Source of the DNA: a virus
Virus record (IMG/VR): IMGVR_UViG_3300034072_000758
Location: 427,030-491,029 of that record
Strand: one strand, 5' to 3'
Length of the DNA stretch: 64,000 nucleotides
Shown in pieces: positions 1-64,000 of this stretch. The notes under the pieces were generated by a model. It had not been told where the DNA came from. It worked only from the letters and a program-made list of their open reading frames with translations, and did no database searches. Within the stretch, counting starts at the first letter, position 1. Each line of letters begins with the position of its first letter. The position numbers were made by a program, and so were the translations under genes.

Positions 1-54
1 ATCTCCATGAAAATGTTGCGATAATATATCACGACATTTTCATTCGTCAATCAT

Positions 55-128
55 CTGTGTGTAGCTCAGTTTGGTAGAGTGTTCGCCTCGGACGCGAAAG
101 GCCGCAGGTTCAAATCCTGTCACACAGA
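55..128 (+). tRNA. tRNA-Pro (anticodon CGG)
   Basis: Hand-folded cloverleaf: acceptor CTGTGTG/CACACAG, D-arm GCTC-AGTTTGGTA-GAGT, anticodon stem TTCGC/GCGAA with loop CTCGGAC, T-arm GCAGG-TTCAAAT-CCTGT. Confidence 0.7.
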
Positions 129-130
129 CC

Positions 131-248
131 TTAGAACGTGATCGACATCTTGTTCAAATAAATGAACAGAACGATCAGTGATCCGATGGCACTCCAAATG
201 AGGATGCCGAAGATAAGCTTAAAAGCTCGGTCGTAAGAAGATTTCATT
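131..248 (-). CDS. small hydrophobic protein (39 aa, MKSSYDRAFKLIFGILIWSAIGSLIVLFIYLNKMSITF), below ORF-track cutoff
   Basis: Hand translation of the minus strand. Single predicted TM helix. Sits between two tRNA genes. Confidence 0.25.
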
Positions 249-330
249 TTAGTTTCCTCAGTGTTTTCTACGATGATCACTGTTTTTTACACAAATGTCA
301 ATAATATTTAGCGACATAATGTCGCAGTAT

Positions 331-402
331 GCTCAGGTAGGTCAGTGGTAGACCGTCTCTTTCGTAATGAGAATGCCGGGGGTTCGATTCCCTCTCTGAG
401 CA
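331..402 (+). tRNA. tRNA-Thr (anticodon CGU)
   Basis: Acceptor GCTCAGG/TCTGAGC, D-arm GGTC-AGTGGTA-GACC, anticodon stem TCTCT/TGAGA with loop TTCGTAA, T-arm GGGGG-TTCGATT-CCCTC. Confidence 0.7.
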
Positions 403-446
403 CGGACTTCATTAAGTGTCTATTGAAAAGAAAGGAGGACAACGAA

Positions 447-677
447 ATGCAAGTACAAACCCACAAACAAGTAAAACTCCATCGCAACAACGAACGCGAT
501 ACTCGTTGGATTCCTTCTGAGTTCGCTCATGAAGGGCGAACGGTAGACCTGAAAAATGGCGGCGAGTGGAGCCGTGGATGGATTGTTAAGGAAGTATTTG
601 ACCCCGCTGTGGAATCAAAGTATATTCAAGAACAGTCCCAGAACTACAAGAACCACCGTAAGGCAACTGACGTGTGA
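447..677 (+). CDS. hypothetical protein (start moved downstream of tRNA-Thr to ATG after RBS AAAGGAGG)
   Basis: ORF 345..677 overlaps the tRNA at its 5' end. An internal ATG at 447 is preceded by aaggagg 8 nt upstream. Confidence 0.5.
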   Translation: MQVQTHKQVKLHRNNERDTRWIPSEFAHEGRTVDLKNGGEWSRGWIVKEVFDPAVESKYIQEQSQNYKNHRKATDV

Positions 678-683
678 TTCGTG

Positions 684-706
684 AGGGACGCTCTGTCCCT
701 CATTAT
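684..706 (+). other. leader hairpin duplicating the acceptor 5' strand of the downstream tRNA-Gln (TGAGGGAC-gctctg-TCCCTCA)
   Basis: Inverted repeat seen directly, immediately 5' of the tRNA start. Confidence 0.4.
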
Positions 707-777
707 TGAGGGATGGTGTAACGGTAACACATCTGACTCTGACTCAGAAGTTCTAGGTTCGAATCCTAGTCCCTCAA
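707..777 (+). tRNA. tRNA-Gln (anticodon CUG)
   Basis: Acceptor TGAGGGA/TCCCTCA, D-arm GTGT-AACGGTA-ACAC, anticodon stem TCTGA/TCAGA with loop CTCTGAC, T-arm CTAGG-TTCGAAT-CCTAG. Confidence 0.7.
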
Positions 778-788
778 CAAGGTATGTT

Positions 789-1070
789 ATGCGACTTATG
801 ACCTCCGATGAAATACAACCCTTGGAAAAGAAGTTCATGGGGTACATTTCGACTCCGGTGTTGGATATTGATGGGATCGGTCAGTTATGCGTTAATAGAG
901 TATATATTCCTACTGATAAACTTGGTATCGGCAAATGGTATGTCACAGATGTGGCGACACCCGATGCGCATTTCGCCTTCATTCGTAACCCAGATCATTC
1001 GATCATGGAGGTAATTGTTTCCGGGGATACATCAGACGAGTATCTGATGAAGTTGGCCGTATGTCTTTAA
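789..1070 (+). CDS. hypothetical protein
   Basis: ORF 681..1070 trimmed to the first ATG after the tRNA-Gln (MRLMTSDE...). Confidence 0.5.
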   Translation: MRLMTSDEIQPLEKKFMGYISTPVLDIDGIGQLCVNRVYIPTDKLGIGKWYVTDVATPDAHFAFIRNPDHSIMEVIVSGDTSDEYLMKLAVCL

Positions 1071-1453
1071 TCGAAACATCTAGCCTGTCTGGGCTTGAGG
1101 CGATGGCTATAGATTATGGCTTGGATGGCTTTCACGAGTATGCCAACAAATTTTCTTTTTTTATGCGTCTCGAAGAAGTCGATTACGACAAGTTCATAAC
1201 CGAAGAATTGGTTATGGAAGTTGATGGATATTCTTTTCGGTTTAAAACCAACCCAGAAGAAACAGACGCAGAAATGGCATATGGCTGGCTTAAGTGTATA
1301 TACACCGATACTTTTGAAGTTTCTATCGTCGGCGACGTAGAGCAAAACGAAAGTAAGCAACTTGTCACGAGTAACAGTTTGTCGCAAGATGAACTTGAAG
1401 ATATAGTGTTTCGGTTAGCGTTGTTGACCAGTGATTACGGTATGGTCGATTAG
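1061..1453 (+). CDS. hypothetical protein (acidic)
   Basis: 130-aa ORF. ATG overlaps the upstream stop. Its stop TAG overlaps the first bases of the next tRNA. Confidence 0.55.
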   Translation: MSLIETSSLSGLEAMAIDYGLDGFHEYANKFSFFMRLEEVDYDKFITEELVMEVDGYSFRFKTNPEETDAEMAYGWLKCIYTDTFEVSIVGDVEQNESKQLVTSNSLSQDELEDIVFRLALLTSDYGMVD

Positions 1454-1518
1454 CTCAGTGGTAGAGCGCTCCCTTGACATGGGAGAGGCCGTAGGTTCGA
1501 ACCCTACATCGACCACCA
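1444..1518 (+). tRNA. tRNA-Val (anticodon GAC), CCA encoded
   Basis: Acceptor GGTCGAT/ATCGACC, anticodon stem CTCCC/GGGAG with loop TTGACAT, T-arm GTAGG-TTCGAAC-CCTAC, 3' ACCA. Confidence 0.75.
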
Positions 1519-1782
1519 ATTTTATTTTGGTGACTAAGTAAATTTAAATTGTAAATGCTTTGATGGGTGTGGTTATATCAGAAAAACCACAAAACAAAAC
1601 TATCGGAGCAAAGCAATGTCTAAGCCAGATTTCTTACGTCACTGTAATTTCCTCACGCCCGCTCAGGTTCGTGGGGTAACAATTACTCAGCCAGTAGCCC
1701 AACCGGCTGAAAAACAAGATGCTGTGGATAAAAGTAAATAAATATTTACAGCATGGCCTTGAATGTTGTATTCTAGGCTTAT

Positions 1783-1856
1783 CGGGGTTTAGCGCAGTCT
1801 GGTAGCGCGTCCGTTTTGGGTGCGGAAGGTCGAGAGTTCGAATCCCTCAATCCCGA
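1783..1856 (+). tRNA. tRNA-Pro (anticodon UGG)
   Basis: Acceptor CGGGGTT/AATCCCG (one G-U pair), D-arm GCGC-AGTCTGGTA-GCGC, anticodon stem TCCGT/GCGGA with loop TTTGGGT, T-arm GAGAG-TTCGAAT-CCCTC. Confidence 0.7.
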
Positions 1857-1894
1857 CATGTCCACGGTAACCATTCCGTAATGCGAAAGGCCCT

Positions 1895-1920
1895 GCCACC
1901 GGAAGGTGGTGGGGTTTTTC
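1895..1920 (+). terminator. rho-independent terminator (CCACC-GGAA-GGTGG + T-run)
   Basis: GC hairpin followed by TTTTTC. Confidence 0.6.
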
Positions 1921-1992
1921 ATTTCCCAACAAAATAAATTGACTTGAAAATCTTCTTTGTGCGATGATCGTTCATCAGTATAAGAGAGTATC

Positions 1993-2295
1993 ATGTTAAA
2001 ACTATCGACCGAAGTTCAAAACATTTTGTATAAGGCTGTAACGTTAGAAAACGAATACATGCCTACAGACTTAGAAATCACTACTTTGGGTGATTTTCTT
2101 CTGAATGTAGTCGAGCGCGCTCCCGATGCTGATTTTTTGGATCACCCGGAGATATTCGTCACGGTGTTTGATTTGATGCTTAATTACACAAGTACAGTAT
2201 GCCCCAATCATCCTCGTGTTCAATATATACGAGACCTGAAACAATTCTTTGAAGCACTTTGGAAAGACAAAAATGAAACTCGAAAAACTAATTAG
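1993..2295 (+). CDS. hypothetical protein
   Basis: 100-aa ORF with ATG start. Confidence 0.5.
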   Translation: MLKLSTEVQNILYKAVTLENEYMPTDLEITTLGDFLLNVVERAPDADFLDHPEIFVTVFDLMLNYTSTVCPNHPRVQYIRDLKQFFEALWKDKNETRKTN

Positions 2296-2701
2296 TGACG
2301 CGAAAAAAGGTGACGCTCCGTCTCAGTATAGCATTGGTATGCTATATGGTTACGGTACGCCGCTGACGCCGGACTTTTCCGAAGCAATCTTCTGGTTTGA
2401 AAAAGCCAGAGAACAGGATCACGCTGAGGCCATTTATAATCTCGGTGCGATTTATCAGTTCGAAGAGAACTTCAAAAATCTGGAAATTGCTAATCAGTAT
2501 TTCGAAGAAGCTGCCAAGCTGAAACACGATGTCGCTGCGTACAATCTCGGTCTGAACTATATGACCGGCCACGGAGTTCGTAAGGATGACGAGAAGGCGA
2601 AGTATTGGTTCGAGCAAGCCATTTTGTTTGGCAATAAGGTTGCGGTAACTATGTTGGCGCAATTGAAAACAAATCCAACTTTTTATAAAAGAGTTGCTTG
2701 A
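2273..2701 (+). CDS. Sel1-like repeat (SLR/TPR-like) protein
   Basis: Repeated Sel1 signatures (YSIGMLYGYG...AIFWFEKAREQDHAEAIYNLGAIY; AAYNLGLNYMTGHGVRKDDEKAKYWFEQA). The track start at 2249 is TTG, so the ATG at 2273 is preferred. Confidence 0.65.
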   Translation: MKLEKLISDAKKGDAPSQYSIGMLYGYGTPLTPDFSEAIFWFEKAREQDHAEAIYNLGAIYQFEENFKNLEIANQYFEEAAKLKHDVAAYNLGLNYMTGHGVRKDDEKAKYWFEQAILFGNKVAVTMLAQLKTNPTFYKRVA

Positions 2702-2726
2702 CAGATCAAAACTGTTGATATATAAC
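2698..2726 (+). promoter_or_regulatory. sigma70-like promoter TTGACA-N17-TATAAC driving the large non-coding region
   Basis: TTGACA at 2698-2703 overlaps the stop codon of the upstream gene. TATAAC lies at 2721-2726. Confidence 0.5.
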
Positions 2727-2732
2727 CTTAGA

Positions 2733-4047
2733 CATGGTGATGAACCGGTGACTTGAGCTTTGGTAAAGCTCGAATTTACCAGTTAAAGAGAATTAAGCTG
2801 GTCCCCGATTTGCTTAGTTCGACGGTTCATCATCATATTGAACTAAATTGGATGGAGAGGTTGCGGTAACGAGTCCCCAGAGTCATTTGACTCAGCCTTT
2901 GGACTTAACCCCGTCCGTGCTTTTCGGTGTGGTAGCTCAAGATTGACAAGAGCGTTCCATCCAATTTAGTTTAATTGGGTAAGTCTTCGGGCCTACCGTT
3001 GGGGGAAGGATCAACACGGCTGCTGGCATGTTCCAGACAGGTGCCTTCCCTTTTAAATTCGCTCGAAAGAGCAAAGAGATTGTTCGGTAGGATCAAATCT
3101 TGGGTGATCGTGCGCTGGTCATCATGAGATAAAAGACCGGGGGCTAGTCCAGCCTCAAGTATCGGTGAAAGTCCGATCCGAACAACCAAATTCTGTGCTT
3201 CGTTGCGAAAGCGAAGGGGATTGACAGTCAGTCCCTAGCCTCATTGGAGGTCATCACAGAACGTTACCCCACGGTGAAATATACGTGTGGCAGAGGGAGA
3301 GAGCCAATTGCGAGGAAATGCGCGCCGGTCTTTCCCTCATATAATTCGCTTGAAAGAGCAAATAACAAGTTGGCCGCTCGCATGATCGTTCCGAGAGGTA
3401 AGAGCAAAGATCGGTAGATGTTTCTACCAAATTGACGCCAACAACCGAGAAAGAGGGAACTACGGGCCTAACCAATCCGTAAATCTCTCAGTGAGTGGAC
3501 AGGAGTTGCGGACGCCCTTGGTCGGGAAGGTCACAACTCCGAAGTTGCTCAAAGTTTGGGCCGAAAGGCCATAGCCGCGTGGTGACGAACCAGTAAGTCG
3601 GCTACGAGTTTCACCGAGAATGAGGCTGGGTGTACCCGTAAGTCCTCTACTCTCTGGTGTTTAAAGTTGAATACGGACGAGCGCCCTGTGCGCGAACAGG
3701 TGATGGGCGCAGCCCTAGAGGATGGCAACGTCCGCTATACCTTCGGGGAAGCATCGGTTGGTAGTGATTAATCCAATCCGCTCGTGTTCTACTCTAAACA
3801 TTTCGGGTGACTAACATTTAGGGCTGGGGTCGCTACCCAAATCCGGTGTTGGTGTACAATTAATGAACGGCAAACTAGACTTGTTTCAGTAATTCTTTGT
3901 GCTGGCTTATTTGATAGAGCAAACAGCCTGAAAACTAAATAGAATACTCCCTGTGTGATCTGGCACTGGCAGGATTGTGGTTGACAAGACCCACTCGGCG
4001 AGTCTAAATGGACAGGCATTTACGGTACGCCTACTTATTACCGTTAT
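2733..4047 (+). ncRNA. large (about 1.3 kb) structured non-coding RNA candidate ending immediately 5' of tRNA-Ala. The class is unassigned: GOLLD/ROOL-like ornate RNA or an ORF-less intron-like ribozyme are both possible.
   Basis: No ORF longer than 119 aa in any frame and no RBS-linked ORFs. Consensus promoter at the 5' end. Many GNRA-tetraloop hairpins (GCTC-GAAA-GAGC twice, GGGCC-GAAA-GGCC, GCGAAAGC, CTTCGG). Long-range stems (GCGCCC...GGGCGC at about 3680-3710). An internal 45-nt duplicated module at 3044-3086 and 3329-3374. GC content above the surrounding genes. Confidence 0.45.
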
Positions 4048-4120
4048 GGGGCCATAGCTCAGTTGGTAGAGCACCTGCTTTGCAAGCAGGATGTCGTCGG
4101 TTCGACTCCGACTGGCTCCA
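4048..4120 (+). tRNA. tRNA-Ala (anticodon UGC)
   Basis: Acceptor GGGGCCA/TGGCTCC (G3-U70 present), D-arm GCTC-AGTTGGTA-GAGC, anticodon stem CCTGC/GCAGG with loop TTTGCAA, T-arm GTCGG-TTCGACT-CCGAC. Confidence 0.75.
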
Positions 4121-4237
4121 CTCGAATTTTGTGATAGATCGCCCCATAGGGGATATGCGTCCGTCACAGAGTTCCGGGGTTTGGGCCGCTTCCTCTCAAA
4201 AAGAAAAAGCGGTCGCTTAAGTTTTCGGAGTTGCGTA

Positions 4238-4567
4238 ATGAACCGGGCAGAAGCATTACTTGGCACAAAGCCAAAAGTTCCTAATCAGGTTCCTCCCGAA
4301 GCTAAACAACATATTCATGAATGCATCAAAAACGCCATGAATAATGGCGACACATCCTGCTATATCAATGTCCACGATCACCGTGTTCCTATCAGCACAC
4401 TCGATTTGGAAGTCATTGAAGTATACCTCAAAGCCGAAGGATATAGATGTCATGTCCATTCCTATACGGATGAACATGGCAGCGATGATGTTCTAGTCAT
4501 CAAATGGGGAGAAACTTTCTTCGAAAGAGTGAAAAGATGGTTCCGTTCTATCCAAGAAAAAAACTAA
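4238..4567 (+). CDS. hypothetical protein
   Basis: ORF 4091..4567 trimmed to the first ATG after the tRNA (MNRAEALLGTK...). Confidence 0.5.
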   Translation: MNRAEALLGTKPKVPNQVPPEAKQHIHECIKNAMNNGDTSCYINVHDHRVPISTLDLEVIEVYLKAEGYRCHVHSYTDEHGSDDVLVIKWGETFFERVKRWFRSIQEKN

Positions 4568-4848
4568 AAGTATATTACGGATACTACTACTCCAAAAGTC
4601 CCCAACCGGTGCGCGGGCGAAGATATTTGGGTTGGTATCGCCGGAATGCAACACGCTTTCATCGTATTTACCGCGTAGTAGAAAGCGTTGCTACGCTTGA
4701 TCCACCAATTCGTCCCGGTCTTCCCAGAATGTATTTTACGGTCAAGTATTCCGGTCGTGATTGGGATTACGGTGAATTGAATTGGACCAAAGAACAGGCC
4801 GATGAACGTTGGCTGAACAGAAGAAACGAAGGTGCTTGTTTCACCTGA
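4537..4848 (+). CDS. hypothetical basic protein (start uncertain, 4504 or 4537)
   Basis: ORF 4504..4848 overlaps the upstream gene. Arg/Tyr rich. Confidence 0.35.
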   Translation: MVPFYPRKKLKVYYGYYYSKSPQPVRGRRYLGWYRRNATRFHRIYRVVESVATLDPPIRPGLPRMYFTVKYSGRDWDYGELNWTKEQADERWLNRRNEGACFT

Positions 4849-4965
4849 TATGGGCTGCTTGGAGTTTAGCTGGGTTCGAATCCCGCTCGATCCACCATTA
4901 AGATTGGGTCGATGTCACCGGAAGACAAGAGCGGGTTCGAGTCCCGTCCAGTCCACACCCTTTAT
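4849..4965 (+). other. two tRNA 3'-half-like fragments (T-arm + 3' acceptor + CCA/CAC: ...GGGTTCGAATCCCGCTCGATCCACCA and ...GGGTTCGAGTCCCGTCCAGTCCACA) with no matching 5' acceptor strand
   Basis: T-loop consensus GGTTCGAWTCC seen twice. No complementary acceptor 5' strand upstream. Confidence 0.4.
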
Positions 4966-5038
4966 GGGGCCATAGCTCAATTGGTAGAGCGCAAGTATGG
5001 CATACTTGAGGTCGCCGGTTCGATCCCGGCTGGCTCCA
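4966..5038 (+). tRNA. tRNA-Ala (anticodon GGC)
   Basis: Acceptor GGGGCCA/TGGCTCC, D-arm GCTC-AATTGGTA-GAGC, anticodon stem CAAGT/ACTTG with loop ATGGCAT, T-arm GCCGG-TTCGATC-CCGGC. Confidence 0.7.
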
Positions 5039-5116
5039 CATTTATTAGTTGACAGCTTGACAACAAAATAAAACCTGTTACTCTCCTGAATAACTCTAAT
5101 ATCAGGAGAATAAAAT

Positions 5117-6016
5117 ATGGTACATCAACCCATGCGTGGTCCGCAAATCGGCTCCGTTTCCGACTACGACGACTATGACGATTATGGCTATTCGGAAATG
5201 GATAGCTATGGCATCGTTCGTCGGCATCGCAGCCAAAAAGAAAATATCAACAATTCTAAATGGGTTGATCCTATTCACGGTGGTCGCCGAACGAAACAGT
5301 CCGATCCCTATTACTTCTCCGAATATTTCCTTTTCGGTCGTCACGGCGACATCAAGCAAAAGGGCGTCACTGGCGATTATAGTGATCGTCTGAGTGAATG
5401 GGATCGTCTTCGTTATGACTTTCTGATGCGCAAGCATGTGCCGAATGGTTGGATGCGCGCAAGTCCTAGCCAACTCGAACCCTTCCTGACCGAATATTTC
5501 GGGGTCTTCAAGAACATCAAGGTGGTGGCTCTGGCCGAAGGCTGTAAAATGAGCGGCTATAACTACTTCATCGTCTGGTATACATACGAAGAAGTGGCCG
5601 AACGCTCGAAGCCGAAGATCAAGCGCAAGATTGAGGCTGAAAGGAACAAGCTCAAGGAAGCCGAAGATCAAGGCTACCGCAATTCCGATCTGGGGATGTA
5701 CCTTAAGTCGGCGGTGCGGGCGCTGGTCAGCGCGGCTCGTCCTATGTTCGGTGGCAAGCCCAAGGTTCACTGGCGCATTGACGCTCGTATCAAGCGTCTG
5801 GAAGCCATGACTATCGATGATCGCAAGCGCAAGAAGGGTGAGTTCAACAAACTCGCTAAGCGCATCCTCAAGCTGCTGAACGACACCAAGGCGGACCTGA
5901 CCGCTCAAAAGTCGTACTACAGTTCCGATCTGGACAAGGCGATTGAAACCGTCGAAACCAAGATCAAGGACTACAATACGCCGGGGTATAACCCATACGC
6001 GCGGGGCGCAGAATAA
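5117..6016 (+). CDS. hypothetical protein (299 aa, N-terminal DYDDYDDYGY acidic tract, basic coiled-coil C-terminal half)
   Basis: Long ORF with RBS AGGAG 8 nt upstream. The antisense ORF 5102..5908 is rejected. Confidence 0.6.
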   Translation: MVHQPMRGPQIGSVSDYDDYDDYGYSEMDSYGIVRRHRSQKENINNSKWVDPIHGGRRTKQSDPYYFSEYFLFGRHGDIKQKGVTGDYSDRLSEWDRLRYDFLMRKHVPNGWMRASPSQLEPFLTEYFGVFKNIKVVALAEGCKMSGYNYFIVWYTYEEVAERSKPKIKRKIEAERNKLKEAEDQGYRNSDLGMYLKSAVRALVSAARPMFGGKPKVHWRIDARIKRLEAMTIDDRKRKKGEFNKLAKRILKLLNDTKADLTAQKSYYSSDLDKAIETVETKIKDYNTPGYNPYARGAE

Positions 6017-6453
6017 TGATCGTCGGCGAGTTCAAAACCGCAACCGGCATGACGACCATCTTTCATGATGCGGATGGTTATCATGTCAACGCCGCTGGTC
6101 GAGAAGACATTCACGGGGCGATGACGGCGGATGCGGTCGTTCGTTATCTTTGCGGTGCTTTGATCAGCGCCAATCACAAGCTGGGTATTGACCAGTTTGA
6201 AGATATGGAAGCGTTCGAAGAAACCGATCCGGGGATCGAAGCTGCCGCCTCCTTCTATCGTCAATTGGGGGATGGTGACGAAGTTTATTCATTTGTTCCT
6301 CTAAACGAAGTGTGTATCCGTGGTACTCCCGAACGGCTGAAAGCTCTAGGGGAGTTTCTGATCGAAAGTTCAACTATGAGTGACGATCACGCACATTTCC
6401 AAACTCAGGGCGGCGTCAAGCCCGATTTCGTTGTGGTTAAGTCAGATGAATGA
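6016..6453 (+). CDS. hypothetical protein
   Basis: 145-aa ORF. ATGA overlap with the upstream gene. Confidence 0.55.
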   Translation: MIVGEFKTATGMTTIFHDADGYHVNAAGREDIHGAMTADAVVRYLCGALISANHKLGIDQFEDMEAFEETDPGIEAAASFYRQLGDGDEVYSFVPLNEVCIRGTPERLKALGEFLIESSTMSDDHAHFQTQGGVKPDFVVVKSDE

Positions 6454-6826
6454 AAAACTGGAAGCCAAACTTGCTTGGGAAAAACTCTGTAAGCAAGCAA
6501 ATACCAATCCGGCCTATACGCGCGACGTTGTGTTATCGACGGATAACAGTTTCCGCATCGCGGCTAAATCGGCGGTCGATGATCGATACGCGGATTGCGT
6601 ATCAATAGAAATTTCGCATGAGGGTGATCCCCAGATGGGTTGGTCTTATGCTCATTTCTCACCGGCCCGTGCGCGTCTGTTCGCTCACATGCTAATCGAA
6701 CGTGCCGATGCGCTGGAAGCAAAAAACGGCGTAGAGATCATCGATACCGAAAGCCTACAAGATCAGGCGCATCGTCTTCGGGTGGCGGTTGATGAAAAAC
6801 GCCGAAAGCTGGGATTGTTGAAATGA
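6446..6826 (+). CDS. hypothetical protein
   Basis: ORF 6380..6826 trimmed to the ATG at 6446 (ATGAATGA overlap with the upstream stop). Confidence 0.5.
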   Translation: MNEKLEAKLAWEKLCKQANTNPAYTRDVVLSTDNSFRIAAKSAVDDRYADCVSIEISHEGDPQMGWSYAHFSPARARLFAHMLIERADALEAKNGVEIIDTESLQDQAHRLRVAVDEKRRKLGLLK

Positions 6827-7026
6827 AACATTCCGACTTTGAACTCAACATGGAGTTTCGATGCGGTGGTAGTGATTGGAAAGTCACCGACATCGGAACT
6901 CGCACAATTATTGCCATCAAACTTACGGGTACGATCAACGACCTAACGTGGCTTGCTGGTCCGCCATACGCTCTCGAAGAAGTAGTCTTCGATGAAAATG
7001 ATTTCGCAGGATGTGAAGTAATATGA
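6823..7026 (+). CDS. hypothetical protein
   Basis: 67-aa ORF coupled by an ATGA overlap. Confidence 0.45.
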   Translation: MKHSDFELNMEFRCGGSDWKVTDIGTRTIIAIKLTGTINDLTWLAGPPYALEEVVFDENDFAGCEVI

Positions 7027-7346
7027 AATTGATTATTCTTCAAGCTGAACACGCAGAAGCCGCAATCGCTACTCGCATCGTAACTCTGGAATACGAGTCA
7101 AAAGAAGCTGTCGATAAGTTGATCGAAGGCTACCTAGCATCGGCCCCCAAGCCGTTTACTTGGCGCGAATACCGAGCGACTACGCCGGAAGAACGAGCCA
7201 AAAGAAAAGAAGAACGGGAAAATTGGGCTAAAGCTCAACCCGATCTTCAAATCGGCAAAGCGAAATTCCCAGCCGAAGTTCTTGTAAGGGCTTCTACTTA
7301 CGTGTATGATCTGAATGCGTTCTTCGAAGAGTTTAAGGAAGGTTAA
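7023..7346 (+). CDS. hypothetical protein
   Basis: 107-aa ORF coupled by an ATGA overlap. Confidence 0.5.
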   Translation: MKLIILQAEHAEAAIATRIVTLEYESKEAVDKLIEGYLASAPKPFTWREYRATTPEERAKRKEERENWAKAQPDLQIGKAKFPAEVLVRASTYVYDLNAFFEEFKEG

Positions 7347-7349
7347 TTC

Positions 7350-7619
7350 ATGTACCACTTCATCGCCCTACTTCTCACGTTTCTTCACGTGATCATCGCC
7401 ATCATTGTTGGTGGTATCGGTTCAGTTTTGTTCATGTTCAGGACAAAAAATTTCCGCGATCTGACCGCAATGATTCTGGTCATCGGTGGCATCTATATGC
7501 TGATCGGGGCTATTTTCTTCCCGGTGTTTGCTATCGGTTCGTTCGCCCTGTTCTGGCCAGTTTACATCGTCACCCTGTATCTTCTTCACATCAAGAAAGA
7601 AGACAATACGCTCACATAA
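7350..7619 (+). CDS. small membrane protein (2-3 TM helices)
   Basis: Hydrophobic sequence MYHFIALLLTFLHVIIAIIVGGIGSVLFMF...IGGIYMLIGAIFFPVFAIGSFALFWPVYIV. The stop overlaps the tRNA-Thr start. Confidence 0.55.
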   Translation: MYHFIALLLTFLHVIIAIIVGGIGSVLFMFRTKNFRDLTAMILVIGGIYMLIGAIFFPVFAIGSFALFWPVYIVTLYLLHIKKEDNTLT

Positions 7620-7685
7620 GTTCAATTGGTAGACTATCTCCTTGGTACGGAGGCAGTAGGAGTTCGAGTCTCCTTGTGAGCACCA
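7610..7685 (+). tRNA. tRNA-Thr (anticodon GGU), CCA encoded
   Basis: Acceptor GCTCACA/TGTGAGC, anticodon stem TCTCC/GGAGG with loop TTGGTAC, T-arm AGGAG-TTCGAGT-CTCCT, 3' ACCA. Confidence 0.7.
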
Positions 7686-7881
7686 TAATCGTTATTCACA
7701 AGGATCACTCAAATGATGATATTCACTTGGCTATTGTCAGCGGCTTCGCTAAACAATCAGGCACATCTTAGAAATTTGCCGAAGACCAAGATCGACCCAG
7801 CACCGAATGAGCATCCGGTTACGGAAACACCTCCAAAAAAGAAAAAGAGAGCTTGGTTCTCTTTGTTGGACACCGACTGAT

Positions 7882-9216
7882 TCACACGAACCAGTCGGTT
7901 CCTTCTTTTGTATCCAATAGGGTGACGCCGCGTTCGGCCAAAGCATTCCGAATGATGTCCGCCATGACCCAATCTTTACCGGCTCTTGCCAGATTGCGGT
8001 CGTAGATCAGACCTTCGATGATTTCACGCTCGTCCTTAGACACATTCTTGAACCAATCCTCGTATCGATGATTGAGGACACCAAGCAATTGCGCAGCCGC
8101 AACGAACTCGGACTTGGTTTCCGGCTTCATCAAACTGGATAATTCAGCCAGAGCCAAAGGCGTATTCAGATCATCATGAAGATGATCGAGGAATGATTGT
8201 GGCACCGGAACTTCGTGCGTGGTGAGCTTTGCCGTCTGGCGCAGGAAGGCATAGTAGCCATCCAGCCGGTTCTTCGTGGTTTGAAGAAGTTCTGGGGTCC
8301 AATTCAAGACGGTTCTATAATGCGCTGAGAGCAACGCCAAGCGCACGATTTCCCCATCCCATTCCTTTACGAGATCGTGGACCAACACGACATTCCCTAC
8401 CGACTTGGACATCTTGCCGTTATTGGTCAGGAACTCGTTATGCATCCAGTAGCGGGAATACTCGTGATTATGGCCGCAATGACCTTGAGCACATAACCCC
8501 TGAGAGATTTCATTCTCATGGTGCGGAAAGGCCAAGTCTATACCCCCGCCATGAATGTCGATAGGAAGACCCAGATTGGCTTCAATCATGGCCGAGCACT
8601 CAATGTGCCAACCGGGGCGTCCAGCACCCCACGGACTTTCCCAAGCCGGTTCACCGGGCTTCGACGGTTTCCATAGTACGAAGTCTTTTTGGTCGCGCTT
8701 ATACGACACCTCACCGATCCGGCTTTCGGCTTCGTCATCCGAACCATTGGAGAAAACACCATGATCCGGGTATGAATCCACGTCAAACAAAACGTGACCT
8801 TCCGACACATACGCATGGCCGTTCTTGATCAGACGCACAATCATGTCGATCATGGCCGGGATATGGTTGGTCGCCAGAGGTTCAATGGGAGGCCGTAGGA
8901 CGCCCACGGAGGCCATGTCTTGACGATATATGTCCGTGTAGCGTTCAGCAATAACCTTGTAGTCCACGCCCTCCTGAGAGGCTTTCTGGATGATTTTATC
9001 ATCGATGTCGGTGATGTTCCGAGCATAGATGACATGGTTATTTCCATACTTGTGGCGGAGAACACGAAACAGCAAATCGAATACGACCGCTGGGCGGGCA
9101 TTGCCGATATGTGCGTGATTATATACCGTAGGACCACAGACGTACATCGTAATCCGGTTAGGATTTCGAGGAACGAAAGTTTCTTTGGATCGAGTTTTGC
9201 TGTTGAATATCTTCAT
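7882..9216 (-). CDS. cysS: cysteinyl-tRNA synthetase (class I)
   Basis: HIGH motif (NHAHIGNARP), KMSKS motif (GKMSKSVGN), and a length typical of bacterial CysRS. Start trimmed to MKIFNSK with an AGGA RBS. The upstream in-frame extension to 9255 cannot be excluded. Confidence 0.85.
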   Translation of the reverse strand: MKIFNSKTRSKETFVPRNPNRITMYVCGPTVYNHAHIGNARPAVVFDLLFRVLRHKYGNNHVIYARNITDIDDKIIQKASQEGVDYKVIAERYTDIYRQDMASVGVLRPPIEPLATNHIPAMIDMIVRLIKNGHAYVSEGHVLFDVDSYPDHGVFSNGSDDEAESRIGEVSYKRDQKDFVLWKPSKPGEPAWESPWGAGRPGWHIECSAMIEANLGLPIDIHGGGIDLAFPHHENEISQGLCAQGHCGHNHEYSRYWMHNEFLTNNGKMSKSVGNVVLVHDLVKEWDGEIVRLALLSAHYRTVLNWTPELLQTTKNRLDGYYAFLRQTAKLTTHEVPVPQSFLDHLHDDLNTPLALAELSSLMKPETKSEFVAAAQLLGVLNHRYEDWFKNVSKDEREIIEGLIYDRNLARAGKDWVMADIIRNALAERGVTLLDTKEGTDWFV

Positions 9217-9261
9217 AGATAAATTCCTAACATAACCAATGACTGTTGGCAACACTATGGC

Positions 9262-9289
9262 TTGACAATATTAATTACCATGCTAGACT
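9262..9289 (+). promoter_or_regulatory. sigma70-like promoter TTGACA-N16-TAGACT
   Basis: Seen directly upstream of the gene at 9320, with a GGAG RBS. Confidence 0.5.
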
Positions 9290-9319
9290 AGAATTAGAAA
9301 ATATTGGAGATTAGTTTAC

Positions 9320-9571
9320 ATGATGACCCTCGACATGGCTGAAATGGAATACGATTTGAGTAAGAAAGCCCTGACTTTCTACATGGATCGTGGCGAAGCT
9401 TGGCCAAGCGAAGTCGAAGTGGTATCGCATCATACGGGTCGTGTCATCCGTTTTGTTTACGATTTGGAACTGGCTCAACAAAATGATTTCTGGGACGGCG
9501 AACTGACCGCCTTAAAACCAACCGAAGAATGTAATGTGAAAACCCTCTGGCTGGTGCCGTGTTTCCGATGA
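9320..9571 (+). CDS. hypothetical protein
   Basis: 83-aa ORF downstream of the promoter. Confidence 0.5.
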   Translation: MMTLDMAEMEYDLSKKALTFYMDRGEAWPSEVEVVSHHTGRVIRFVYDLELAQQNDFWDGELTALKPTEECNVKTLWLVPCFR

Positions 9572-9891
9572 CTGATGCCGAATATGAAAAATTAGCTCGC
9601 CGGGTCGCACACCTTATGGGGGACGACGATGCGGCTGCAAAGAGCCTGTGGCGGATGGCTGCGGGCTGTCGAGAACGCGCTGTAGAAGTCGTCCGCGCCT
9701 TCGGACAACATCTTAGTGCCGGTCTGGCCAAAACTTTAATTGAGACCGATAATGATTTCTGCGATTATGTTTGCGCATATGTCATCAACGGTGGTCTTGA
9801 AGTCGAATGGTTGTATTGGAGCCGCGATGAATATGACGCCGATCATGATCTCAAAAGAATAGCCGCGATAGCCAAGAAAGCACTGATATGA
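9559..9891 (+). CDS. hypothetical protein
   Basis: 110-aa ORF overlapping its neighbours by a few nt. Confidence 0.5.
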   Translation: MFPMTDAEYEKLARRVAHLMGDDDAAAKSLWRMAAGCRERAVEVVRAFGQHLSAGLAKTLIETDNDFCDYVCAYVINGGLEVEWLYWSRDEYDADHDLKRIAAIAKKALI

Positions 9892-10184
9892 ATCAGCCAT
9901 TGTACAAAGTAGTAATGCGGGCAGAAGAAATCAAAGATGGCTCAACCGTCACCAAAAAGACGGGTGAAGTTCAGTATACGTTCAAGAACAAATTGTCGCT
10001 GTACCAAACTCAAACCAAAGGGGAACCACCCATTCTTCCGGTCATTATCGAAGGATACTTCCTCGTTGGTGCTAGAGGACAAATCAATCAGATCAAAGGC
10101 GATCTGGAACTGATGATGACCATGACCGCCGAAGAGTTGTTGTGGTTTGCTCAAGAACTTTGTGATGAAGAGGAAGACAAATGA
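9888..10184 (+). CDS. hypothetical protein
   Basis: 98-aa ORF with an ATGA overlap. Confidence 0.5.
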   Translation: MNQPLYKVVMRAEEIKDGSTVTKKTGEVQYTFKNKLSLYQTQTKGEPPILPVIIEGYFLVGARGQINQIKGDLELMMTMTAEELLWFAQELCDEEEDK

Positions 10185-10363
10185 AATTTTGTGTGACGGC
10201 TGAAAACGATCAAGGTCTAACCTTTCAGGTTACATTCCATAATCCCAATTGGAATGGCGCAACGGCTGCTGCGCAGCGCGCCGTAAATAAGGCGGTGAAG
10301 GCCGATCCTTTCCATAAAAAGCATGGACCGTTCTTGGCCAAGAATATCGACGTGACAGCATGA
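10181..10363 (+). CDS. hypothetical protein
   Basis: 60-aa ORF with an ATGA overlap. Confidence 0.4.
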   Translation: MKFCVTAENDQGLTFQVTFHNPNWNGATAAAQRAVNKAVKADPFHKKHGPFLAKNIDVTA

Positions 10364-11130
10364 AGCGAATCAACCCCATAACCAATAGTGCGCAGGATAA
10401 GAGAGATTTTAAGATCAGAACGTTCTCTGATCTTAATCACTATCTCGACACGTTTTTGGGCGGGGAGATTGCGCGTTGTGCGAAGGCTACGGTCTTCTTC
10501 ATGATTAATCGCATGTTGGATCAACCTGCCACCAAACCATTTAAACCCTTCACAATGGGTGATATTTTACGAGTGACCGGGGAAGACATCGATGTCGTGG
10601 TCCCTTCGACAAGCTGGCTTCAAAATCTCGACATTCTTGTGTTTGATCGGTCGATTGGTGACAATGATCCAATCACCCTGAAATATAGCACTCTTTTTAA
10701 AGACTTATATCGAAATAACGATCTGGGCGCTGGGCCGAAACCAGTACCAACCCCACCTATTATCCCCCGGTTGTTGGCGGCAATTGATGGCACGGTTGAC
10801 CACGAGCACAATGTCAGAGAAAAAGAAGATCGGGTATTTACTAAGACAATCCATCGTTTTCTTAATACCAACAGACTTTTTCTTCAATACTCTCTGACCA
10901 AATGTGCCGGTAAAGAAGATAGTCATATATCCAATGATCGCAAACCAATGGTTGTTATTGAATTTATTCATAGCTATGTTGGAATTATAGGACACACTTG
11001 GTTTACGGGCGCGGGCAAAGTATTAGCTCCCGAAACCAATGTTTATTACAAGGTTCGTCCCAAAAAAGGGTCTTCGCTCGAAGAGGCCGAAGAAGAACTT
11101 ATGTTGCTGATGATGGAGGAAAGAATATGA
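10360..11130 (+). CDS. hypothetical protein (256 aa)
   Basis: Long ORF. The antisense ORFs 10620..10871 and 10705..10995 are rejected. Confidence 0.55.
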   Translation: MKRINPITNSAQDKRDFKIRTFSDLNHYLDTFLGGEIARCAKATVFFMINRMLDQPATKPFKPFTMGDILRVTGEDIDVVVPSTSWLQNLDILVFDRSIGDNDPITLKYSTLFKDLYRNNDLGAGPKPVPTPPIIPRLLAAIDGTVDHEHNVREKEDRVFTKTIHRFLNTNRLFLQYSLTKCAGKEDSHISNDRKPMVVIEFIHSYVGIIGHTWFTGAGKVLAPETNVYYKVRPKKGSSLEEAEEELMLLMMEERI

Positions 11131-11291
11131 AAATAGCTATGATTGTCGCGGCTATAGCTTTGTGCTATACCGGCAACAACACGACCAAAGAAACCACCGA
11201 TCTTGAGAACGCGCAATGGGTTCAGGGTCTTATGAATATTTTGACTGCTGTGAAATATGAAACTCCGTCCGTTACGCGATGTGATTCTTGA
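11127..11291 (+). CDS. small putative lipoprotein (MKIAMIVAAIALC lipobox-like signal)
   Basis: ORF 10998..11291 trimmed to the ATG at 11127 with a GGAGGA RBS. Signal peptide ends in ALC. Confidence 0.45.
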   Translation: MKIAMIVAAIALCYTGNNTTKETTDLENAQWVQGLMNILTAVKYETPSVTRCDS

Positions 11292-11955
11292 AGGCTTAGG
11301 TGAGGCTTGGAAATATTATCCAAAGAACCTCGCCTTAAAGAAATGCTTTCAGATCATCGGTGAAATTGAAAGCTCCAAAAAGACGGGGTTCGATGACCTG
11401 TGCCAAGCCATACAATCTTTACCGGATGGCAGCATTAAAATTTCTCGTTGTCTCGACTATTACAAGACCGTAACTTTCGATCTTAACGCAGTAGAAAGCG
11501 GCGAGATCGATTTATATAGAGCTATGGTGGAAGATGACACTTGGCACTCTGTTTTTGATTTACACATGATTAAAAATCACGCCAGTATCATCCCAGCCCC
11601 ATCGGTATCCAGAAAGCTGATTAATTTTGGGTATTGTCTTCATTGTTGTTTGAAGGCTACCACAACAAAATACGCAAGTATGTTATGTCGAGTTATAGAA
11701 GCGCTTTCGAACGAAAATTGGAAGATGTTTACTTACCATTGCCAACATGGCTATAACAACGGCATCCCGGCATCAAGATCAATATTAAGCTGGCTGCGCT
11801 ACGAGTATCAAGTAGGCCAGTATGGTCCCGATTACGATCTCTTAGCCGATGTTATAGCGATAATGGACCGGAACACTTCGTTGGCTATAGATAAATGGTT
11901 CGACCAATGCCTCATTGAGACGCGGGAGAGCGACCATAATGCAAGTGATAAATGA
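11257..11955 (+). CDS. hypothetical Cys-rich protein (232 aa)
   Basis: Long ORF with several CxxC/HC pairs (GYCLHCCLK, YHCQHG). Confidence 0.5.
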   Translation: MKLRPLRDVILEGLGEAWKYYPKNLALKKCFQIIGEIESSKKTGFDDLCQAIQSLPDGSIKISRCLDYYKTVTFDLNAVESGEIDLYRAMVEDDTWHSVFDLHMIKNHASIIPAPSVSRKLINFGYCLHCCLKATTTKYASMLCRVIEALSNENWKMFTYHCQHGYNNGIPASRSILSWLRYEYQVGQYGPDYDLLADVIAIMDRNTSLAIDKWFDQCLIETRESDHNASDK

Positions 11956-12361
11956 TCTCGTACTGCGGCGGCTCTATAAATTCTGGCTTAATAAAGACGG
12001 TGACGGCTTCATCAAAACTGGTTGATATGCTTTTCCGATTGACTGTTCGGAAAAGCATATAAGGATGAATCTTATTACCTTGGTCGATTTCGCGTTTCAA
12101 CTCTGAGCGGATTTTGAGAATTGCGGTCGAATCATATAGATAATCCTGTCGTAACAAGATGCCATTTTCCACGTCAAACCTGAACATTCTCGACATGGCT
12201 TGAACCGGGTCTTTGTGTCCAGCAAACATATTTACCGGGGCAGTCATAGGCTCATCAAACAAATCTTCTAGCTGATCAATAGGCATAATCTTGGCGCTGG
12301 AATATTGTAGCCTGAGATTTGCCATATTGATGTTTAATTTGTACGCGACGTATGAGGTCAT
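11912..12361 (-). CDS. hypothetical protein (contains a perfect 14-bp inverted repeat at 12024-12060 inside the coding region)
   Basis: ORF 11912..12475 trimmed to the Met that forms an ATGA overlap with the upstream gene. Confidence 0.45.
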   Translation of the reverse strand: MTSYVAYKLNINMANLRLQYSSAKIMPIDQLEDLFDEPMTAPVNMFAGHKDPVQAMSRMFRFDVENGILLRQDYLYDSTAILKIRSELKREIDQGNKIHPYMLFRTVNRKSISTSFDEAVTVFIKPEFIEPPQYEIIYHLHYGRSPASQ

Positions 12362-12579
12362 TGATAAGCACCACTGGTAATGGACGCCAGAAGACGCATA
12401 ACGGCCTCTGGATGCGTCTTCATTGCGTCGATGGGGCGAAGATACCCAAGGGCGCGTTTCTCGGTGTACGCCCATTCTTTAGCCCAAGAATCGATGTCGA
12501 AGTTCTTATGTTCGTCATCTTTGTCCGCATTTTCCCAGACCGCACGAGCTTGAGCTATGATTTGTTCAAGGTCAGTCAC
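12358..12579 (-). CDS. hypothetical protein
   Basis: 73-aa ORF coupled to its neighbours. Confidence 0.45.
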   Translation of the reverse strand: MTDLEQIIAQARAVWENADKDDEHKNFDIDSWAKEWAYTEKRALGYLRPIDAMKTHPEAVMRLLASITSGAYQ

Positions 12580-12760
12580 GGAGCACCAATGGGGCTTCCG
12601 ACGCTTGTTCTATGCGATACGCCTTCTCATGCCAGAACTCGAACATTTTAAGATCGTTCTTGGTCAAGGCGTGACGGAGTTCATCTATGTACCCTTGCCT
12701 CAACTCAGGAGGAAGGCTCATAAAATCGGCGACGGTTAATCTGAATGATAATGTGCTCAT
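12572..12760 (-). CDS. hypothetical protein
   Basis: 62-aa ORF, first gene of the minus-strand block. Confidence 0.4.
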   Translation of the reverse strand: MSTLSFRLTVADFMSLPPELRQGYIDELRHALTKNDLKMFEFWHEKAYRIEQASEAPLVLRD

Positions 12761-12804
12761 ATCACGAGCATATCAAAGATAGTTAATAAATGGCAATTTT
12801 AAAA

Positions 12805-12833
12805 TTGATTTATCGAGACCATATTTGATATAT
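12805..12833 (+). promoter_or_regulatory. sigma70-like promoter TTGATT-N17-ATATAT
   Basis: Seen directly in the AT-rich divergent intergenic region. Confidence 0.4.
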
Positions 12834-12840
12834 TTACTAC

Positions 12841-13128
12841 ATGACAACAGATACAGATTTCCGAAAGATCATCGCCGAAGCGTTCAAGAATGCTGACGCC
12901 AAACCAGAATATGAACGCGCCGAATACCTGATCAGGGAATTGACCGGCGTGATTGCTTTGAAGCCGGATTTGGAAAGCTTCAACGACTGTGTTATGGGGA
13001 ATTTCAACATTCGCCTTGTGATGAATAGAGCCGAATGGTATACCCCCGCGTTACGAGTGTCTGAATACATGGCCGCGCTCTTTACCGAGACGGCTAGGAT
13101 TAAAGACGAGTGGGAAAAGTCGGAATAA
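12841..13128 (+). CDS. hypothetical protein
   Basis: 95-aa ORF. Confidence 0.5.
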   Translation: MTTDTDFRKIIAEAFKNADAKPEYERAEYLIRELTGVIALKPDLESFNDCVMGNFNIRLVMNRAEWYTPALRVSEYMAALFTETARIKDEWEKSE

Positions 13129-13166
13129 CTTTTCCACAGGTTTCAGTCCTTATTGTTATATTATGG

Positions 13167-13195
13167 TTGACTTTGATACTAAATAGAATTATAGT
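13167..13195 (+). promoter_or_regulatory. sigma70-like promoter TTGACT-N17-TATAGT upstream of a tRNA trio
   Basis: Seen directly about 25 nt upstream of tRNA-Asn. Confidence 0.5.
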
Positions 13196-13220
13196 CACCA
13201 AATAGACCGTAAGGTCATGT

Positions 13221-13296
13221 TCCTCGGTAGCTCAGTTGGTAGAGCGCCTGACTGTTAATCAGGATGTCACAGGTTCGAGTCCTGTCCGAGGAGCCA
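13221..13296 (+). tRNA. tRNA-Asn (anticodon GUU), CCA encoded
   Basis: Acceptor TCCTCGG/CCGAGGA, anticodon stem CCTGA/TCAGG with loop CTGTTAA, T-arm ACAGG-TTCGAGT-CCTGT, 3' GCCA. Confidence 0.75.
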
Positions 13297-13352
13297 TTAA
13301 AATTCGTGCGTTGTTTACCGCGTTGTAGCGGAGTAATAAATACGCACTATAT

Positions 13353-13424
13353 GGCCGATTAGCTCAGTGGTAGAGCGTCTCGTTTACACCGAGAATGTCG
13401 GGAGTTCGACCCTCTCATCGGCTA
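13353..13424 (+). tRNA. tRNA-Val (anticodon UAC)
   Basis: Acceptor GGCCGAT/ATCGGCT, anticodon stem TCTCG/CGAGA with loop TTTACAC, T-arm GGGAG-TTCGACC-CTCTC. Confidence 0.7.
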
Positions 13425-13448
13425 CCCATCCTTCGGATGGTTTTCTTT
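13425..13448 (+). terminator. rho-independent terminator (CCATCC-TTCG-GGATGG + TTTTCTTT)
   Basis: UUCG tetraloop hairpin plus T-run. Confidence 0.6.
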
Positions 13449-13509
13449 ATATAAAAATAATTTTGCGGTTGCGAAATTATAAATAATGTATTAAGATGTC
13501 CTTAGATAT

Positions 13510-13581
13510 GCGGGTGTAACTCAGCGGTAGAGTGTCAGCCTTCCAAGCTGTTCGTCGCAGGTTCGATCCCTGTCACCCGCT
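13510..13581 (+). tRNA. tRNA-Gly (anticodon UCC)
   Basis: Acceptor GCGGGTG/CACCCGC, D-arm ACTC-AGCGGTA-GAGT, anticodon loop CTTCCAA, T-arm GCAGG-TTCGATC-CCTGT. Confidence 0.7.
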
Positions 13582-13600
13582 CTCTACAAAGGACATCAAG

Positions 13601-13843
13601 ATGAAACTCTTCCATTACACGAAAGAAGGCGAGCCAACCAAGGTTGGTTTCAATTTCTATCCGCCTAACGATCCGAGTTCGATTGGCTTTAAGCTGATGT
13701 TCTCGCGCCGCCATCTGATCTATCTTCGTTGGTCTAAGATCAGAAAGAAGCTCCATTTCAACATCCGCTGGATGTCTAAAGATCAATATGAGCATTCCCG
13801 CGCGCTCTATGAGATTTATAACACGCGGGTTGAGCGTCACTAA
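13601..13843 (+). CDS. hypothetical protein
   Basis: ORF 13532..13843 trimmed to the first ATG after tRNA-Gly. A terminator follows at about 13875-13898. Confidence 0.5.
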   Translation: MKLFHYTKEGEPTKVGFNFYPPNDPSSIGFKLMFSRRHLIYLRWSKIRKKLHFNIRWMSKDQYEHSRALYEIYNTRVERH

Positions 13844-13874
13844 TCCGGGTCGTGGAACTACCGCCCTCTGAAAA

Positions 13875-13898
13875 AGCCTCCGCAAGGGGGCTTTTTTA
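13875..13898 (+). terminator. rho-independent terminator
   Basis: AGCCTCC-GCAA-GGGGGCT followed by TTTTTT. Confidence 0.6.
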
Positions 13899-13933
13899 TT
13901 GCCTCAAAGTAATCATTCGTATAGTATTGAAAC

Positions 13934-14263
13934 ATGAGTATTACCGATAATATAAAACCATTTCTACCAGTAATTCACAATATGCTGGATAATAAACAAG
14001 AGACCTTTGATTTTCATATTCAACTAGAAAATACAGAAACGCTTGTGTCTATTAAAAACGAATGGGGTAATATGACTCGCAGTAGTGAGGAATTTACGAT
14101 AATTGCTCACGGGTATTTTTGTTATACTTTGTTTATGGTCCCCGGACTTGATGGCGACAAAAAAGTATATCGATACGAAAAATCCCCCACGTTCTTTCTA
14201 AACGACCGCACCGAAGAAGACATGGAAGACGTGATTTTTGAAATAACCATGCGTCTTATGTAA
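13934..14263 (+). CDS. hypothetical protein
   Basis: 109-aa ORF. Confidence 0.5.
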   Translation: MSITDNIKPFLPVIHNMLDNKQETFDFHIQLENTETLVSIKNEWGNMTRSSEEFTIIAHGYFCYTLFMVPGLDGDKKVYRYEKSPTFFLNDRTEEDMEDVIFEITMRLM

Positions 14264-14317
14264 CTTGACACGATGTCAATATTAACATAATCTATCTTCT
14301 TCCATGAGGATGAATTT

Positions 14318-14689
14318 ATGATCGACGCAAAGATTTTCGAGCCTATGTTTAAGCGGGCTTGGGCGGAAATGGGTAAATCCCTCCCGGTCGTAATTCCATT
14401 CTACTATACCAGTAAGAGTGAACAAATCACGCTCAATCTTCATAGCTTTAGCATTGAGAATCGCGGCTTTGACGAACCGTTTACTGGTTTTGTCACTATG
14501 GACATCAATCTGTCAAATAAAGCGCGCTTCGTGATCCTAGTAGAATTTGACGGAAGCTACACCCAACTAAATGGGATTACCGTTCACCGGATCAATAAGC
14601 TTTCTCACAAGTACGGGTTTCCTCGCCTTCGTGCGAATAGCACTGATGTAGAAAATATTCTGGCGTATTTGATAATGGCTGTATTCTAA
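14318..14689 (+). CDS. hypothetical protein, tandem paralog A (MIDAKIFEPMF...)
   Basis: 123-aa ORF. N-terminus is similar to the next gene. Confidence 0.5.
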   Translation: MIDAKIFEPMFKRAWAEMGKSLPVVIPFYYTSKSEQITLNLHSFSIENRGFDEPFTGFVTMDINLSNKARFVILVEFDGSYTQLNGITVHRINKLSHKYGFPRLRANSTDVENILAYLIMAVF

Positions 14690-15051
14690 TGATCGACGCT
14701 CGTAATTTCGCCACCATGTTATACAGGATAACAGATGGCAATCCTTTAACCACAGATTTGGGGTACGTCCGGCTACACTATCGGATCGACGGTGAGGAAG
14801 ATTTCATCATATTCGATATTACGGGTCATGCATATCATCCGGTCATAGAGGGACAGACTGGTGTTTCAGAAACATTTATGACTATTCGACACCAACACTT
14901 CTATATGAAGGTTGGTGTTTGGTATAGCGAAGTTTCCAAATCCATTATAAGGGCATGGTACAGAAATGGGTGGGATAATAAAGCGGTGTATAAAATTTAT
15001 AATCAAGAGGACGCTGAGAAGCATATAATGGCGGCTATGCTATATGTCTAG
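14689..15051 (+). CDS. hypothetical protein, tandem paralog B (MIDARNFATML...)
   Basis: 120-aa ORF with an ATGA overlap. Confidence 0.5.
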   Translation: MIDARNFATMLYRITDGNPLTTDLGYVRLHYRIDGEEDFIIFDITGHAYHPVIEGQTGVSETFMTIRHQHFYMKVGVWYSEVSKSIIRAWYRNGWDNKAVYKIYNQEDAEKHIMAAMLYV

Positions 15052-15427
15052 CCAACCATTCGATAGCAATCCAGAGTATGTAAAGAATCTTCCTTGGGGG
15101 TGTATTGCGCGACTTTGCCAAAGTAATATTAAAAAGAGATTCTTAGAATTTAATGATCAAGATTTCGTTTTTTCTGTAGATGAACTCACCAATGGTGTGG
15201 ATACTGCGAGGTATCATGTATTACTTTCTGAAATACAAATCGATCCTATATACGGAATATATCGTTATACAAAAAAGCTGTTCACCGCTTACGTTCATTT
15301 TGAGCGCGTGGAAAATCGCTTAATGGGTTCTAAACCACCTCTCTCTTTGTATATGCCCGTCGAGCTTTACGAGGACGACGCACCGTTAGTAGAAGAGGTG
15401 ATTTTTATGATGGCATTATTATCCTGA
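15044..15427 (+). CDS. hypothetical protein
   Basis: 127-aa ORF. Confidence 0.5.
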   Translation: MSSQPFDSNPEYVKNLPWGCIARLCQSNIKKRFLEFNDQDFVFSVDELTNGVDTARYHVLLSEIQIDPIYGIYRYTKKLFTAYVHFERVENRLMGSKPPLSLYMPVELYEDDAPLVEEVIFMMALLS

Positions 15428-15491
15428 TAGGCAAAAAATAAGGACAATTAAGCACGGCTATTTAGGGGCTATCCGGCTTCTAAATATTTTT

Positions 15492-16319
15492 ATGGCCTTC
15501 TTGAATTTAGATTTACGTCCAGTATCCAAGAAAATCGACTCCTTCGTCAGTTACGTTGATAAGCGTGTTGACGAAATGGATTTATATACTCAGACCATGT
15601 TGTTCTGTGAACTGAGTTGCTTGGCGTACTTCTCTCATAACGAGGTTCAGGATTGGGCCAAAAAATTAAATTTCCTGTCAGTAGTCGCTATCGAGAATGA
15701 TGGTGGGTTGGCATATCTGTTCGAAACGGAAACCGATCTGATCTTGTCGTTCCGTGGGAGTGATAATGCTCAGAATCGTAAAACCAACTTCGACCTCGAT
15801 CTAGTGAAGGATGGAGCTTTAGCCGGTAAAGTTCACCACGGTTTCTTGAAGCTGGCAGACAAGATGATCAACAGCTTTGTAACGCTGCTGGATGCTAATA
15901 ATTGTGAAAAGAAGGTTTGGGTAACAGGACATTCTCTGGGAGGCGCAATAGCTGCGATCATGGCCGTGAAAGCCGAGCGTCGAGTCGGACCTAATGTTGA
16001 TGGTATCGTGACTTTCGGCCAACCTAAGATAGGCAATCATGCCTATATCAAGGGAATTACTACCCCGTATTATCGTTGGGTAAACCACGAAGACATCGTA
16101 TCGAAGCTTCCGATGTGGTTACCTCATTTTGGTTCATTAAAATATCTTAACAACAAAGGTGATCTGAGCATTCAGACTTTTATTTCCACTTTGTTTATAT
16201 TCCCTTCTACCCAATCGATAGAAGATCATGACATCGTGAAATATCGCGCTGTTCTGGAAAAACAAAAGGGGAAGGAACTTAATCCCTCCCCTATGACATT
16301 CTTCAAACTTATTAAGTAA
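15492..16319 (+). CDS. class-3 (fungal-type) lipase / alpha-beta hydrolase
   Basis: GHSLGG nucleophile elbow (VWVTGHSLGGAIAAIMA), 275 aa, with downstream His/Asp candidates. Confidence 0.7.
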   Translation: MAFLNLDLRPVSKKIDSFVSYVDKRVDEMDLYTQTMLFCELSCLAYFSHNEVQDWAKKLNFLSVVAIENDGGLAYLFETETDLILSFRGSDNAQNRKTNFDLDLVKDGALAGKVHHGFLKLADKMINSFVTLLDANNCEKKVWVTGHSLGGAIAAIMAVKAERRVGPNVDGIVTFGQPKIGNHAYIKGITTPYYRWVNHEDIVSKLPMWLPHFGSLKYLNNKGDLSIQTFISTLFIFPSTQSIEDHDIVKYRAVLEKQKGKELNPSPMTFFKLIK

Positions 16320-16982
16320 TTAGAACGAAGCAGTCAGCGACAGGACGGTATGGTCCGGTTCGATTTGGGTGTTGGTGTCATGGTAACGAACGTCAACCGA
16401 CAGGCGGTCATTCAGCTTGTACGAGACACCGATGTTGCCAGTGTTGTAGGACGACTGCTGGAACGATTGTTCTCCGAGCGCGCCCGAAACAGTCAGACGA
16501 TTTGTCAACGGGTACGAAGCATTGACCTCATAGTAGAAAGCCTTGCCAGTCTCACCGAAGAACTGTGGCGAGTAATAAACGGCTGCGCCGACATTGGCCT
16601 TACCAACCGGACGCGAAACGCCAGCCTTGATTTCGCCATAAGCGTAATCGGAACCCTTCGGCTGATCAGGATAGCCGGTGTAAATCACGGCGAAATCGAA
16701 TGTGTATTCCTTGTAGGAAGGGCGGACACCCGCATACAGATTGATTTCAGCATCCGTGCTGTTATTGAAATCCACGTTGGACGCAAAAGCGCCGACATAT
16801 ACAGTGTTGTCGAAGGTGTGTTCGACACGGGCTTGAACAGCTTCATGTTGATCGGTTTGGCTGACACCACGATCCACATAATCCGAGGCGACGGTTACTG
16901 CGTAATTGGTGTCACCAGCCGAAGCCGTTGCCGCCGATACTAAACCGAGAGCGGCGATTGTTGCTGCGATAAGCACTTTCAT
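16320..16982 (-). CDS. outer-membrane beta-barrel protein (OmpA-like/porin-family) with signal peptide
   Basis: Signal peptide MKVLIAATIAALGLVSAATASA. Alternating aromatic/hydrophilic beta-strand pattern. C-terminal ...LTASF. Confidence 0.65.
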   Translation of the reverse strand: MKVLIAATIAALGLVSAATASAGDTNYAVTVASDYVDRGVSQTDQHEAVQARVEHTFDNTVYVGAFASNVDFNNSTDAEINLYAGVRPSYKEYTFDFAVIYTGYPDQPKGSDYAYGEIKAGVSRPVGKANVGAAVYYSPQFFGETGKAFYYEVNASYPLTNRLTVSGALGEQSFQQSSYNTGNIGVSYKLNDRLSVDVRYHDTNTQIEPDHTVLSLTASF

Positions 16983-17078
16983 TTTGTTTTTACCTCATGT
17001 ATTCTGAAAGGAAGCGGAATATACATGATTGGTAAAATGTATGTCAAAATATTTTTTAAATTACGGAAATAAATTAAA

Positions 17079-17107
17079 TTGACGAAATCGTAAAAAAATC
17101 TTAAGAT
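17079..17107 (+). promoter_or_regulatory. sigma70-like promoter TTGACG-N17-TAAGAT
   Basis: Seen directly in the AT-rich intergenic region. Confidence 0.4.
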
Positions 17108-17150
17108 TTTACAAATCTGTCAATAAATAATAGACAGTGAGGAAAAAGTC

Positions 17151-17270
17151 ATGGAATTTCAGTTCAATAAAGATAAGGCAATGGGATTGTGCGTCACCAT
17201 TGGAGGCTCCATATTGGGGTGGAGCCTCATTGGTTTGGCAATCTATCTGGCAGTTACGCAGCTAACTTAG
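17151..17270 (+). CDS. small single-TM protein (39 aa, MEFQFNKDKAMGLCVTIGGSILGWSLIGLAIYLAVTQLT); holin-like size but unproven
   Basis: Own promoter and RBS GAGGAAAAAG. Convergent with, and overlapping, the 3' end of the endolysin gene. Confidence 0.3.
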   Translation: MEFQFNKDKAMGLCVTIGGSILGWSLIGLAIYLAVTQLT

Positions 17271-17886
17271 ACAGTTTAGCGAAGTAAGCCTTTCGGTCAT
17301 CGAGACCATTTTTACCGCCATTGATCAGCTTGGTAACAGCTTCAATGTTGTTATTGTCAGCGGCGGCGTTGATCTTGCGATCCGACCAGTACAGACAAGC
17401 CAGCGTCACGGAAATATCTGGCTGCGCGGCTATCTCTGGGTTCTTGGCCAGATCGATACCGATGCGTTTACCGAACTTGACGTAATTGAAATAGCCAGTC
17501 AATTGGAAGATACCGCGTCCGCGATACTTTGGACCCATGCCTACAGCATTGTTACCGAGGTCTTTGCGAAAATCGTACTTTTGAAGATAGTCGTCAAAAC
17601 CATCCTTATTGGCATCCTTACCCGACCCCAATTCGCTGAAATAACGGAAGCCTGACGTTTCGTGCGCGGCTTGAGCTAAGAAATGGAAAATACGTAATTG
17701 TGTATTGATCTCATATTTCTTAAGTTCAACGGCCATAGAACGACCCAAAAGAACACTGGTCGATCCGAGATTCTTACCGACCATATAATTTATTAATGCT
17801 GTAAAAGTCTTTGGTCCCAAATCACCATCAACGATGATTCCAGCACCAGCCAAGTTCAATTTGGCTTGAATTGCTTTAACGTCCAT
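17254..17886 (-). CDS. endolysin: N-terminal peptidoglycan-binding domain + GH19 (chitinase-like) lysozyme domain
   Basis: PG_binding-like N-terminus (IVDGDLGPKTFTAL). GH19 signatures FLAQAAHETSGF and RGRGIFQLTGYFNY. Confidence 0.75.
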   Translation of the reverse strand: MDVKAIQAKLNLAGAGIIVDGDLGPKTFTALINYMVGKNLGSTSVLLGRSMAVELKKYEINTQLRIFHFLAQAAHETSGFRYFSELGSGKDANKDGFDDYLQKYDFRKDLGNNAVGMGPKYRGRGIFQLTGYFNYVKFGKRIGIDLAKNPEIAAQPDISVTLACLYWSDRKINAAADNNNIEAVTKLINGGKNGLDDRKAYFAKLSKLAA

Positions 17887-17948
17887 TTCAATATCTCCAT
17901 AAAATGTGTTTTAGATAGAATATTTATCGCCAGATAGCTTGACAGACT

Positions 17949-17976
17949 GGATATATTTGATATGCTGTCAACATAT
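17949..17976 (+). promoter_or_regulatory. sigma70-like promoter TTGACA-N16-TATGCT
   Basis: Seen directly. It overlaps the ORF-track start at 17962, which favours the downstream start at 18004. Confidence 0.45.
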
Positions 17977-18003
17977 CGTCATTCACTAGAAGGATCACAA
18001 AAT

Positions 18004-18714
18004 ATGCTGTTTAACAACGATGTTAAAGCCGCCAAGGTTGCCAAGCCGTCTTCGAAGCCCAAGGCTGTCGAAGTGGCCCTGCCGGGTATGCTTCAACTGG
18101 CTCGCCTCGATGCTCTGATCAAAAGCTTCGCCGGTCTGAAAGCCAAGGTCGAGAGCAAGGTTAAGGACAGCATGACCGACTATTTCGTCCGCGTCGGCAT
18201 GGAACTGTCTAAGCAACCGGAAAACTTCAAGGGTATCGAAGGTCTGGCCAACGGCTCGTGCCAACTCAAGATTCGTTCGACGGCTTCCTATCTGACCGAC
18301 GAAGAACGCGCTCTGCTGGATGCGCACAAGATTTCGACCGTGAAGGTCACATCGCAAGTCGAAACCTTCATTATCAATCCGGCCTACGGCACCAACATGG
18401 AAATTCTGTCCAAGGTCAGCGCCCTTCTCGAAGCGGCTGCGGAAGCTGGTGAAATTCCGTCCGACCTGTTCCAGAAGCAAGATGCCGTCGAGTCCTATGT
18501 CGTGGACAAGGACGCCATCAACCAAGTCTTCGCCCTTAAGGGTGGAAAAAAGCCCGGTGACCGCGAACGTCTGATCCGCGCTCTGCTGCCGGTCGTTTCG
18601 AGCCTCGCCGTCAAGACGACTATCGAAGAAGATGATCTGGAAAAGAACATCAGCGAGTTCGGTGGTCTGGTCCGCGAAGCCAAGGCTGTCGCCACTGCTG
18701 TCGCTGCGGTATAA
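18004..18714 (+). CDS. hypothetical protein (236 aa, Ala/Lys-rich)
   Basis: ORF 17962..18714 trimmed to the ATG with an AAGGA RBS. The antisense ORF 17995..18747 is rejected. Confidence 0.55.
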   Translation: MLFNNDVKAAKVAKPSSKPKAVEVALPGMLQLARLDALIKSFAGLKAKVESKVKDSMTDYFVRVGMELSKQPENFKGIEGLANGSCQLKIRSTASYLTDEERALLDAHKISTVKVTSQVETFIINPAYGTNMEILSKVSALLEAAAEAGEIPSDLFQKQDAVESYVVDKDAINQVFALKGGKKPGDRERLIRALLPVVSSLAVKTTIEEDDLEKNISEFGGLVREAKAVATAVAAV

Positions 18715-19337
18715 TGGACTATTCCGATTGGCAATTCCTCTACCCACCTCGTCCCGACATCGCTATCCCCAAAGCTCTTTTGGGATCGTACGAAAAGGAC
18801 GGGTGGGTTGCTCAAGTCAAGCTAAATGGTACATGTTCGGTGATGGGTATAGCCCCTCACCGAGGTTCCATGAAAGCATGGAACAGGCATGGTGAAACTC
18901 ATTCCGCGTGGCAACCATCGAGTATCAACCTGAATGCGTTTCAAAATCTTCCGGGTGATGGGTATTACGTCTTCGTGGCGGAACTTCTTCATTCGAAGGG
19001 TAACTACAAGAATATCAACTATATCCACGATATTCTTGTGGCGGATGGCGACTTTCTGCTGGGTTACACCATGACGGAACGCCAAGACCTTCTTCAATCC
19101 CTGTTCCCGACCGAAGATACCGGGTCCGTAAGCCATACTGTAATTGACGACAATACATGGCTGGTGAAGAACCACACGACCGGATTTTCCAGTCTGTTTG
19201 ATAATCTGGATGATGACGCTTACGAGGGTTTGGTTATGAAACAGCCGAACAAAGCTCTGGCGTTTTGCCTGAAAGAAAAATCGAACTCGGATGGCCAAGT
19301 CAAGTGCCGCCGCCCATCTAAGAACTATCACTTCTAA
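18714..19337 (+). CDS. minimal ATP-dependent RNA ligase-like nucleotidyltransferase (Rnl2-like adenylyltransferase domain only, 207 aa)
   Basis: Covalent nucleotidyltransferase motifs: I VKLNGTC (compare Rnl2 KIHGTN), III-like YVFVAELL, IV EGLVMK, V CLKEK. Confidence 0.55.
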   Translation: MDYSDWQFLYPPRPDIAIPKALLGSYEKDGWVAQVKLNGTCSVMGIAPHRGSMKAWNRHGETHSAWQPSSINLNAFQNLPGDGYYVFVAELLHSKGNYKNINYIHDILVADGDFLLGYTMTERQDLLQSLFPTEDTGSVSHTVIDDNTWLVKNHTTGFSSLFDNLDDDAYEGLVMKQPNKALAFCLKEKSNSDGQVKCRRPSKNYHF

Positions 19338-19340
19338 TAC

Positions 19341-19368
19341 TTGACATATCCCGCTTTTATTGTATGAT
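19341..19368 (+). promoter_or_regulatory. sigma70-like promoter TTGACA-N16-TATGAT
   Basis: Seen directly upstream of the gene at 19392 (RBS TAGGAG). Confidence 0.5.
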
Positions 19369-19391
19369 ATGCTTATATTATATGTAGGAGA

Positions 19392-19685
19392 ATGAATATG
19401 TCGAACAATACGGTTGCGGCTGGTGGTGATAAAATCCTCAAGGATGGCATGTATGCTATCAGGTTAGGTGATGCCTATAAGATCAACGAAATCCCAAATT
19501 CGGGGGTGGGGCCGAACGGTCGCTACAAAAAATTCAGTGTAATGGGGAGCAAGTACAGCTTCGAAGGCTTTAGCCTTGAACATACTGGCATCCTGCGCGA
19601 AGTTTATGAAACCCAAGATGAAGCGCTTGCGGTAGTCAAACAAAGAAAGGCAGAGCATGAAAGTCGGCGACAAGGTTTGGTTTAA
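19392..19685 (+). CDS. hypothetical protein
   Basis: 97-aa ORF. Confidence 0.5.
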   Translation: MNMSNNTVAAGGDKILKDGMYAIRLGDAYKINEIPNSGVGPNGRYKKFSVMGSKYSFEGFSLEHTGILREVYETQDEALAVVKQRKAEHESRRQGLV

Positions 19686-20082
19686 ACCCAAGAAATGTTA
19701 TGTGATCATCGACTTCATTGAAGACGATTACGTAGAAGTTCGATACGGGACCACCGGGTCTACCGTGGAGACTACTCTGGCGAGCTTGACCGAAAAGTCG
19801 CCAGACGACATTATCAACGATTTCGACCGAGACATTCATGACGCTTTGGGCGAGATCGCGGCTAAGAATGCGTTCGAATTTTATCTTCGCAGAAACCCGG
19901 ACCTGATCAAGCAAATTGAAAAGGTCTATGACGCGGATCGTGAAAAATTCAAAGAGTTGGGCGTTACCGCAAATTCTTTGTCTGAAATGCCGTTCATGGC
20001 CCGCCTGAATGTCATGGGGGTGTATCTGAACATGAACGCTCGCGCTCTTATCGCTGGATCGATCTATGGGGACTTGTCTTGA
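19657..20082 (+). CDS. hypothetical protein
   Basis: 141-aa ORF. Confidence 0.5.
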   Translation: MKVGDKVWFKPKKCYVIIDFIEDDYVEVRYGTTGSTVETTLASLTEKSPDDIINDFDRDIHDALGEIAAKNAFEFYLRRNPDLIKQIEKVYDADREKFKELGVTANSLSEMPFMARLNVMGVYLNMNARALIAGSIYGDLS

Positions 20083-20450
20083 CCCGTAATGACCTAATCC
20101 AGCGTGTCAAGGGATTTCGGGGCAACAAGGCGGATAAAGCCCGCTGGGATGCCGTGACCACGGCTTTAGCCGTTGCGAAGAAATGGCCAACCGACATCCC
20201 ATTCCCTGTAGCGAAGATCGACGGTTACGGAATCGTCACATTCAAAGTAAAGCGAAATGATGCTGTCATAGGACGCATTGTTTTCAACGGCACCGACATG
20301 CTGTTTTCAGCCGGTGATACCGAAACGGCGAAGCGCGAAGATAATCTCCAAACAATTTTCGATGCTTTCATGCTGATCATGAATCCCCCACCGAAGACAG
20401 CCGGACAAAAACTCTCAGACTTTAAATCGAGATATTTGTCCACAGTCTAA
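20079..20450 (+). CDS. hypothetical protein
   Basis: 123-aa ORF with an ATGA overlap. Confidence 0.5.
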   Translation: MTRNDLIQRVKGFRGNKADKARWDAVTTALAVAKKWPTDIPFPVAKIDGYGIVTFKVKRNDAVIGRIVFNGTDMLFSAGDTETAKREDNLQTIFDAFMLIMNPPPKTAGQKLSDFKSRYLSTV

Positions 20451-20457
20451 ATAAAGT

Positions 20458-21048
20458 ATGACTTTAATTCCAAAAAATGTTCTCATGGGAAAATCCCCGG
20501 AGAATGTCGTACTGAACAAAGCTCGCCAAGATAAAACATTAGCGACAATCGTTGATAGTCTGGCATCAATGACCTTACAGGACATTGATGCTTTGTCGTA
20601 TATGAAATATATCAAAGATGGCCTGAAAAAAATAAAGACCAATATGGTGGATGCCCCAGCATCATTTACAACATATGATATGATCGAAGCATTTGTTTCT
20701 TGGAGCACCGTTCCCGATGTTTTAGGCCACTGCTATACCTATTTGGGAGACACCACCTTTGTTCCAGTTGGTAATGGTCGCACTTCTTTGGAAATAAAAT
20801 ACGGCGATTTGTTCTTCTGTCCGTTCGAGGGTGGTATCTGGATCGATACCATTTTCTCTGAAAAAATACCCAGCTTGGCCAAGAAAGACGATGGCGTCGT
20901 GGCGTTTATGGAATACAAAAAGCGCGTCCGAGATCGTATGAATGAATCTGTAAATGGGTCCGGCGTTATTTTTGACAGTCATTCAGACAAAAGGGGCGAC
21001 ACCATAAGCATCGCCCCAAATATCAATTTCACTATACAACGCTTTTAG
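20458..21048 (+). CDS. hypothetical protein
   Basis: 196-aa ORF. Confidence 0.5.
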   Translation: MTLIPKNVLMGKSPENVVLNKARQDKTLATIVDSLASMTLQDIDALSYMKYIKDGLKKIKTNMVDAPASFTTYDMIEAFVSWSTVPDVLGHCYTYLGDTTFVPVGNGRTSLEIKYGDLFFCPFEGGIWIDTIFSEKIPSLAKKDDGVVAFMEYKKRVRDRMNESVNGSGVIFDSHSDKRGDTISIAPNINFTIQRF

Positions 21049-21968
21049 TAACGGAACCAAACATCGCCCTCATTACCTCCCGATGGCGCGTTAGGGGAAA
21101 CGGTAACAGCATAAGATGTCGAAGCACCGCCATTGAAAGAACGAATAGTCTTTTGGTTCACAACCGAAGACAAATAGTCATACTCGTTCTTACGTACTGG
21201 TTGATCCCCGCCATTTGCTTCTGGTAGACCGGTGATACGATTACCATTCATGTTCAGTGTGCCGGACATTGTGTCCCCGGCCTTGTGAACTACCAAAGAA
21301 TCATTGGCTGGGATGTATCCTAGAGCGTCAGTTACCTGAGTGCTATTGATCGAGGTCAATGCGTTTTGTGTAGGCGTATAACCCAAAGCATCAGTCACGT
21401 CTTGACTGGTCAGATTGACGTTCCCACCACGGTTATTGAATGAGGATACATACTGAGCCGGTCCACCGCCGTCACCGCCGTTGTTCGTGATCCCGGTGAT
21501 GATACCCTTTTCATTGACCGTAAAAGCTGGGGATGAATAAAAACCGGGCGCGTTGTTTTGAGAACCAGAAGCGCCACCAAGGGTCGTTGGGAGAGATACC
21601 GCGATAGAAACGTTAGCCGATCCATCAAACGATCCAGAACCGGAAACAGCGCCAGAAATAGCAATTGTGCGGGCCGTTGTCAGCTTGTCAGCGGATGCGG
21701 CTTGCTGTGATACTGAGGACCATGCGTTTGAACTATTATATACTTTGAGAACACCAACCGATGTATCCCACCAAAGGATACCCTTTCTAGGGTTAGCTGG
21801 GGCGGTTGGGCCAGCAAAGTTTTCAACCAAGCTCAAGAAGTTTTGAGCATAGTCATCACCCCAATTGATCGCATTTTTACCGACCAGAGCAATTGGGGCC
21901 GCGCTGGTGTTTACCGTCTCAGCATTGACGGTTACGTTTCCATTATTTGAGAATAAATTATAAGCCAT
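21045..21968 (-). CDS. tail fiber-like protein (Gly/Ser/Thr/Asn-rich with repeated ...VTDALGY(T/I)P... C-terminal repeats)
   Basis: Composition and repeats typical of fibers. Conserved fiber-like N-terminus (ILWWDTSVGVLKVYN). Confidence 0.5.
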   Translation of the reverse strand: MAYNLFSNNGNVTVNAETVNTSAAPIALVGKNAINWGDDYAQNFLSLVENFAGPTAPANPRKGILWWDTSVGVLKVYNSSNAWSSVSQQAASADKLTTARTIAISGAVSGSGSFDGSANVSIAVSLPTTLGGASGSQNNAPGFYSSPAFTVNEKGIITGITNNGGDGGGPAQYVSSFNNRGGNVNLTSQDVTDALGYTPTQNALTSINSTQVTDALGYIPANDSLVVHKAGDTMSGTLNMNGNRITGLPEANGGDQPVRKNEYDYLSSVVNQKTIRSFNGGASTSYAVTVSPNAPSGGNEGDVWFRY

Positions 21969-21979
21969 TCTACTCCCAA

Positions 21980-22567
21980 TTACGACATGTAAATTCTGAT
22001 AGTGTATGTGATTTCCAGAGTTCTGTTCAAGGATTTCTGGACCGGGTGGAAGATACAGTGTGTCAAGAGCTTACCAGCCCCGGCGATTGTTTCATAAGCC
22101 TTGAGACCAATTTCATCAAATACGTATGTACCTTCGGTTGTGCTCGACAAATCGGTAGCCATCTGATCGGCTGGCTCGGTAGCATTGAGCGTACAAACAA
22201 TCACAACATCTGAATAGATGGTGTTCTGAGCATGTTTCACGCGCATGTAGTTGTTTGTTGGATCGGTGTTCAGCGGAGACAAATCATTCACAACCTTACG
22301 ATAAGTTTGGTTATAGATTTGCGCCGTCTTACCGGTTACGTTCGGTGGAAAATATGTGACCGTGCCAATACCAGAAACTACCGACCCACCGTTTCCGAAA
22401 ACCATTTCATGAATGTTCCCGGTTGGACGGTTCGCCAGAGCCAAAGCAAGGGCTTCGCTCATATTTTCGAAATGGATACTGTTGAACTTATCCACCAAAA
22501 CTTCTTTAGTATTCGCGTCAACAATTTTGACATGTCCAACGAATTTCGTTCCAAGCTTATCATTCAT
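21980..22567 (-). CDS. hypothetical (probably structural) protein
   Basis: 195-aa ORF within the fiber gene block. Confidence 0.45.
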   Translation of the reverse strand: MNDKLGTKFVGHVKIVDANTKEVLVDKFNSIHFENMSEALALALANRPTGNIHEMVFGNGGSVVSGIGTVTYFPPNVTGKTAQIYNQTYRKVVNDLSPLNTDPTNNYMRVKHAQNTIYSDVVIVCTLNATEPADQMATDLSSTTEGTYVFDEIGLKAYETIAGAGKLLTHCIFHPVQKSLNRTLEITYTIRIYMS

Positions 22568-23273
22568 TTCGTTTACGCCCGCCGCCGCGTCCTTTACCTA
22601 TTTTGATAGTGACAAAACCATTTTTGGAATTGTAAACATCATAGAATTTTAAATCATTTTCTACACACCAAGATCGTAAGGCTGTTACCTTGACCGTATT
22701 ACCATCGGGTTTAGTAACAATCCAATTCAATGCGTTAGCATTATTTGCCCCGGATTGTGCTTCTCTCATCTTATTTATTGTGTTTTTCGAGTGCTTTTTA
22801 TCTTTTCGTTGTCTCGACCACAACTCACGAGTTTCGGGGCTTGGTATCCATCCAGTTCTCTTATAAATCATCGATCTTGGTTTGGAATGCTTCATCCCTT
22901 TTTTGCCACCACCCAATGATTTCTGCGTGATTACTCTATTTGTTAATATACCACCAGCATCTATACCAAAGCGACCAAACTCTTTTATCAATGCTATTTC
23001 TAAAGCGTAAGCATCATCGCTCAACATTAGCTCATTAATAAAAACGATTTCCGGTTCTACCCCGTCATCCAGCATTTGTTTCAATGCGTTATGCTTGAGT
23101 GAATTTAATCGCTTTACAGCGATCTCTCCCTTTGCTTCTCTTACATGCGAATAGCATCTATCATCGCAACCTTTGCCTATATACAATGGTTGGTGGCGTA
23201 ATAAATTATGATAAAAGTCTATTCGAGGATCACAAATAGCATAGACATAAAATCTATTCTGGTTCGTCCCCAT
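22560..23273 (-). mobile_element. freestanding GIY-YIG homing endonuclease gene
   Basis: N-terminal GIY-YIG motifs (FYVYAICDP...PLYIGKG...R...E), basic C-terminal DNA-binding region, inserted between fiber genes. Confidence 0.75.
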
Positions 23274-23412
23274 CGTCCTCTATCTCTGTTCTTACGAATA
23301 AATTTTGTACCAAAACTTCGGAAGTATCTTTATCTCTGATCACAAACTGATCATAGATTTTTGGCTTAGACATTTCGTTTGGTGTATCGCTCATTTGATA
23401 TTTATTTACTTT

Positions 23413-26400
23413 TTAAACACGATTTTGATCCGAGATGAATATTAATCCATCGTAGACCGGTGTGCCGGTGTCATAATAAGATTGCTCAAACTTTTTGATC
23501 AGATAAACGGTTGTTCCGAAGTTCGGGGCTTTCTTGAAATTGACAGTCAAGCCGCTCGAAGTCGTAGTCACCGTATAATCAACAGTGAAAGTCTTCGCAG
23601 AAAGGACAGGGAACCCCGTGTATCCATCGCTGGTGATCAGTGTTCCATTAGCATATACCAGAGGCTCATAGACCGCCACAGACAGCCCATCCATACTATT
23701 TACACCCATCATAGTGAAAGATTTGTTCGATCCATTCCCAGCAGCACTCACCTTGAATATACGCTCATTGCCGACCGAGGTATTATGTGTCCCGCGACGA
23801 AGACCAGACAATTCGGTAACGCCACCATTTACAGTGATATTATCGAACTCAATCCGCTCACCATTGATCCAAATAACGCCACAACGATCCTGCTGTGTTA
23901 TGCTGCCATCCAAAGCTTGAACGTCAATGACACGTGGGGGAATAAGATCGCCAGTTACCGACAGATAGATCGTGGAATTATTCAGATATAATGGTTGACT
24001 TAATGTTGCCACAGAAGATGTCATGTCAATAAGACGGAATGAATCTTCTCTCGCAACAAGAATTGGTATATCATTTTCTACGGCACCGACGACGCCAGTA
24101 TCGAACGAATATTCTTCCACTCCACCGGCATCATAGTCACCAGTTTCCTTTGGATTGAAGAGATCATATGCTGGTCTCGTCAAAGACAATTTATAGCTTT
24201 CTGGGGTGATCAGCGGTGCGTCAAACACGGTGACTACAATGTTCGGAATATATTCGTCGGTCGATGGTGGTATATAGTCCCCAATACGGATCACTACGCG
24301 GTGAAGTTTGTTGTATTCGTTCACCCCAAATGCTTCAAAAATATCCCCGGCTTGGTCCATAAACACAGTTGGCCCATGCTTACCATAGGTATAACGATCA
24401 GATGAAGTACCAGCAAACCAAGAAACTGTATCCAGAGTTGGTCCAGCTACGTTAGACATGTAAGTAAATTCAGCGGCCTGAGTGTCATACGTAACGACAT
24501 CAGCTTGAATAGCAAAACCAATGTTACTGTTATGAACTCCACCCATTTCTTTACGCATGACCAAACGATAAGTATCCGCGTCTAGCTTTTTCGTCGTAAA
24601 CAACTCAGTGTAACCTACGTTTACTGTGAAGTTATTATCCGAAGTATCGATTACGGTCCCATCAAAACAAAGATCGGTGTTGGCCATATATGAACCAAAG
24701 ATCGTATCGAATTGAGTATCGACGGTACACTCCGCCCCCGGAGTAGAGAACGGCACATACCCCATCCAACCATTAGGGTAAGCAAACATGTTATTCTTGA
24801 CGTGCGGGCAGATATTTGACCACGTTACCGAAGTGCCGCCATTGGCGATGTCGGCAGACACATATTCCTCGTGCGCGAACTGAACGCGGTTCTTGGATAT
24901 GTAGTAATAGTAACGCATTTCCATAGTACCATTTGCGTAGTTCGGTAAGATAACGCCTTTACCATCGTCTCGTCCCGCCATAACCAGCGTATAGCTATCA
25001 TTTAACCACTGTGTTGTATTGGCAATAACGGTATCATCAGTTGCGCTCGGAACATATACTTGATCATTCCATTGTGCTATTGGCGGAAGCTTGAATAGTT
25101 GTAAACGCGAAACGCTATATCCAGTGGTAGCAGACACAAAGAATGAACCGGTATCTTGATCAAGATGTATACAGTTTATGGATGGTCCAATACCAGTCAG
25201 ATCATTGATACGATAAACGATACCACCGACCCTCACAGGGACTTGGTTGACAGTATCGACTTCATACAAAATAAACCACGGGCTATACGAACCATATCCA
25301 GTAGGCACACAGCTACCACCCACCACAAAATAATTTGTATCTGGGATACCAACCGCAAACGTGATGGATTGATAGAAATCATGCGGGACCGATGATGCTG
25401 GACTATCCGCATGAATGGTTACGTTGGCCACGGACTCATATGTGATTGTGCCGGTATTCACGTTCTGGAAAGAGAATGTTGTATCATCATTTCTAAAACG
25501 AATAAACACGGCGGTCGATCCATCTAAAGACAAATGAATTGGTGTATGGCTCCAAACCGAACTTATATCAGCGCTGTTCGCAACGGCATTGGCCACGAAC
25601 AAATAAGCTTCGTCTTGTTCTTCCGGGTAAGGAATATCCAGCGGGTTAGCGGCATCCTGATAAACACCGTCCACACTAATCCAAGTGTATGTCGGCCCAT
25701 TTAGTGACAGAACAACAGAGTTTTCGTCATTCACCAGAGAAGTCGCCATACCAGCGGCATTTGGATCAGTCAGATAGGTGATTTGAATTTCATCCCCCGC
25801 CGACAACACGGCGGTCATCACAACCGATGATCCCGTTACCGTATATTCATCCGGGTTCAGGCGCAGACCGTTGACATCCACGAACAATGTCTCCGGTGCT
25901 TGACTATTGTTTCCAATCACATATGTCGAGTTCGCATGGTAATTAAACACTTCGATCTGAACATTCGCCCCAGCGGTCAATTCGCTGAAAGTTCTCAGCG
26001 TGATTGTGTCGGCTGGTGTATTTGAAATAACGACCGTTTTGTTCCCGTGATCGACTGAATACAGGCTTGGTGAAATACGCTTACCATCAGCAAATGGAAC
26101 AACGACATCCGCATTTTCAGTATAAGATACGAGGTGAACCGTTCCGTTGCTTAAGATGTCGTGATAGCCTTGTACTGGCATAGAAGCGCCGCCAGACATG
26201 AATACGTCAATACTCAAGGTATCGCTCACCGAAGGAGCAACCAACTCTTCTGGGTTATTGCGCTCCATCTGAAAGCCATCTTGTTCGTTGATAGTATCGT
26301 CGCCATCCTGATCGAGAATTGTAAAATCCTTTTCATCCGTGAATGATCCACCATCAATGCGATCATCCTTGATGCCAGTCAGCTTTTCGATGTTTGTTTC

Positions 26401-28734
26401 CTCAAACCCGCCGTAGAAACGAACAACACGATCCGCCGCAGCATTCGCCGCGATATTTTCTTTGACGTAAACCGTAATGACCGTGTTCGCGTCATAAGAA
26501 CCATTAAACAGAATTGTATTGCTCGTTATTGTGTAGTTCTTAACGACTTCGTTGTCAGCGAGCACTTCAACGATCTTATTTGTTACGTCATAGTTGAGAG
26601 GAATGGATTGATTGTAAATGAAGCTCTCCTGAAAAACGACAGGAAGGTGGTCAATTCTATCAAAATTCAAACCAATTTTGATAAAGCGCGTTGGGTTCCA
26701 AGATGCGGGAGTATATTCCGCAAGATCGCGGCCAGTTTTATTGTAATTAGCGTACCAAGTTTTCCAAGGTTCGGTTGTCTGAATGATTGTGAGATCACGA
26801 GCATTCTTCATATCCAACATGCGATATGAGTTCGTGGACTCGTCAAAATATGCTGGGAAATCGAAATCCATAACCGACACCGCAGCGTTGTCGATGTCTG
26901 GCGAAACGATACGCGAGAACTCACGAACCTTAACACGATATGGCTTCACTTCGGTGATGTAATCAATGAGGTTTTGTGTGTTGTCGATAGGCTGAACTGG
27001 TACAGCCTTAAGTGGTTCGTTATATCCAATCAAATTTAGGAACGAGGTCTTGAAAGCCCAAGTGACCTGATCTTGGCTCGAATGAATATAGTGAAGCATA
27101 TCGTAGAACATTGTGTTTTGTTCTTCGATAGTCAAAATTTCACTTCTCAGCGTATCAATCAAATACTTCAATTCAATCGAACCATCACGTTGGTTGAATT
27201 GATCAACGTCACCTTCAAACTTGATCAGGTCTTCGTCGTAGAATTTTTCAGAAAGCTCGATTGTACCGGATTGTCTCGCCACAACGATCCACGCGCCGTC
27301 GATGTGTTCACACCATAGCCATTTGCCGTTATCGTCATCCAATACCTTGACGAATTTGTCTTTGTTATTTACGAAAGAAACGTCGCGGTCTCTAATCGTA
27401 TTATAAGTAACAGCAGGGGGATTCAAATATGAGTAACCCTCAGCGTACCAATCTACATAATTGAAGAAATCAACAGTTCTGTAATTCTGATAATTGATCA
27501 GTTCGTATGCTGTAGAATTGTATTCCCATACTGTCCAGAAATTGTGAGTTTCGCTGTTTGCGTTCACTAGAACCTTGTAGCCTTGAGTTGGGTTCGGGAT
27601 AGCATCGCGTTCTTCCAGCGTATCGACCACAATGTCGTAGGTCTTCACCGGAGAGAATACCAGACCCGGATTATTGACCAAGAAGGAGCTTCCATATCCA
27701 GTCAAGGTTACGTTAGCAAAATAGGAGGCGGCTTGGCTATACGCACAATATCCGAAGCGAGAAGGACCATAGAACGGTGAGTTCGATGGAATCTCGTATT
27801 CAAGCGCAGTATTATCGTCCAGAGAGCCATTTTTTTGCGACGTTCGAATCGTGACACGATTACTGGCACGGACCACTTCGATTTGTATTTCGCCCAGAGC
27901 GTTCCATCCACCGCCTTCTGGCAAAATAGTATTATGGCCATTCACGAGAATGGTCTTGGTTGTCCCGGCGTAATACACAAGGCTCCATGCCTCAGATACA
28001 TTGCTCCCTTTGACCGCACGATTTGCGATCAAGCTATGAGGGACGCCATTGACTTCGGCAAAAGCTACCACAAGACCAATAACGTCATCATCCCCGTTGG
28101 TGCTACCTACGGTAACGGTATGCTTGTAGTTCGACAAAGCATTCGGTGAAACGAAACCAATCATGTTGGCGCTGTTCACAGTGGTTTCGAAACGGTTATT
28201 GACGAAATCCCAAGAAAGCGCTTCGTTTCCCGGTGGAATCACACCAGCATTAATGAAATATTGATTTCCGTTAAATCTCCCCCAAGTATTGAAGATTTCG
28301 GATTGTGTAGGCGTCTGAACAACGTCTTCGTCATTGGCATCTTCTGGGATGTTTTCGGTCGATGCTTCCCACACACTCCACTGAGGATCATCGACATTGC
28401 TAACGCCGTCCACAAGAATTTTATATTTGTTTCCCGCGATTATGGAAGAAACAAAATTTGGATCGAGCAACAGATCATTGCGCTCCTGATAACTGTAGAC
28501 CTTGTGATCATAAGTCGTTTCTGGTGGAAGTTGTTCAATATATTTTTTACCTTCGGCGCGTCTCCACACGAGATATTCCGAATAGGGAGTCGTGGCTACC
28601 AAGCTATCAATGTACGAAGACCTTTCGATAACGAAAGCTTCTTTCGCAAATATGTTATTAGCTATTTTAACAAAGGCTTTTCTTGCGACGGTGAAGTCTG
28701 TGATAGAAAATATGCCACGATTCAATTCATTCAT
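23413..28734 (-). CDS. giant virion fiber / host-recognition protein (1773 aa)
   Basis: Uninterrupted 5.3-kb ORF, Asn/Thr/Ser/Gly/Tyr-rich beta-rich composition, adjacent to other fiber genes. Confidence 0.6.
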   Translation of the reverse strand: MNELNRGIFSITDFTVARKAFVKIANNIFAKEAFVIERSSYIDSLVATTPYSEYLVWRRAEGKKYIEQLPPETTYDHKVYSYQERNDLLLDPNFVSSIIAGNKYKILVDGVSNVDDPQWSVWEASTENIPEDANDEDVVQTPTQSEIFNTWGRFNGNQYFINAGVIPPGNEALSWDFVNNRFETTVNSANMIGFVSPNALSNYKHTVTVGSTNGDDDVIGLVVAFAEVNGVPHSLIANRAVKGSNVSEAWSLVYYAGTTKTILVNGHNTILPEGGGWNALGEIQIEVVRASNRVTIRTSQKNGSLDDNTALEYEIPSNSPFYGPSRFGYCAYSQAASYFANVTLTGYGSSFLVNNPGLVFSPVKTYDIVVDTLEERDAIPNPTQGYKVLVNANSETHNFWTVWEYNSTAYELINYQNYRTVDFFNYVDWYAEGYSYLNPPAVTYNTIRDRDVSFVNNKDKFVKVLDDDNGKWLWCEHIDGAWIVVARQSGTIELSEKFYDEDLIKFEGDVDQFNQRDGSIELKYLIDTLRSEILTIEEQNTMFYDMLHYIHSSQDQVTWAFKTSFLNLIGYNEPLKAVPVQPIDNTQNLIDYITEVKPYRVKVREFSRIVSPDIDNAAVSVMDFDFPAYFDESTNSYRMLDMKNARDLTIIQTTEPWKTWYANYNKTGRDLAEYTPASWNPTRFIKIGLNFDRIDHLPVVFQESFIYNQSIPLNYDVTNKIVEVLADNEVVKNYTITSNTILFNGSYDANTVITVYVKENIAANAAADRVVRFYGGFEETNIEKLTGIKDDRIDGGSFTDEKDFTILDQDGDDTINEQDGFQMERNNPEELVAPSVSDTLSIDVFMSGGASMPVQGYHDILSNGTVHLVSYTENADVVVPFADGKRISPSLYSVDHGNKTVVISNTPADTITLRTFSELTAGANVQIEVFNYHANSTYVIGNNSQAPETLFVDVNGLRLNPDEYTVTGSSVVMTAVLSAGDEIQITYLTDPNAAGMATSLVNDENSVVLSLNGPTYTWISVDGVYQDAANPLDIPYPEEQDEAYLFVANAVANSADISSVWSHTPIHLSLDGSTAVFIRFRNDDTTFSFQNVNTGTITYESVANVTIHADSPASSVPHDFYQSITFAVGIPDTNYFVVGGSCVPTGYGSYSPWFILYEVDTVNQVPVRVGGIVYRINDLTGIGPSINCIHLDQDTGSFFVSATTGYSVSRLQLFKLPPIAQWNDQVYVPSATDDTVIANTTQWLNDSYTLVMAGRDDGKGVILPNYANGTMEMRYYYYISKNRVQFAHEEYVSADIANGGTSVTWSNICPHVKNNMFAYPNGWMGYVPFSTPGAECTVDTQFDTIFGSYMANTDLCFDGTVIDTSDNNFTVNVGYTELFTTKKLDADTYRLVMRKEMGGVHNSNIGFAIQADVVTYDTQAAEFTYMSNVAGPTLDTVSWFAGTSSDRYTYGKHGPTVFMDQAGDIFEAFGVNEYNKLHRVVIRIGDYIPPSTDEYIPNIVVTVFDAPLITPESYKLSLTRPAYDLFNPKETGDYDAGGVEEYSFDTGVVGAVENDIPILVAREDSFRLIDMTSSVATLSQPLYLNNSTIYLSVTGDLIPPRVIDVQALDGSITQQDRCGVIWINGERIEFDNITVNGGVTELSGLRRGTHNTSVGNERIFKVSAAGNGSNKSFTMMGVNSMDGLSVAVYEPLVYANGTLITSDGYTGFPVLSAKTFTVDYTVTTTSSGLTVNFKKAPNFGTTVYLIKKFEQSYYDTGTPVYDGLIFISDQNRV

Positions 28735-28759
28735 AGTTATATTTATTTCTCAAAAAGGC

Positions 28760-28788
28760 TTGACTTTTTGATTTCATAGATGGATACT
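28760..28788 (+). promoter_or_regulatory. sigma70-like promoter TTGACT-N17-GATACT
   Basis: Seen directly. Confidence 0.45.
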
Positions 28789-28821
28789 GAGCACAGTCTT
28801 AATTTTCCACATTAGGGAAAC

Positions 28822-29028
28822 ATGTCCAGAAAGAAGCCTACCAAGCTCACAATGTCGCAAAAGACGGCGTTGAACAACATTCGTCAGAAGTTCGGTGAAC
28901 CCAAATTTATCTATTATCAGGGTAACTATACCTACTGCGAATTTGCCACGGTCCTATACAAGTGGGACGCGCGGTCTGAGAAATGGCTTCAAGAGGGCGA
29001 GATTTCGGCTCAGGCTGAAACGGCCTAA
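28822..29028 (+). CDS. hypothetical protein
   Basis: 68-aa ORF. Confidence 0.45.
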   Translation: MSRKKPTKLTMSQKTALNNIRQKFGEPKFIYYQGNYTYCEFATVLYKWDARSEKWLQEGEISAQAETA

Positions 29029-29033
29029 TAAGG

Positions 29034-30791
29034 ATGTCCACTATGATCAAAGTTGCCTCAGTGCAATTCAATCCCGTTGTCGGCGACGTATTCGGCAATG
29101 CGGAGCGTATGCTTCAACTATACATTGAAGCGGCAAAGACCGCCGATCTGGTAGTCTTCCCCGAATGCTCCATCAGTGGGTATCCCATCGAAGACCTCGC
29201 GTTGAAGGCGGATTTCATCGACAGATGTATCGAAGCGCGAAAATCATTCATTGATGCCGTGTATCTTTCCAAGGAAAAGGCCGGTGTCATTTTCGGATGC
29301 CCCAACCTAAACACCAATGGTAAAACCACAAACTCCGCATTCGCGGTCGATCCGGTTCACCAAGACTATTCGATCTTTGATAAACAACGCCTCCCGAATT
29401 ATGGCGTGTTCGATGAAGTCCGTACTTTTGCCCCAGCAACCAAGCCTCAACCAACATGGCAGTTCCGCGATCTCAAGATCGGCATTCTGATCTGCGAAGA
29501 TGCGTGGCATTCCGGTTCGTTGAGCGGATGTATTGGTGAGCATTTCCCCAACCTGATGATCAGCATCAATGGTTCGCCGTTCGAAATCGGCAAGAATGTC
29601 ATCCGCAAGAATGTAATCGTAGATCGTATCCACGAACTGTTCGAAGTCGGTGATGCGTTCGGCGTCCCCTTCGTCTATACCAACATGGTTGGTGGTCAAG
29701 ACGAGATCGTATTTGATGGTAATTCGTTTGTCATCGACAAGAATGGCTACCGGGCTGTGCCTACCTTCGAAGAAGGTGTTCACTATTTCGATGTCTCGCT
29801 GGACTCGTTCCAACCGGGCGTTTACGATGTCGAGCCTTCCAGCATTGCCGATGTCTACAAATGTCTTGTCACCGGCACGAGAGATTTCTTCGGAAAGCAA
29901 GGTTTCGTGTCCGGCGTTCTCGGCTATTCAGGTGGTGTAGATTCGGGTCTGGTGGCCGCTATCCTTGTGGATGCGCAAGGACCGAAAAATGCCAATCTCG
30001 TGTCTCTTCCGTCGAAGTTCTCGGACCAAGCCTCGAAAGACGATGCCTTGGAAGGCGCTATTCGTTTGGGCGCTAACTATCGGTCGATCAGCATTGAACC
30101 GATTGTCCAAGCCCTACGCGATGCCTACAAGCCGTCTGAATACAATCCAAACAGCATGTCCATGATGAATGGCGCTCGTAAAAATACTGGCACGATCTTC
30201 ACCACGGACCCGGAGTTGAGCAACTATTCGGGTGAACTGACCGGCGTGGCGGACGAAAACATCCAAGCTCGTGCTCGTGGTAATATCCTGATGGCTATCT
30301 CTAACCAAGAAGGCCACATGGTTCTGTCCACCGGTAATAAGTCGGAAGTGAGCCTCGGTTTCTGTACGATTTATGGTGACATGTCGGGTGGTTACAACCC
30401 GATCAAGGATTGCCCGAAGACGCTGGTATGGGCGCTATGTTTGTGGCGAAATCAAGCTGATCCGGCTGAATACGGCTTCCTTGGTCCCAAGGGTGAAGTT
30501 GTTCCGCAAGAGATCATCGACAAAAAGCCGGACGCTGGCTTGGCTGAAAATTCCAAAGGCGATCCGTTCGACTACCGCAACATCACCGATCCAATCCTCA
30601 ATATTTTGGTGGACAAGGCCGGTTCGGTTCAAGACGTGATCGATGCTGGTTTTGATCCTGCGGAAGCACAGCGCCACTACAAGCTTCTTCTGCGCTCGGA
30701 ATACAAGCGCCGCCAAGCATGTCCCGGCATCAAGATCACTTCCAAATTACACGGGCGGGATCGACGTATCCCAATCGTCTATCGAGAATAA
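29034..30791 (+). CDS. nadE: glutamine-dependent NAD+ synthetase (N-terminal CN-hydrolase/nitrilase domain + C-terminal NAD synthetase domain)
   Basis: Nitrilase catalytic residues (FPE..K..ILICEDAWH). ATP-pyrophosphatase P-loop LGYSGGVDSGL. 585 aa. Confidence 0.85.
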   Translation: MSTMIKVASVQFNPVVGDVFGNAERMLQLYIEAAKTADLVVFPECSISGYPIEDLALKADFIDRCIEARKSFIDAVYLSKEKAGVIFGCPNLNTNGKTTNSAFAVDPVHQDYSIFDKQRLPNYGVFDEVRTFAPATKPQPTWQFRDLKIGILICEDAWHSGSLSGCIGEHFPNLMISINGSPFEIGKNVIRKNVIVDRIHELFEVGDAFGVPFVYTNMVGGQDEIVFDGNSFVIDKNGYRAVPTFEEGVHYFDVSLDSFQPGVYDVEPSSIADVYKCLVTGTRDFFGKQGFVSGVLGYSGGVDSGLVAAILVDAQGPKNANLVSLPSKFSDQASKDDALEGAIRLGANYRSISIEPIVQALRDAYKPSEYNPNSMSMMNGARKNTGTIFTTDPELSNYSGELTGVADENIQARARGNILMAISNQEGHMVLSTGNKSEVSLGFCTIYGDMSGGYNPIKDCPKTLVWALCLWRNQADPAEYGFLGPKGEVVPQEIIDKKPDAGLAENSKGDPFDYRNITDPILNILVDKAGSVQDVIDAGFDPAEAQRHYKLLLRSEYKRRQACPGIKITSKLHGRDRRIPIVYRE

Positions 30792-30817
30792 AAAAAGGGG
30801 CCGAAAGGCCCTTTTTT
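30791..30817. terminator. bidirectional rho-independent terminator (A-run, GGGGCC-GAAA-GGCCC, T-run)
   Basis: Seen directly between convergent genes. Confidence 0.7.
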
Positions 30818-31182
30818 CATAATGATAATAATAGTGTGATCAGAAAATCATCAATTTCGGTCTCTTCACCAGTAACATACATTTTATAGCTGGTGACAAT
30901 ATCTCTACCGTATGGTGGATGATATTTGAATGTTGGATCAAACCGAATAACGAATTTATCAGTCTCAAATTCAGTTATAGCGTGATAAATATCTCTATCA
31001 GGGTTGACCATATTATCGGCTATCGAGAATAGAAAATTTATATCCCTGTGAATTACCCAAAGATAAAATATATTATCTTTGGGTAATGTGGTTGCGATTT
31101 TACCGAGCACCATTTGCTCCCACACGGTCCTATACAGCGTGTGGCACTTTTCAGCATCATCGAATGTTTTGGTTATAATCAT
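30817..31182 (-). CDS. hypothetical protein
   Basis: 121-aa ORF. Confidence 0.5.
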   Translation of the reverse strand: MIITKTFDDAEKCHTLYRTVWEQMVLGKIATTLPKDNIFYLWVIHRDINFLFSIADNMVNPDRDIYHAITEFETDKFVIRFDPTFKYHPPYGRDIVTSYKMYVTGEETEIDDFLITLLLSL

Positions 31183-31247
31183 TTTTCAAGTATGCCACAT
31201 TTTCTTACTTAATCAAGAATTTCAACAAAATAAATCCCTTGCCCTCA

Positions 31248-31270
31248 GTTAACGTTAATGCTACGTTAAC
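31248..31270 (+). promoter_or_regulatory. perfect 7-bp inverted repeat GTTAACG-N9-CGTTAAC (operator-like) in the upstream region of the SPFH gene
   Basis: Seen directly, 55 nt upstream of the start codon. Confidence 0.3.
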
Positions 31271-31325
31271 CACAAATCTACATTGTGTGGATTGTGTCTG
31301 CCAGTAATCAGTAAGAGAGTAGAGT

Positions 31326-32681
31326 ATGCCTCCATTTTTATGGATTGTAATCCCGGTAGCGGTTGTTGCCTTCTTGGTCATCACCGCGATCCTGTTGTCG
31401 TTCGCATGGCGCGTTGTCGTTGATACGAACAAGGTCCACATCGTTCAGTCTCGCAAAAAGACAACCAGCTACGGCGTCGGCGCTGAACACGGTAACGTCT
31501 ATTACCGCGTCCCATCATTCATCCCGGTTTGGGGTGTTACAACCATCGAGCTTCCAGTCAGCAACTTTGATCTGTCTCTGAACAGCTATAAAGCATATGA
31601 CAAAGACCGCGTTCCGTTCGAACTCGACATTACCGCGTTCATGCGTATCGCTGACACCAATACCGCCGCAGCGCGCGTTTCCAGCTTCACCGACTTGAAG
31701 ACCCAACTCCAATCGGTCGTACAAGGCGCTGTTCGTAAAATTCTGTCGTCCTATGACATCAACACTGTTATGGGTGATCGCTCGACTTTCGGTCAACAAT
31801 TCACTGACGAAGTAAAAGCCGAACTCGCCAATTGGGGCGTTGAGCCGGTTAAGAACCTCGAACTGATGGACATCCGTGACTCGGACGGCTCTAAGGTAAT
31901 CGCTAACATCATGGCGAAGAAGACCTCGTTCATCGAAATGGAATCCCGCGTCGAAGTCGCCAAGAACCAGCAAGCCGCTAAGGAAGCTGAAATCGCTGCC
32001 GGTCAAGCCGTTCTCATTCGTGAGCAAGAAGCCCAACAACAAGTTGGTGAACGTACTGCGCAGCAAGAGCGCGCTACGGGTATCGCCAAAGAAAAGTCTC
32101 GCCAAGACATACAGCAAGAAGCCGCTATCACCAAAGAGCGCGAAATGGAAGTTCTTTCGGTTGAAACCCAGCGTAATGCTGAAATCACCAAAAAGGCTCA
32201 AGTCGTTCTGGCTGAACAGCAACGCGATACTGACGTTATTAAAGCTGAGGCTCAAAAGAAGACCACAGTTCTGATCTCCGAAGGTAATCTCCAAGAAGCT
32301 AAGCTCACCGCCGAAGGTATCAAGGCAAAGGGTGAGGCCGAAGCTGCTGCGAAGCAAGCGATGGAAACCGCTCCGGTTCAAGCTCAAATCCTGCTGGCGC
32401 AGGAAATTGGTGAAAACCAAGGCTACCAAAAGTACCTTATCGATCTGCGTGAGGTAGAAGCCTCTCAGGTGGTTGGTGTGGCTCAGGCCGCTGCCCTCCA
32501 AAAGGCTGAGATCAAGATCATCGCCAACAACGACACTGCTTCTAAGGGTCTGAACTCGGTCGGTGAACTGTTCTCGTCCACGGGCGGCACAAAGCTCGGT
32601 GCTATGGTCGAAGGCTTCGCTCAGACCGAAGAAGGCCGCAAGCTGATCGACAAGTTTATCGGTAAGGGCGGCGCTGCTTAA
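31326..32681 (+). CDS. SPFH/band-7 (flotillin/YqiK-like) membrane protein
   Basis: N-terminal TM helix. Band-7 core (VHIVQSRKK...GVTTIELPV...). Long Ala/Gln/Glu-rich coiled-coil tail. Confidence 0.7.
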   Translation: MPPFLWIVIPVAVVAFLVITAILLSFAWRVVVDTNKVHIVQSRKKTTSYGVGAEHGNVYYRVPSFIPVWGVTTIELPVSNFDLSLNSYKAYDKDRVPFELDITAFMRIADTNTAAARVSSFTDLKTQLQSVVQGAVRKILSSYDINTVMGDRSTFGQQFTDEVKAELANWGVEPVKNLELMDIRDSDGSKVIANIMAKKTSFIEMESRVEVAKNQQAAKEAEIAAGQAVLIREQEAQQQVGERTAQQERATGIAKEKSRQDIQQEAAITKEREMEVLSVETQRNAEITKKAQVVLAEQQRDTDVIKAEAQKKTTVLISEGNLQEAKLTAEGIKAKGEAEAAAKQAMETAPVQAQILLAQEIGENQGYQKYLIDLREVEASQVVGVAQAAALQKAEIKIIANNDTASKGLNSVGELFSSTGGTKLGAMVEGFAQTEEGRKLIDKFIGKGGAA

Positions 32682-32706
32682 TTCACTCAACAAAGTGAAT
32701 TTGTAA

Positions 32707-32733
32707 AGGCGGGGAGAAATCTCCGCCTTTTTA
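32707..32733 (+). terminator. rho-independent terminator (AGGCGGGGAG-aaat-CTCCGCCT + TTTTT)
   Basis: Seen directly. Confidence 0.65.
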
Positions 32734-32869
32734 ATGTAAAAATACGGTTAAAAAATATCGTTAAAAAATACGAATTAAATTGAATCTCCCAAAAACACTT
32801 GATACATTAGAGTTAACTTGATGACAGTCATCAAGCCTGTAACAAGCTAATCCAAGGATTAACAAGCAA

Positions 32870-33130
32870 ATGTCGAACATCGTACAAGAACTGAACAACG
32901 GCCTCGTGTCGGTTTCCTTCACCAAGGCTGACGGCTCGCTGCGCGCCATGAAGGCCACCCTGAGCACCAACGTTTCGGAAGCCAAGGCTCTGATCGAAGC
33001 CGCTCAAGCCGCTGGCACCCTGAACACAACTCCTTCGGCTTCGGGCCAAATCTCGGTCGTTGAAGTCACCGACGCTGGTGTCGCTCAATGGCGCTCGCTG
33101 AATGTCAACACGGCGAAGATCACCGCCTAA
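32870..33130 (+). CDS. hypothetical small protein flanked by its own terminator (possibly highly expressed)
   Basis: 86-aa ORF. Strong terminator hairpin at 33170-33202. Confidence 0.5.
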   Translation: MSNIVQELNNGLVSVSFTKADGSLRAMKATLSTNVSEAKALIEAAQAAGTLNTTPSASGQISVVEVTDAGVAQWRSLNVNTAKITA

Positions 33131-33208
33131 TTGACAAGAAAGTCTTTCCTAGACTTCATGTTAAAACTCAAAGACTCTCGGTATTCCGAGGGTCTTTTTT
33201 ATGTTTAC

Positions 33209-33236
33209 TTGACATCAACATATTCTGTGATACTAT
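33209..33236 (+). promoter_or_regulatory. sigma70-like promoter TTGACA-N16-TACTAT
   Basis: Seen directly. RBS TAGGAGC precedes the gene at 33269. Confidence 0.5.
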
Positions 33237-33268
33237 AGGTTCATAAAATATAATCTAGGAGCTTACAT

Positions 33269-33859
33269 ATGACTGATGAACGCCGAGTATCAAATATCGA
33301 ATTTTGTATATCTCGCATGGAAAAGGAATGTCAAATCTTCCAAGCGGCTGGTACTAATCTGACCCCGGCTCACCTTCTTCAAGTCATGATCAAGGCCGAG
33401 GTCTATGATTATTCGCTGATCGTCACGTCGCGCACCGGCAAGGCTTCTGGTTTCAAAGTCACCGTCGATAGTTCGGTTGACATGCGCCTGATCTACAACA
33501 TCAATTTCAAGAATGACGTTTTCGATCTCAAGCTGGACATGATGGATACCAAAGATATGAAGGTGACCACCACGAACAGCCAAGGCGACGATGTGACGGA
33601 AATTCGCAGTGTGCGTATCCTGTATTTTGTCAACAAGCTGGATCGTCATTCAGAGCGTCATCACCGGGATGCCATCAATATCGCCATGTCGATGTTCGAT
33701 GAAGACGTGAACCGCGATGATCGCCACACCATTCGCCTTCTGGAACGAGTTCGTTCCTATACCAATCCTCAATCGGCGGTCGGCGAAGAAAAGCGTAGCC
33801 AGTGGGTTGGCTCTAACGGCGAACGTTTCGAGAAACACAAAGGAAAGAGGATCGCATGA
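33269..33859 (+). CDS. hypothetical protein
   Basis: 196-aa ORF. Confidence 0.5.
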   Translation: MTDERRVSNIEFCISRMEKECQIFQAAGTNLTPAHLLQVMIKAEVYDYSLIVTSRTGKASGFKVTVDSSVDMRLIYNINFKNDVFDLKLDMMDTKDMKVTTTNSQGDDVTEIRSVRILYFVNKLDRHSERHHRDAINIAMSMFDEDVNRDDRHTIRLLERVRSYTNPQSAVGEEKRSQWVGSNGERFEKHKGKRIA

Positions 33860-34023
33860 AATCGGACGCATACAAAGAGGGCTACGACTACTGTGGTCAT
33901 CATGGGCCAAACTTTCAAGCCAACCCATATCCCAAAGGCTCTCAGGAAGCCGAGGATTGGCGTGATGGGGTTTGGCGCTGTGTCAACGAAGACGACGCCG
34001 AACATCGCGGAAGGGGCGGCTAA
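33856..34023 (+). CDS. small Cys/His-containing protein (55 aa, below ORF-track cutoff)
   Basis: ATGA overlap with the upstream gene and TAATG overlap with the downstream gene fill an otherwise empty slot in the operon. Confidence 0.35.
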   Translation: MKSDAYKEGYDYCGHHGPNFQANPYPKGSQEAEDWRDGVWRCVNEDDAEHRGRGG

Positions 34024-34289
34024 TGAAGATCGTTCTGGAACAGCTTCCTAACTACCAAATGGTCACGCATGGTGGCGATTTCCTCGCGCGGCGTTTCGCC
34101 ATTCTGATCAACGATGTTGTCGTTGACGAGTTCATGGAACGGGGTGCGCCCCACTACTATGTATCCACCATGTTCGAAAAGCTTATTCGTGATCGGATCG
34201 GCGTCTACGAACTGGCTCTCGGTATCAAAGCCGAAGAAATAGTCATCACACCAGCCGAAGAGTTTAGAAAATGGAGGAATTTTCAATGA
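34023..34289 (+). CDS. hypothetical protein
   Basis: ORF 33972..34289 trimmed to the ATG at the TAATG junction. Confidence 0.45.
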   Translation: MKIVLEQLPNYQMVTHGGDFLARRFAILINDVVVDEFMERGAPHYYVSTMFEKLIRDRIGVYELALGIKAEEIVITPAEEFRKWRNFQ

Positions 34290-34486
34290 TGGGTTACACC
34301 AAAGCCACCGATTTCATGCGTGATAATGTGTCGGGTAATCTGGTCAAGCGTGGCGATACGACCAAGAGTGGCGGGCTGGTTTACTATATGGAAACCGGCC
34401 CCGCATATCGTCTGTCCGCTAAGGAAGCGGAAGTCCTCGGACGATACAACTTTCGCCCCCGTTTCGTAGAAGGAGCTACCAAGTGA
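34286..34486 (+). CDS. hypothetical protein
   Basis: ORF 34271..34486 with a GGAGGA RBS before the ATG at 34286. Confidence 0.45.
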   Translation: MMGYTKATDFMRDNVSGNLVKRGDTTKSGGLVYYMETGPAYRLSAKEAEVLGRYNFRPRFVEGATK

Positions 34487-34815
34487 TCGTCATGAACCAA
34501 TATTTCTTTCTGGGGCCGAACGCGATCATTCATAACTTCTATGATCCAGAAATCCAAACGGCGGCTCAGATGTCTCGCGGCATGGCCATCGAACTCGGTG
34601 AAGTTCCCCCGGCCTACAGCGAAGACCCGATCATTGTCACGCCTGATGCGTATATCGCTAAGAACGAGTTCGACCGCGATGACTTGTTCTTCGGCGATAC
34701 TAACTTCGTCCCCGAATATCTTCTGTGGGAAGGTGGCGACGGTAAGACTTACGTGGTTCACATCAAGGACTGCTATCGAGCCACCGACATGGTTTGTATG
34801 GGTCTTCTGAATTAG
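34483..34815 (+). CDS. hypothetical protein
   Basis: 110-aa ORF. Confidence 0.5.
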   Translation: MIVMNQYFFLGPNAIIHNFYDPEIQTAAQMSRGMAIELGEVPPAYSEDPIIVTPDAYIAKNEFDRDDLFFGDTNFVPEYLLWEGGDGKTYVVHIKDCYRATDMVCMGLLN

Positions 34816-35867
34816 AAGTCGGCCTTCGGCTTCAATACCTGTGACAAATTCTGACGCTGTTTGATTTCATATCCATCACGGAACGTAGTCATCTTGTCGT
34901 TCGACAGGTAGTCTTTCAGGATGCGGTGCGCAGCTTCCCACTCGTATTCGCGGTACGCCACTTCCTTGATCTTCCAAGCGCTGCTAACGCGCTGGAACAG
35001 GGTTGATGGCATGTAGTCGGTACGCAGGAAGAAATCGCCTTCCTGAGCCACGTCTGGGAACGCATGACCAGAACCAATCAGTTGAGCACCATTAGGCGGA
35101 ATGCCATCACCCGCAAAAATCCAAGGGTTCTGTAAACCATCCTCAGAACCGGGGATGTAGTAGAACTGCTGGGTTTCGAAGTTTCTACGAATGAAATTCG
35201 CCTTGGCGTTCTCAACGACTTGTTCGTTGATCTCGAACTCCTTAGTCGCGGTGGATAGAATGTCTCCCAGAGTGTCGGATGTATCCAACCCAAATGGATC
35301 GGTGGCCTGTTTATCCAAAATATCTTGGTATTCCTGAGAGGCCGTCATGGGCTTCACTTGGATACGCCATATGTGAGGATACCAAGTAGACGAATAACCA
35401 TCAGCGGCCTTGTCGGCTTCCTTCACGACATAAAACTTGTTGGCTGGCTTCGCGGTCGGTGAGGTGTTATCGCGGCGGTGTGGAAGCTCTATAACGTCCC
35501 CGGCGATGATACGACGACCAAGACGGGCGATCAGATCATTTAGATGGAACTCAATAAACAGCGTATCGGACTCAAACATCATCCCGAACTGAGACAAACT
35601 GAAATCCGTCTCGTCGTTGATTTGATAGATACCGCGTGTCTCATACACGGTATCCGAATATTTTCTATCGCGGTTTTCCAAGTATAACGGGTCTTGAATA
35701 CTGGTAATATTCGTGACGGTTGAGTTAGACGTTTGGTCGTACACACCTTCATATAGGTGAACATATACCGCAGTACCAGACACCGTGAAAAATTCCGAGA
35801 TCACCCTATCGGAGAACTTGAAATCGTTTCCTTTTTTACCACTATTCCAGAGAGTTATACGAGCCAT
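34812..35867 (-). CDS. hypothetical protein (351 aa, probably structural)
   Basis: Long ORF. The antisense ORFs are rejected. Confidence 0.5.
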   Translation of the reverse strand: MARITLWNSGKKGNDFKFSDRVISEFFTVSGTAVYVHLYEGVYDQTSNSTVTNITSIQDPLYLENRDRKYSDTVYETRGIYQINDETDFSLSQFGMMFESDTLFIEFHLNDLIARLGRRIIAGDVIELPHRRDNTSPTAKPANKFYVVKEADKAADGYSSTWYPHIWRIQVKPMTASQEYQDILDKQATDPFGLDTSDTLGDILSTATKEFEINEQVVENAKANFIRRNFETQQFYYIPGSEDGLQNPWIFAGDGIPPNGAQLIGSGHAFPDVAQEGDFFLRTDYMPSTLFQRVSSAWKIKEVAYREYEWEAAHRILKDYLSNDKMTTFRDGYEIKQRQNLSQVLKPKADF

Positions 35868-35899
35868 ATTTGTATTTATATTGAAGAAAACCCCCGAAC

Positions 35900-36316
35900 G
35901 TGTTATCTAAATATAGCATTGTTCGGAGACTGGCGCTCGTGCCAAAGGTTTATCAAAATTTGTCTGGCACGACAAAAGACTCTTTTAAGATCGGCAAGAA
36001 CGGTCCTGAAATCATTCGTGGATACGGAGAGCCAGAGGTCGAAGCTACAAATGGTAGTCTATACGTCGATCAAACCGATGGTGAACTTTATCAATATAAA
36101 AAAGACGAATGGGTTCTCCTGTCCAAGGACTACGCGAGCTTCCATTATCTGTCCCTGTTGGCCCAGCACGAGACGATCCAGCACATAGCCACTCTCATGT
36201 GTCAGGCAAAAGAAAAGAGCCAATTCCCGTGGAAAGTGACTCTTACTTTATTCGGACTATTTGCCGCGTTTGCGATCCCCGGCGTGATCCTTATCTGGTT
36301 ATTCTTTCCCGACTAA
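35900..36316 (+). CDS. fiber-associated protein sharing a conserved N-terminal domain (VYQNLSGTTKDSFKIGKNGPEIIRG) with the gene at 55502..55963
   Basis: Paralogous N-terminus seen by eye. The start may be an internal GTG. Confidence 0.45.
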   Translation: MLSKYSIVRRLALVPKVYQNLSGTTKDSFKIGKNGPEIIRGYGEPEVEATNGSLYVDQTDGELYQYKKDEWVLLSKDYASFHYLSLLAQHETIQHIATLMCQAKEKSQFPWKVTLTLFGLFAAFAIPGVILIWLFFPD

Positions 36317-37576
36317 CCATTCACCCGGAAGATCATAATTGTCGATGATCTTCTTGTTCATGTCGCCATACAGGCTGATCGACGGCTTGCGATTGATCAG
36401 ATCATTGTGGAACGCCTGAACCTGTTCGCGGGACGTGCGTTCAGCTTCTTCGAGGATTCCGCCCACGTTATCGTAGCTTCGGCCTTCATCGAACATGTCG
36501 GCCAGAACGAATTGCATCAGTTCGCCGTATTCTTCATCGACCTTGGAAATTTCCACAAGGGCCTTATTCTTCGCCAGCGTCCAGTCGGCATCGGTGATAC
36601 CGTTTTCGGCGATGGTGCGCAGCGTTTTACCGATGGCGATAAAGCATTTCTTGAGGTTCTTTTTCGTCGTTTCGAACGCGATGACAAAGAGTTCCGTATC
36701 GTTGGAATAGTGGGCGCTGACATGGTAGCACAGACCCAACTTCTCGCGTACTTCAACGAACAGAGGCGACGACATGCCACCAGACAGAACATCGGTGAGA
36801 AGATAGGACAGAACGCGCTCGTCACGCTTTACCGGAAAGGCGATGCGACCCTTAACCGAACCCTTCGGGGGAGACGGAATAACGACTGTGCCACCCACGT
36901 ATTCCGCCTTTTCAGTCGGAACCTTTTGGCCTTGAGGCAGCTTCATGACGTGGCTGGCTTTCACCTTTTTCACGAACTCGTCATGATCGACATTACCACC
37001 ACAGAACACGATCATGTTCTGGGTGAAATAGTTGGCCTTGTGATAGACCGCCAGATCGTCTTCGACGTTGATATTTGTGATGGTTTCTTCCGTGCCGAGC
37101 GTTTCGCGGCCCAGAGCGCTGCCGGGATATGCCGCCGCTTTCAGGCCGTTGTAGACCATCTTGCCGCCATTGGTTTGGGTCATGGCGAACTCTTGGAGGA
37201 TGACATCGCGTTCCTTCTCGATTTTGTTGAAAGCGATGTTGGTCACCATGTCGGTGAGAAGGTCGAGCGAATTATCCACAAACTTACCGAGACCTTCCAC
37301 GAAATAAACCGTGTGGCGGGCCGAGGTGTACGCATTGAAGGACGAGCCGAGCGATTCGATTTCGGATGAAATAGCGAACGAATCTTCCCGGTTGGAAGTA
37401 CCGTTAAACATCATGTGTTCGAGGAAGTGAGCGGTGCCTTGCTTTACGTCATTTTCATCACTGGAACCAGCGTTGACGGCGACCGCAACAAGCGAAGAGT
37501 GAGTTTGCCTTTGAGCGGTGATGACCGTTAGGCCATTGTCGAGGACGGTGGTTCTGATGTTTGTGTAAAATGACAT
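36299..37576 (-). CDS. M16-family zinc metallopeptidase (pitrilysin/insulinase-like)
   Basis: Inverted zinc motif HFLEHMMF (HxxEH) near the N-terminus. 425 aa. Confidence 0.7.
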   Translation of the reverse strand: MSFYTNIRTTVLDNGLTVITAQRQTHSSLVAVAVNAGSSDENDVKQGTAHFLEHMMFNGTSNREDSFAISSEIESLGSSFNAYTSARHTVYFVEGLGKFVDNSLDLLTDMVTNIAFNKIEKERDVILQEFAMTQTNGGKMVYNGLKAAAYPGSALGRETLGTEETITNINVEDDLAVYHKANYFTQNMIVFCGGNVDHDEFVKKVKASHVMKLPQGQKVPTEKAEYVGGTVVIPSPPKGSVKGRIAFPVKRDERVLSYLLTDVLSGGMSSPLFVEVREKLGLCYHVSAHYSNDTELFVIAFETTKKNLKKCFIAIGKTLRTIAENGITDADWTLAKNKALVEISKVDEEYGELMQFVLADMFDEGRSYDNVGGILEEAERTSREQVQAFHNDLINRKPSISLYGDMNKKIIDNYDLPGEWLVGKE

Positions 37577-37709
37577 ATTCGCTCCATGTAACTAAATCAA
37601 CGCATATACTATCATAAAAATCTTTCAAGTCAACATTTTATATTTGCTTATCCACATCCAATGATGATAGAAAAATATGGTTAATTTTGTGTAAAGGATT
37701 ATCCGCGTA

Positions 37710-38240
37710 ATGGGTACTCGTCATTTGGTGGTTGTTCGCTTGAACAATGAAGTAAAAGTCGCTCAGTATGGTCAATTCGACGGTTATATGAGCGGGGCTG
37801 GTAGAACAATACAACGTATTTTGTCGTTTGCTGATTTGAATTTGCTAAAAGAGTTAGTAGCAAAATGTTGGTGGATCACAGATGATGAACACAACAAGAT
37901 GATGGCTGATCTTGGTGTCAAAAGTAATGACGGTTGGATTAGCTTGGATGACAGTAAAAAAATTGAAAAAGCTTATCCGCATCTTCATCGCAATTGTAGC
38001 GCCGAAGTCATCACTGAAATTCTCAACAGCGAAAACGGATTACCGCTTCAAAATTCATACGATTTTGGAGAAGATGGACTTTTTTGCGAATACACCTATA
38101 CGGTCGATCTCGACAATGATACATTGACCGCACAAAGCGGGGGTTTGGACGGCAAAGTCCTTTTCCAAGGACCAATCAACACGCTCCACACAATCCCACC
38201 ATTTGAAGACCCCAAAGACGAAGAAGAAGACGAAGAATGA
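37710..38240 (+). CDS. hypothetical protein with acidic C-terminus ([10 protein letters not shown])
   Basis: 176-aa ORF with an ATGA overlap with aspS. Confidence 0.5.
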
Positions 38241-40018
38241 CCAAGACAAACATGCGAACGCAAACCTGTGGTGAATTGACCGTGGCCTATACTGGCGACA
38301 CGGTGAGCCTGTGTGGCTGGATTCACCGCAAGCGAGATCATGGCGGCTTGCTGTTCATCGACTTACGTGACAATTACGGACTGACCCAGATCGTAATGCA
38401 AAAGACCGCTGCCTGTTTCTCGGTGGTGGAGCACCTTCGCCAAGAAAGCGTAATTCGCGTAATCGGTAAGGTCGTAACGAGAACGGAAAATACACAAAAC
38501 CCGAACCTCGCAACCGGGCAGATCGAAGTCATCGCTTCGGAAATTACAGTTCTGTCGGAAGCCTCGGAACTTCCAGTGCCAGTGTTCGGTGATGTTCAGT
38601 ATCCAGAAGACCAACGTTTGAAGCATCGCTATCTCGATCTTCGCCGTGACGAACTCCACTCAAACATCCTGCTGCGCTCCAAGATCATTAGCTACCTGCG
38701 TAGGTTCATGGAGGGCGAAGGCTTTACTGAGTTTCAGACGCCTATTCTGACCGCATCTTCCCCAGAAGGCGCGCGCGACTTCCTCATTCCATCACGCCTT
38801 CATCCCGGCAAATTTTATGCCCTGCCTCAAGCACCACAACAATTCAAGCAACTTTTGATGGTGTCTGGCTTTGACCGCTATTTCCAGATCGCACCTTGCT
38901 TCCGCGACGAAGCCGCCCGTGCTGACCGGTCGCCGGGTGAGTTCTATCAACTCGATATTGAAATGTCTTTCGTCAATCAGGAAGACGTTTTCTCTCAGGC
39001 TGAACGTATCCTTCATTCGACCTTTACTGAGTTCTCGAACGGGAAGACCGTAAGTTCGTACCCATTCCAGCGAATCACCTACAAGGACTCGATGGAAAAA
39101 TACGGCAACGATAAGCCCGATCTTCGTAACCCAATCGTCATGAGCGATGCTTCGCTTTATTTCGTGAACGGCGGCTTCGGTCTGTTTGAGAAAATGGCCA
39201 GCGACGGCAAAAGCTCGATCTGGGCTATTCCGGTCAAGGGCAATGGAAACATCAATCGCAAATTCTGCGACAAGATGAACTCTTGGGCCATCGAAGAAGG
39301 CCAAAAAGGTATGGGATATATCTATTGGAACGAAGAAGGCGCACAAGGCCCAATCGCCAAGAATCTCCATGCCGATAAGCTGGGACAATTGGAAGCCGCC
39401 TATGAATTGGGTAACGGTGATGCCATATTCTTCGTGGCCGGGATCAAAAAGGATTTCCTCAAGTTCTGCGGATTCGCCCGCACCAAGATCGCCGAAGAAC
39501 TCGGTCTGATCAAGGATGATCATTTCCATTTCTGCTGGGTGGTGGATTTCCCAATGTTCGAACTATCGAACGAAGGCAAAATCGATTTCGCCCACAATCC
39601 GTTCTCTATGCCACAAGGCGAAATGGAAGCTCTGGAAACCAAGAACCCGCTGGATATTCTGGCCTATCAGTACGACATCGTGTGTAACGGCATCGAACTG
39701 TCCTCCGGGGCTATTCGTAACCACCGACCCGACATCATGCTCAAGGCTTTTGAAATCGCTGGTTACAAGGCCGAGGAAGTGGAAGAACGCTTCGGCGGTA
39801 TGTTGAACGCATTCCGCTATGGCGCGCCTCCCCACGGTGGTCTGGCTCCCGGTGTTGACCGCATGGTCATGATGCTGGCTAATAAATCCTCCATCCGAGA
39901 CATCATCGCTTTCCCGCTGAATCAGCAAGGACAAGATTTGATGATGAACGCACCATCGGAAGTCACGGATAAACAACTCAAAGAGTTGAACATCCGAACA
40001 TACAAGCCATTGAGCTAA
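38237..40018 (+). CDS. aspS: aspartyl-tRNA synthetase (class II, bacterial-type)
   Basis: N-terminal OB anticodon-binding fold. Class II motif 2 (FRDE...R...F.Q.D.E) and motif 3 ([14 protein letters not shown]). 593 aa. Confidence 0.85.
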
Positions 40019-40025
40019 TCTTGGA

Positions 40026-40047
40026 GGGTCGCTTGAAAAAGCGGCCC
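40026..40047 (+). terminator. rho-independent terminator after aspS
   Basis: GGGTCGC-ttgaaaaa-GCGGCCC followed by TTTCT. Confidence 0.55.
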
Positions 40048-40053
40048 TTTCTA

Positions 40054-40081
40054 TTGACATACTAAGAAGATATGATATGTT
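40054..40081 (+). promoter_or_regulatory. sigma70-like promoter TTGACA-N16-TATGTT
   Basis: Seen directly. Confidence 0.5.
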
Positions 40082-40119
40082 GTTAGTAAGACAACATTAT
40101 ATTATTAGGAGATTTACAT

Positions 40120-40449
40120 ATGACTGACCGCGAAGCGAATGCCCTGAAAATCATTCAACACAAGATTGATCAATTCGTTCTAATTCTTGAAGCTGCTAAT
40201 CGCCAAATGATCGCGGCTATGTCGGAAAAAACTGGTCACATGCCGGAAATCTTAGTCTACGAAATCAAGAAAGCCAATGACTACATTCTCTACGGCGAGG
40301 AAGTCGTTAAGTGGTTCAATGACGGCAAGACCAAGGAAGAGGTCTTGGCGATGATCAACCAATTCTTCATCGACTACCATATGGGCTGGTCGAACAAGCC
40401 GAAGGAATGCTGTGAAGTGATGGCGGCTATCGCTTGCGCCATCAAGTAA
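40120..40449 (+). CDS. hypothetical protein
   Basis: 109-aa ORF with RBS TAGGAGA. Confidence 0.5.
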   Translation: MTDREANALKIIQHKIDQFVLILEAANRQMIAAMSEKTGHMPEILVYEIKKANDYILYGEEVVKWFNDGKTKEEVLAMINQFFIDYHMGWSNKPKECCEVMAAIACAIK

Positions 40450-41676
40450 TTACAGCCACACTTTCCCATATGCTGATTGAAGAATAGACGGGATGAACAC
40501 TTTACCACCTTCGTCCTGATAGTTTTCCAGAACAGCCAACAAAGTTCTACCAACCGCCAGTCCAGACCCATTTAAGGTGTGGACTGGTTCTTTTTTGCCT
40601 TGAGCATTGGTGAAGCGAGTCTTCATGCGATTGGCTTGGAAATCGCCACAATTGGATACCGAGCTAATCTCACGATAAGTTTTCTGTGATGGCACCCAAA
40701 CTTCGATGTCGTAAGTCTTTTGTGCTCCGAAGCCCATGTCACCCGCGCATAATAACATGATGCGATATTTTATACCCAATGAAGTGAGGATGTTTTCAGC
40801 ACAAGATAACATGAACTCGTGCTCTTGTGCCGACTTCTCAGGCGTAGTGATCGACACCATTTCAACTTTGTTAAATTGATGCTGGCGTAAGATGCCATGC
40901 GTGTCCTTACCAGCGCTTCCGGCTTCGGATCGGAAACATGGGGTCAGCGCAGTTAGACGAAGGGGTAATTCACCCTCAGCCAAAATCTTATCAGCGACAT
41001 AATTTGTCAAAGTCACTTCGGCGGTCGGGATCAGAAAATGTTCATCAGTGTTCACCGAGTACAGGTCATCGATGAATTTAGGAAGCTGACCAGTTCCATA
41101 CAAGGCCGTGTCTTTCACCAGCAACGGAGTGGAGCATTCCTCGAATCCATTTTTAACCTGACATTCAAGCATATACTGCCCGATAACTCGTTCGAGACGT
41201 GCCACGGGGCCGCGCATGAATGAGAAGCGTGTGCCAGACATCGCTACCCCCGCTGATATATCGAGGCCGTATTTGCTCCCGATCTCAACATGGTCTTTCG
41301 GGTCTTTTATGGAACGGAGCGGAATATCATTGACACGAACCAATTGATTGTCGTGCTCGTCTTTTCCAACCGGAACGTCATTGGCTGGGACATTTGGGAT
41401 GTCGAACAAATAGTCTTCAAGTTCCCCGGCCAGATAATCGACCAAGCCTTCGGCAGTAGTTATTTCGGCCTTCACCGCCACCCCGGTTTCATGGTCTTTA
41501 TTCCGCGCGGCATCCTTGCGCTTGGCGTACAAAGCCTCAAGATCAGTCAACGATTTACGATGATCTGTATCCTTTTTGAGAATGTCCGAAACTATCCGAG
41601 ACCCGTCAAGCCCTCTCTTATTCAACCCGCTGGCAACGGCTTCTGGATTCTCGCGGATGGTCTTTATATTGATCAT
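40450..41676 (-). CDS. serS: seryl-tRNA synthetase (class II)
   Basis: N-terminal coiled-coil tRNA-binding arm. Motif 2 (FRSEAGSAGKDTHGILRQHQFNKVE). Motif 3 (GSGLAVGRTLLAVLENYQ). 408 aa. Confidence 0.85.
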   Translation of the reverse strand: MINIKTIRENPEAVASGLNKRGLDGSRIVSDILKKDTDHRKSLTDLEALYAKRKDAARNKDHETGVAVKAEITTAEGLVDYLAGELEDYLFDIPNVPANDVPVGKDEHDNQLVRVNDIPLRSIKDPKDHVEIGSKYGLDISAGVAMSGTRFSFMRGPVARLERVIGQYMLECQVKNGFEECSTPLLVKDTALYGTGQLPKFIDDLYSVNTDEHFLIPTAEVTLTNYVADKILAEGELPLRLTALTPCFRSEAGSAGKDTHGILRQHQFNKVEMVSITTPEKSAQEHEFMLSCAENILTSLGIKYRIMLLCAGDMGFGAQKTYDIEVWVPSQKTYREISSVSNCGDFQANRMKTRFTNAQGKKEPVHTLNGSGLAVGRTLLAVLENYQDEGGKVFIPSILQSAYGKVWL

Positions 41677-41739
41677 GATATTCTTCTACGGCTATTTAAT
41701 TCACCATAAAAGAGTGATGATTCTCAGTCAATATAAAAC

Positions 41740-41913
41740 TTATGCTGCGCCTCGAAGAACGACCCCAGCTTCGTCCAACAAATGTTCCAGCATGTCGTAA
41801 AAACCATCCAATTGCTCACGGGTAGGAACGAATTTGGGTTCACGACCATGAACAGCACGATAGCATTCAATGTAGGCGGCAACTTCTTCGTCGGCAATAT
41901 TTTGTTGAGACAT
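41740..41913 (-). CDS. small hypothetical protein (57 aa, below ORF-track cutoff) directly upstream of serS
   Basis: Hand translation MSQQNIADEEVAAYIECYRAVHGREPKFVPTREQLDGFYDMLEHLLDEAGVVLRGAA with an AAGGAAC RBS. Confidence 0.4.
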   Translation of the reverse strand: MSQQNIADEEVAAYIECYRAVHGREPKFVPTREQLDGFYDMLEHLLDEAGVVLRGAA

Positions 41914-41973
41914 ATCTTGTTCCTTTACTGCTATAAATTCAGCATAACATACATAGGAACAGTGTCAATTATT

Positions 41974-42930
41974 TTAAACCCACTGGACGCCAGTATTTCC
42001 GTCTAAATCAATTCCGATTTTCTTGAAGAACTCTGTTATTTCGTTACGATCCAAAGTCTTATCCATAAAGTTCGACTTGAGTTGAAGATAATCCCAAGAC
42101 TGAATATGATACGTAAGATCGTAAAGCTTCTCGACCGAGGCTTTCAATTGATCATTATTCATGGATTGAACGAATGCCATATTGTTTCCTTTGTCATCCT
42201 TACCAACACCAATAGCCACCCAACCATTGTTTTCAGCTTTCACCCGCATGTTTACCAAAGTCATATCCGACGATGGCTGAATGCCGAATGCTTCTGGATT
42301 ATCTTTTAACGAAGCCGCGAATTGCTTCACTTGCTTAGTCTCGCCCGATTTAGTATTGAACCACGCTTTAAAAGCGACAGGCTTTTCTTTTTTCACAAGC
42401 TGGTGGAGAATATTTTGAAGCTGGGAAATGAAATGTTGACCGGGATCATTAACGAACGGAGTATCATTCATACGGATTGGTTTACTCAGGGTGTGACCAT
42501 TAGCATAAGCCAAGAACATGATTTTGGCTTTACCTGAGAATATAACTGCTTCGACCGGTGGATAATAAATCTTGGCAGCTTTGATTATCTCTGGAAGCAT
42601 TTTGAAATTTGTCATAACGACAATTTTCTTAATGACGCCCTTGCCGTAAATCCAAATAGTCAATTCGTGATTATCGTGACCAGACAGTTCCCAAATACGC
42701 TTCTTGAAGAAATTGATGTCGGTATAATTATTCTTGAGAATTGCGGAATTTTTTGAATCAGTCTTCCATACTTCTCTACCGCGCAAGAACTTGAAAGCAT
42801 TAACAACTTCTAACGCATCTTCCTTTGGAAGATTGCGAATGATGTTGGCCAATTCTTTATTCGTTTCTACCTGTTCAGGGTCAATACCATGTTTGGATAG
42901 AACTTCATATGCTTCTGCTTGTGGGTCCAT
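41974..42930 (-). CDS. hypothetical protein (318 aa)
   Basis: Long ORF. Confidence 0.55.
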   Translation of the reverse strand: MDPQAEAYEVLSKHGIDPEQVETNKELANIIRNLPKEDALEVVNAFKFLRGREVWKTDSKNSAILKNNYTDINFFKKRIWELSGHDNHELTIWIYGKGVIKKIVVMTNFKMLPEIIKAAKIYYPPVEAVIFSGKAKIMFLAYANGHTLSKPIRMNDTPFVNDPGQHFISQLQNILHQLVKKEKPVAFKAWFNTKSGETKQVKQFAASLKDNPEAFGIQPSSDMTLVNMRVKAENNGWVAIGVGKDDKGNNMAFVQSMNNDQLKASVEKLYDLTYHIQSWDYLQLKSNFMDKTLDRNEITEFFKKIGIDLDGNTGVQWV

Positions 42931-43005
42931 ACTTTATTTATTTTAAAATTGCGAACGCCGCCACGTATATGCTACGGTTGATTTTATTAGAAAGTAGATG
43001 GTGTA

Positions 43006-43581
43006 ATGGAACAAATCGCTAAAACCATTAAGTATGTGACTTTTCTCGCTCTGGTTACATATGTGTCCACATTATCCAAAGCGGATATTTTGTTTTATTC
43101 CCTATTTGTGGCGTTTGTGTTTCTTATCAATGTCCCAGCAATGGCGGTCGGCTTAACCCAGCCGGATGGCGTAACAGTTAGATATGAAAAAACCTTTTGC
43201 ATCACTAACCTGTTACTTCTTTCCATAGGTGGGATGATCTTATCTCATTATAAAGGCTTCGATCTTTTCTGGCCAATAATGGGTTCGTCCTTCTTAATAA
43301 TTCTTGCTGCCGTGGCGGCAGGGAGCTTCATCCCAATCACAGATGATTTCTATAAAGACATTCTCAGGGGAGAAATTATCGCAATTGGGTTGGGTTCATT
43401 GATAACAATCAGCGCTGGCGCAGCAAACGTAATGGGTTATACCAGCAAGTTTTTGGTAGTGGTCGGGTTGGCATTTTTATGTGTGGCTGCTATTTTATCC
43501 AGCGCAACCGTTCGCTTAAGATATAGTATCCCAACAGCATTATGTGCGTTAACTTGGAGTGCGATGTTCGTTCTTCGGTAA
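43006..43581 (+). CDS. polytopic membrane protein (5-6 TM helices)
   Basis: Hydrophobic segments throughout the 191-aa ORF. Confidence 0.55.
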   Translation: MEQIAKTIKYVTFLALVTYVSTLSKADILFYSLFVAFVFLINVPAMAVGLTQPDGVTVRYEKTFCITNLLLLSIGGMILSHYKGFDLFWPIMGSSFLIILAAVAAGSFIPITDDFYKDILRGEIIAIGLGSLITISAGAANVMGYTSKFLVVVGLAFLCVAAILSSATVRLRYSIPTALCALTWSAMFVLR

Positions 43582-43592
43582 TAAATACTTGA

Positions 43593-44348
43593 ATGAGCAT
43601 CAGACCAAGAGACCGCCTAAAAAGAGAAATCAACATCATGTTGGGTGGAACCCTCGTAGATGTTGAATTGGAAGACCTCGAACTGGATTTGGCTATCGAC
43701 ATTACATTGGATCGCTATCGCCAACGCAGCGGTAATTCAATGGAAGATGGTTATATTTTTATGACCATGACCGATCAACAGGTCTATCAGCTTCCAGCCG
43801 AAGTTCAGGTTGTAAAGTCCGTTCTCAGAACCGGCTATGGTCAATTTGGTACAGAAGAACCATTCTCATTGGCCTTCGTAAACCAAATGTATTACATGAA
43901 CAGCCCATCCGGTATGGGTGCTCCCGGTGGTACTGCGGGCTTCCTGTCAACATATGATATGTCGGCTCAATATTCTGAACTGTCTGCGCGTCTGTTTGGT
44001 CGTGACGTTGACTTCACTTGGAACGCTCAAACCAAGCGCATTCAAATGGCTCGCAGACCAATGATCGGTGAGCAAGTCGCACTGGAAGTCATGCTGATTA
44101 AACCAGAAGATGTGATCATTGACGATTTCGCCGCTAAGGGTTGGATCAGAAGCTACGCAATGTCTCAGGCTAAAATGATCTTGGGTCAAGGTCGCGGCAA
44201 GTTTGCTACCTTTGCTGGCCCACAAGGCGGAATTACTCTGAACGGCGCTGAACTTAAGCAAGAAGCGGTGGCCGAGATCGAAAAATTAGATGCTGAGCTT
44301 ACCAACCTAATCGACGCCAATAGAGGCTTCCCATTCATAATTGGATAA
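43593..44348 (+). CDS. hypothetical protein (251 aa)
   Basis: Long ORF. Confidence 0.5.
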   Translation: MSIRPRDRLKREINIMLGGTLVDVELEDLELDLAIDITLDRYRQRSGNSMEDGYIFMTMTDQQVYQLPAEVQVVKSVLRTGYGQFGTEEPFSLAFVNQMYYMNSPSGMGAPGGTAGFLSTYDMSAQYSELSARLFGRDVDFTWNAQTKRIQMARRPMIGEQVALEVMLIKPEDVIIDDFAAKGWIRSYAMSQAKMILGQGRGKFATFAGPQGGITLNGAELKQEAVAEIEKLDAELTNLIDANRGFPFIIG

Positions 44349-44349
44349 C

Positions 44350-44378
44350 TTGACAGCAAGAAAATATATTGCTAGATT
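44350..44378 (+). promoter_or_regulatory. sigma70-like promoter TTGACA-N17-TAGATT
   Basis: Seen directly. Confidence 0.5.
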
Positions 44379-44410
44379 GAAACCCTCATTTTATTTTGGG
44401 GGTATAAATC

Positions 44411-44602
44411 ATGGAATATCGTTTTTCGTATACTGATCTGAGTGGGGGCAGCGTTATGGTGTCTACCCGCGATTACAGCGAGGCAAAGAGACAGTACGAC
44501 AACGTAACCACGAAGTATCTGTGTAAATTCCTCCTTCACTTCGGCGATAATGGCTGGCAAGTCATTGAACAAAGCCTCCCGGTTTATGGAAGGGCAGCAT
44601 AA
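44411..44602 (+). CDS. hypothetical protein
   Basis: 63-aa ORF with RBS GGGGG. Confidence 0.45.
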   Translation: MEYRFSYTDLSGGSVMVSTRDYSEAKRQYDNVTTKYLCKFLLHFGDNGWQVIEQSLPVYGRAA

Positions 44603-44904
44603 TGGACAAGACACAAGTTGCGCTGGGGATCGTGCGCGAGGCTCATTCGCTGTCTCCCGAAGAGTTCCAAAATCGCTATCCGCCGAAGACTGATCGGATG
44701 TATGATCCGAACGACCCCTTCTACATGACTTCGACGGATTATTTGAACCAATATAATCCCAACCGTCTCCATTGTGCGGATGGCGGCGCTTGTCACCACG
44801 CTTGCGCTTCGAACGAGGCCGGGGCCTGTTTCCGACGTGATACTTGCGGGCCGCTCAGTAATAGTGGCTGGGAAATGAAAGACGGAAAGTGGGTACAAGA
44901 ATGA
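44602..44904 (+). CDS. small Cys-rich protein (CADGGACHHACASNEAGACFRRDTC)
   Basis: 100-aa ORF with an ATGA overlap. Cys cluster. Confidence 0.45.
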   Translation: MDKTQVALGIVREAHSLSPEEFQNRYPPKTDRMYDPNDPFYMTSTDYLNQYNPNRLHCADGGACHHACASNEAGACFRRDTCGPLSNSGWEMKDGKWVQE

Positions 44905-45905
44905 CCATCGTTCATAAACTTCAAGAGCACGGACTAATCAGTCCGCCGAAATGGTTGCCGGATAACCTCGCGTATCTGGTCATCATGGGATCGATGGCTT
45001 ACGGCGTCAATACGGACACGTCCGATATGGATGTGTATGGCTTTGCTGTGCCTCCCAAGGAGATCGTATTTCCACACCTGACCGGCTATATCCCCGGCTT
45101 TGGTAACCACCCGGAAAAGTTCGATCAGTGGTCCGAGCATCACATCAGACAGAACCAGAAGGAATACGACTTCTCGGTCTATTCCATCGTGCGATATTTC
45201 GATCTGTGTAGGGAAAACAACCCCAACATGATTGATAGCCTTTTCGTGCCGGACAACTGCGTGATGTTCCAATCCAAAGTCGGTGAGATCGTCCGCGAGA
45301 ACAAACACGCCTTCCTTCACAAGGGGGCTTTCCACAAATACAAAGGCTATGCTTACGCGCAAATCGGGCGTTACAAGTCTCTGTCCCCGGAGAGCAAGCT
45401 TGGCTCCATCCGTATCAAGATGGGTGAAGAAGGTTTGGAGTTCGATGCCTTCAAAGAAAAGGTGGATAGTGGGGAGCTTGTTCTATCAGCTTCGATGAAG
45501 CGTGATTTCGACGGCCTGAACGAACGCCAAATCAACACCATCAAGGAAGGTGTGGATCGCAAGGCTATGTATCACGTGGTTCGTTTGATGAACGAGCTTG
45601 AGCAAATCCTGACAACAGGGACGCTTGATCTCCAAATCAATCGGGAACAGCTTAAGTCTATTCGTCGTGGCGAGTGGACACCTGAGCAAATCTTTGAATA
45701 CTTCGAGCGCAAGGAAGCCGAACTCGACGGCATCCAATTGACCTCGAACGTGCTTCCACATGGCCCTAACATGAAACAGCTTCACAGCATTCTGGTAAGC
45801 TGTCTGGAAGAGGTTTATGGGTCTCTGGACAACATGATCTCCCAGAATAAAGATGATCGATTACTGGTCGAATTGAAAGGTCTCGTGAAAAAGTTCGACG
45901 TATAG
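44889..45905 (+). CDS. Pol-beta-superfamily nucleotidyltransferase-domain protein (cGAS/DncV/MNT/OAS-type GS...DxD fold)
   Basis: N-terminal signature GSMAYGVNTDTSDMDVYGF (G[GS]-x9-13-[DE]h[DE]h). Helical C-terminal domain. 338 aa. Confidence 0.5.
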   Translation: MGTRMTIVHKLQEHGLISPPKWLPDNLAYLVIMGSMAYGVNTDTSDMDVYGFAVPPKEIVFPHLTGYIPGFGNHPEKFDQWSEHHIRQNQKEYDFSVYSIVRYFDLCRENNPNMIDSLFVPDNCVMFQSKVGEIVRENKHAFLHKGAFHKYKGYAYAQIGRYKSLSPESKLGSIRIKMGEEGLEFDAFKEKVDSGELVLSASMKRDFDGLNERQINTIKEGVDRKAMYHVVRLMNELEQILTTGTLDLQINREQLKSIRRGEWTPEQIFEYFERKEAELDGIQLTSNVLPHGPNMKQLHSILVSCLEEVYGSLDNMISQNKDDRLLVELKGLVKKFDV

Positions 45906-45906
45906 C

Positions 45907-45934
45907 TTGACAAAGGTGAGTATTGGTGTATGTT
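45907..45934 (+). promoter_or_regulatory. sigma70-like promoter TTGACA-N16-TATGTT overlapped by a 9-bp inverted repeat GGTGAGTAT...ATACTCACC
   Basis: Seen directly. The IR spans the -10 element and the leader (45913-45960). Confidence 0.45.
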
Positions 45935-45980
45935 GGTATCACAAAATATCGATACTCACCTTTTTCAAGGAGATTTAAAT

Positions 45981-46112
45981 ATGTTCATCACCAACGAAAT
46001 GCGCAACTGGCTGAACAGCCAATCAATCCAAGACCTCCGCGATGCCCTGCGGGCCGACATAGGCGATCTGGCTCAGGTCATCCGCGACGAACTCAATCTG
46101 CGGACGGCCTAA
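45981..46112 (+). CDS. small hypothetical protein (43 aa)
   Basis: ORF 45930..46112 trimmed to the ATG with a strong AAGGAGA RBS. Confidence 0.4.
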   Translation: MFITNEMRNWLNSQSIQDLRDALRADIGDLAQVIRDELNLRTA

Positions 46113-46321
46113 TGTTCGACTGGTATCTCGTGAAGCCCGGTCGATATGAAAACGCCGAAAAGACAAGGGCGCTGGTATTCTCCGATGACGGTGCCGTCTG
46201 GTGGAATGTCCCGGCTGTAAAGACTGGACCGGGATATAACCTTGGTGACATGTGTGGGCCTTACAGAGAGGCCGAACACGCTGGGACACTCGATCAAGCG
46301 CCGGTTCTCCCACCACTATAA
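46112..46321 (+). CDS. hypothetical protein (69 aa)
   Basis: TAATG coupling. Followed by a bidirectional terminator. Confidence 0.45.
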   Translation: MFDWYLVKPGRYENAEKTRALVFSDDGAVWWNVPAVKTGPGYNLGDMCGPYREAEHAGTLDQAPVLPPL

Positions 46322-46350
46322 AAAAGCCCGCTTCAAGCGGGCTTTTTTTA
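46321..46350. terminator. bidirectional rho-independent terminator (A-run, GCCCGCTT-caa-GCGGGC, T-run)
   Basis: Seen directly between convergent genes. Confidence 0.7.
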
Positions 46351-47538
46351 ATAATTTGCTAATATGTTTCTATAATATTTTAAATACAAGTTCGAGTTTC
46401 CCGAAACGTTATTCATAGTTACAATAATATCCAGATTGTCTATGTAAAACCTCACAAATTCGGTAGCATCAATTGGTAATGTGACATCACTTAACATGCT
46501 TATGGAACGAAGTGCCGAGTCATAATAATAAATCTCGTGTGGCGCACTAGGAGAACTTGAATTTTTCATATTTGTTATGATCAAATATTTGTTAGTTCGA
46601 TTTGATATTTTATGTATATGGCTGTTCCCATTACTTATTATGCTTCTGGTATAATTGTTTATATTGCCCTGTAACGAACTCGTCTCATCGGTTACAACGG
46701 ACGTAGAGGGGTTATAAGAAAAATAGGAAAATTGAGGATGCGTTACGCTGCTTGAACCATGATGTAGCAACAATTCATTGTTGGCCGGGGATAACATCGC
46801 GCGAGACGCAAGGTTACCAGATACAAAGGTATATGGGCTTGTGTATGTTTGTTCATACGTGATGCCGGTAGACGTATTGAACTTGAAGAAATATAAATAG
46901 CTTCCATTCATATTCCACATCACAAAAGTGTCGTCATTAATCCATTCTACTTCACACACCGCACCAAATGAGCTATAACCCGGAATACCGGTAGGCACAG
47001 TAATAGTAAAATTAGAAGCCGGGGTCAAAACCGTTACATATACCGTTCCACTAAGAACACTCGCCGTAGCCGCCCAATCATTTGTTTTATGCCAACCATT
47101 TGCGGTAGTCGTACTCGCAGCCGAGGTAGCATGGTAAATAGAGCGTGATGTCGATGTAGAGGCAAATGGAAATGTTGTTAACACATCAGAACCACTTACA
47201 GTTGTCTGTGGATAACCACCAAAAACCGAGGGTTTATGAAGCGCTCTCGTAAAAGTAAAAGGACCACTACTATAAAAACCTGATGAATTTGCGGTATCTT
47301 TCACATACAAATCGGTCCCGGTATTCAACATAATAGCATATCTTATACCAGACACATAATAGCCGCTCGAAGCAGTGGTTGTATCTTTTCCGTATGAATA
47401 CAGGCCATTTACCATTGGTGCTGTACTTGGGTGTACTTTACCATTAAAGCTTACAAAATACGGGGTGTGATCAAACCTCGTACTTGAGGTCTGAGCGGGC
47501 GATGTACTTTTTCCTTCAACCAAATAATGATACAGCAT
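46348..47538 (-). CDS. fiber-like structural protein (Ser/Thr/Tyr/Asn-rich, 396 aa)
   Basis: Composition. ATGA-coupled to the upstream collagen-repeat gene. Confidence 0.5.
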   Translation of the reverse strand: MLYHYLVEGKSTSPAQTSSTRFDHTPYFVSFNGKVHPSTAPMVNGLYSYGKDTTTASSGYYVSGIRYAIMLNTGTDLYVKDTANSSGFYSSGPFTFTRALHKPSVFGGYPQTTVSGSDVLTTFPFASTSTSRSIYHATSAASTTTANGWHKTNDWAATASVLSGTVYVTVLTPASNFTITVPTGIPGYSSFGAVCEVEWINDDTFVMWNMNGSYLYFFKFNTSTGITYEQTYTSPYTFVSGNLASRAMLSPANNELLLHHGSSSVTHPQFSYFSYNPSTSVVTDETSSLQGNINNYTRSIISNGNSHIHKISNRTNKYLIITNMKNSSSPSAPHEIYYYDSALRSISMLSDVTLPIDATEFVRFYIDNLDIIVTMNNVSGNSNLYLKYYRNILANY

Positions 47539-48818
47539 TATGAGAAGTTCTTCCCGATCTGGGTTAGAAGATACGTTAAACCGCCGTCATATGTAAATAC
47601 AGTGTAAACATCTACCGCACCATTCGACGTGGATTGTGTATACGTAACATTCTGGGGGGTTCTGGCCGATGCTGGCCATGTTACCGAAAATGCTCCGCCC
47701 CCCTGCCGCACCGCAACAATCGCAGTATATGTTCTGGATGTCGAAACCGCATTCGTGAAGGCAAAACTTGTAGCCCCGGTTAAGGTAATATTATAAAAAT
47801 AGTTAGCACCTAGATCGAGCGTAACAGTTCCAGACGCACTAGCAACCACCGCAACATTTTCATAAGTTGGCCCCATCGGACCTTGAATACCTTGAATGCC
47901 CTGAACACCTTGAATACCTTGAACACCTTGAATACCCTGAGCACCAGTATTACCTATAGGGCCTTGTATACCTTGTATACCTTGCGGACCTTGTGGTCCT
48001 TGCTCACCTCTAACATACCCAGCGTTCCCAATCGATCCATTGGAATATAGAATATTAAGCCAGCCGGTAATCGCGTTGGCCGAAACAATACCATTACCAT
48101 ATGGACCTGCTGGTCCGGTCGCGCCTTGGTTACCCTGTGGCCCCTGTGGGCCGATCACCGAACCAGCATCAATCGTCGCTCCCGTTGAGAGAGTCAGAAT
48201 AAGGCGTCCTGAGCCATTGACCACTGCTGCTGTAACACTGGTCCCACTTGGACCCACCACGGCACCGGCATTGATCACGGTTCCAGACGTAAGCGTCAGA
48301 TAAAGTTGACCGTTCGTAACTGTAGCAGACTGTACACCAACACCATTGGTCCCAGAAGCCCCATCTAAGCCCTTTACGTAGCCAGCATTGATCGTGAGGC
48401 CGTTGGACATATTAATGAAGAGATCGCCGCTCTGAGCTACGTATGCGCCTTGTACGCCTACACCGTTTTCACCCACAACATCACCCACGTCGATGACCGT
48501 GTTATCAGTCAAAGTGAAAATCAGATTTTGGTTCAGAATTTGCGCGTTGGAAACGCCGACGCCTTGCGGACCAGCCTCGCCAGTAGGAACGATCCCGGCA
48601 TCAATGACTGAGTTATCGGTCATGAGCATCAGAAGATGATTCTCACCGTTTACGTACTCAACGTATACGTTGGCAACACCCACCCCACGCGGGCCTTCTG
48701 GCCCCATAACAACAGGGATTTTATCGACCACGGCATTAGGTATTATCGTGTCGTTTGTATTGTTGAACATAACTGGTGGAGTACCACCGGGAAGACGGGC
48801 ATTGATAATATCTGGCAT
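47538..48818 (-). CDS. collagen-like triple-helix-repeat fiber protein
   Basis: Runs of G-X-Y triplets ([19 protein letters not shown]; [47 protein letters not shown]) encoded by 9-bp tandem DNA repeats at about 47880-47960. Confidence 0.7.
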
Positions 48819-48843
48819 ACAGATATTTATTCAACAACATGAC

Positions 48844-48871
48844 TTGACAAAATATCAGGCTATGCTATCTT
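48844..48871 (+). promoter_or_regulatory. sigma70-like promoter TTGACA-N16-TATCTT driving a non-coding unit
   Basis: Seen directly. Confidence 0.5.
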
Positions 48872-48877
48872 ATACTT

Positions 48878-49346
48878 GTCCCTCCGCTATTGGGTCGTGT
48901 GAACATTCTAGGTAAGTAACACGTTCTCATACAGGCTCGCGGTTAAGTCTATGGGTGATCTGAGTGGCCTAAGATGTATGTGGTTCGATTCCACTATGGG
49001 ATACCAATTCGCTCAAATGAGCAAACGAATTGTTGTTTAAAGGGTGTATGGAGGCACGTTCTGTCCGAGTGGGGACAGAAAGGCGGGGGTTCGAATCCCC
49101 GTTGTCCGAATCAGGTGGTGTTTTCGAGGGAGACCTTGGAAATGTGGGTTCGAGTCCCACAGAGACAGAACAACAGACCAACGGCGAGAGTTGCGTATCT
49201 ATAAGTTCAGGCCCGAAAGGGATAGAGTGAAGCTGAGGATGCCGCGAAGGAAGTAAGCGCGGATTCGATGACGCTGAAACGAATATTACACCCTGACGCT
49301 CTCAATGATTAGGCCCTCGGACATACCATCCGAGGGCCTTTTTTAT
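48878..49346 (+). ncRNA. promoter-to-terminator non-coding transcription unit containing three tRNA T-arm/acceptor-like hairpins (GTGG-TTCGATT-CCAC...GGGATACCA; CGGGGG-TTCGAAT-CCCCG; GTGGG-TTCGAGT-CCCAC) that do not form canonical cloverleaves
   Basis: No ORF with a start/RBS. T-loop consensus three times on the plus strand. One hairpin can form an acceptor/T minihelix (GGACAG...CGGGGGTTCGAATCCCCG-TTGTCC). Strong terminator at 49311-49346. Confidence 0.4.
49311..49346 (+). terminator. rho-independent terminator (AGGCCCTCGG-loop-CCGAGGGCCT + TTTTTT)
   Basis: Seen directly. Confidence 0.7.
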
Positions 49347-49675
49347 ATGTATAGCAACACGTCCATTAAAAGATTATCTATACATTCCACCGAGGGCTTG
49401 TCCGTGTGCGGGAAATTAGTGTACATCAAACGATTATCATTGAACGTAAATTCATACTTATATTCTTGAATACCATTATTTCTAAGCTTATACGTGATGT
49501 CATCAATAAAAATCTCCCAAATAAAAACCGAATCAATTTTGTCTATTTCAATACGTTTATACTTATGTCCATAGCCCTCACGACATTGCGTCCATTTACC
49601 CAAGCTCTCTATTTGCTTAAAAGCATTTTCAAGAGACCTGAGTAAATGTCGTTGTTCCTGCGGTGTGTAAATCAT
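49343..49675 (-). CDS. hypothetical protein (110 aa) translationally coupled to the K+ channel gene
   Basis: ORF 49343..49894 trimmed to the Met at the ATGA overlap. Confidence 0.45.
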   Translation of the reverse strand: MIYTPQEQRHLLRSLENAFKQIESLGKWTQCREGYGHKYKRIEIDKIDSVFIWEIFIDDITYKLRNNGIQEYKYEFTFNDNRLMYTNFPHTDKPSVECIDNLLMDVLLYI

Positions 49676-50016
49676 TTCTTTTGAGACCGAATGTATTTCA
49701 GAATTTCTTCTTGTTCTTCGTGCGTGAACTCGTTGCGATTCTCGACCATCGTACTGATGATGCGACCGATCAACAAAGGCATAATGAAAAGAAGAATGAC
49801 GTGCATCAAGCCAGTCGCAATAAGCCGCCCAGCCAAAGTTGTGGGATACATGTCGCCGTAGCCGACCGTAGAGGCAGTCACGACGCACCACCAAAGACTA
49901 TCCCAGAAAGTCTTTCCTTCGGCCCACGAGTAGCCCAGAGCCGCCAGAAACACGATCAATACATACAGAGCAATAAGCTCACGGATCGTGTTTGTCGCCT
50001 TGATCAAATACTTCAT
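49672..50016 (-). CDS. viral-type potassium channel (2-TM/P-loop, Kcv-like, 114 aa)
   Basis: K+ selectivity filter TVGYGD (WWCVVTASTVGYGDMYPTT) between two hydrophobic helices. ORF 49672..50073 trimmed to the Met with an AAGGAGA RBS. Confidence 0.7.
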   Translation of the reverse strand: MKYLIKATNTIRELIALYVLIVFLAALGYSWAEGKTFWDSLWWCVVTASTVGYGDMYPTTLAGRLIATGLMHVILLFIMPLLIGRIISTMVENRNEFTHEEQEEILKYIRSQKK

Positions 50017-50075
50017 ACTATCTCCTTTTCTAATAGAGAAGCGCAGCATACTACTTTTTAATGGAAGCATCAAGA

Positions 50076-50357
50076 TCAGCCATGACGATATAATGCGTCA
50101 GACAACCAACCATCCCAATCATCGAATGGAGGAATGTTGTTGAGATCGACCACGAAGTAACGCATCAGGGCATTATCGACTGTGGCTTGCGCTCTGGCCT
50201 TCCAAACAGCTTTCGCTTCCTCGGAAGATGGATAGATACCTACCAAGTCGATTTTAGAAACATCTTTGAATTGGAGAGAATCGACGGAGACCAACTCTCC
50301 CCCAATCACCAAATACAACCACTGTCTTGTGTGAAAGCTGTCGGTTTCGTTGGTCAT
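50076..50357 (-). CDS. hypothetical protein
   Basis: ORF 50076..50414 trimmed to the first Met outside tRNA-Trp. Confidence 0.45.
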   Translation of the reverse strand: MTNETDSFHTRQWLYLVIGGELVSVDSLQFKDVSKIDLVGIYPSSEEAKAVWKARAQATVDNALMRYFVVDLNNIPPFDDWDGWLSDALYRHG

Positions 50358-50383
50358 ATTCCAGTCCTTGTGATCAAAGTATT

Positions 50384-50460
50384 TTGGCAGGGGTGGAGAG
50401 ATTCGAACTCCCATCGCGCAGTTTTGGAGACTGCCGCTCTAACCGTTGGAGCTACACCCC
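50384..50460 (-). tRNA. tRNA-Trp (anticodon CCA), CCA encoded
   Basis: Minus strand: acceptor AGGGGTG/CACCCCT, D-arm GCTC-CAACGGTTA-GAGC, anticodon stem GCAGT/ACTGC with loop CTCCAAA, T-arm GGGAG-TTCGAAT-CTCTC. Confidence 0.75.
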
Positions 50461-50473
50461 TATAGGCGATCAA

Positions 50474-50752
50474 TCACTTGACCGCAAAGGAAGAAATGAG
50501 CTTACAACTCGTTTTTACAAACCCTACATAACGAGGGTCCGAGAAACGGTCGAAGTCATTCAAATAATCGAAGTCCGCCTTGTCGATTTCATACACATGA
50601 TATTCGACGGCTGGTGAATGCTGTTCTACAACCGTAAAACTACGGTCGCTTCTCAAGCCACGTTCTTTATCTGCGATCTTCACAGCTTCAATCGGCCTTA
50701 AGTTATTCGTCAAGGCGACGATATGATTTTGATTCAAAACAGCGGTACGCAT
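50474..50752 (-). CDS. hypothetical protein
   Basis: 92-aa ORF between tRNAs. Confidence 0.45.
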   Translation of the reverse strand: MRTAVLNQNHIVALTNNLRPIEAVKIADKERGLRSDRSFTVVEQHSPAVEYHVYEIDKADFDYLNDFDRFSDPRYVGFVKTSCKLISSFAVK

Positions 50753-50812
50753 ACTATTACTCCTTACCCGACATTAATAATTTATTTACATTATCAAAGT
50801 CAATTTTATTTT

Positions 50813-50903
50813 TGGAGGACGTGGTGGGACTCGAACCCACGGTGGTCTATGTTACGACAACAGGTTAAGAGCCTGTCCCTCTCGCCGCTGAGGTGACACG
50901 TCC
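50813..50903 (-). tRNA. atypical type-II (long variable arm) tRNA with lysine anticodon CUU; chimeric derivative of the canonical tRNA-Lys(CUU) at 51517-51593
   Basis: 5' GGACGTG-TCA-CCTC-AGCGGCGA-GAGG-G-ACAGG-CTCTTAA-CCTGT-[TGTCGTAACATAGACCACC]-GTGGG-TTCGAGT-CCCAC-CACGTCC-T-CCA. Acceptor stem, T-arm and anticodon loop are identical to the canonical Lys(CUU). It adds a Ser/Tyr-like D-arm and a 19-nt variable arm. Confidence 0.55.
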
Positions 50904-50997
50904 GTATCAAAAATGTAGGGAGATCGGGTTCACCACAATCATGCTGGTACACAAGGTCGTCACATGATTAGTAACCCACTAGGGCATGGCTCCAGCT

Positions 50998-51074
50998 TGG
51001 TGAACACGGTGGGGGTCGAACCCACGACCTACTGATTAAAAGTCAGTTGCTCTACCTACTGAGCTACGTGTTCG
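50998..51074 (-). tRNA. tRNA-Lys (anticodon UUU), canonical, CCA encoded
   Basis: GAACACG-TA-GCTC-AGTAGGTA-GAGC-A-ACTGA-CTTTTAA-TCAGT-AGGTC-GTGGG-TTCGACC-CCCAC-CGTGTTC-A-CCA. Confidence 0.75.
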
Positions 51075-51154
51075 TGCGCCCTGTCGGACTCGAACCGACA
51101 CTCGTTAGAAGCAGATTTTAAGTCTGCCGGGTCTACCAATTTCCCCAAGGGCGC
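51075..51154 (-). tRNA. tRNA-Leu (anticodon UAA), type II
   Basis: Acceptor GCGCCCT/AGGGCGC, Leu-type D-arm, anticodon stem GCAGA/TCTGC with loop CTTAAAA, 13-nt variable arm, T-arm GTCGG-TTCGAGT-CCGAC. Confidence 0.7.
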
Positions 51155-51204
51155 TTAGGTACTTTTCTTGTAAACATCAAAGATGATTTTGGCAACATCT
51201 TTGT

Positions 51205-51280
51205 TGGCGAGGATAGAAGGATTCGAACCTCCGACACATGCGTTCGAAGCGCATTGCTCTGTCCACTGAGCTATATCCCC
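51205..51280 (-). tRNA. tRNA-Arg (anticodon UCG), CCA encoded
   Basis: GGGGATA-TA-GCTC-AGTGGACA-GAGC-A-ATGCG-CTTCGAA-CGCAT-GTGTC-GGAGG-TTCGAAT-CCTTC-TATCCTC-G-CCA. Confidence 0.7.
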
Positions 51281-51281
51281 G

Positions 51282-51366
51282 TGCGCCGAGAGGGATTCGA
51301 ACCCTCATACCATTACGGTGTCCGTTTTTGAAACGGGTGCGTCTACCAAAGTTCCGCCACCAGCGC
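51282..51366 (-). tRNA. tRNA-Leu (anticodon CAA), type II
   Basis: Acceptor GCGCTGG/TCGGCGC (two G-U pairs), D-arm GCG-GAACTTTGGTAGA-CGC, anticodon loop TTCAAAA, T-arm GAGGG-TTCGAAT-CCCTC. Confidence 0.65.
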
Positions 51367-51417
51367 ATAGAAAACCTTTAATATAGATCGTTATCCACAT
51401 CCATATTAAAGGTTATG

Positions 51418-51501
51418 AGGATGTAGAGGGACTCGAACCCCCGATGGTCTTTTGACAACGGATTAAAAGCCCGTCCCTCTCGCCGCTGAGGTGATACATC
51501 C
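51418..51501 (-). tRNA. atypical type-II (long variable arm) tRNA with lysine anticodon UUU
   Basis: 5' GGATGTA-TCA-CCTC-AGCGGCGA-GAGG-G-ACGGG-CTTTTAA-TCCGT-[TGTCAAAAGACCATC]-GGGGG-TTCGAGT-CCCTC-TACATCC-T. The 22-nt D-region TCACCTCAGCGGCGAGAGGGAC is identical to the other atypical tRNA. Confidence 0.55.
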
Positions 51502-51516
51502 ATAGTAGTATTTGTT

Positions 51517-51593
51517 TGGAGGACGTGGTGGGACTCGAACCCACAACATTCGGTTTAAGAGACCGACGCTCTAACCATTGTAGCTACACGTCC
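51517..51593 (-). tRNA. tRNA-Lys (anticodon CUU), canonical, CCA encoded
   Basis: GGACGTG-TA-GCTA-CAATGGTTA-GAGC-G-TCGGT-CTCTTAA-ACCGA-ATGTT-GTGGG-TTCGAGT-CCCAC-CACGTCC-T-CCA. Confidence 0.75.
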
Positions 51594-51610
51594 GTATCAA
51601 ACAAATACTG

Positions 51611-51683
51611 CGCGGATCAAGGGACTCGAACCCATAACCCTCTGTTTAGAAGACAGATGCTCGTCCAATTGAGCTTCATCCGC
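51611..51683 (-). tRNA. tRNA-Arg (anticodon UCU)
   Basis: Acceptor GCGGATG/GATCCGC (one mismatch), anticodon stem TCTGT/ACAGA with loop CTTCTAA, T-loop TTCGAGT. Stems are slightly imperfect. Confidence 0.55.
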
Positions 51684-51692
51684 ATAGTAGTG

Positions 51693-51778
51693 TGTGCCGA
51701 GGGGGACTCGAACCCCCACGCCCATTACAGGCCCCGGTTTCTGAAACCGGGAAGTCTACCAAATTTCATCATCAGCAC
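51693..51778 (-). tRNA. tRNA-Leu (anticodon CAG), type II
   Basis: Acceptor GTGCTGA/TCGGCAC, anticodon stem CCGGT/ACCGG with loop TTCAGAA, long variable arm, T-arm GGGGG-TTCGAGT-CCCCC. Confidence 0.65.
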
Positions 51779-51803
51779 GTATGCTCTTTCGAGCAAAGTC
51801 TTG

Positions 51804-51883
51804 TACGGGTGAGAGGACTCGAACCTCCACGATTGCTCGCTAGAACCTAAACCTAGTGCGTCTACCAGTTTCGCCACACCCGC
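51804..51883 (-). tRNA. tRNA-Leu (anticodon UAG), type II
   Basis: Acceptor GCGGGTG/CACCCGT, D-arm GCG-AAACTGGTAGA-CGC, anticodon stem CTAGG/TCTAG with loop TTTAGGT, T-arm GGAGG-TTCGAGT-CCTCT. Confidence 0.65.
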
Positions 51884-51884
51884 G

Positions 51885-51957
51885 CACTGCCAGTAGGACT
51901 CGAACCTACAACCTTCTGATTCGTAATCAGATGCTCATCCAGTTGAGCTATGGCAGC
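51885..51957 (-). tRNA. tRNA-Arg (anticodon ACG), copy 1
   Basis: GCTGCCA-TA-GCTC-AACTGGAT-GAGC-A-TCTGA-TTACGAA-TCAGA-AGGTT-GTAGG-TTCGAGT-CCTAC-TGGCAGT-G. Confidence 0.7.
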
Positions 51958-52081
51958 ATAAAGCAACAAGACGGTGGGGTTCGAACCCACAACCTTTCGG
52001 CTCCGACTTTGACCGCAACGGCTTTTCGCAAACCATTACGTGCGTGTGTATACCCATTCCACCACGCCAAGTTACTTCAAG
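51958..52081 (-). other. unassigned 124-nt spacer inside the tRNA array containing a T-arm-like palindrome GTGGGGTTCGAACCCAC but no foldable acceptor/anticodon arms
   Basis: Could not be folded into a cloverleaf on either strand. All other spacers in the array are 0-15 nt. Confidence 0.3.
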
Positions 52082-52166
52082 TGTCCATGAAAGGATTCGA
52101 ACCTTCACGCCCATTACAGGCAACAGCCTCTCAAGCTGCCGTGGCTACCAATTACACCACACGGAC
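52082..52166 (-). tRNA. tRNA-Leu (anticodon GAG), type II
   Basis: Acceptor GTCCGTG/CATGGAC, D-arm GTG-TAATTGGTAGC-CAC, anticodon stem GCAGC/GCTGT with loop TTGAGAG, T-arm GAAGG-TTCGAAT-CCTTT. Confidence 0.65.
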
Positions 52167-52175
52167 ATACGCAAG

Positions 52176-52292
52176 TGCGTTCGGGAGGATTCGAACCTCC
52201 AACCTCTATACTCGTTTGATCGTCATCCGACCAGTATAGCGGTATCCAACCCTCTAATGGGCTGGCGTGGCTACCAATTTCACCACGAGCGC
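52176..52292 (-). tRNA. atypical 117-nt Leu-like type-II tRNA with a non-canonical anticodon region (CCAGCCC-ATTAGA-GGGTTGG) and an oversized variable region; possible pseudogene, suppressor-like or insert-containing tRNA
   Basis: Acceptor GCGCTCG/CGAACGC (one C-A mismatch), Leu-type D-arm TG-GTG-AAATTGGTAGC-CAC, T-arm GGAGG-TTCGAAT-CCTCC. The middle section has a 7-bp stem, a 6-nt loop and a second 7-bp hairpin CTATACT...AGTATAG. Confidence 0.4.
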
Positions 52293-52302
52293 ATATTACG
52301 AG

Positions 52303-52377
52303 CGGGACTGGCAGGATTCGAACCTGCGACCTTCGGTTTCGTAGACCGGCGCTCTTATTCCGCTGAGCTACAGTCCC
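52303..52377 (-). tRNA. tRNA-Arg (anticodon ACG), copy 2 (different body)
   Basis: GGGACTG-TA-GCTC-AGCGGAATAA-GAGC-G-CCGGT-CTACGAA-ACCGA-AGGTC-GCAGG-TTCGAAT-CCTGC-CAGTCCC-G. Confidence 0.6.
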
Positions 52378-52404
52378 GTAATACTTTGATTCACAATGTA
52401 AAAG

Positions 52405-52440
52405 AACATAGAAAAACCCCCAAAAGCGTATTGCTCTTGG
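52405..52440 (-). terminator. hairpin CCCCCAAgagcaatacgcTTTTGGGGG + TTTTT (minus strand) separating the HNH gene transcript from the tRNA array; upstream of it are leader hairpins (52457-52487) and a probable tRNA-array promoter
   Basis: Seen directly. Confidence 0.45.
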
Positions 52441-52689
52441 GGGTTCGATCTTAACCGTTATGTTGTCTGCCTATTTCATCCGATGAAACGCAGACATGCG
52501 CGATTAAACCGTACCCCCTTTCGGGCGGCGGAGCCACTTTCTTAACAGTTTAAGGCGCAGAGCGAACATAACGAAAAATTCCTGTGATTTTGGGGCGAAA
52601 CCCCGTGTGGATTTCACCCTATCATTTCTATTTATCATCGGTCAACAAAAAAAGTTATTTTCCGATGAATTTTTTTGAACAAAGAAAAA

Positions 52690-52715
52690 GCGCCGCACGT
52701 TTCCATGCGGCGCTT
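52690..52715 (-). terminator. rho-independent terminator after the HNH gene (GCGCCGCATGGAAACGTGCGGCGC + TTTTT on the minus strand)
   Basis: Seen directly. Confidence 0.6.
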
Positions 52716-52720
52716 CATCA

Positions 52721-53296
52721 TTACTTTACGATCTTGAAACCGTGCTTCTTGTAGTATGGAACGTTCTCGAAATCGATGACCGACACCATAAACTTACCAT
52801 AGCCGTTGCTGACCATGACTTGTTCGACCGTGGCCACGACCTGATCCACGACCGACTTGACCGCCTTCGCCGCTTTGATCTTCGGCTTGATGGTTTCGAC
52901 AGCGGGTTCAACCGACGCTTCATCTTCAATAACGCGCGGCGCGATTTCGGCTGCGACCGTTTCGATGCGAGTGTCGATGACATTGATGGAATCGCCGAAC
53001 TTGGAGACTTCACGATCCAGACGCTTGAGTTCGAGGTTTTCGACCGCGTTGTTATGACCGTTACCATCCTTATGAACGACTTCATCATTCTTCGTCGCGC
53101 CGAGGAAGCAGATGGCTATCAGACGATGGAGGCCGACCTTGGAATGGAGGGCGACGTTCTTGAGACTGATACGGAGCTTATCGCCATCCTTCTGATAGGA
53201 TAGTTCGGTGCCGTCCTTCTTGAAGACGCGACCATCGGAAGTGGCAAGATATTGTTCGTCCGCGAAATAGAAACGGACGCGCTTGACGCTCGACAT
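52721..53296 (-). mobile_element. freestanding HNH homing endonuclease gene adjacent to the tRNA array
   Basis: HNH motif (HKDGNGHNNAVENLE), N-terminal homing-endonuclease-associated domain. 191 aa. Confidence 0.7.
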
Positions 53297-53375
53297 ATAA
53301 ATCTCCTTAATTGATGTTGTTGGGGAGACAATATATCAGGTGTTTCAATTCGTCAACACCCCACGGCCAAAAATA

Positions 53376-53828
53376 TTATGACGGCATAGTCCCGTCCATA
53401 TTTCCATCCGGCCAACCACTATAGATGTCTATAGCATCCAAGTCTTCTAAGGTTTCACAAGCGTCAATTTGTGCTTTTAACGCCCACGAATATGTATAGA
53501 CCTGATTAACATATAACAGTAAATATCCAGAAAATGTGATCAAACCTTGAGCATTCATAGGAACGTTATTATTATTATTATCGCGCCATGTATAGTTCGG
53601 TGGCAAAGGAATACCAGCCGTGACAGCAGCAACCATACCGGTAAGGTTTGTTCTCGCGCGGGCATCGGTAGCCCAAAAATATCCAAGATACCACATACCC
53701 GCAGCAAGCCTAGTCTCTCGGTGAGTATTAATATCATTGTTCAGTTTTAAGATTGTAGCCCCAACTGTTCGGTTATCCTCAACCGAGATCAGAACGCCAT
53801 TATCGTATACTTCTAATTTATTCAACAT
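53376..53828 (-). CDS. hypothetical protein
   Basis: 150-aa ORF. Confidence 0.5.
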   Translation of the reverse strand: MLNKLEVYDNGVLISVEDNRTVGATILKLNNDINTHRETRLAAGMWYLGYFWATDARARTNLTGMVAAVTAGIPLPPNYTWRDNNNNNVPMNAQGLITFSGYLLLYVNQVYTYSWALKAQIDACETLEDLDAIDIYSGWPDGNMDGTMPS

Positions 53829-54583
53829 TATGTATTCCTAATCCAAATATAAGGAAAGATGTTCGAAACATAGGTTGGGTTTGTAAAAGTCGCTGGGAAC
53901 GAAGAGGCCGGTGTGCTTGTAGAAGTCACACCGATGTTTGTATACGAAGAAGTCGAGGTTCTTCCCAAATATGGATTTCCGCTCGATTGCCAACCATAAC
54001 ACATCAGGTTCATTGGTGAACTCAATAGGAGTGTTACCCAAATCCATTTTCCATAGCAATTAGCCGAATTATAAAAAACAATTTCTTTATTGCCACTGGA
54101 ATTAATAGGTATTTGACCGAGATCATACATTAATGCGGATGGTGCGCCATTGACATTACTGTAAATAGCTATTCGAATATTGGGATTTTGCCACTGATGC
54201 GTTACATTAAAACCGATGCGATTAAATGCTCCACCGTCATGAATAAAAAACGGCATGGCATACAACGTCCCATTTACGAAATAGTTATTTGATAATTGGC
54301 TCGCGTCTACTTGAGGGGAGCCATAAAATAAGCCATTAACAAAACCCGGATGCGTCAAAGCATTTGAGTTTGTTCCGCTCGCCGGTCTACCAGCTAAGTT
54401 ACTTTCACCAAGCTGGGTCCATTCTTGATTTTTATATTCTTCAATATAACCCAAATCAGTGTTGAAGCGGATCATACCCTCAGTCGGCGAAGACGGACGC
54501 TGATCGGTTGAACCCTTGGCCAGTCGAAAAAAACCAGTAGATTCTTGCTTAATGTTACCAGATGAAAGTATACCGTGTTTCAT
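53828..54583 (-). CDS. hypothetical structural protein (251 aa)
   Basis: ORF with an ATGA overlap with the downstream gene. Confidence 0.5.
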   Translation of the reverse strand: MKHGILSSGNIKQESTGFFRLAKGSTDQRPSSPTEGMIRFNTDLGYIEEYKNQEWTQLGESNLAGRPASGTNSNALTHPGFVNGLFYGSPQVDASQLSNNYFVNGTLYAMPFFIHDGGAFNRIGFNVTHQWQNPNIRIAIYSNVNGAPSALMYDLGQIPINSSGNKEIVFYNSANCYGKWIWVTLLLSSPMNLMCYGWQSSGNPYLGRTSTSSYTNIGVTSTSTPASSFPATFTNPTYVSNIFPYIWIRNT

Positions 54584-54662
54584 AGACTATATTTATCGAC
54601 CGTGAGTGTTTTAAAAAAACGGTATTATACGTTTCGTAACCAAATGTAAGAGGATTTCGCAA

Positions 54663-55448
54663 TTACCCTACAACTACTACCTGCCAAGTTCCAGAAATGG
54701 TGAAGGAACTCAAATCAACAATAGTGGTTGTAGTATTGGAATACGTGATTTCATCGGGCAAAATCGCACGATTATTATTATCGATAATTTGAACCAACAC
54801 ATACTGTTGATTGAGACCATGAGTTACTGTTAAAAGACCCGCAACCGTAGCCGTAAATGTTGTCTTGTAAACCCCGGCTGCACTCAGGTTAGAGCGGGCT
54901 GTCTGTGCGTTGCTGGCTCCTGTACCACCCAGAGTCACGGATACAGGGGCGGTGAGAGAGATCGTGTTACCGACGATTGTGATACCATTTCCAGCCGCAT
55001 AGTTACCGGAGATTGTAGCACCATTCACGGTGATACCAGTTCCGCCGACCAAGTTAGTAGCAACGGTTGTGCTGTTGATGGTAATACCAGTACCAGCATT
55101 TATGGTCGAATAGACGTTGCCGGTCTTCGAAACGAGACCGTTGCTAGACAAGATGCTGAGGTTTTGGAGGCCGTTCGCAAGACTCAAAGAAACAACACCA
55201 TTTGAGTAAGCGGTGTTTAGACCAGAACCAATCGTTGTTACCACATTTTCTGTCATGGAAACCCAAGTCGAATTTCCAGAAAGAGTTGGGTCTGAGAAAC
55301 CTTCAAATTTACCTAAAGATAGATTATATCGGATCGAACCGGCGTTTGCCGTGGCAGGACGTTGATCCGTATTCCCACTGGCGATTTGTGTAGAAATTAC
55401 ACTGTCATGAATGAGTGCGCCTTTTATAACACTATTACCTGAAAACAT
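54663..55448 (-). CDS. tail fiber-like protein with Gly/Thr/Ile repeats (GTGITINSTTVATNLVGGTGITVNGATISGNYAAGNGITIVGNTISL)
   Basis: Beta-helix-like repeats. 261 aa. Confidence 0.55.
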   Translation of the reverse strand: MFSGNSVIKGALIHDSVISTQIASGNTDQRPATANAGSIRYNLSLGKFEGFSDPTLSGNSTWVSMTENVVTTIGSGLNTAYSNGVVSLSLANGLQNLSILSSNGLVSKTGNVYSTINAGTGITINSTTVATNLVGGTGITVNGATISGNYAAGNGITIVGNTISLTAPVSVTLGGTGASNAQTARSNLSAAGVYKTTFTATVAGLLTVTHGLNQQYVLVQIIDNNNRAILPDEITYSNTTTTIVDLSSFTISGTWQVVVVG

Positions 55449-55501
55449 TGAAAATATACCCCAGCGTGTAGGTTGCTTTAGTATATTTAGTTTGTAGTCA
55501 G

Positions 55502-55963
55502 TTACACTTTAACGCACACTTTAATAATCATACCTTCTGTAGCATAAGTAGATAAGTAAAGCCTGAAAGAGTTATTATCAATAAGTCTTATATTATCGGG
55601 ACTGATAAGGTTATCATCCCAATATAACTGCACTATAACGTATTTTTCTGACAAATTGTGAGAAATTACTACGGATTTTTCCTCGTCTAAATCAGAAATT
55701 CCAATAGTTGTTCTATATGAACTCACCGGTATCATGTCAACGGTGACTAATTGAAGCCAACCACTAGCCGTCTTCTGATACGATGTTCCCGTATCTTCTC
55801 TAAGATAAATGCTGCTATCTGGTACATCAATAAAGGCAGTTGGCAAGCCAGTACCGCGCACGAATGTCGGTCCTCGCTTGCCTATAGCGAACTTATCTTC
55901 TGTTGTTCCACTGAGATTGTGATACACGTTGCTCATAGTTTTATTTATATAAAAACCGAGCAT
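55502..55963 (-). CDS. fiber-associated protein, N-terminal paralog of the gene at 35900..36316 (VYHNLSGTTEDKFAIGKRGPTFVRG)
   Basis: Shared N-terminal motif seen by eye. Confidence 0.5.
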   Translation of the reverse strand: MLGFYINKTMSNVYHNLSGTTEDKFAIGKRGPTFVRGTGLPTAFIDVPDSSIYLREDTGTSYQKTASGWLQLVTVDMIPVSSYRTTIGISDLDEEKSVVISHNLSEKYVIVQLYWDDNLISPDNIRLIDNNSFRLYLSTYATEGMIIKVCVKV

Positions 55964-55970
55964 TATGTTA

Positions 55971-56441
55971 TCAAATTATGGCGTCCTCAATTCCGGCGAC
56001 ACGGAGACGTGTGATGTCACCAATACGAAAACCCATTTGCTCTAATCCTTTAAAGATACCAAAGAACTTGTTTCTGATAAGAGCTATGTGTTCAACCAAT
56101 TGTGCTAGGTCTAACACTGTCTGATCAACCTCAGCATATTGATCAGCCTGACGATCAGTCAAAGAACGATTATAATTTTCCAGATAGAATTTCTTACGAG
56201 CGGTCTTCTCTTTCAATTCTTCTCGTTCATAGAGCTTAAGAATGGCCTCAAGCTCTTGAAGCTGAGCATAGCGATATTCAAATAGACCCGGTATCTCCTT
56301 GAGCACCGTATTAAGGCGCTTTTCGTCAATGATCAGGTCTTTCTTAGCATCTTCGTATTGGGCTTCGAAATAATCCACAGCCTTTCCAAAGTTGTCAAAG
56401 TCCAGAGGACTTCTAGCCAATATTGAATACCACTTGCTCAT
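55971..56441 (-). CDS. hypothetical coiled-coil protein downstream of uvsX (UvsY-like mediator cannot be confirmed)
   Basis: 156-aa ORF. Confidence 0.45.
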   Translation of the reverse strand: MSKWYSILARSPLDFDNFGKAVDYFEAQYEDAKKDLIIDEKRLNTVLKEIPGLFEYRYAQLQELEAILKLYEREELKEKTARKKFYLENYNRSLTDRQADQYAEVDQTVLDLAQLVEHIALIRNKFFGIFKGLEQMGFRIGDITRLRVAGIEDAII

Positions 56442-56684
56442 TTAGTAGTCGTCTCCGTAGGGATCGTCTTCTTCTTCATCTTCATATGGAGAGCCGTAAA
56501 GCTCGTCATATGCCCTCGATAACACACTGTCTTCATCAGCGATCATTTGAATATCTTTGCTTTCAAAGCCATATTCTTCAAATTCTCGAAGGATAGACAT
56601 CGCAACCTCGTGTTGTTGACGGGCTGGTATGAAGGGTTTCACTCTGTCCCAAATATTTAGGATCAGTTCACTTTCGCTATTCAT
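56442..56684 (-). CDS. small acidic protein
   Basis: ORF 56442..56735 trimmed to the Met just after the uvsX stop. Confidence 0.4.
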   Translation of the reverse strand: MNSESELILNIWDRVKPFIPARQQHEVAMSILREFEEYGFESKDIQMIADEDSVLSRAYDELYGSPYEDEEEDDPYGDDY

Positions 56685-57747
56685 CACCACTCTCGTCCGC
56701 CAAGTCTTCGAGTTCGTCACCAAACCCAATATCACCTGATGGTTCGCTAAACGAATCCATCAAAGCATCGTAGTGTGAAGGTTCAATTTGCTTTCTGAAC
56801 ATTTTAAGTTCTTCACCATTGATAGTGAACTTGTAACGAGTGCCGTCCTTTTGGATGACATTCTTTCCCAAGAAGAAATCGAACAGACCGGAATAGGGGT
56901 TCATACCACCGTTGTAAGGGATTTGAACTTCTACTTCCTCGAATGGCTTGGAGAAGCGCGACTTGACACATTTGATCTTAGAGCGAATACCGCGTACTTC
57001 CTTGATCTTCTGACCGTCTTCGTCTTCTTTCAGCTTGAGCTTGTTCATCGTAAGGATAATCGAACTTGCGAAAATGAAGCCTGAACCACCGGAAACCACA
57101 TCATCAGGATTAAATTGATCCTGAGATTTGTAGGTGTGGTTTGTGGCTACCAGACCGATGTTGCGCGATCCGAACAATTTCAAGCACTGTGTAACAAATG
57201 CCTTCAATTGCTTGGCCTTACGGCCCATATCGCCCTTCATGTTACCATCGGCGAACTGATCCAATTCGGTAGGTGTCGAAAGCATACCCAACGAATCGAT
57301 AATGAACATGACCGGCTGACGATCTGCCTTATCGACGTTCGCATATTGAAGATCGTAATCCGCAATATATTCAGTAACAATCTTGGCGCACTCGTCCACA
57401 GTCGATACCGGAATACGAAGCATCTTGTCGATGTCGATGTTGAAGCGTTCAGCCCAACCCTTATCGACGCCATTTTCGGAGTCCAGAAGGATGGCAAGAA
57501 TACCTTGCTTCTGGCAGTCTTCAATCACCTTACCAACGGCGATGAACGACTTACCTGAACCAGATTCACCAGCCAGAACCGTGACTTTCCCAAGAGGAAT
57601 ACCACGTTTGAAATCGCCAGAAATCATCATATTGACAGCGTAGTTTCCAGTGTCAACCCAATGTGTTGGATCAAAGAAACCAGTTTCAATATTCAATGAT
57701 TTACTGATCGATTTCCTAAATTTAGAAAAATCGTAAGGTTTTACCAT
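56677..57747 (-). CDS. uvsX: UvsX/RecA-family recombinase
   Basis: Walker A LAGESGSGKSF, RecA-fold core, acidic C-terminal tail. Gene order is immediately adjacent to the gp32-like SSB. Confidence 0.8.
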   Translation of the reverse strand: MVKPYDFSKFRKSISKSLNIETGFFDPTHWVDTGNYAVNMMISGDFKRGIPLGKVTVLAGESGSGKSFIAVGKVIEDCQKQGILAILLDSENGVDKGWAERFNIDIDKMLRIPVSTVDECAKIVTEYIADYDLQYANVDKADRQPVMFIIDSLGMLSTPTELDQFADGNMKGDMGRKAKQLKAFVTQCLKLFGSRNIGLVATNHTYKSQDQFNPDDVVSGGSGFIFASSIILTMNKLKLKEDEDGQKIKEVRGIRSKIKCVKSRFSKPFEEVEVQIPYNGGMNPYSGLFDFFLGKNVIQKDGTRYKFTINGEELKMFRKQIEPSHYDALMDSFSEPSGDIGFGDELEDLADESGDE

Positions 57748-57803
57748 TGATATAAGAAGGGTGGCACGATGGTTCGCACCACCACTCTCTCCCTGTATTG
57801 AGA

Positions 57804-58847
57804 TTAGTTACCCGCAGCGGCGGTTTTGTTACGGATACGCGCAAGGATGGCTTGTGCGTCACCTGATGGGGCGGCTGTTTGCTTAGGAGCTTCGGCGGCT
57901 GGTGCCACGTCAACAACGACTTCATCTGCTTCCGCATCCGGGGTCGTGGCCGCTACAGCCTTGGTAGCCGGGATCGATGTTCTAGCTACAGGAGCCGCAG
58001 CAGGAGCCGAGGCCGGGGCTTGGCCGTCACGACGCACATACGGCTTGTATGGGCTGTTAGCATACTTGTCAGCATCGAACGGAAGACCAGCAACGGAGTC
58101 GTGGAACAGTTGCATGATGACTTCCAGATCGGCTTCCGAAGGCTTCTTCGGCAGAGCGACTTGTGCGAGATCGAACAGACCATAGGTATCGATAGCGGCC
58201 AACTCTTCTTCGCTCAGGGTACGCTCCTTCGGAGAGAACTTGGACGAAGTGTAGTTGTTGTGCTCACCGTTCTTGGTCACAATGATCTTGAAATCACGGC
58301 CATGAACGTAGTCTACCGGCAGATGGCTGTAATCGATGTCATCAACGTCAGCTTCGATAATCTTGGCCAATTGCGGGCCGAAAACAAAGCGACGAATTGG
58401 GTTTTCTGGGGGGTCTTTTTCGTTGAGGGATGTCGAAACGACAAAGCCCTGAGCAACCAGTGTGCGCTTACGATAATACTTGAGCGCATCTTGCTTGCGG
58501 TCAGTCCACCACGGACGGATCGCCTCGGTAATCGGGCAAACTTCCTTCGGGCCATACATCTTCATACATGGAACGGTGATAGTTACCTTCTTGTTGGTTG
58601 GATATTGACCGCCGACAATACCATCAAATTCGAGGGTGATTGTTTCGCGGTAAACCCAGAAGCGTGGGCTGTCTGGATCGCCATCAGGCAGGAGGCGGAT
58701 TACTGTTTGCTCGCCCGACTTCATGTCCCAGAATTGGAAAGAGGCGTTGTCGCCCGAAGAAGTGGTGGTGCGGCTGTTGTTGCCTTCGTTCTTGGACTTA
58801 GCCATCAACGCTTGCAAACGTGCTTTTTTGTCATCAATCTGTGTCAT
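57804..58847 (-). CDS. T4 gp32-like single-stranded DNA-binding protein
   Basis: N-terminus aligns to T4 gp32 (KARLQALMAK / TVIRLLPD vs AELAAQMAKL / AVIRFLPS). Acidic Ala/Pro-rich C-terminal tail. The start at 58847 was chosen by that alignment; 58913 is the alternative. Confidence 0.7.
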   Translation of the reverse strand: MTQIDDKKARLQALMAKSKNEGNNSRTTTSSGDNASFQFWDMKSGEQTVIRLLPDGDPDSPRFWVYRETITLEFDGIVGGQYPTNKKVTITVPCMKMYGPKEVCPITEAIRPWWTDRKQDALKYYRKRTLVAQGFVVSTSLNEKDPPENPIRRFVFGPQLAKIIEADVDDIDYSHLPVDYVHGRDFKIIVTKNGEHNNYTSSKFSPKERTLSEEELAAIDTYGLFDLAQVALPKKPSEADLEVIMQLFHDSVAGLPFDADKYANSPYKPYVRRDGQAPASAPAAAPVARTSIPATKAVAATTPDAEADEVVVDVAPAAEAPKQTAAPSGDAQAILARIRNKTAAAGN

Positions 58848-59135
58848 TTTATTTTGCCTTTTTACTTTGCTTGTTAGGTTTTGCTTGGTATGAGGTTCTT
58901 TCTGAACCCGCATAGTATTTATGCTAATTCTTCGTTAACCTCATGAATTAACCATACCATAATGTACTTTTTCTTTTCAATTTAAATCGGTATTTAATGT
59001 AAATAAAAACCATGTTATTTACTTTACACAAGGTAATAAAAAAGCGACCCGAAGGCCGCTTTTATTAATCAATCTCTGAGACGTTTCAACGGTCCACCAG
59101 AGCCATCGCGCTTCAATACTACCAAGCTACTATAC

Positions 59136-60965
59136 TCATACACCATCAGCCAGCATTTCAGCCATGTTCTTCGGCGTCACATCCTTGTATGAAGGGGCGC
59201 GATAGTACATCGACACCATACCATTCGGAAGCTCTGTTACAGGGACGACATTAATCTTTTTAATGGTGGGATACTTCTCAAAGAATGCCTTAGCGGCCTC
59301 CATAGCGGTCTTGTGAACCGATCCGGTTACTCCACCCTTAGCCGATCCCATATAACCCGAATAGGACAGTTCAACCGCTTCCTCAAGCTCACCGTCTTCT
59401 TCATCGTATTCTGGTTCTTCTTCATCGTATTCTGGTTCTTCATCTTCGCTCTTAAGCTCGAAGACGGTCTGATCATTTTCATCACGAACATCGGCATAGA
59501 AATCACCACGCTCGTCAAGATTGATATAATAACCATAGATCGGCCCATCCCACTCAGCACGGGCTTCATCATCACTCATCAAATTTTCGAAGTCACGGCT
59601 ATCAAACAAATGACCGTTTGCTGGGATCAATTCAACGGTTCTCAAGTAATTTTCAAGACCATCGGTATCATGTTTGTGCTTCATGTATCCAGCGTCGATT
59701 ACCGAGATCGTTTCATTCAAACCTTCGGTGTCATCCTTAATCATTACTTCGTTCTTAAAGTCATCAATCTGGCTGTGCGGAAGCAGAACATCTTCACGGC
59801 GGAGGCCATCGGCTTCCATGAGGCGGGCAGTCGAGAAACTATTAGTCCATTCCAAGAACTCACGAATAGCCGAGCTAGAGGTCATGAAACCTTCGGAAAT
59901 TTTCAGGCCCGATGCCTTGATGATCTTGACCATAAGCGAGCGAACAGCAGTCTTCTTGTCAGCAGGAAGTTCGGCATAGCGGTCAGAAATGTAAGAGCAC
60001 AGATTGCTTAAGCTCAGGTTTTCAATGTATGGAACGACCAGATCGAAATAGTAAATCACATTTGGATTTATTGGTTTGTCGCTAGGAACAGTTGGTGTTC
60101 CAGTGAAAGCCACTTCTCCGGTCTTAACCAGCTTTTCCCAAGCCAGTTTAGATACCTTTTTACCCAAAACGTTCGTGGTTTCGATACCAGTTCCACCGCA
60201 GCTATCGCATGGTTCTTCATTACCACCAGTACCCTTACAAGTCGGGCAAGCTTCGTCATCCACACCCATAGCCACTCTGGCTTCGGTCAGACGTTCAAAA
60301 TGACCAGCCGATTTGTATTCAGCATAGCTTTCACATATTTTTGCTGATTTAAGTTCAGAATAGTGAGACGCCATGCGCAGGATTTGTTGTCCAACCGCGT
60401 CAGCAAACGATCCACCACCATTCACGTGGTTGGTCATATCGATTGCGGCTTCGAGATCATTGACCGGAAATTGGAAGCGATTGCTACTCGCGTCTTCAAT
60501 TTGAATAGAATTATATCCTTCATTCACCGACTTCTTGGCTATCATCTTAGCATTGTCGAGGGTCAAGTAAGAAGTTTTAGATGTATGATAAAGCATAATA
60601 GTCTCCGACTCTGTAACTGAACTATATGTAGAAAATTCTTTTGGCGTGATTTTTTTATTGGAGGCGCGGGCCGCAAATGTAACATTAAATTTAGAGGCCA
60701 AAGAACGAAATGCCGAGAACAAGTCTTCAATACTATTAATATCAATAATGCTGTTATCATAATACATACGAATACAGCTATCATTCCCTTCATCTACGAC
60801 CGAGACTAGCAGATGATTTGGTTTAGTAATGAAGCGACGGCAATCTTGTGGCTCGTATACAGTATTTCCGTCATTATCAAACATTCGGCATTCGTACCCG
60901 TATTGACGAAGTACGTTAAAAACCTCCGTAGATAAAGCAGCAAAAGAGATCACAATATTCTCCAA
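59136..60965 (-). CDS. hypothetical protein with DnaJ-type CxxCxGxG zinc-finger pair (CPTCKGTGG...CDSCGGTG) and a tandem EPEYDEE acidic repeat
   Basis: 609-aa ORF. The 21-bp perfect tandem DNA repeat at about 59385-59430 encodes the acidic repeat. Confidence 0.55.
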   Translation of the reverse strand: MENIVISFAALSTEVFNVLRQYGYECRMFDNDGNTVYEPQDCRRFITKPNHLLVSVVDEGNDSCIRMYYDNSIIDINSIEDLFSAFRSLASKFNVTFAARASNKKITPKEFSTYSSVTESETIMLYHTSKTSYLTLDNAKMIAKKSVNEGYNSIQIEDASSNRFQFPVNDLEAAIDMTNHVNGGGSFADAVGQQILRMASHYSELKSAKICESYAEYKSAGHFERLTEARVAMGVDDEACPTCKGTGGNEEPCDSCGGTGIETTNVLGKKVSKLAWEKLVKTGEVAFTGTPTVPSDKPINPNVIYYFDLVVPYIENLSLSNLCSYISDRYAELPADKKTAVRSLMVKIIKASGLKISEGFMTSSSAIREFLEWTNSFSTARLMEADGLRREDVLLPHSQIDDFKNEVMIKDDTEGLNETISVIDAGYMKHKHDTDGLENYLRTVELIPANGHLFDSRDFENLMSDDEARAEWDGPIYGYYINLDERGDFYADVRDENDQTVFELKSEDEEPEYDEEEPEYDEEDGELEEAVELSYSGYMGSAKGGVTGSVHKTAMEAAKAFFEKYPTIKKINVVPVTELPNGMVSMYYRAPSYKDVTPKNMAEMLADGV

Positions 60966-60984
60966 AAAATCGATACATATATTT

Positions 60985-61028
60985 ATTCAAAAAGAAAAAG
61001 GGACGAATTTTACTTCGCCCCTTTCGGA
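60985..61028 (-). terminator. rho-independent terminator (minus strand)
   Basis: GGGGCGAAG...TTCGTCCC hairpin followed by TTTTTCTTTTT on the minus strand. Confidence 0.5.
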
Positions 61029-61029
61029 A

Positions 61030-61347
61030 TTAAACTTGATCGAGATCGAGTATTTGGTACGATTCGATACCATTTATATTCAACCACTTGTCCAAAACAT
61101 ACATAGCGTTAGTATCGCAGCCCTCCGAATCCGGCACAAGGGTGTAAGCTCTCCCGGTATAAGTCGTACCTGTTAACTTGTCCTTATCAAAGGTTTCAAT
61201 AGAAGAAGACACTCTCGCAACGCCTTCATAAACGTTGTGACCGACAAAGTGCTTACTAGAGACCCCATCACTGGTTGCTTCAATAAGCAACCAGCGCTCA
61301 AGAAGAACAGATGGGGATTTTTCTATAGACTCTGGATGCCAGATCAT
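61030..61347 (-). CDS. hypothetical protein downstream of the RNR gene
   Basis: ORF 61030..61407 trimmed to the Met 1 nt after the nrdA stop. Confidence 0.45.
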   Translation of the reverse strand: MIWHPESIEKSPSVLLERWLLIEATSDGVSSKHFVGHNVYEGVARVSSSIETFDKDKLTGTTYTGRAYTLVPDSEGCDTNAMYVLDKWLNINGIESYQILDLDQV

Positions 61348-61348
61348 C

Positions 61349-63994
61349 TTAGGTACATGACTCGCATATTTCCGGGTTTTCTGGGGCAACCGTTGGGGCA
61401 GCGTCATAGTTATTGACGGTGACCTTTTGGATACGGCTGGCCGAGCGAGAGCGCAGATAATAAGTCGTTTTCAGACCAGATTCCCACGCCATTTTGTACA
61501 GGGCCGACAAGACACCAATTCTCTTGTTCTGATCATACTTGTTCAAGTCCAAAAAGATGTTCGTGGACTGCGCTTGACAAATAAAGGCACCACGAGCCGC
61601 CGCGTGACGAATGATGGCCTTCTGTGAAATTTCCCAGACGGTCTTGTAGAGCGAATAGAAATCCGTAGGCAGGTTCTTAAGGTTCATGATCGAACCCTCG
61701 TCTTGTATCAACGTTTGGATCGTTTCGTCATTCCATCGACCGATTGCCTTCAAGTCGGCAACCAAGTGCTTGTTGATAGAAATGAACTCACCCGACAGAG
61801 TTTCACGCTTCAACAGGTTTGACTTCGTAGGCTCTGTACATTCCTCAGCACCAGAAATGTGCGCAATGGAGGCCGTAGGAGCGATAGCAATCAGCAGGGA
61901 GTTGCGAAGGCCATACGTTTTAATATCCGCCTTGAGAGCGTCCCAACGGGCCTTGTCAGATGGTTCTACACCTACCAGATCGAATTGGAGATCACCCTTG
62001 GCAGCACGGGTCAGGAAGAAGTCTCGGTGAGCACCATGTTTCTTAGCCAGTTCACATGAGGTCTTCAAGGCTTGGTAATAAATTTCCTCTTGGATCGTAG
62101 CAGACAGAGCAACCGCTTCATCGCTCTCGTAAGGAAGACGTAGCTGATAGAAAATATCAGCCAGACCCATCAGACCCAAACCAACTGGACGCCAGCGCTT
62201 GTTAGATGCTTCCGACTCTGGGATCGGATAGAAGTTACGGTCGATAACACGATCAAGATACTTGACCGCAATGTCTACGTTCTTTCTCAGCTTTTCTTTG
62301 TCGAGCTTGTTGTTCTTGACATAATTACGACCAACATTGATCGAACCAAGGTTACAAACAGCGACTTCATGGCCTTCCAACGCGGTATAACGATCCGTTG
62401 AGTGATCATAACCAAGAATGTTGATATTGTCGTGAAGAATCTTTTCCGGGGACATCGCATTGAATTGTTCACGGGTCAATTCGATCTTCTTACCAGAGTT
62501 GGTAATTTCGAGAATTTCCGTACACAAATTCGACAGGTGAATGATACCGGAGGACAACTTCTTTTCAACCAGCTTCACACCATAGACTTCACTATGACCG
62601 GCGACCCCGATAGAATCGGCGGTAGTGATCTCAGCAGCATATTTTGTACCGGAGATTGTCTCGATTTGGTCAGTTGGAAGATGGCGCAGGAACGAACCAT
62701 TCGTCAATTCGATCTGAATGACTTCCGTTTCCGGGTGAACCTGATTGCCGCGCTTATTAGCGGTATCCTTGAAGCAAATCCATCCGTTGCCGGTTTCGCT
62801 CAAGGTACGAATCATACGCGCATACAGCTTGTGTGCCGGAATTTGTTCAGCGTACTTGCCTTCGCGCTCAAGCTCAAGATAGCGAGCCTCATAAGCTTCA
62901 CCGTACAGGTCATTCAATTCTGGCGCGACAGCCGGGTCAAACAGCGACCATTGCTCGTTGGCGACCATACGCTTCATGAACAAATCGGATACCCAGACCG
63001 CGAGGTTCAGGTTGTAGGCGCGCTTTTCCTTTTCACCGGCATTATCGCGCAGTTCCAAGAACTCCATGATGTCAGCGTGGTGTGTTTCGATATAAACACA
63101 AGCCGCACCCTTGCGCTTGCCACCTTGGTTGACAGCAGCAACATATCCGTTATTGGCATGAAGCCAAGGAATCAGGCCGTTGGAATTACCGTTTGTGCCT
63201 TTGATGAAGCTACCAGACGAGCGGATGCGCGAAGCCGAATAACCGATACCACCAGCATACTTCGACAATTGATTAAAGTCCGACTGGCGCTTCGAAATGT
63301 CTTTCAGATCATCCAGAGCCGAATCCAACAAATAGCACGACGACATCTGGCTACGTTGAGTTCCCGAATTGAAAAGCGTCGGCGATGATGTCATGTACTC
63401 CAAGCTGGACAGCAGATTATACATTTCGATAACTTCGGAAGCTGTTTCGGCAAGACCAGCAGCTACGCGCATGAAGAAATATTGAGGCGTCTCAATGACA
63501 ACACGTTGTTTCGAGTTCTCGCTTACCTTCGCCGAGGTGTGCTTCAAACAATAGCGATCATATAGCGTTTGAATACCATGATATTCCAACAGGTTATCGC
63601 GCTCAGGCTTAATCGCCGAGTTCAGCTTACGCTTGTTGGCCGAAACCAATTTATACGTTGCTTCGTTAATCAGACCCAACTCATAACCAGTTTGAATGCT
63701 CTGCGAGAACGAATGAATGTCCTGAACAGCCAATTCTTTAGCAATATAGTTCGAGAGAATACGAGCGGCCAGTGTACCGTATTGCGGATCAGTAATGGCC
63801 AAATTGGAAGAGTTCTTTATAGAAATCAAATCGATTTCGCGGGAAGCAACACCGTCAACCAAACTACCAACGGTCTTAGTAGCTACCTTAAAGATGTCCA
63901 AATCTTTCAGGTCACTCGACACTCTTGTCAGAGAATTAACAATCTTATTCAGGTCAACCTCTTCAAGTTGACCATTTCTTTTCTTTACGAACAT
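61349..63994 (-). CDS. nrdA: ribonucleotide reductase large (alpha) subunit, class I-like, with N-terminal ATP-cone
   Basis: ATP-cone (VKKRNGQLEEVDLNKI), active-site block SNLCTEI and CNLGSINV, C-terminal Cys pair (CESC). 881 aa, uninterrupted with no intron. Confidence 0.85.
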   Translation of the reverse strand: MFVKKRNGQLEEVDLNKIVNSLTRVSSDLKDLDIFKVATKTVGSLVDGVASREIDLISIKNSSNLAITDPQYGTLAARILSNYIAKELAVQDIHSFSQSIQTGYELGLINEATYKLVSANKRKLNSAIKPERDNLLEYHGIQTLYDRYCLKHTSAKVSENSKQRVVIETPQYFFMRVAAGLAETASEVIEMYNLLSSLEYMTSSPTLFNSGTQRSQMSSCYLLDSALDDLKDISKRQSDFNQLSKYAGGIGYSASRIRSSGSFIKGTNGNSNGLIPWLHANNGYVAAVNQGGKRKGAACVYIETHHADIMEFLELRDNAGEKEKRAYNLNLAVWVSDLFMKRMVANEQWSLFDPAVAPELNDLYGEAYEARYLELEREGKYAEQIPAHKLYARMIRTLSETGNGWICFKDTANKRGNQVHPETEVIQIELTNGSFLRHLPTDQIETISGTKYAAEITTADSIGVAGHSEVYGVKLVEKKLSSGIIHLSNLCTEILEITNSGKKIELTREQFNAMSPEKILHDNINILGYDHSTDRYTALEGHEVAVCNLGSINVGRNYVKNNKLDKEKLRKNVDIAVKYLDRVIDRNFYPIPESEASNKRWRPVGLGLMGLADIFYQLRLPYESDEAVALSATIQEEIYYQALKTSCELAKKHGAHRDFFLTRAAKGDLQFDLVGVEPSDKARWDALKADIKTYGLRNSLLIAIAPTASIAHISGAEECTEPTKSNLLKRETLSGEFISINKHLVADLKAIGRWNDETIQTLIQDEGSIMNLKNLPTDFYSLYKTVWEISQKAIIRHAAARGAFICQAQSTNIFLDLNKYDQNKRIGVLSALYKMAWESGLKTTYYLRSRSASRIQKVTVNNYDAAPTVAPENPEICESCT

Positions 63995-64000
63995 GTGACG

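What the first reader, a model, noticed from the sequence alone, without database searches (positions are those of the whole stretch)
48844..49346. Defined non-coding transcription unit built from tRNA T-arm/minihelix-like hairpins
- A consensus promoter (TTGACA-N16-TATCTT) and a strong terminator (49311-49346) bracket about 470 nt with no ORF.
- Three plus-strand T-arm consensus hairpins (GGTTCGATTCC, GGTTCGAATCC, GGTTCGAGTCC) appear, each followed by acceptor-3'-like strands. One ends ...GGGATACCA.
- One unit, GGACAG-aaagg-CGGGGGTTCGAATCCCCG-TTGTCC, can form an acceptor/T-arm minihelix without D or anticodon arms.
- Minihelices are substrates for RNase P, CCA-adding enzyme and EF-Tu and can mimic tRNA.
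- Possible readings: degenerate tRNAs; tRNA-like decoys for host tRNA-targeting nucleases; a priming or processing platform; a permuted tmRNA-like gene.
- A fragment GCGGATTCGATGACGCTGAAACG at 49257-49283 faintly resembles the tmRNA 5' GGAUUCGACGGG...GCGAAAC region, but I find no ...ALAA tag reading frame.
Basis: partly seen in the sequence, partly recalled or inferred. Interest (0 to 1): 0.65.

Follow-up and report, generated by a model that had tools for sequence, protein, structure and literature searches.

The report
Phage tRNA-mimic non-coding RNA unit
A very large phage carries a self-contained promoter-to-terminator unit of about 470 bases that encodes no protein but a heavily folded RNA built around three tRNA-type 'T-arm' hairpins; it is neither a working tRNA nor a tmRNA, and it most resembles the long-known but still unexplained small stable RNAs of phage T4.

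Summary
A promoter (48844-48871) of a class used about ten times in this genome, and a strong terminator (49311-49345), bracket a gene-free 524-nt gap holding three perfect T-loop motifs on the + strand. The window has 22 such motifs against 0.26 expected by chance. ARAGORN and Rfam call no tRNA or tmRNA here. Outside the T-arms, the units resemble none of the window's 25 real tRNAs. The predicted RNA has a ~43-bp terminal stem that starts at the predicted +1 (0 of 1000 shuffles and 0 of 657 genomic controls as stable). It also has a 114-nt two-T-arm, four-way-junction domain (49058-49171, z = -4.9). Both favour the + strand. The tmRNA, Y-RNA, host-tRNA-fragment and ordinary-tRNA readings each failed their tests. 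No homologue could be retrieved, so there is no covariation or expression evidence, and a decayed tRNA operon remains a live rival. The closest described precedent is T4 rnaC/rnaD, whose function is unknown. In passing I found a covarying 'three-T-arm' RNA family in other phages. It shows that anticodon-less, multi-T-arm RNAs are maintained by selection, but this locus is not a member. Verdict: a real, probably functional tRNA-mimic RNA, a new variant of a known but unexplained kind.

The parts
48844..48871 (+). Sigma-70-type promoter TTGACA-N16-(TG)c-TATCTT. The predicted +1 is G48878.
   Evidence: 10/12, TG-extended; the same TTGACA-N16-TAnnnT class recurs about 10 times, mostly in intergenic DNA. 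Every other copy is followed by SD+ATG within 20-45 nt; this one is not.
48878..48950 (+). 5' arm of the long terminal stem. It pairs with 49175-49223.
   Evidence: helices with pair probabilities of 0.6-1.0 and five G.U pairs; duplex -42.4 kcal/mol against shuffles -26.3 +/- 4.2 (0/1000), 0/657 genomic same-geometry controls, and -32.9 on the minus strand.
48925..49006 (+). Unit A, a weak cloverleaf-like tRNA mimic. It has a 7-bp acceptor, a 4-bp D-like stem with GG in the loop, a poor anticodon-like stem presenting CUG, the T1 arm (loop 48984-48990) and an ...ACCA tail (49003-49006).
   Evidence: ARAGORN reports it only at the 80% threshold; below Rfam tRNA detection; the non-T part has no similarity to real tRNAs (p = 0.65); no excess stability (z = +0.4).
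48999..49040 (+). Stable hairpin (CAAUUCGCUC/GAGC..GAAUUG) that overlaps the ACCA tail and is followed by UUGUUU.
   Evidence: z = -3.3; 1 of 200 shuffles as stable.
49058..49171 (+). T2-T3 domain, a four-way junction. It comprises an 8-bp closing stem (49058-65/49164-71), the T2 minihelix arm (49073-49107), a 10-bp hairpin with a GAGA loop (49120-49143) and the canonical T3 arm (49144-49160).
   Evidence: -49.8 kcal/mol, z = -4.9, 0/200.: -43.0 kcal/mol with both T-arms enforced; the minus strand reaches only -35.3; inverted repeat I2.
49175..49223 (+). 3' arm of the long terminal stem.
49224..49302 (+). 3' domain with two small hairpins and weak structure. It contains CGCGGAUUCGA (49258-49268), which is complementary to the 3' half of the T2 arm.
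Evidence: z = -0.25., I5.
49311..49345 (+). Intrinsic terminator: an 11-bp hairpin plus T6. It is strong only on the + strand.
   Evidence: On the minus strand the hairpin is followed by AAUCAUU.

Best explanation
This is a dedicated, probably early-expressed, non-coding transcription unit of a roughly 517-kb T4-like phage.

**What is shown**
- Host-type RNA polymerase signals bracket the unit: a promoter at 48844-48871 and a terminator at 49311-49345. Transcription would start at about 48878.
- The ~470-nt RNA is predicted to fold with its 5' end paired to 49175-49223 in a ~43-bp interrupted stem.
- That stem encloses three tRNA-derived modules: a weak cloverleaf ending ...ACCA (unit A), and a compact 114-nt domain carrying two T-arms and a GNRA-capped hairpin in a cloverleaf-like four-way junction with no anticodon loop.

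**What is inferred**
- The long stem and the acceptor/T-arm stacks would make the transcript a substrate for the host's stable-RNA maturation enzymes (RNase III on the stem; RNase P, 3' trimming and CCA-adding enzyme on the tRNA-like modules).
- Processing would yield one to three stable small RNAs that present the tRNA 'top half' (acceptor/T-arm and elbow) but cannot decode.
- Their likely mode of action is mimicry: binding or occupying a factor that recognises tRNA by its T-arm, elbow or acceptor end. Candidates include a host tRNA-directed nuclease or toxin, a modification or processing enzyme, or a phage RNA-repair protein.

The existence and fold of the RNA are the better-supported part. 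The target of the mimicry is a guess.
For: **Transcription signals**
- The promoter belongs to a recurrent class that elsewhere always precedes SD+ATG. Here no SD or ATG follows.
- The terminator works on the + strand only.
- The neighbouring tail-fibre gene has its own late-type AATAAATA box 5 nt before its ATG, as other structural genes do, so the gap is not needed as its leader.

**Non-coding status**
- The 525-nt gene-free gap compares with other gaps of about 27-117 nt.
- The internal ORFs have no Pfam hit.

**Selection on the T-arms**
- All three T-loop motifs are perfect. Flanking sequence shows no similarity to any of the 25 real tRNAs (p = 0.35-0.99), while real-tRNA controls give p = 0.00.
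- Direct repeats between units are confined to the 9-13-nt T-loops, so the units are not recent duplicates.

**Structure**
- The terminal-stem duplex is -42.4 kcal/mol (0/1000 shuffles, 0/657 genomic controls as stable). It begins at the predicted +1, has five G.U pairs and reaches only -32.9 on the other strand.
- The T2-T3 domain has z = -4.9, and -49.8 against -35.3 kcal/mol between strands.
- The whole transcript has z = -3.1.
- GC skew is positive here and negative in the flanking minus-strand genes.

**Precedent**
- T4 rnaC is a 139-nt stable RNA with a terminal stem, a long arm and a canonical T-arm (z = -4.6). It is transcribed from the tRNA region and its role is unknown.
- Covarying three-T-arm and two-T-arm RNAs occur in other phages.
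- tRNA-derived RNAs are used against host nucleases in the AcrIIIA1 system (PMC11662646).

**Assembly**
- The sequence is identical in a second assembly.
Against: - No homologue was found anywhere. GenBank phages gave nothing. IMG/VR gave nothing. The metagenome pattern scan gave only unrelated tRNA clusters.
- There is therefore no covariation, and no evidence that the element is conserved even in related huge phages.
- There are no expression data.
- Unit A and the 3' domain fold no better than shuffled sequence.
- The terminal-stem arms were chosen after seeing the MFE, which inflates the statistic somewhat.
- The MFE does not form the T-loops. The T-arm-constrained fold costs about 7 kcal/mol.
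- No partner protein for a tRNA mimic was identified in the window.
Confidence: 0.55

Rival explanations
1. Decayed tRNA operon. A former + strand cluster of 3-4 tRNA genes, with its own promoter and terminator, has degenerated. What remains are pseudogenes, and the T-arms are simply the most recognisable relic. The RNA, if made, has no function.
For: - Unit A still draws as a cloverleaf with a 7-bp acceptor stem.
- The genome is full of tRNAs and of other uncalled tRNA-like pieces.
- No conservation could be shown.
- Unit A and the 3' domain have no excess stability.
- tRNA gene remnants are common in prokaryotic genomes (PMC9897764).
Against: - Decay deep enough to erase all similarity to tRNAs outside the T-arm should also have hit the 30 fixed T-loop positions, yet all are intact.
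- T2 to T3 spacing is 59 nt, too short for a whole tRNA.
- The terminal stem and the T2-T3 domain are far more stable than chance and are strand-specific. Pseudogene decay does not predict that.
- A compact phage genome keeps a 524-nt gap with an intact consensus promoter and terminator.
Confidence: 0.25
2. Non-canonical but working tRNA(s). Unit A (anticodon CUG, Gln-like), and perhaps others, are unusual decoding tRNAs that standard detectors miss.
For: - ARAGORN at 80% threshold draws unit A with U33, A37, GG in the D-loop and a 7-bp acceptor stem.
- This genome's real tRNAs often encode CCA, and ...ACCA follows unit A.
Against: - It lies below the Rfam tRNA threshold even at E <= 10, apart from T-arm fragments.
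- The anticodon stem has 2 Watson-Crick pairs, 2 G.U pairs and 1 mismatch. The T-stem has 4 bp. Position 8 is C and position 14 is C instead of U8/A14. In the ARAGORN register the tail reads U-ACCA rather than N-CCA.
- A normal tRNA-Gln(CUG) already exists at 707-778.
- Units B and C overlap each other and have mismatched acceptor stems.
Confidence: 0.07
3. Y-RNA-like (YrlA-type) RNA. A long terminal stem binds a Ro60/Rsr-type protein, and a tRNA-like module recruits other factors.
For: - The architecture is a terminal stem plus tRNA-like modules.
- YrlA RNAs mimic tRNA and occur in phages (PMC4201824).
- A related 637-kb phage locus encodes DUF2828, recalled as TROVE-related (that relationship rests on my own knowledge).
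- RlaP, an RNA-repair-associated nucleotidyltransferase family, lies 3 kb away.
Against: - No Rfam Y-RNA or YrlA hit at E <= 10.
- The GNCGAA(N)G motif is absent.
- No TROVE/Ro60 domain was found in any scanned ORF of the window.
- At about 350 nt the stem-enclosed RNA is much larger than known Y RNAs.
Confidence: 0.05
4. tmRNA (standard or permuted two-piece), or a host-tRNA 3' fragment such as an attP core or a captured piece.
For: - The T-arm followed by ...ACCA, and GGAUUCGA at 49261, look superficially tmRNA-like.
- Huge phages are known to encode tmRNAs (PMC7162821, listed).
Against: - ARAGORN's default run finds no tmRNA.
- Four Rfam tmRNA models match only the 15-18-nt T-arms, at 8.7-12.1 bits against gathering scores of 47-84.
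- Relaxed ARAGORN tags (VPPLLGRVNILGK*, ADSMTLKRILHPDALND*) lack the hydrophobic ...AA end.
- There is no G3:U70.
- The GGAUUCGA piece is just the complement of the T2 arm.
- There is no exact match of the T1 or T2 3' parts in one genome each of 185,579 species.
- No integrase lies nearby.
Confidence: 0.03

Closest known systems
Phage T4 small stable RNAs rnaC (species 1, 139 nt) and rnaD (species 2, 119 nt)
   Same: Both are phage-encoded non-decoding RNAs linked to the tRNA repertoire. rnaC has a terminal stem, a long arm, a hairpin and a canonical GGUUCGAAUCC T-arm next to its 3' end, and it is very stable (z = -4.6). Its function is unknown (PMC3014915).
   Different: There is no sequence similarity. 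The T4 RNAs are single-T-arm (rnaC) or T-arm-less (rnaD) and are co-transcribed directly after tRNA-Arg. This unit stands alone between protein genes with its own promoter and terminator, has three T-arms and is wrapped by a ~43-bp stem.
Three-T-arm and two-T-arm RNAs of phage tRNA clusters
   Same: The layout matches the T2-T3 domain: a closing acceptor-like stem, a T-arm in the D-arm position, hairpin(s), and a T-arm near the 3' closing strand, with no anticodon loop. The structure is under selection (21/30 pairs compensatory; covariation 0.651 against 0.207).
   Different: The covariance model gives members 83-133 bits and this locus 35.9 bits. Tandem ordinary tRNAs reach 24-31 bits. The GGG..CCC hairpin and the third T-arm are missing here. 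Those RNAs sit inside tRNA arrays.
Canonical tRNA (Rfam RF00005)
   Same: The T-arm sequences are canonical: G53, T54, Psi55, C56, R57, A58 and C61. Unit A has a 7-bp acceptor stem. An AAGG(C/U) variable-loop-like motif lies 5' of T2.
   Different: There are no D- or anticodon-arm signatures, no detector call, and no similarity to the genome's own tRNAs outside the T-arm.
Bacterial and phage Y RNAs (YrlA)
   Same: A terminal stem plus a tRNA-like module containing a T-arm. Some are RNase P and CCA-adding-enzyme substrates (PMC4201824).
   Different: No Rfam hit, no GNCGAA(N)G motif, no Ro60 gene in the window, and three times the size.
mascRNA / MALAT1-type tRNA-like 3'-end elements and minihelix substrates
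   Same: An acceptor/T-arm stack without an anticodon, which RNase P and CCA-adding enzyme could in principle recognise (general knowledge).
   Different: Those are eukaryotic. There is no Rfam match. Here there are several modules inside a long stem rather than one at a 3' end.

Membership tests
tRNA (RF00005 / ARAGORN) | Reaches the covariance-model gathering score (29 bits) or the ARAGORN default threshold | tested here: not met
   Searches give no call in 48819-49342. In one search, at E <= 10, only T-arm fragments match and the tRNA hits score below 12 bits. The 25 real tRNAs score 39.6-78 bits.
tRNA (RF00005 / ARAGORN) | Canonical T-arm (5-bp stem, TTCRANY loop, G53-C61) | tested here: met
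   T3 is fully canonical. T1 and T2 have canonical loops and 4 bp plus one mismatch.
tRNA (RF00005 / ARAGORN) | D-arm and 5-bp anticodon stem with a 7-nt loop, and the U8/A14 core | tested here: not met
   Unit A has C8 and C14 and a 2-WC/2-GU/1-mismatch anticodon stem. Units B and C have mismatched acceptor stems and overlap; there is no similarity to real tRNA cores.
tmRNA (RF00023, RF01849-51; ARAGORN) | Model score at or above gathering, with a tRNA-like domain formed by the 5' and 3' ends and G3:U70 | tested here: not met
   8.7-12.1 bits against 47-84, T-arm only; none. The acceptor candidates give C3-G70 or U3.G70.
tmRNA (RF00023, RF01849-51; ARAGORN) | Tag reading frame ending in a hydrophobic ...(L/V)AA followed by a stop | tested here: not met
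   Only at 50-70% thresholds does ARAGORN report tags (VPPLLGRVNILGK*, ADSMTLKRILHPDALND*, ASLYENVLLT*).
YrlA / bacterial Y RNA | Rfam model match, or the GNCGAA(N0-1)G Ro-binding motif in the terminal stem | tested here: not met
   (no hit at E <= 10). (motif absent from 48878-49346).
YrlA / bacterial Y RNA | Encoded next to a Ro60/TROVE gene | tested here: not met
   Searches find no TROVE domain in the scanned ORFs of the 64-kb window. The rest of the 517-kb genome could not be examined.
   35.9 bits. The first T-arm of the model aligns to non-T-arm sequence. Tandem tRNAs score 24-31 bits. Searches give the member range.
T4 rnaC-type stable tRNA-like RNA | Sequence homology to rnaC/rnaD | tested here: not met
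   Searches find no blastn match to any GenBank phage. By eye, one search shows no similarity beyond the T-loop.
T4 rnaC-type stable tRNA-like RNA | Stable, processed RNA species in infected cells | not testable with these tools
   This needs RNA-seq or Northern blots of infected cells.
tRNA gene fragment from integration (attP/attL-type) | Identity of the T-arm plus acceptor 3' strand to a full tRNA gene of the host or of the same genome, with an integrase nearby | tested here: not met
   Searches give no exact match in genome contigs. In one search the best in-window match is 20 of 32 positions, confined to the T-arm. Searches show no integrase. Only exact matches and only this window could be tested.

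The most novel reading that the evidence does not exclude
Phages maintain a broad, so far unnamed class of anticodon-less, multi-T-arm 'tRNA top-half' mimics. The class would include T4 rnaC, the covarying three- and two-T-arm RNAs found here, and this stem-wrapped three-module unit. These RNAs would be matured like tRNAs and would act as decoys or sponges for host factors that recognise tRNA by its elbow or acceptor end, for example tRNA-directed defence nucleases or toxins, or RNase P, RNase R or PNPase. This locus would be a stand-alone, early-expressed version in a huge phage that is heavily invested in tRNA biology.
Probability: 0.15. Interest if true: 0.8.

Novelty: new variant of a known kind. 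Interest (0 to 1): 0.5.

Why it matters
Phage T4's small stable tRNA-like RNAs have had no known function for about fifty years. Large phages are now known to fight their hosts over tRNA, through anticodon nucleases, tRNA-depleting defences and phage tRNA repertoires. A self-contained unit with a strong promoter, making an RNA that keeps only the T-arm and acceptor side of tRNA, would be a clean and genetically separable test case for non-decoding tRNA mimicry in phage infection. Together with the covarying multi-T-arm families noticed here, it suggests the phenomenon is widespread and overlooked, because tRNA finders discard these elements and Rfam has no model for them. If it is only a decayed tRNA operon, the finding is ordinary.

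Tried and rejected
**Homologue searches (none found a homologue)**
- blastn, near and distant modes, against 50,697 GenBank phages gave no match.
- Exact and degenerate pattern scans of IMG/VR for the T2 minihelix and for GAGTGG...T2...T3 gave none.
- Flanking-protein synteny failed. The ion-channel homologues lie in non-syntenic loci. The 396-aa neighbour has no hits. The 110-aa neighbour has no homologue among 5.8 billion proteins. The gp13-like gene finds only 22-28% relatives.
- RlaP has 45-55% relatives on 540-637-kb contigs, but their neighbourhoods are not syntenic.
These were mostly compact ordinary tRNA clusters or other families, and nhmmer/blastn found nothing homologous beyond the T-arms.

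**Leads that turned out to be something else**
- An 88% match over 34 nt to T1 in L027-L088 is an unrelated orphan T-arm RNA downstream of tRNA-Arg.
- L183/L184 carry an ordinary tRNA-Glu whose ends resemble 48878... and ...49006. The 130-nt 'split tRNA-Glu' idea was dropped because that fold has z = +0.24 and there is no D- or anticodon-arm match.

**Interpretations tested and rejected**
- tmRNA, Y RNA and mascRNA: no Rfam support.
- Intron-containing tRNA: ARAGORN -i gives only nonsense calls.
- Host-tRNA fragment or attP: no match.
- Membership of the three-T-arm family: rejected on score.
- Minus-strand function: the T-loops read correctly only on the + strand, and the stem and the T2-T3 domain are 9.5 and 14.5 kcal/mol weaker on the minus strand.

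**Technical failures**
- A crude ORF map was useless for gap statistics because it counted spurious ORFs inside the region.
- A quick genome-wide z-score scan with 20 shuffles was noisy. Two apparent outliers fell to z = -1.3 and -2.5 on proper testing.
Full report
**1. Setting**

- The window comes from a very large T4-like phage. A neighbouring protein is recorded on a 516,805-bp JGI contig.
- The window encodes 25 tRNAs and CysRS, AspRS and SerRS. It also encodes a T4 gp13-like protein, UvsX/RecA-like and gp32-like proteins, ribonucleotide reductase and several tail-fibre-like genes.
- The flagged interval is the 524-nt gap 48819-49342. It lies between two minus-strand genes: a collagen-repeat tail-fibre-like gene (47538-48818) and a 110-aa orphan gene (49343-49675).
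- An independent gene caller left this gap empty. The other intergenic gaps in the same 9.5 kb are about 27-117 nt.
- The sequence is identical in a separate Logan assembly.

**2.

- The promoter-like site (48844-48871, 10/12, TG-extended) and the terminator (49311-49339 plus T6) are as described.
- GGTTCGANTCC occurs 22 times in the window against 0.26 expected. Sixteen copies lie in called tRNAs. Three of the six orphans lie here, at 48982, 49088 and 49147, all on the + strand.
- The mechanical ORFs of 66-76 aa in the gap lack a Shine-Dalgarno sequence and any Pfam hit.

**3. It is a genuine, non-coding transcription unit**

- TTGACA-N16-TAnnnT, often with TG, recurs at about ten mostly intergenic sites in the window.
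- In every other case an SD and an ATG follow within 20-45 nt, and a terminator hairpin often lies just upstream. At 48844 the same promoter runs straight into structured, SD-less sequence.
- The terminator has a T-run only on the + strand.
- The adjacent tail-fibre gene carries AATAAATA 5 nt before its ATG. The same T4-late-like arrangement is seen before other structural genes: TATAAATA-N5-ATG at 35880 and 55949, and GATAAATA-N6-ATG at 54583. So the gap is not needed as that gene's leader.
- GC skew turns positive across the gap, while the flanking minus-strand genes are negative.

**4. It is not a tRNA, tmRNA, Y RNA or host fragment**

- ARAGORN (default) and Rfam (gathering) call nothing here.
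- At E <= 10, Rfam reports only 15-18-nt T-arm matches to tmRNA models, at 8.7-12.1 bits against gathering scores of 47-84.
- ARAGORN at 80% threshold draws three sub-threshold cloverleaves.
  - Unit A (48925-49002) has a 7-bp acceptor, a 4-bp D-like stem and a poor anticodon stem presenting CUG. It lacks U8/A14.
  - Units B and C have mismatched acceptors and overlap each other.
- Outside the T-arm, none of the units resembles any of the 25 real tRNAs more than shuffled sequence does (p = 0.35-0.99). Real-tRNA controls give p = 0.00.
- Relaxed tmRNA calls give implausible tags. The 'tmRNA-like' GGAUUCGA piece is simply complementary to the 3' half of the T2 arm.
- The YrlA motif and Rfam Y-RNA models do not match, and no TROVE gene is present in the window.
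- The 3' parts of T1 and T2 have no exact match in one genome each of 185,579 species.

**5. What the RNA looks like**

Folding 48878-49346 gives an MFE of -164.6 kcal/mol with z = -3.1. Four features carry the signal.

- **(a) Terminal stem.** A long interrupted stem pairs 48878-48950 with 49175-49223.
  - It has about 43 bp, pair probabilities of 0.6-1.0 (mostly above 0.9) and five G.U pairs, and it starts exactly at the predicted +1.
  - Its duplex energy of -42.4 kcal/mol was matched by 0 of 1000 dinucleotide shuffles (-26.3 +/- 4.2) and by 0 of 657 same-geometry arm pairs across the window.
  - The minus-strand equivalent reaches -32.9.
- **(b) Hairpin.** A stable hairpin (48999-49040, z = -3.3) overlaps the ACCA tail of unit A.
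- **(c) T2-T3 domain.** The 114-nt domain 49058-49171 folds at -49.8 kcal/mol, with z = -4.9 and 0 of 200 shuffles as stable. The minus strand reaches -35.3.
  - With both T-arms enforced it forms a four-way junction at -43.0 kcal/mol, still well below the shuffle mean of -35.3.
- **(d) Terminator.**

Unit A alone (z = +0.4) and the 3' domain (z = -0.25) show no excess stability. Repeats between units are confined to the 9-13-nt T-loops.

**6. Argument for function over decay**

- All 30 fixed T-loop positions are intact, while everything else that defines a tRNA is unrecognisable. Neutral decay deep enough to do the latter would be very unlikely to spare the former (inference).
- The T2-T3 spacing of 59 nt cannot hold a whole tRNA.
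- Two strand-specific, statistically unusual structures wrap the modules.
- The promoter and terminator are intact in a compact genome.

What is missing is decisive, however. No homologue was retrievable, so there is no covariation, and there are no expression data. I therefore put 0.55 on a functional tRNA-mimic RNA and 0.25 on a relic operon.

**7. Comparison with what is known**

- T4 annotates rnaD (119 nt) and rnaC (139 nt) right after tRNA-Arg. rnaC has a terminal stem, a long arm, a hairpin and a canonical T-arm, with z = -4.6. The review PMC3014915 states that their biological roles are unknown.
- Searching for the architecture also uncovered a three-T-arm RNA of about 140-150 nt in phage tRNA clusters.
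  - Its structure covaries strongly: 21 of 30 pairs have compensatory changes, and 90.3% of cells are paired against 67.0% in shuffles.
  - The covariation score is 0.651 against 0.207 (0 of 500 shuffles), and the slid controls give 0.10-0.17.
  - No Rfam family matches it.
- A related two-T-arm version exists.
- These families show that selection maintains cloverleaf-shaped RNAs whose D-arm and anticodon-arm positions are occupied by T-arms.
- The T2-T3 domain has the same layout but scores only 35.9 bits with the family model. Members score 83-133 bits and tandem tRNAs 24-31 bits. It is therefore not a member.
- tRNA-like candidates are a recognised but uncharacterised category among phage structured RNAs (PMC10690425).
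- tRNA-derived RNAs are used with a phage protein against host nucleases in the AcrIIIA1 system (PMC11662646).

**8. Mechanism (inferred)**

- Host RNA polymerase would transcribe the unit early.
- The long stem is the kind of substrate RNase III cuts. The acceptor/T-arm stacks are what RNase P, 3' trimming enzymes, CCA-adding enzyme, TrmA and TruB recognise. Both statements rest on established knowledge and were not tested here.
- The products would be stable tRNA 'top-half' mimics that cannot decode and that act by occupying a tRNA-recognising factor. The identity of that factor is unknown.

**9. Verdict**

This is a real feature and a defined non-coding unit. It is a new variant of a known but unexplained kind (phage tRNA-like stable RNAs). 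Interest is moderate at 0.5, limited by the lack of conservation and expression evidence and raised by the wider multi-T-arm class it points to.

Noticed in passing
L035:5137-5284(-), L068:1893-2030(-), L071:3929-4073(-), L076:4852-5006(+), L083:7477-7614(+), L089:6497-6644(-), L090:5215-5352(-), L094:1723-1876(+), L122:6481-6630(+), L171:2731-2880(-), L120:3651-3804(+): A conserved 'three-T-arm' RNA of about 140-150 nt sits inside phage tRNA clusters. It has a closing acceptor-like stem, GAG(U/C)GG, T-arm 1, a 4-bp hairpin, T-arm 2, an AAUAGGG..CCCGC hairpin, and T-arm 3 abutting the 3' strand (often followed by CAC or ACCA). Covariation is strong: 21/30 pairs are compensatory, and the score is 0.651 against 0.207 in shuffles, 0/500. 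No Rfam 15 family matches it. It is possibly an undescribed RNA family.
   Followed up: partly
L025:2387-2485(+), L050:476-577(+), L079:1910-2008(+), L033:4834-4933(+), L064:5313-5412(-), L065:3705-3804(+), L070:~170-268(+): A related two-T-arm RNA of about 100 nt has its T-loops exactly 50 nt apart and a 7-bp closing stem. It shares the GGGTAGCTCCC hairpin with the three-T-arm family.
   Followed up: partly
window 4851-4957 (+): Two more orphan T-arm elements lie just upstream of tRNA-Ala(ggc). The first is a ~47-nt element ending ...GCTCGATCC-A-CCA with a possible G3:U70. The second is a ~55-nt unit (AGATTGG-23 nt-T-arm-CCAGTCC). Neither ARAGORN nor Rfam calls them. They are the second-best hit of model R1 in the window, at 31.4 bits.
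   Followed up: partly
window 52180-52300 (-) and 51975-52080 (-): Two further uncalled tRNA-like elements lie inside the minus-strand tRNA array. One is a ~120-nt Leu-like molecule with a ~45-nt extra arm (T-loop at 52187). The other has the T-arm GTGGGTTCGAACCCCAC.
   Followed up: no
window 51417-51501 (-) and 50813-50903 (-): Two tRNAs called Lys (UUU, 85 nt; CUU, 91 nt) have class-II-type long variable arms and 6-bp anticodon stems. This is unusual for lysine tRNAs. Normal-length Lys(UUU) and Lys(CUU) genes are also present.
   Followed up: partly
window 35880, 55949, 54583, 48818 (minus-strand gene starts): Structural genes carry a T4-late-promoter-like (T/A)ATAAATA box only 5-6 nt upstream of the ATG, with no Shine-Dalgarno sequence. 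This suggests leaderless or near-leaderless late mRNAs. Genes behind the TTGACA-N16 promoters have clear SD sequences.
   Followed up: partly
window 9262, 17939, 19341, 33209, 40054, 44350, 45907 (+); 41968, 17047 (-): A recurrent promoter class, TTGACA-N16-(TG)TAnnnT, occurs in intergenic DNA. It often sits directly after a terminator hairpin and 20-45 nt upstream of SD+ATG.
   Followed up: partly
L023:20460-20760(+) and L023:14950-15030(+): A related 637-kb phage contig also has orphan T-loop elements in structured intergenic gaps of 280-370 nt. The same locus encodes a DUF2828/DUF7788 protein.
   Followed up: no
L089:8272-8707(-): A GOLLD RNA (Rfam RF02032, 176.7 bits) lies in the same phage tRNA cluster that carries a three-T-arm RNA.
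   Followed up: no
L143:3070-3282(+), L155:474-645(+), L214:2373-2540(-): Metagenome contigs contain tandem arrays of short repeats (period about 16-33 nt), each containing a GGTTCGA(C/G)TCC motif. These are repeats rather than tRNAs, and their nature is unknown.
   Followed up: no
L027-L088 group, e.g. L088:4940-5070(+): In a group of viral contigs, tRNA-Arg(UCU) is followed by a ~95-nt orphan T-arm RNA ending ...GGTTCGATTCCACAACTGGTACCA. This is the position rnaD/rnaC occupy in T4, but there is no megablast match to GenBank phages.
   Followed up: partly
window 52721-53296 (-), 22560-23273 (-): An HNH endonuclease ORF lies next to the minus-strand tRNA array, and a GIY-YIG-domain ORF lies elsewhere. 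These are possible homing endonucleases, like segB in the T4 tRNA region.
   Followed up: no
window 23413-28734 (-): A 1773-aa ORF has no Pfam match at E <= 0.01.
   Followed up: no

Follow-up and report, generated by a model that had tools for sequence, protein, structure and literature searches.

A probable KcsA/Kv-pore-type mini potassium channel of bacterial origin encoded next to a tRNA array of an uncultured tailed phage

Kcv and the channels of giant viruses are virus-encoded pore modules of approximately 80-120 residues which consist of two transmembrane (TM) helices and a GYGD or GFGD selectivity filter (Greiner et al. 2018, PMC6163359). Kcv acts from the internal membrane of the virion (PMC9405923), a membrane which a tailed phage does not possess. 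Several phage channels homologous to the one described here have already been listed (Greiner et al. 2018, PMC6163359); the literature searched contained no functional work on a K+ channel from any phage. In bacteria, a PspA/polyamine-associated operon type has been described that combines an ATP-grasp GspS-like protein, DUF350/YjfL, DUF1190 and a K+ channel (Ravi et al. 2024, PMC11237479). Among channels of solved structure, KcsA of Streptomyces lividans and the pore module of KvLm from Listeria (PDB 4H33) share with the phage protein their fold, a WW pair and the TVGYGD-x-YP stretch, at 31-34% sequence identity.

The window, the whole 64-kb stretch of viral DNA analysed here, carries on its minus strand a 114-residue ORF (Table 1) that the first-pass annotation had read as a K+ channel with TM1, a pore helix, a TVGYGD filter, TM2 and a short tail, and this reading is borne out by Pfam, AlphaFold2 (AF2) and hydropathy. 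The Pfam family Ion_trans_2 matches residues 19-90 with a score of 55.2 bits (cutoff 22.5, E 6.8e-15), and Ion_trans_2 and Ion_trans are the only Pfam families to pass their cutoffs; a search of NCBIfam returned larger Kv-type equivalogs only, all far below cutoffs. The AF2 model of the monomer, based on a 46-sequence alignment, has a pLDDT of 91.3, and its four helices (Table 1) place the filter between two TM helices, with the pore helix ahead of it. Kyte-Doolittle hydropathy agrees, with peaks at about residues 12-30 and 62-88, one on each side of the filter. The tail after TM2 comprises 24 residues, and the short N-terminal segment is predicted to be cytoplasmic by the positive-inside rule. 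When the window was translated in all six frames, TVGYGD was the only match to T[VI]G[YF]GD, and 100 shuffles of the window gave a mean of 0.0 matches. The filter and pore-helix residues, including T50, G52, Y53, G54 and D55, are invariant across the 46 homologues (alignment A1). The gene is intact and retains all invariant residues of the family, as judged from its translation and this alignment, and both the strong AAGGAGA ribosome-binding site and the ATGA overlap with the downstream 110-residue ORF that had been pointed out earlier are indeed present. A TIGYG string at 10375-10389 (-) was considered as a second channel; its frame is non-coding and the match is due to chance.

Table 1. Features of the channel locus (positions in the window)
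Feature	Position	Strand	Basis
CDS of 114-aa 2TM/P-loop K+ channel subunit (ATG 50016-50014, TGA stop 49674-49672)	49672..50016	-	ORF and translation, Pfam, PHROG, AF2, KcsA match
Shine-Dalgarno AAGGAGA, 4 nt 5' of the channel ATG	50021..50027	-	direct sequence reading
TM1, outer helix, aa 11-33, last residue invariant E33	49918..49986	-	AF2, hydropathy, conservation
Pore helix, aa 37-48, invariant W42-W43; V46 at KcsA E71 position	49873..49908	-	AF2, KcsA alignment, conservation
Selectivity filter TVGYGD, aa 50-55	49852..49869	-	motif scan, conservation
TM2, inner helix, aa 61-90, invariant G63 and P80	49747..49836	-	AF2, hydropathy, conservation
Subfamily signature F97-T-H-E-E-Q-E-E104, cytoplasmic neck right after TM2	49705..49728	-	conservation; viral and cultured-phage homologues
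C-terminal amphipathic helix, aa 99-113, heptad-like hydrophobics 105/109/112	49678..49722	-	AF2, column statistics
110-aa ORF overlapping the channel stop (ATGA), soluble ORFan, GC 34.8%	49343..49675	-	ORF scan, hydropathy, homology searches
11-bp GC-rich hairpin right after the 110-aa ORF stop; T-run only on the + side	49311..49339	.	terminator scan, sequence
93-aa DUF4170 protein, 59 nt upstream of the channel gene	50076..50357	-	Pfam PF13773 E 1.5e-21; Logan gene call agrees
Array of 14-15 tRNA genes, immediately upstream, same strand	50385..52377	-	ARAGORN, Rfam
HNH endonuclease gene	52721-53296		

At the structural level the protein is most reminiscent of bacterial channels. The best match of the AF2 model to a solved structure in Foldseek is KcsA (TM 0.61/0.67, rmsd 2.1 Å over 88 columns, probability 1.00), with further matches to the MthK pore, KvLm and Kv1.x. 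A phmmer search of the PDB finds the KvLm pore module (E 9e-12) and KcsA (E 3e-11), with the stretch W-W-x-V-x-T-A-x-T-V-G-Y-G-D-x-Y-P aligned residue for residue. Unlike KcsA and KvLm, the phage channel has a shorter turret and an invariant proline in TM2. It also carries Val at the position of KcsA Glu71, which points to a Kv-like filter scaffold; KcsA E71V structures are among the matches. Its neck motif differs from that of KcsA, and its tail is much shorter than the 40-residue C-terminal bundle of the latter. The Kcv-like minimal architecture that had been proposed for the protein thus holds for the general layout only, since in sequence and fold it is closest to the bacterial KcsA/Kv-pore type, and its cytoplasmic tail carries a conserved motif that Kcv lacks. 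Membership of the Kcv family was rejected because identity to giant-virus channels is 15-26%, compared to 31-34% for KcsA and 42-67% for bacterial homologues overall, and Foldseek matches to giant-virus channels (E 0.026 or worse) are weaker than those to KcsA or to a phage homologue. The origin of the channel is bacterial and not shared with the algal-virus channels. All relatives of solved structure suggest by analogy that the pore would be made up of four subunits. Tailed-phage virions have no lipid membrane, so that the pore would be located in the cytoplasmic (inner) membrane of the host, and a Kcv-type action from an internal virion membrane at entry is implausible, given the tailed-phage structural proteins encoded in the window.

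The most distinctive element of the protein is the cytoplasmic neck. The columns of F97-T-H-E-E-Q-E-E-I105 are 93-100% conserved in the 46 sequences, F97, E101 and Q102 being invariant and H99 being 96% conserved (alignment A1). The motif begins 6-8 residues past TM2 and is followed by heptad-spaced hydrophobic residues. It was found in 36 of the 85 viral loci and 16 of the 80 genomic loci examined and also occurs in homologues from cultured phages, and no earlier description of it (as F-x-H-E-E-Q-E-E-I) was found in the literature searched. Judged by sequence, the mini-channels with this neck form a subfamily that is common to bacteria, mainly Alphaproteobacteria and Actinobacteria, and phages. 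The C-terminal helix may assemble into a bundle in the tetramer; the tail of the phage protein is among the shortest of the family with approximately two heptads, which makes a coiled-coil bundle uncertain. It is proposed that the neck motif and the heptad-like helix would together serve as an assembly and gating element which could sense pH, divalent cations or polyamines.

Related channels are rare among GenBank phages. The match of the protein to PHROG 14690 is full-length (E 5.7e-38), with residues 1-111 aligned to positions 1-111 of the 122-position profile. This family is named 'cAMP-dependent Kef-type K+ transporter', but neither a cyclic-nucleotide-binding nor a Kef/CPA2 antiporter domain is found by Pfam and 114 residues leave no room for one, so the label is a misnomer. 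Homologues, all of approximately 105-126 residues, are present in 42 of 50,697 GenBank phage records, with channels 31-44% identical in about 26 GenBank phages, and relatives are encoded on at least 199 IMG/VR contigs. The earlier remark that K+ channels are unusual in tailed phages is therefore correct as to their rarity, but such channels are not novel, as is evident from PHROG 14690, the IMG/VR relatives and the published list (Greiner et al. 2018). Members of PHROG 14690 include gp314 of Acinetobacter phage ME3 and gp260 of Mycobacterium phage Myrna as well as channels of the Pseudomonas phages ventosus and phiK7A1, the Streptomyces phages BillNye and Muntaha and the Aeromonas phage LAh_8. 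They resemble the window protein in length class (114-126 aa), 2TM/P-loop layout, GYGD filter and F-T-H-E-E-Q-E neck motif, and their genes likewise lie in accessory regions, frequently next to tRNA genes. In contrast, the window protein falls into another clade, together with sequences of Caulobacterales and of uncultured viruses, its tail is among the shortest, and its phage is uncultured with a contig of about 517 kb. Viral contigs bearing the neck motif include some of 205-465 kb, at least six being 200 kb or more, and the IMG/VR loci together with the tree show members of the subfamily in many phage lineages that are unrelated to each other. A megablast search of positions 49000-51000 against GenBank phages gave no match, indicating a phage with no close sequenced relative.

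The nearest relatives of the channel are found in Caulobacterales. Identity to channels of this order and of related Alphaproteobacteria is 49-67%, with Caulobacter at 52-57%, and in a neighbour-joining tree (about 110 columns, computed without support values) the window protein groups with Caulobacterales and other viral contigs. The best homologue, at 67% identity, belongs to an operon on the chromosome of an Asticcacaulis-like MAG, a taxonomy inferred from the adjoining GSP_synth gene. Here the gene order is DUF350, a 268-residue protein, DUF1190, GSP_synth and then the channel, and in cells this channel type adjoins GSP_synth, DUF1190 and DUF350 genes. The home of the closest cellular homologue is a cluster of precisely the PspA/polyamine-associated type. 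This arrangement is partly kept in LAh_8 and in two IMG/VR loci (L098 and L101), where GSP_synth lies beside the channel, with DUF1190 also present in LAh_8. All three partners are absent from the 64-kb window when searched by tblastn with the proteins of locus L001 and LAh_8; the phage has taken, or kept, the channel without its operon partners. The GC3 of the phage gene is 0.61, compared to 0.76-0.92 in the bacterial copies, and the combination of closest affinity to Caulobacterales with a phage-like base composition argues for an old acquisition or exchange rather than a recent capture. The Caulobacterales affinity of this one gene is weak evidence on the host of the phage.

The assignment of the gene to a tailed phage agrees with the virion structural proteins, head-tail adaptor and collagen-like tail fibres encoded in the window, which also encodes UvsX, SSB and RNR; a T4 gp13-like gene was called on an identical Logan contig. 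An identical copy of the protein encoded by the 110-residue ORF is known from a 516,805-bp contig, and the length of the source contig is probably close to 517 kb. Three aminoacyl-tRNA synthetases (CysRS, AspRS and a SerRS-like protein) and 25-26 tRNAs are encoded in the window. The channel gene lies downstream of the tRNA array in what is probably a plastic island and is probably co-transcribed with the array; a simple promoter scan gave no sigma70-like match between the two. The association with tRNA genes is also seen elsewhere: a tRNA is nearby in 18 of 38 motif-bearing viral loci versus 5 of 49 other viral loci, and in at least four lineages no more than 61 bp separate a tRNA from the channel gene. 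This adjacency may only reflect the many tRNAs of large phages and the accessory genes that collect there, and the HNH endonuclease genes in the tRNA/channel regions point toward such mere clustering.

The best overall explanation, and one that is very likely to be correct, is that the ORF is a genuine and intact gene for a KcsA/Kv-pore-type K+-selective channel subunit, with the subfamily membership, bacterial origin, island setting and operon arrangement set out above. Its function is a more tentative matter. The most likely role is that of an auxiliary gene acting on host physiology, a proposal that may well be wrong but is favoured over each of its rivals. The channel would raise the K+ permeability of the host membrane and hold the membrane potential near the K+ equilibrium potential, so that K+ lost at infection would be regained and K+-dependent translation and the proton-motive force would be sustained through the long cycle of a translation-heavy huge phage. 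This proposal draws on general bacterial K+ energetics and on a remark by Greiner et al. (2018, PMC6163359) about the disturbance of host K+ by T4 and T5. A broader version, according to which the neck-motif mini-channels are a recurrent and coherent auxiliary gene of large phages that is tied to tRNA/aaRS islands, borrowed from PspA/polyamine operons, gated at a ring of H-E-E-Q-E residues by cytoplasmic pH, Mg2+ or polyamines, and holds the membrane potential and restores cytoplasmic K+ for phage translation during a long infection, is speculative and on balance improbable.

It is also rather unlikely that the gene is a near-neutral passenger, a host channel gene picked up in a tRNA/homing-endonuclease island prone to recombination and without a specific role in the phage cycle. 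The plastic setting with tRNAs and the HNH gene listed in Table 1 speaks for such a reading, as does the 522-kb scaffold in which an HNH gene lies directly 3' of the channel, and sporadic channels such as that of Myrna have been argued to be non-essential (Greiner et al. 2018, PMC6163359). However, an intact gene with a strong ribosome-binding site and every invariant family residue, recurring as a subfamily in many unrelated phage lineages and on the large contigs mentioned above, speaks against a passenger, and its phage-like base composition implies long residence under selection.

The sporadic distribution among phages that suits a passenger is equally typical of exclusion genes, and superinfection exclusion has a similarly low probability. 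Since DNA entry depends on membrane energisation, a channel that shifted the host potential or K+ gradient early in infection would cause the DNA entry of later phages to fail. The location of the gene in an accessory island outside the core modules fits this idea, and Kcv-driven depolarisation in chloroviruses provides an established precedent (PMC9405923, PMC6163359); the phage channel would be the equivalent, in a tailed phage, of the exclusion that has been attributed to Kcv. A K+-selective pore, however, drives the potential toward E_K, which is strongly negative at low external K+, so depolarisation is not expected in fresh water. PADLOC moreover matched neither the channel, its partner, the DUF4170 protein nor orf92 to a defence system, and the channel resembles no known defence or exclusion protein in that search.

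A function in the timing of lysis is more doubtful still. Holins are triggered by loss of the proton-motive force, and the channel, as a small membrane protein of two helices whose gene precedes the late tail-fibre genes on the same strand by about 0.9 kb, could either buffer the potential against early holin triggering over a long latent period or itself cause a holin-like late lesion. The intact, invariant K+ filter and the KcsA rather than holin fold argue against this: holins in BFVD match at a probability of 0.11 or below, and no holin family of PHROG or Pfam is matched. Among the ORFs scanned, no endolysin or spanin adjoins the gene, its neighbours being the DUF4170 protein and an ORFan, and in bacteria members of this subfamily are resident on the chromosome.

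That ORFan, the 110-residue ORF, had been suggested as a possible regulatory subunit, but it is soluble, has no relatives and is absent beside all 174 of the other channel loci (tblastn). It found only itself in word-indexed searches of 5.8 bn clustered proteins and in exhaustive HMMER searches of 1.84 bn representatives. Three further matches in these searches are short repeats in long repetitive proteins. Pfam and PHROG matches are at E 0.06 or worse, far below cutoffs, and NCBIfam and PADLOC gave none. Its single-sequence AF2 model is of low confidence (pLDDT 64) and the best Foldseek match (E 0.33) is no fold match. In other phages the channel stop is overlapped by unrelated genes, namely a 66-residue ORF in ME3 and Muntaha, DUF1190 in LAh_8 and a PRPP synthetase in Myrna, and the small ORFs of ME3 and Muntaha are related neither to each other nor to that of the window. 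A two-component system, in which the channel pore would be paired with a cytoplasmic regulatory subunit made in roughly equal amounts through the coupled translation that the ATGA overlap implies, is thus very improbable despite the predicted solubility of the partner, whose GC content also departs from that of its neighbours. The overlapping ORF is just the next gene of a compact operon; Rfam detected nothing convincing in the intergenic region 48800-49350 that follows.

The auxiliary role in host physiology remains the preferred reading of the channel itself. Phage K+ channels have been listed since 2018, and the window copy leaves the general picture of phage gene content unchanged while adding to the family a member from a phage of roughly half a megabase. 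With its 114 residues and Kv-like filter scaffold the protein makes an appealing minimal K+ channel for biophysical work. The family now emerges as a defined subfamily of bacteria and phages with an invariant cytoplasmic neck motif, which is linked to envelope-stress/polyamine operons in bacteria and to tRNA islands in phages.

The 114-residue protein is a potassium channel subunit of the 2TM/P-loop type, an assignment as secure as computational evidence allows. The Pfam check for Ion_trans_2 proposed in the first-pass annotation is passed with a score of 55.2 bits, where the cutoff is 22.5, and the top sequence matches among solved structures are the pore module of Listeria KvLm (E 9e-12) and KcsA (E 3e-11). 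Over the stretch LWWxVxTAxTVGYGDxYP the alignment is residue for residue. The selectivity filter TVGYGD occupies residues 50-55, and the pattern T[VI]G[YF]GD occurs only once in a six-frame translation of the 64-kb window and in none of 100 shuffles; a near-motif at 10375-10389 was rejected as a second channel as its frame is non-coding. Kyte-Doolittle hydropathy maxima at about residues 12-30 and 62-88, together with the helices of an AlphaFold2 model (mean pLDDT 91.3, alignment of 46 sequences), bracket the filter, which is thus located between two transmembrane helices as had been proposed. KcsA is the first Foldseek match to this model (TM-score 0.61/0.67, rmsd 2.1 Å over 88 columns, 31-34% identity), followed by the pores of MthK, KvLm and Kv1.x. 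Residues invariant across the family include E33, W42, W43, V46, T47, T50, G52, Y53, G54, D55, P58, G63 and P80. Unlike KcsA, which has Glu71 at the equivalent position, the channel has V46, which makes the filter scaffold Kv-like; the structural matches include KcsA E71V. The sequence fits the positive-inside rule, and by analogy with established channel structures four subunits would assemble into a conducting pore in the inner membrane of the host, both termini of each facing the cytoplasm.

The gene belongs to a phage. The window encodes virion structural proteins and a head-tail adaptor, and among its replication and nucleotide genes are a UvsX-like recombinase, a gp32-like SSB and the RNR large subunit. 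Three synthetase-type genes and an NAD synthetase (see table), with 25 tRNAs called by ARAGORN and one more by Rfam, amount to a heavy investment in translation and cofactors that is typical of huge phages. The tail-fibre protein at 47538-48818 (minus strand) contains long collagen-like G-x-Q/G-P-Q repeats. A T4 gp13-like gene also lies on a 37.7-kb Logan contig with an identical copy of the channel locus, and a 516,805-bp contig encodes exactly the protein found downstream of the channel, so that the source phage probably has a genome of roughly half a megabase. Near-identical DNA was not found in GenBank phages (megablast, 49000-51000).

Features of the channel locus, its surroundings and related loci
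Feature	Position	Strand	Remarks
Channel CDS, 114 codons	49672-50016	-	ATG 50016-50014, TGA 49674-49672
Shine-Dalgarno AAGGAGA	50027-50021	-	4-nt spacer to channel ATG
Downstream ORF, 110 codons	49343-49675	-	its ATG and the channel stop share ATGA
Channel helices (AlphaFold2)	residues 2-7; 11-33; 37-48; 61-90; 99-113		TM1 11-33, pore helix 37-48, TM2 61-90
DUF4170 gene, 93 aa	50076-50357	-	E 1.5e-21; between tRNA-Trp and channel
tRNA-Trp	50385-50461	-	upstream of channel
92-aa ORF		-	upstream of channel
tRNA-Lys/Leu/Arg array	reaching 52377	-	upstream of channel
HNH_3 homing-endonuclease-like gene	52721-53296	-	flanks tRNA/channel island
Strong hairpin	49311-49339	+	after downstream ORF; scored as plus-strand terminator
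tRNA-like elements	48925-49002, 49026-49109, 49095-49167	+	canonical GGTTCGAWTCC T-arms
Promoter-like TTGACA-16-TATCTT	48844-48871	+	with the hairpin, frames the tRNA-like elements
Collagen-like tail fibres	46348-48818		directly downstream of channel locus
Virion structural protein, 1773 aa	23413-28734	-	
CysRS	7882-9255	-	
NAD synthetase	29034-30791	+	
AspRS	38237-40018	+	
SerRS-like protein	40450-41676	-	
HNH_3 gene, 522-kb scaffold	L004 6566-7096		directly after channel gene
Viral loci with tRNA 3-61 bp from channel	L004, L092, L108-L110, L113, L114, L119, L120		around position 6000

The reading frame, the order of its transmembrane helices and filter, the strong ribosome-binding site and the ATGA coupling had all been described accurately, with only the minus strand left unstated. 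The downstream 110-residue protein had been put forward as a possible regulatory subunit, which is unsupported. It is predicted to be soluble and has no significant match in Pfam, PHROG, NCBIfam or PADLOC; a word-indexed search of 5.8 billion clusters returns the protein alone, exhaustive phmmer against 1.84 billion representatives adds three repeat artefacts, and it is absent near all 174 other channel loci. A single-sequence AlphaFold2 model has a pLDDT of 64, and at this low confidence Foldseek finds no match. Its GC content of 34.8% and GC3 of 0.39, against 46% for the window and a GC3 of 0.61 for the channel, would suit a gene that is young, evolves fast or has a different origin. In other phages the channel stop overlaps unrelated genes, namely mutually unrelated 66-residue ORFs in ME3 and Muntaha, a DUF1190 protein in LAh_8 and PRPP synthetase in Myrna. 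The coupling seen here reflects genome compaction and is no evidence for a subunit.

Upstream, a simple scan found no sigma70-like promoter between the tRNA array and the channel, and the hairpin lies past the downstream ORF; the channel is therefore likely to be co-transcribed with the tRNA island. A longer DUF4170 call (50076-50414) would overlap tRNA-Trp, which makes the internal ATG at 50357 the likely start. Within the array, 117 nt at 52176-52292 (minus strand) score 34.8 bits with the Rfam tRNA model (gathering score 29) with no ARAGORN call, and may be a tRNA with an intron or a long variable arm. The 524-nt gap at 48819-49342, which separates the downstream ORF from the tail-fibre gene, contains three degenerate tRNA-like elements on the plus strand, found by ARAGORN only at a lowered threshold and negative with the Rfam model; they may be a small antisense non-coding RNA unit or decayed tRNA genes. 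Proximity to tRNAs recurs elsewhere: at least four phage lineages, represented by the 522-kb scaffold, Muntaha, the L108-L114 group and L119/L120, have a tRNA 3-61 bp from the channel gene, and within the fetched flanks tRNAs occur at 18 of 38 motif-bearing viral loci versus 5 of 49 other viral loci, a comparison that is not matched for genome size. In the L108-L114 phages (160-465 kb) the channel is also preceded, at a distance of about 0.7 kb, by a CysRS gene whose product has 50-56% identity to the CysRS of the window. The HNH_3 genes fit a recombination-prone accessory region, and the association with tRNAs reflects either a plastic accessory island or a functional link to translation.

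A phage potassium channel is not new in kind, and the gene joins an already catalogued family of phage and bacterial mini-channels. The first-pass description as unusual in tailed phages holds for frequency and fails as a claim to novelty: PHROG 14690 matches the full length (E 5.7e-38), tblastn finds homologues in 42 GenBank records representing about 26 phages (31-44% identity, nearly all 105-126 residues), and channels of Myrna, Phabba, ME3, ventosus, BillNye, PLE and vibriophages have been listed previously (Greiner et al. 2018, PMC6163359). IMG/VR, searched by pattern, adds at least 199 viral contigs with relatives, some of 205-465 kb. The PHROG name, "cAMP-dependent Kef-type K+ transporter", is misleading, since Pfam shows neither a cyclic-nucleotide nor a Kef domain in the channel. 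The label Kcv-like is apt for the architecture, a minimal viral pore module, and not for closeness: an uncultured Caudovirales channel heads the matches in a viral structure library (E 1.5e-5, 32% identity), and giant-virus channels rank behind at E 0.026 or worse with 15-26% identity. Phage channels have been placed in a group apart from those of algal viruses (Kukovetz et al. 2020).

What sets a subfamily apart is a motif just after TM2, which we call the neck motif. F97, E101 and Q102 are conserved in 100% of the alignment, H99 in 96% and E103/E104 in about 90%, with position 100 acidic in 93%; hydrophobic positions 105, 109 and 112 follow with heptad-like spacing. F-T-H-E-E-Q-E recurs in Pseudomonas phage phiK7A1, Acinetobacter phage ME3 and Streptomyces phage Muntaha, in degenerate form in Aeromonas phage LAh_8 and Mycobacterium phage Myrna. 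The motif is also present in Caulobacter, Reyranella and Nanopelagicaceae channels and was not found in 6TM Kv-type matches. It occurs at 36 of 85 viral and 16 of 80 genomic loci examined, and no description of it was found in the literature. The motif may form a neck that joins the inner gate to a short four-helix bundle, placing a ring of four glutamines with flanking glutamate rings on the pore axis; such rings would make it a candidate sensor of pH, divalent cations or polyamines.

The nearest relative (P0002, 67% identity) belongs to a bacterial MAG; its gene, on a 146-kb contig, has GlnE, DUF350, a 268-residue protein, DUF1190 and GSP_synth on one side and a HAMP histidine kinase, response regulator, DegP and CcmH/F on the other. 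The GSP_synth is 69-71% identical to Asticcacaulis proteins, which identifies the MAG as Caulobacteraceae. Top matches among species-representative genomes are Caulobacter (52-57%), a Rhodospirillaceae bacterium (52%) and Reyranella (49%), followed by Actinobacteria; close viral relatives are found on IMG/VR contigs L095/L096 (57%), a 521,890-bp scaffold rich in ORFans (P0008, 54%) and a phage-like 14-kb contig (P0007, 53%). A neighbour-joining tree of about 110 columns, without support values, unites the channel, these viral contigs and the Asticcacaulis-like sequence in one group, with Caulobacter adjacent; cultured-phage channels form another clade and L108-L114 a third. This weakly points to a possible Caulobacterales host. 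The gene's GC content (47.8%) and GC3 (0.61) are near the window's GC of 46% and below the GC3 of 0.76-0.92 of bacterial copies, indicating long residence in low-GC phage genomes.

In the Caulobacteraceae MAG the channel is flanked by GSP_synth, DUF1190 and DUF350 (L001 2807-6405). This is exactly the PspA-associated envelope-stress/polyamine operon type, comprising a glutathionylspermidine synthetase-related ATP-grasp protein, a K+ channel, DUF350/YjfL and DUF1190 (Ravi et al. 2024, PMC11237479). In LAh_8 the channel is followed by DUF1190 and GSP_synth (L093 2992-5125), so that a phage carries part of this operon, and GSP_synth precedes the channel in two IMG/VR contigs (L098/L101 4868-6348). 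All three partner families are absent from the window by tblastn.

Greiner et al. 2018 (PMC6163359) discussed what phage channels might do and pointed out that the K+ conductance of the host is increased by T4 and T5; no functional test of any phage K+ channel was found in the literature. From bacterial energetics, channel opening would draw the membrane potential toward E_K and let K+ move electrophoretically. The most likely role, if a tentative one, would be to help maintain K+ homeostasis and the membrane potential through an infection that is long and heavy on translation. Superinfection exclusion, raised in the first-pass annotation, is rather unlikely, and a near-neutral passenger gene is improbable to the same degree. 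Lysis timing is more doubtful still, and a virion-borne, Kcv-style role in entry is implausible in a tailed phage.

The K+ channel gene is real and was correctly recognised: it is an intact, conserved and well translated gene for a KcsA-fold subunit in a phage accessory island. To this are added an invariant neck motif, an affinity to Caulobacterales, a huge-phage setting and associations with a tRNA island and a polyamine operon.

Follow-up and report, generated by a model that had tools for sequence, protein, structure and literature searches.

Huge phages carrying many tRNAs together with aminoacyl-tRNA synthetases were reportedly described by Al-Shayeb et al. in 2020. Phage T4 counters the nuclease PrrC by tRNA repair, for which it uses Pnkp and Rnl1. 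Phages of the phiCbK type contain 23 to 28 tRNAs (PMC3556154). Van den Berg et al. (2023; PMC10264068) put forward the hypothesis that phages use replacement tRNAs against host anticodon nucleases, and PrrC targets tRNA-Lys(UUU) (PMC10264068). The same tRNA is the top target of the bacterial Schlafen protein RorSlfn5 (PMC13056530) and is cut by AriB of the PARIS system, which also reads U16-U17 of the D-loop and positions 39-41; the tRNA-Lys, tRNA-Thr and tRNA-Asn of T5 have been shown to counter PARIS, and T5 escapes by changes at the positions read (PMC12409363). A phage tRNA acting against a retron effector is reported in PMC11555353. The known escape variants are normal class-I tRNAs in which a few bases of the anticodon stem-loop or the D loop have been substituted.

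A long variable arm combined with the anticodon of a class-I amino acid is known from the nematode nev-tRNAs (PMC3333845) and the bacterial allo-tRNAs (reviewed in PMC7609411), which can miscode. The nev-tRNAs are eukaryotic and Leu-charged (PMC3333845); the allo-tRNAs are of Ser or Ala identity, with 8/4 or 9/3 acceptor/T stems (PMC7609411). In alloacceptor remolding, or anticodon shift, a duplicated gene acquires a new anticodon and a new identity while keeping its old body (PMC4783518, PMC3923123). The described cases come from mitochondria and from the nuclear genomes of eukaryotes; in the literature we searched, no report was found of such remolding in phages, nor of a switch from a class II to a class I identity.

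Here, we analyzed a tRNA array in a 64-kb stretch of viral DNA, which we refer to as the window.

Gene Content, Order and Spacing of the Array

ARAGORN and Infernal with the Rfam model RF00005 agree on 14 tRNA genes at positions 50385-52377, all on the minus strand, with Rfam scores of 39.6 to 78 bits (gathering score, 29 bits). The first-pass annotation had reported 16 or 17 tRNAs on one strand within 2 kb; the array is real, but the count is 14. In the direction of transcription, the array opens with tRNA-Arg(ACG) (52302..52377; 66.3 bits; CCA not encoded), followed by the class II tRNA-Leu(GAG) (52081..52166; 48.5 bits), a second tRNA-Arg(ACG) (51884..51957; also 66.3 bits) whose sequence is very unlike that of the first, tRNA-Leu(UAG) (51803..51883; 49.7 bits), tRNA-Leu(CAG) (51692..51778; 39.6 bits) and tRNA-Arg(UCU) (51610..51683; 53.6 bits). 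Next come a tRNA-Lys(CUU) of normal class-I shape (51517..51593; 65.2 bits; U73; CCA encoded), a class-II-shaped tRNA-Lys(UUU) of 85 nt (51417..51501; 49.3 bits; U73), tRNA-Leu(CAA) (51281..51366; 44.4 bits), tRNA-Arg(UCG) (51205..51280; 68.4 bits; CCA encoded) and tRNA-Leu(UAA) (51074..51154; 58.3 bits). The array ends with a normal class-I tRNA-Lys(UUU) (50998..51073; 78 bits; A73; CCA encoded), a class-II-shaped tRNA-Lys(CUU) of 91 nt (50813..50903; 52.1 bits; U73; CCA encoded), an ORF of 92 codons (50474..50752, minus strand) and tRNA-Trp(CCA) (50385..50461; 58.3 bits; CCA encoded). Thus, as had been noted before, the array covers the five Leu anticodons that are standard in bacteria and has four Arg tRNAs (ACG twice); its Lys tRNAs number four. 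The same-anticodon duplicates are strongly divergent and do not look like recent copies, which holds for the two Arg(ACG) genes and for the class-I and class-II members of the Lys(UUU) and Lys(CUU) pairs.

A spacer of a single C between the upstream discriminator and the +1 base of the next gene is found at three of the 13 junctions (positions 51884, 51281 and 51074, ahead of Leu(UAG), Arg(UCG) and Lys(UUU), respectively), and the other spacers measure 9-97 nt, so that the earlier description of the spacing as often 0-1 nt was overstated. At the junction cited as its example, the Leu(UAA) discriminator does lie at 51075, but the 5' end of Lys(UUU) is at 51073 and not at 51074. The layout suggests that the genes are co-transcribed and that the tRNAs would then be excised by RNase P and 3' trimming. 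At the one-C junctions, once RNase P has cut the downstream tRNA, the upstream tRNA would end in N73-C, an end that a CCA-adding enzyme could complete. Just upstream of the first tRNA lies a terminator-like hairpin (52414..52446, minus strand; 14 pairs followed by a T run), which marks the end of the transcription unit of the preceding HNH gene.

Besides the 14 genes, the array contains two abnormal elements on the same strand. One is a 117-nt tRNA-like RNA (52176..52292), which is not a normal decoder. Its D arm, of the Leu type, and its T arm are intact, as is the acceptor stem, in which there is one C-A mismatch; a 7-bp stem with the 6-nt loop AUUAGA replaces the anticodon arm, and the variable arm measures 43 nt. 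It folds at -49.5 kcal/mol (z = -4.9), matches RF00005 at 34.8 bits under lax filters only and with the anticodon arm unaligned, and is labelled "Stop(tta) with intron" by ARAGORN at low threshold; over its 5' half, it matches the Leu(UAA) of a related phage (L027, see below). The other is a decayed Leu-like remnant (51965..52072; fold z = -1.1) that ARAGORN calls only when its threshold is set very low, with an intact T arm (GTGGGTTCGAACCCCAC), five of seven acceptor pairs left and no usable anticodon arm. The 92-aa ORF, located between the last Lys tRNA and tRNA-Trp, has no Pfam or PHROG match; a homologue (44% identity over 88 aa) occupies the same position in another relative (L029).

Two of the Four Lys tRNAs Have a Class-II Shape

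The first reading of the array overlooked that two of its four Lys tRNAs are long (85 and 91 nt) and have a long variable arm. These tRNAs, at 51417-51501 (UUU) and 50813-50903 (CUU), form full cloverleaves and are accompanied by normal-shaped copies with the same anticodons. In both, the variable region exceeds 10 nt and folds into a stem-loop located between the anticodon arm and the T arm, which is the definition of class II used here; the region consists of a 3-bp stem, a loop and 4 unpaired nt. The long Lys(UUU) has a Tyr-type D arm (CCUC-AGCGGCGA-GAGG), a 6-bp anticodon stem with the loop CUUUUAA, and the variable arm GUC-AAAA-GAC followed by CAUC. The long Lys(CUU), an identical copy of which is present in an independent Logan assembly, shares this D arm and has the loop CUCUUAA and a variable arm GUC...GAC followed by CACC. 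In both, the anticodon is that of a tRNA-Lys, its 7-nt loop is canonical and has U33 and A37, the acceptor stem is 7 bp long, starting with G1-C72, G2-C71 and A3-U70, and the T stem has 5 bp. The discriminator of both, and of the short Lys(CUU), is U73 and not the A73 usual for bacterial tRNA-Lys, and the long bodies are class II and not class I. The first 8 and last 28 nt of the short Lys(CUU) are common to the long Lys(CUU).

A Tyr-type D arm and a short variable arm with 3-4 unpaired 3' nt are features of bacterial tRNA-Tyr, such as that of E. coli, and both are found in the long Lys tRNAs. Moreover, their D arm is identical to that of the tRNA-Tyr(GUA) of another phage (L044). Judged from their sequences, the two long Lys tRNAs are built on a Tyr-type body. 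Two other assignments were rejected: a tRNA-Tyr would have the anticodon GUA and A73 instead of UUU or CUU and U73, and an allo-tRNA would have 8/4 or 9/3 instead of 7/5 acceptor/T stems.

The Long-Armed Scaffold Recurs in Large Phages

We found 35 distinct homologues of the long Lys tRNAs in arrays of large phages, including phiCbK-like, Brevundimonas and Ruegeria phages and uncultured megaphages. The search pattern matched 22 IMG/VR loci; in 185,579 species genomes, it matched only three places, all of them dense tRNA arrays that contain a long Lys tRNA and have phage-like features, and two of them also have short Leu tRNAs as in phage arrays. Thus, nearly all occurrences of the long scaffold that were found lie in arrays of phages or in phage-like ones. 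Short, class-I-shaped Leu tRNAs also occur in other phage arrays.

The canonical loop CU[C/U]UUAA is present in 33 of the 35 homologues. In an alignment of 20 homologues, 95% of the cells are paired and 20 of the 24 pairs show compensatory change; none of 500 shuffles reaches the observed value, and slid controls stay at or below 50%. The pairs of the variable stem covary as well (pair 46-65 is GC in 10, AU in six and UA in two). The scaffold carries Lys in 33 distinct sequences and Asn in seven, although the search pattern admitted both equally. Asn, found on it in phiKZ also, Cys and Asp are one step from Tyr GUA, and Lys, Ile and Thr two steps; Tyr genes often adjoin long Asn or Lys genes. 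The discriminator follows the anticodon, being G73 in all eight Asn, A73 in all six Tyr and U or A in the Lys tRNAs.

The phiCbK-like arrays that we fetched have no Lys tRNAs other than the long forms, and their annotation shows no synthetase there. Paired short and long forms of both Lys anticodons are present in four divergent genomes, namely those of the window, L017, L027 and L029. The related 415-kb phage contig L027 has the same Arg-Leu-Lys-Trp layout, with Arg (three), Leu (five), Ile, Lys (four, each anticodon on both a short and a long body) and Trp, which follow the same order; the 578-kb contig L029 has the same set of two Lys pairs and the ORF homologue ahead of Trp. The long-armed shape of these Lys tRNAs, though recurrent in large phages, is not remarked on in the literature that we searched.

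The Phage and Its Translation Genes

A second, looser tRNA region (55..13582, plus strand) contains 11 tRNAs, all of normal length: Pro, Thr, Val and Ala (two each), Gln, Asn and Gly. The window thus holds 25 tRNAs and three synthetase genes, encoding CysRS (7882-9255, minus strand, within this second region), AspRS (38237-40018, plus strand) and SerRS (40450-41676, minus strand), the latter two passing the NCBIfam equivalog cut-offs. Consequently, the strong bias to Leu, Arg and Lys previously ascribed to the array arises from viewing a single cluster by itself: the same window has 11 more tRNAs for seven other amino acids and three synthetases. Five Leu and three to four Arg anticodons are no more than complete six-codon families require, and the array can read all six Leu codons, all six Arg codons, both Lys codons and the Trp codon unaided. 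Codon use of the phage (46% GC) is even: all Leu, Arg and Lys codons are used, Lys makes up 5.9% of the residues, and CGU and CGC, both read by the duplicated Arg(ACG), make up 62% of the Arg codons.

The ORF at 18714-19337, which had been taken for an RNA ligase, encodes instead a 207-aa stand-alone adenylation domain of the DNA-ligase type. It matches Pfam PF01068 (27.4 bits), PHROG 114 ("ATP-dependent DNA ligase") and, far below the cut-off of 227, TIGR02779 (21.7 bits). The structural neighbours of its model (pLDDT 95) are ATP-dependent DNA ligases: the top 50 Foldseek matches are all DNA-ligase adenylation domains except for two unrelated chains, and no RNA ligase is among them. Some homologues of this ORF also touch PF09414. 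Among the scanned window proteins (about 60 of 86 ORFs), no repair set of the Pnkp, Rnl1, Rnl2 or RtcB type was found, nor was a candidate tRNA nuclease identified within the window. The phage carries a nucleotidyltransferase that belongs to the RlaP family ("RNA repair pathway").

A protein identical to the ligase-like ORF product is encoded on a 516,805-bp contig, so that the phage genome measures at least 517 kb, and the neck protein is closest to those of Atu_ph07/Rak2-like jumbo phages. The source is best explained as a megaphage distantly related to jumbo myoviruses of the Rak2/Atu_ph07 type, with the array as one block of its near-complete tRNA complement.

Discussion

As in other jumbo and huge phages, the array is dense and on one strand, with isoacceptor families grouped and translation genes elsewhere in the genome; it does not differ from them in kind and is an ordinary member. 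With this block, phage translation would depend little on the tRNAs of the host. The block supplies both Lys anticodons in duplicate, once on a class-I body and once on a class-II body that is derived from Tyr and has a long variable arm. The reading that we prefer, and for which we consider the chances evenly poised, is that the array belongs to a near-complete megaphage tRNA set in which the long Lys tRNAs are genuine, Lys-accepting decoders whose altered body protects them from tRNA-Lys nucleases. Charging with Lys is predicted because the anticodon is the main element that LysRS recognizes, and because these tRNAs have canonical loops and, on this scaffold, a discriminator that goes with the anticodon. 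The altered D arm, the 6-bp anticodon stem and the variable arm would make these tRNAs poor substrates for nucleases, such as PrrC, PARIS AriB and Schlafen, that read the tRNA-Lys body together with the anticodon loop.

That replacement tRNAs serve in counter-defence, as the first-pass annotation suggested, is the hypothesis already published in 2023, which our data support in part. Like the T5 tRNAs, the tRNAs of the van den Berg hypothesis and the tRNA of the retron case, the Lys tRNAs of the window are phage copies of a commonly targeted anticodon (Lys above all) with non-canonical sequence, several of them together in an array. Lys(UUU) and Lys(CUU) have the same anticodons as nuclease-targeted host tRNAs, as expected of anti-defence tRNAs, and the divergent duplicates and the repeated targeting of tRNA-Lys(UUU) fit the idea. 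At positions 36-41, the short Lys(CUU) has UAAACC, as in T5, the long Lys(UUU) UAAUCC and the long Lys(CUU) UAACCU, when scored by the PARIS motif (PMC12409363). The short Lys(UUU) keeps UAAUCA, the E. coli site cut by PARIS AriB (PMC12409363); therefore, the phage has not removed sensitive features everywhere. Several observations speak against the preferred reading: the discriminator U73 departs from the A73 usual for bacterial tRNA-Lys, the scanned window proteins yielded no tRNA repair genes, and the even codon use and the Arg(ACG) duplication also fit simple dosage. Moreover, class II LysRS approaches its tRNA from the side of the variable arm, and a long arm could hinder charging.

It is possible, although we are inclined to doubt it, that the array only tops up the tRNAs of a phage of 46% GC whose host differs in composition, short and long Lys genes being a matter of dosage. 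The long ones would then be by-products of neutral turnover, a duplicated Tyr gene having mutated its anticodon and been accepted by LysRS. The authors of the phiCbK study favoured a codon-supply reading (PMC3556154), and the codon use and Lys content given above agree with it, as does the duplication of Arg(ACG) where its codons predominate; the anticodons seen on the long scaffold are one or two steps from that of Tyr (GUA), long genes often have a Tyr gene beside them, and the short Leu tRNAs elsewhere testify to a wide drift of phage tRNA bodies. However, neutral redundant copies should vanish, whereas the short and long pairs persist for both Lys anticodons in four divergent genomes, Lys is far commoner than Asn on the scaffold, and strong purifying selection and covariation extend across unrelated phage lineages. 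We think it improbable that the shape separates self from non-self, with the phage or infection-induced decay destroying normal-shaped host tRNAs to shut off the host while the odd-shaped phage tRNAs are spared or recognized by phage factors. Host tRNA decay in lytic infection has been cited as a driver of tRNA acquisition (PMC10264068), the scaffold turned up almost solely in phage or phage-like arrays, and the phage has its own synthetases and the RlaP-family protein; but the window yielded no candidate tRNA nuclease, and the normal-shaped Lys tRNAs that the phage also keeps would be hit.

Very improbable, in our opinion, is that the long Lys tRNAs are not ordinary decoders, but are either charged with Tyr, Ser or Leu as directed by their body, thus miscoding Lys codons, possibly through the phage SerRS, or stay uncharged and serve as decoys by which tRNA-Lys nucleases are titrated. 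The SerRS gene lies at a distance of 9 kb and its product has an intact N-terminal arm, the acceptor stem has the G1-C72, G2-C71, A3-U70 start, and a class-II body with an anticodon other than those of Leu, Ser and Tyr is also the situation of the allo-tRNAs (PMC7609411) and the nev-tRNAs (PMC3333845). Nevertheless, Lys miscoding across the whole proteome would be very costly, the discriminator co-varies with the anticodon on the scaffold, and the phiCbK-like arrays fetched have only long Lys forms and no annotated synthetase. SerRS binds a long variable stem; Tyr and Leu identities need A73, and Ser identity G73. The variable arm of just 3 bp and a tetraloop, followed by 4 unpaired nt, is of the Tyr type and not such a stem, and U73 argues against all three identities.

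Compared with known systems, the long Lys tRNAs share with nev- and allo-tRNAs (PMC3333845, PMC7609411) a long variable arm and a class-I amino-acid anticodon, but differ from them in their standard 7/5 stems, short Tyr-type variable arm and a discriminator that follows the anticodon. As in alloacceptor remolding, an old body would have been kept under a new anticodon and identity, here in phages. The T4 repair system has the same target, tRNA-Lys, but the window yielded neither an RNA ligase nor a polynucleotide kinase-phosphatase, and its ligase-like ORF is of the DNA-ligase type. In contrast to the escape variants, the whole body plan of the long Lys tRNAs is class II, beside a normal-shaped copy, and their resistance is a proposal. 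The new point is this presence of class-II-shaped Lys tRNAs, on a Tyr-type body, next to normal-shaped copies; under the preferred reading, the long forms would sustain Lys decoding when the normal-shaped tRNA-Lys of both host and phage are cut.

The tRNA array

ARAGORN predicted 25 tRNA genes in the window, 14 of which form an array on the minus strand at positions 50385-52377. All 14 were confirmed with Infernal against Rfam, with scores of 39.6-78 bits (the Rfam tRNA gathering score is 29). In the order of transcription, the array encodes Arg(ACG), Leu(GAG), Arg(ACG), Leu(UAG), Leu(CAG), Arg(UCU), Lys(CUU), Lys(UUU), Leu(CAA), Arg(UCG), Leu(UAA), Lys(UUU), Lys(CUU), a 92-aa ORF and Trp(CCA). 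The first-pass annotation is confirmed in part: its list of anticodons is correct according to both methods, but its 16-17 tRNAs are reduced to 14 sound genes, the two extras being an aberrant element and a decayed remnant. As for the spacers of 0-1 nt that it described, a single C indeed separates the discriminator from the next +1 base at three junctions (51884, 51281 and 51074), whereas the other spacers measure 9-97 nt. CCA is encoded by 5 of the 14 genes, and the gap at 50904-50997, checked for a hidden tRNA, showed no structure (fold z = -0.6).

The bias towards Leu, Arg and Lys that had been claimed is a property of one cluster inside a near-complete set. It is only apparent, because the window contains 11 further tRNAs outside the array (ARAGORN), for seven other amino acids, and three aminoacyl-tRNA synthetases, and because codon use in the window is even, with every Leu, Arg and Lys codon being used. 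The synthetases, which score above the NCBIfam equivalog cut-offs, are CysRS (7882-9255, minus strand), AspRS (38237-40018, plus strand) and SerRS (40450-41676, minus strand). The anticodons ACG, UCG and UCU suffice to read all six Arg codons, and complete families of six codons call for five anticodons for Leu and three to four for Arg. Among the tRNA arrays known from huge phages, this one is ordinary.

The aberrant element is a tRNA-like RNA of 117 nt (52176-52292, minus strand), detected with Rfam (34.8 bits) only when lax filters were used. Its acceptor, D and T arms are sound and its cloverleaf fold is very stable (z = -4.9), with a 7-bp stem and a 6-nt loop (AUUAGA) at the position of the anticodon arm and a variable arm of 43 nt. 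The 5' half is shared with Leu(UAA) of the uncultured relative L027, and no counterpart of the element was seen in the relatives. An ochre-suppressor tRNA is ruled out by the 7-bp/6-nt stem-loop and by the A, not U, preceding "UUA"; in addition, long ORFs are open under the standard code. The element could be a non-decoding RNA that is processed, or else a pseudogene of recent origin. The remnant (51965-52072, minus strand), located between Leu(GAG) and the second Arg(ACG), is a decayed Leu-like tRNA with an intact T arm (fold z = -1.1). Both elements are Leu-derived.

Lysine tRNAs with a long variable arm

By the textbook rule, a long variable arm is restricted in bacteria to the tRNAs for Leu, Ser and Tyr (and Sec). 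The array contains two Lys tRNAs that have one: a Lys(UUU) of 85 nt (51417-51501) and a Lys(CUU) of 91 nt (50813-50903). In both, the acceptor stem has 7 bp, the D arm is of Tyr type (CCUC-AGCGGCGA-GAGG), the anticodon stem has 6 bp and carries a canonical loop, four unpaired bases come after a variable stem of 3 bp, and the discriminator is U73. Each has a normal-shaped counterpart nearby that shares its anticodon (50998-51073 for UUU and 51517-51593 for CUU). Between the normal-shaped and the long Lys(CUU) gene, the 5' flank, the first 8 nt and the last 28 nt are identical, and the middle is wholly different; the shared ends point to recombination between scaffolds or to selection for one common acceptor and T arm. 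Charging of the long Lys tRNAs by SerRS, TyrRS or LeuRS was considered and judged unlikely from the geometry of the variable arm and U73. The long Lys(CUU) gene lies within a 20.6-kb stretch over which an independent Logan assembly matches with 100% identity.

A family of long-armed tRNAs in large phages

Searching phage records with the long Lys(CUU) gene gave full-length matches annotated as "tRNA-Lys" in every phiCbK-like Caulobacter phage and in several Brevundimonas phages; two uncultured phages of ~640 kb matched in part, through a long Lys in one and a long Asn in the other. A degenerate pattern identified 22 IMG/VR loci, mostly on contigs of 170-608 kb, and two metagenome arrays as well as Ruegeria and Rhodobacter phages were added to the set. 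Lak megaphages also gave matches and are candidate members of the set. Exact D-arm patterns, too strict at the 3' end, had 0 matches in IMG/VR, and 7 of the 10 matches of a 19-nt D-arm pattern in the metagenome scan were chance matches outside tRNAs.

We collected 35 distinct long Lys sequences, 33 of which have the loop CU[C/U]UUAA. Across 20 of the long Lys tRNAs, the cloverleaf and variable arm are 95% paired, with compensatory changes in 20 of 24 pairs; this level was reached by 0 of 500 shuffles, and slid controls remained at or below 50%. Applied to 185,579 species genomes of bacteria and archaea, the degenerate pattern used for IMG/VR matched at just three places. All three are dense tRNA arrays with a long Lys tRNA, two of them also containing short Leu tRNAs, as in phage arrays. 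The long Lys genes are conserved, structured and Lys-anticodon-bearing, with an occurrence nearly confined to phage or phage-like arrays.

The nearest non-Lys relatives of the long Lys tRNAs are long Asn tRNAs, followed by Tyr and Ser, and an identical D arm is present on a phage tRNA-Tyr(GUA). On this scaffold the discriminator follows the anticodon: it is G73 in 8/8 Asn, A73 in 6/6 Tyr, and U73 (21), A73 (12) or C73 (1) in Lys tRNAs. The same arrays also yield long Thr, Ile, Met, Val, Cys, Asp, Trp and Arg tRNAs, and in this non-independent sample long forms are enriched among readers of codons starting with A (11/81 vs 8/195, p = 0.008). A short and a long copy for both Lys anticodons are present in the window and in the uncultured relatives L017, L027 and L029; in the phiCbK-like arrays fetched, the long forms are the sole phage Lys tRNAs.

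A cultured example is the class-II-shaped tRNA-Asn(GUU) of phiKZ (L046; 87 nt, NC_004629.1 269557-269645), with the variable arm GGC-GAAA-GCC followed by CACC, and G73. It is adjoined by an HNH endonuclease gene, and an HNH gene (52721-53296) likewise precedes the array of the window. In the Brevundimonas phages Kabachok (L008) and Bajun (L009), tRNA-Trp(CCA) measures 82-88 nt and has a long variable arm; genes for long Lys tRNAs, not annotated as such, are located at 4001-4091 and 4001-4089 of these loci, respectively. The reverse case, Leu anticodons on a short class-I body (74-79 nt), is common in other large-phage arrays (L026, L028, L033, L034, L006, L012, L024 and L031); no such Leu tRNA was found in the window.

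Ligase-like and RlaP-family genes

The ORF at 18714-19337 (plus strand), previously taken for an RNA ligase, encodes a stand-alone, DNA-ligase-type adenylation domain of 207 aa with KLNG as motif I and without an OB domain. Its matches in profile searches are weak and solely to the adenylation domain of ATP-dependent DNA ligases, and PDB sequence searches gave no match. An AlphaFold model based on an alignment of 77 homologues reached a pLDDT of 95 (the single-sequence model, with a pLDDT of 43, was unusable). Among its best 50 structural matches in the PDB, nearly all are adenylation domains of DNA ligases (LigIV, Lig1, LigIII, LigD, archaeal and ASFV), and none is from an RNA ligase. The closest structures are thus DNA ligases, and a role in tRNA repair gained no positive support. 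The family occurs on phage contigs of 0.2-1.1 Mb, and a 516,805-bp contig carries an identical protein. Neither Pnkp nor RtcB was seen among the window proteins scanned. A nucleotidyltransferase of the RlaP family ("RNA repair pathway" DNA polymerase beta) is encoded at 44889-45905 (plus strand), with no ligase or kinase partner nearby.

Relatives and gene content of the phage

The array has no near-identity match among 50,697 phage records, which contain no close relative. The neck protein is ~40% identical to homologues of Agrobacterium phage Atu_ph07 and Rak2-like jumbo myoviruses. Among the uncultured relatives, L027 (a 415-kb IMG/VR contig) encodes three Arg, five Leu, one Ile, four Lys and one Trp tRNA in the order seen in the window, and L029 (578 kb) has the Lys set of the window and a homologue of the 92-aa ORF before Trp. 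This ORF, without an assigned function (50474-50752, minus strand, in the window; 940-1200 in L029), has kept its position between the last Lys tRNA and tRNA-Trp in these two distantly related megaphages. Its protein retrieved no relatives in searches, and a neighbouring 251-aa protein used as query gave two loci, both without tRNAs.

The window also encodes a 114-aa potassium-channel-like protein (49672-50016, minus strand; Pfam Ion_trans_2, 55 bits; PHROG 14690), a miniature in the size range known from chloroviruses. Other genes are those for an NAD synthetase (29034-30791), an SPFH/Band 7 protein (31326-32681), an M16 peptidase (36299-37576), homologues of a UvsY/UvsX/gp32 module (55971-58913) and the ribonucleotide reductase large subunit (61349-63994). 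Such auxiliary and T4-like replication genes are usual for a very large myovirus.

Discussion

The long-armed Lys and Asn tRNAs form a conserved, covarying and almost phage-only family that breaks the textbook rule on long variable arms. GenBank records of cultured phages, including phiKZ and phiCbK, list them but make no comment on their shape, and we found no mention of class-II-shaped Lys or Asn phage tRNAs, and no description of tRNA remolding in phages, in the searchable literature outside subscription journals. The closest analogues are the allo-tRNAs (PMC7609411) and the nev-tRNAs (PMC3333845); the defining features of both differ from those of the phage tRNAs. The long-armed Lys tRNAs are new as a variant and worth experimental follow-up.

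The anticodon is the dominant identity element for charging with Lys. For this reason, and because the discriminator tracks the anticodon and the long forms are the sole phage Lys tRNAs in the phiCbK-like arrays fetched, the long Lys tRNAs are probably charged with Lys. The altered body, in turn, would lower recognition by nucleases that read beyond the anticodon loop. That tRNA arrays serve counter-defence has been proposed before (PMC10264068). The version in the first-pass annotation is supported in part: it lost two of its props, the bias and the RNA ligase, and tRNA-Lys(UUU) is a recurrent nuclease target. This tRNA is the target of PrrC (PMC10264068) and the top target of the bacterial Schlafen RorSlfn5 (PMC13056530), and PARIS AriB requires U36AAUC|A41 and U16-U17 of the D loop, with further body contacts implied (PMC12409363).

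We tentatively propose, with some doubt, that the long Lys, Asn, Thr, Ile, Met and other tRNAs represent a near-phage-only, tRNA-Tyr-derived scaffold that has spread among jumbo and mega phages (phiKZ for Asn, phiCbK, Ruegeria phages and probably Lak), and that it would provide a general counter-defence through tRNA architecture and not single bases: body-reading nucleases would fail while the anticodon-reading synthetase still charges the tRNA. The chief alternative is that a Tyr gene was remolded neutrally and that a dosage effect came in addition; this accounts for the identities that appear on the scaffold, but explains less well why, in four divergent genomes, each of the two Lys anticodons has retained both shapes.

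Since cultured phage-host pairs carry long-tRNA genes, experimental tests are easy to set up, and the scaffold may be of interest for orthogonal tRNA engineering. If the shape protects against tRNA-Lys nucleases, it would add a new level to the contest between phage and host over tRNAs, that of remodelling the whole tRNA body as opposed to point mutations, and it would help to explain why large phages carry two versions of one anticodon.
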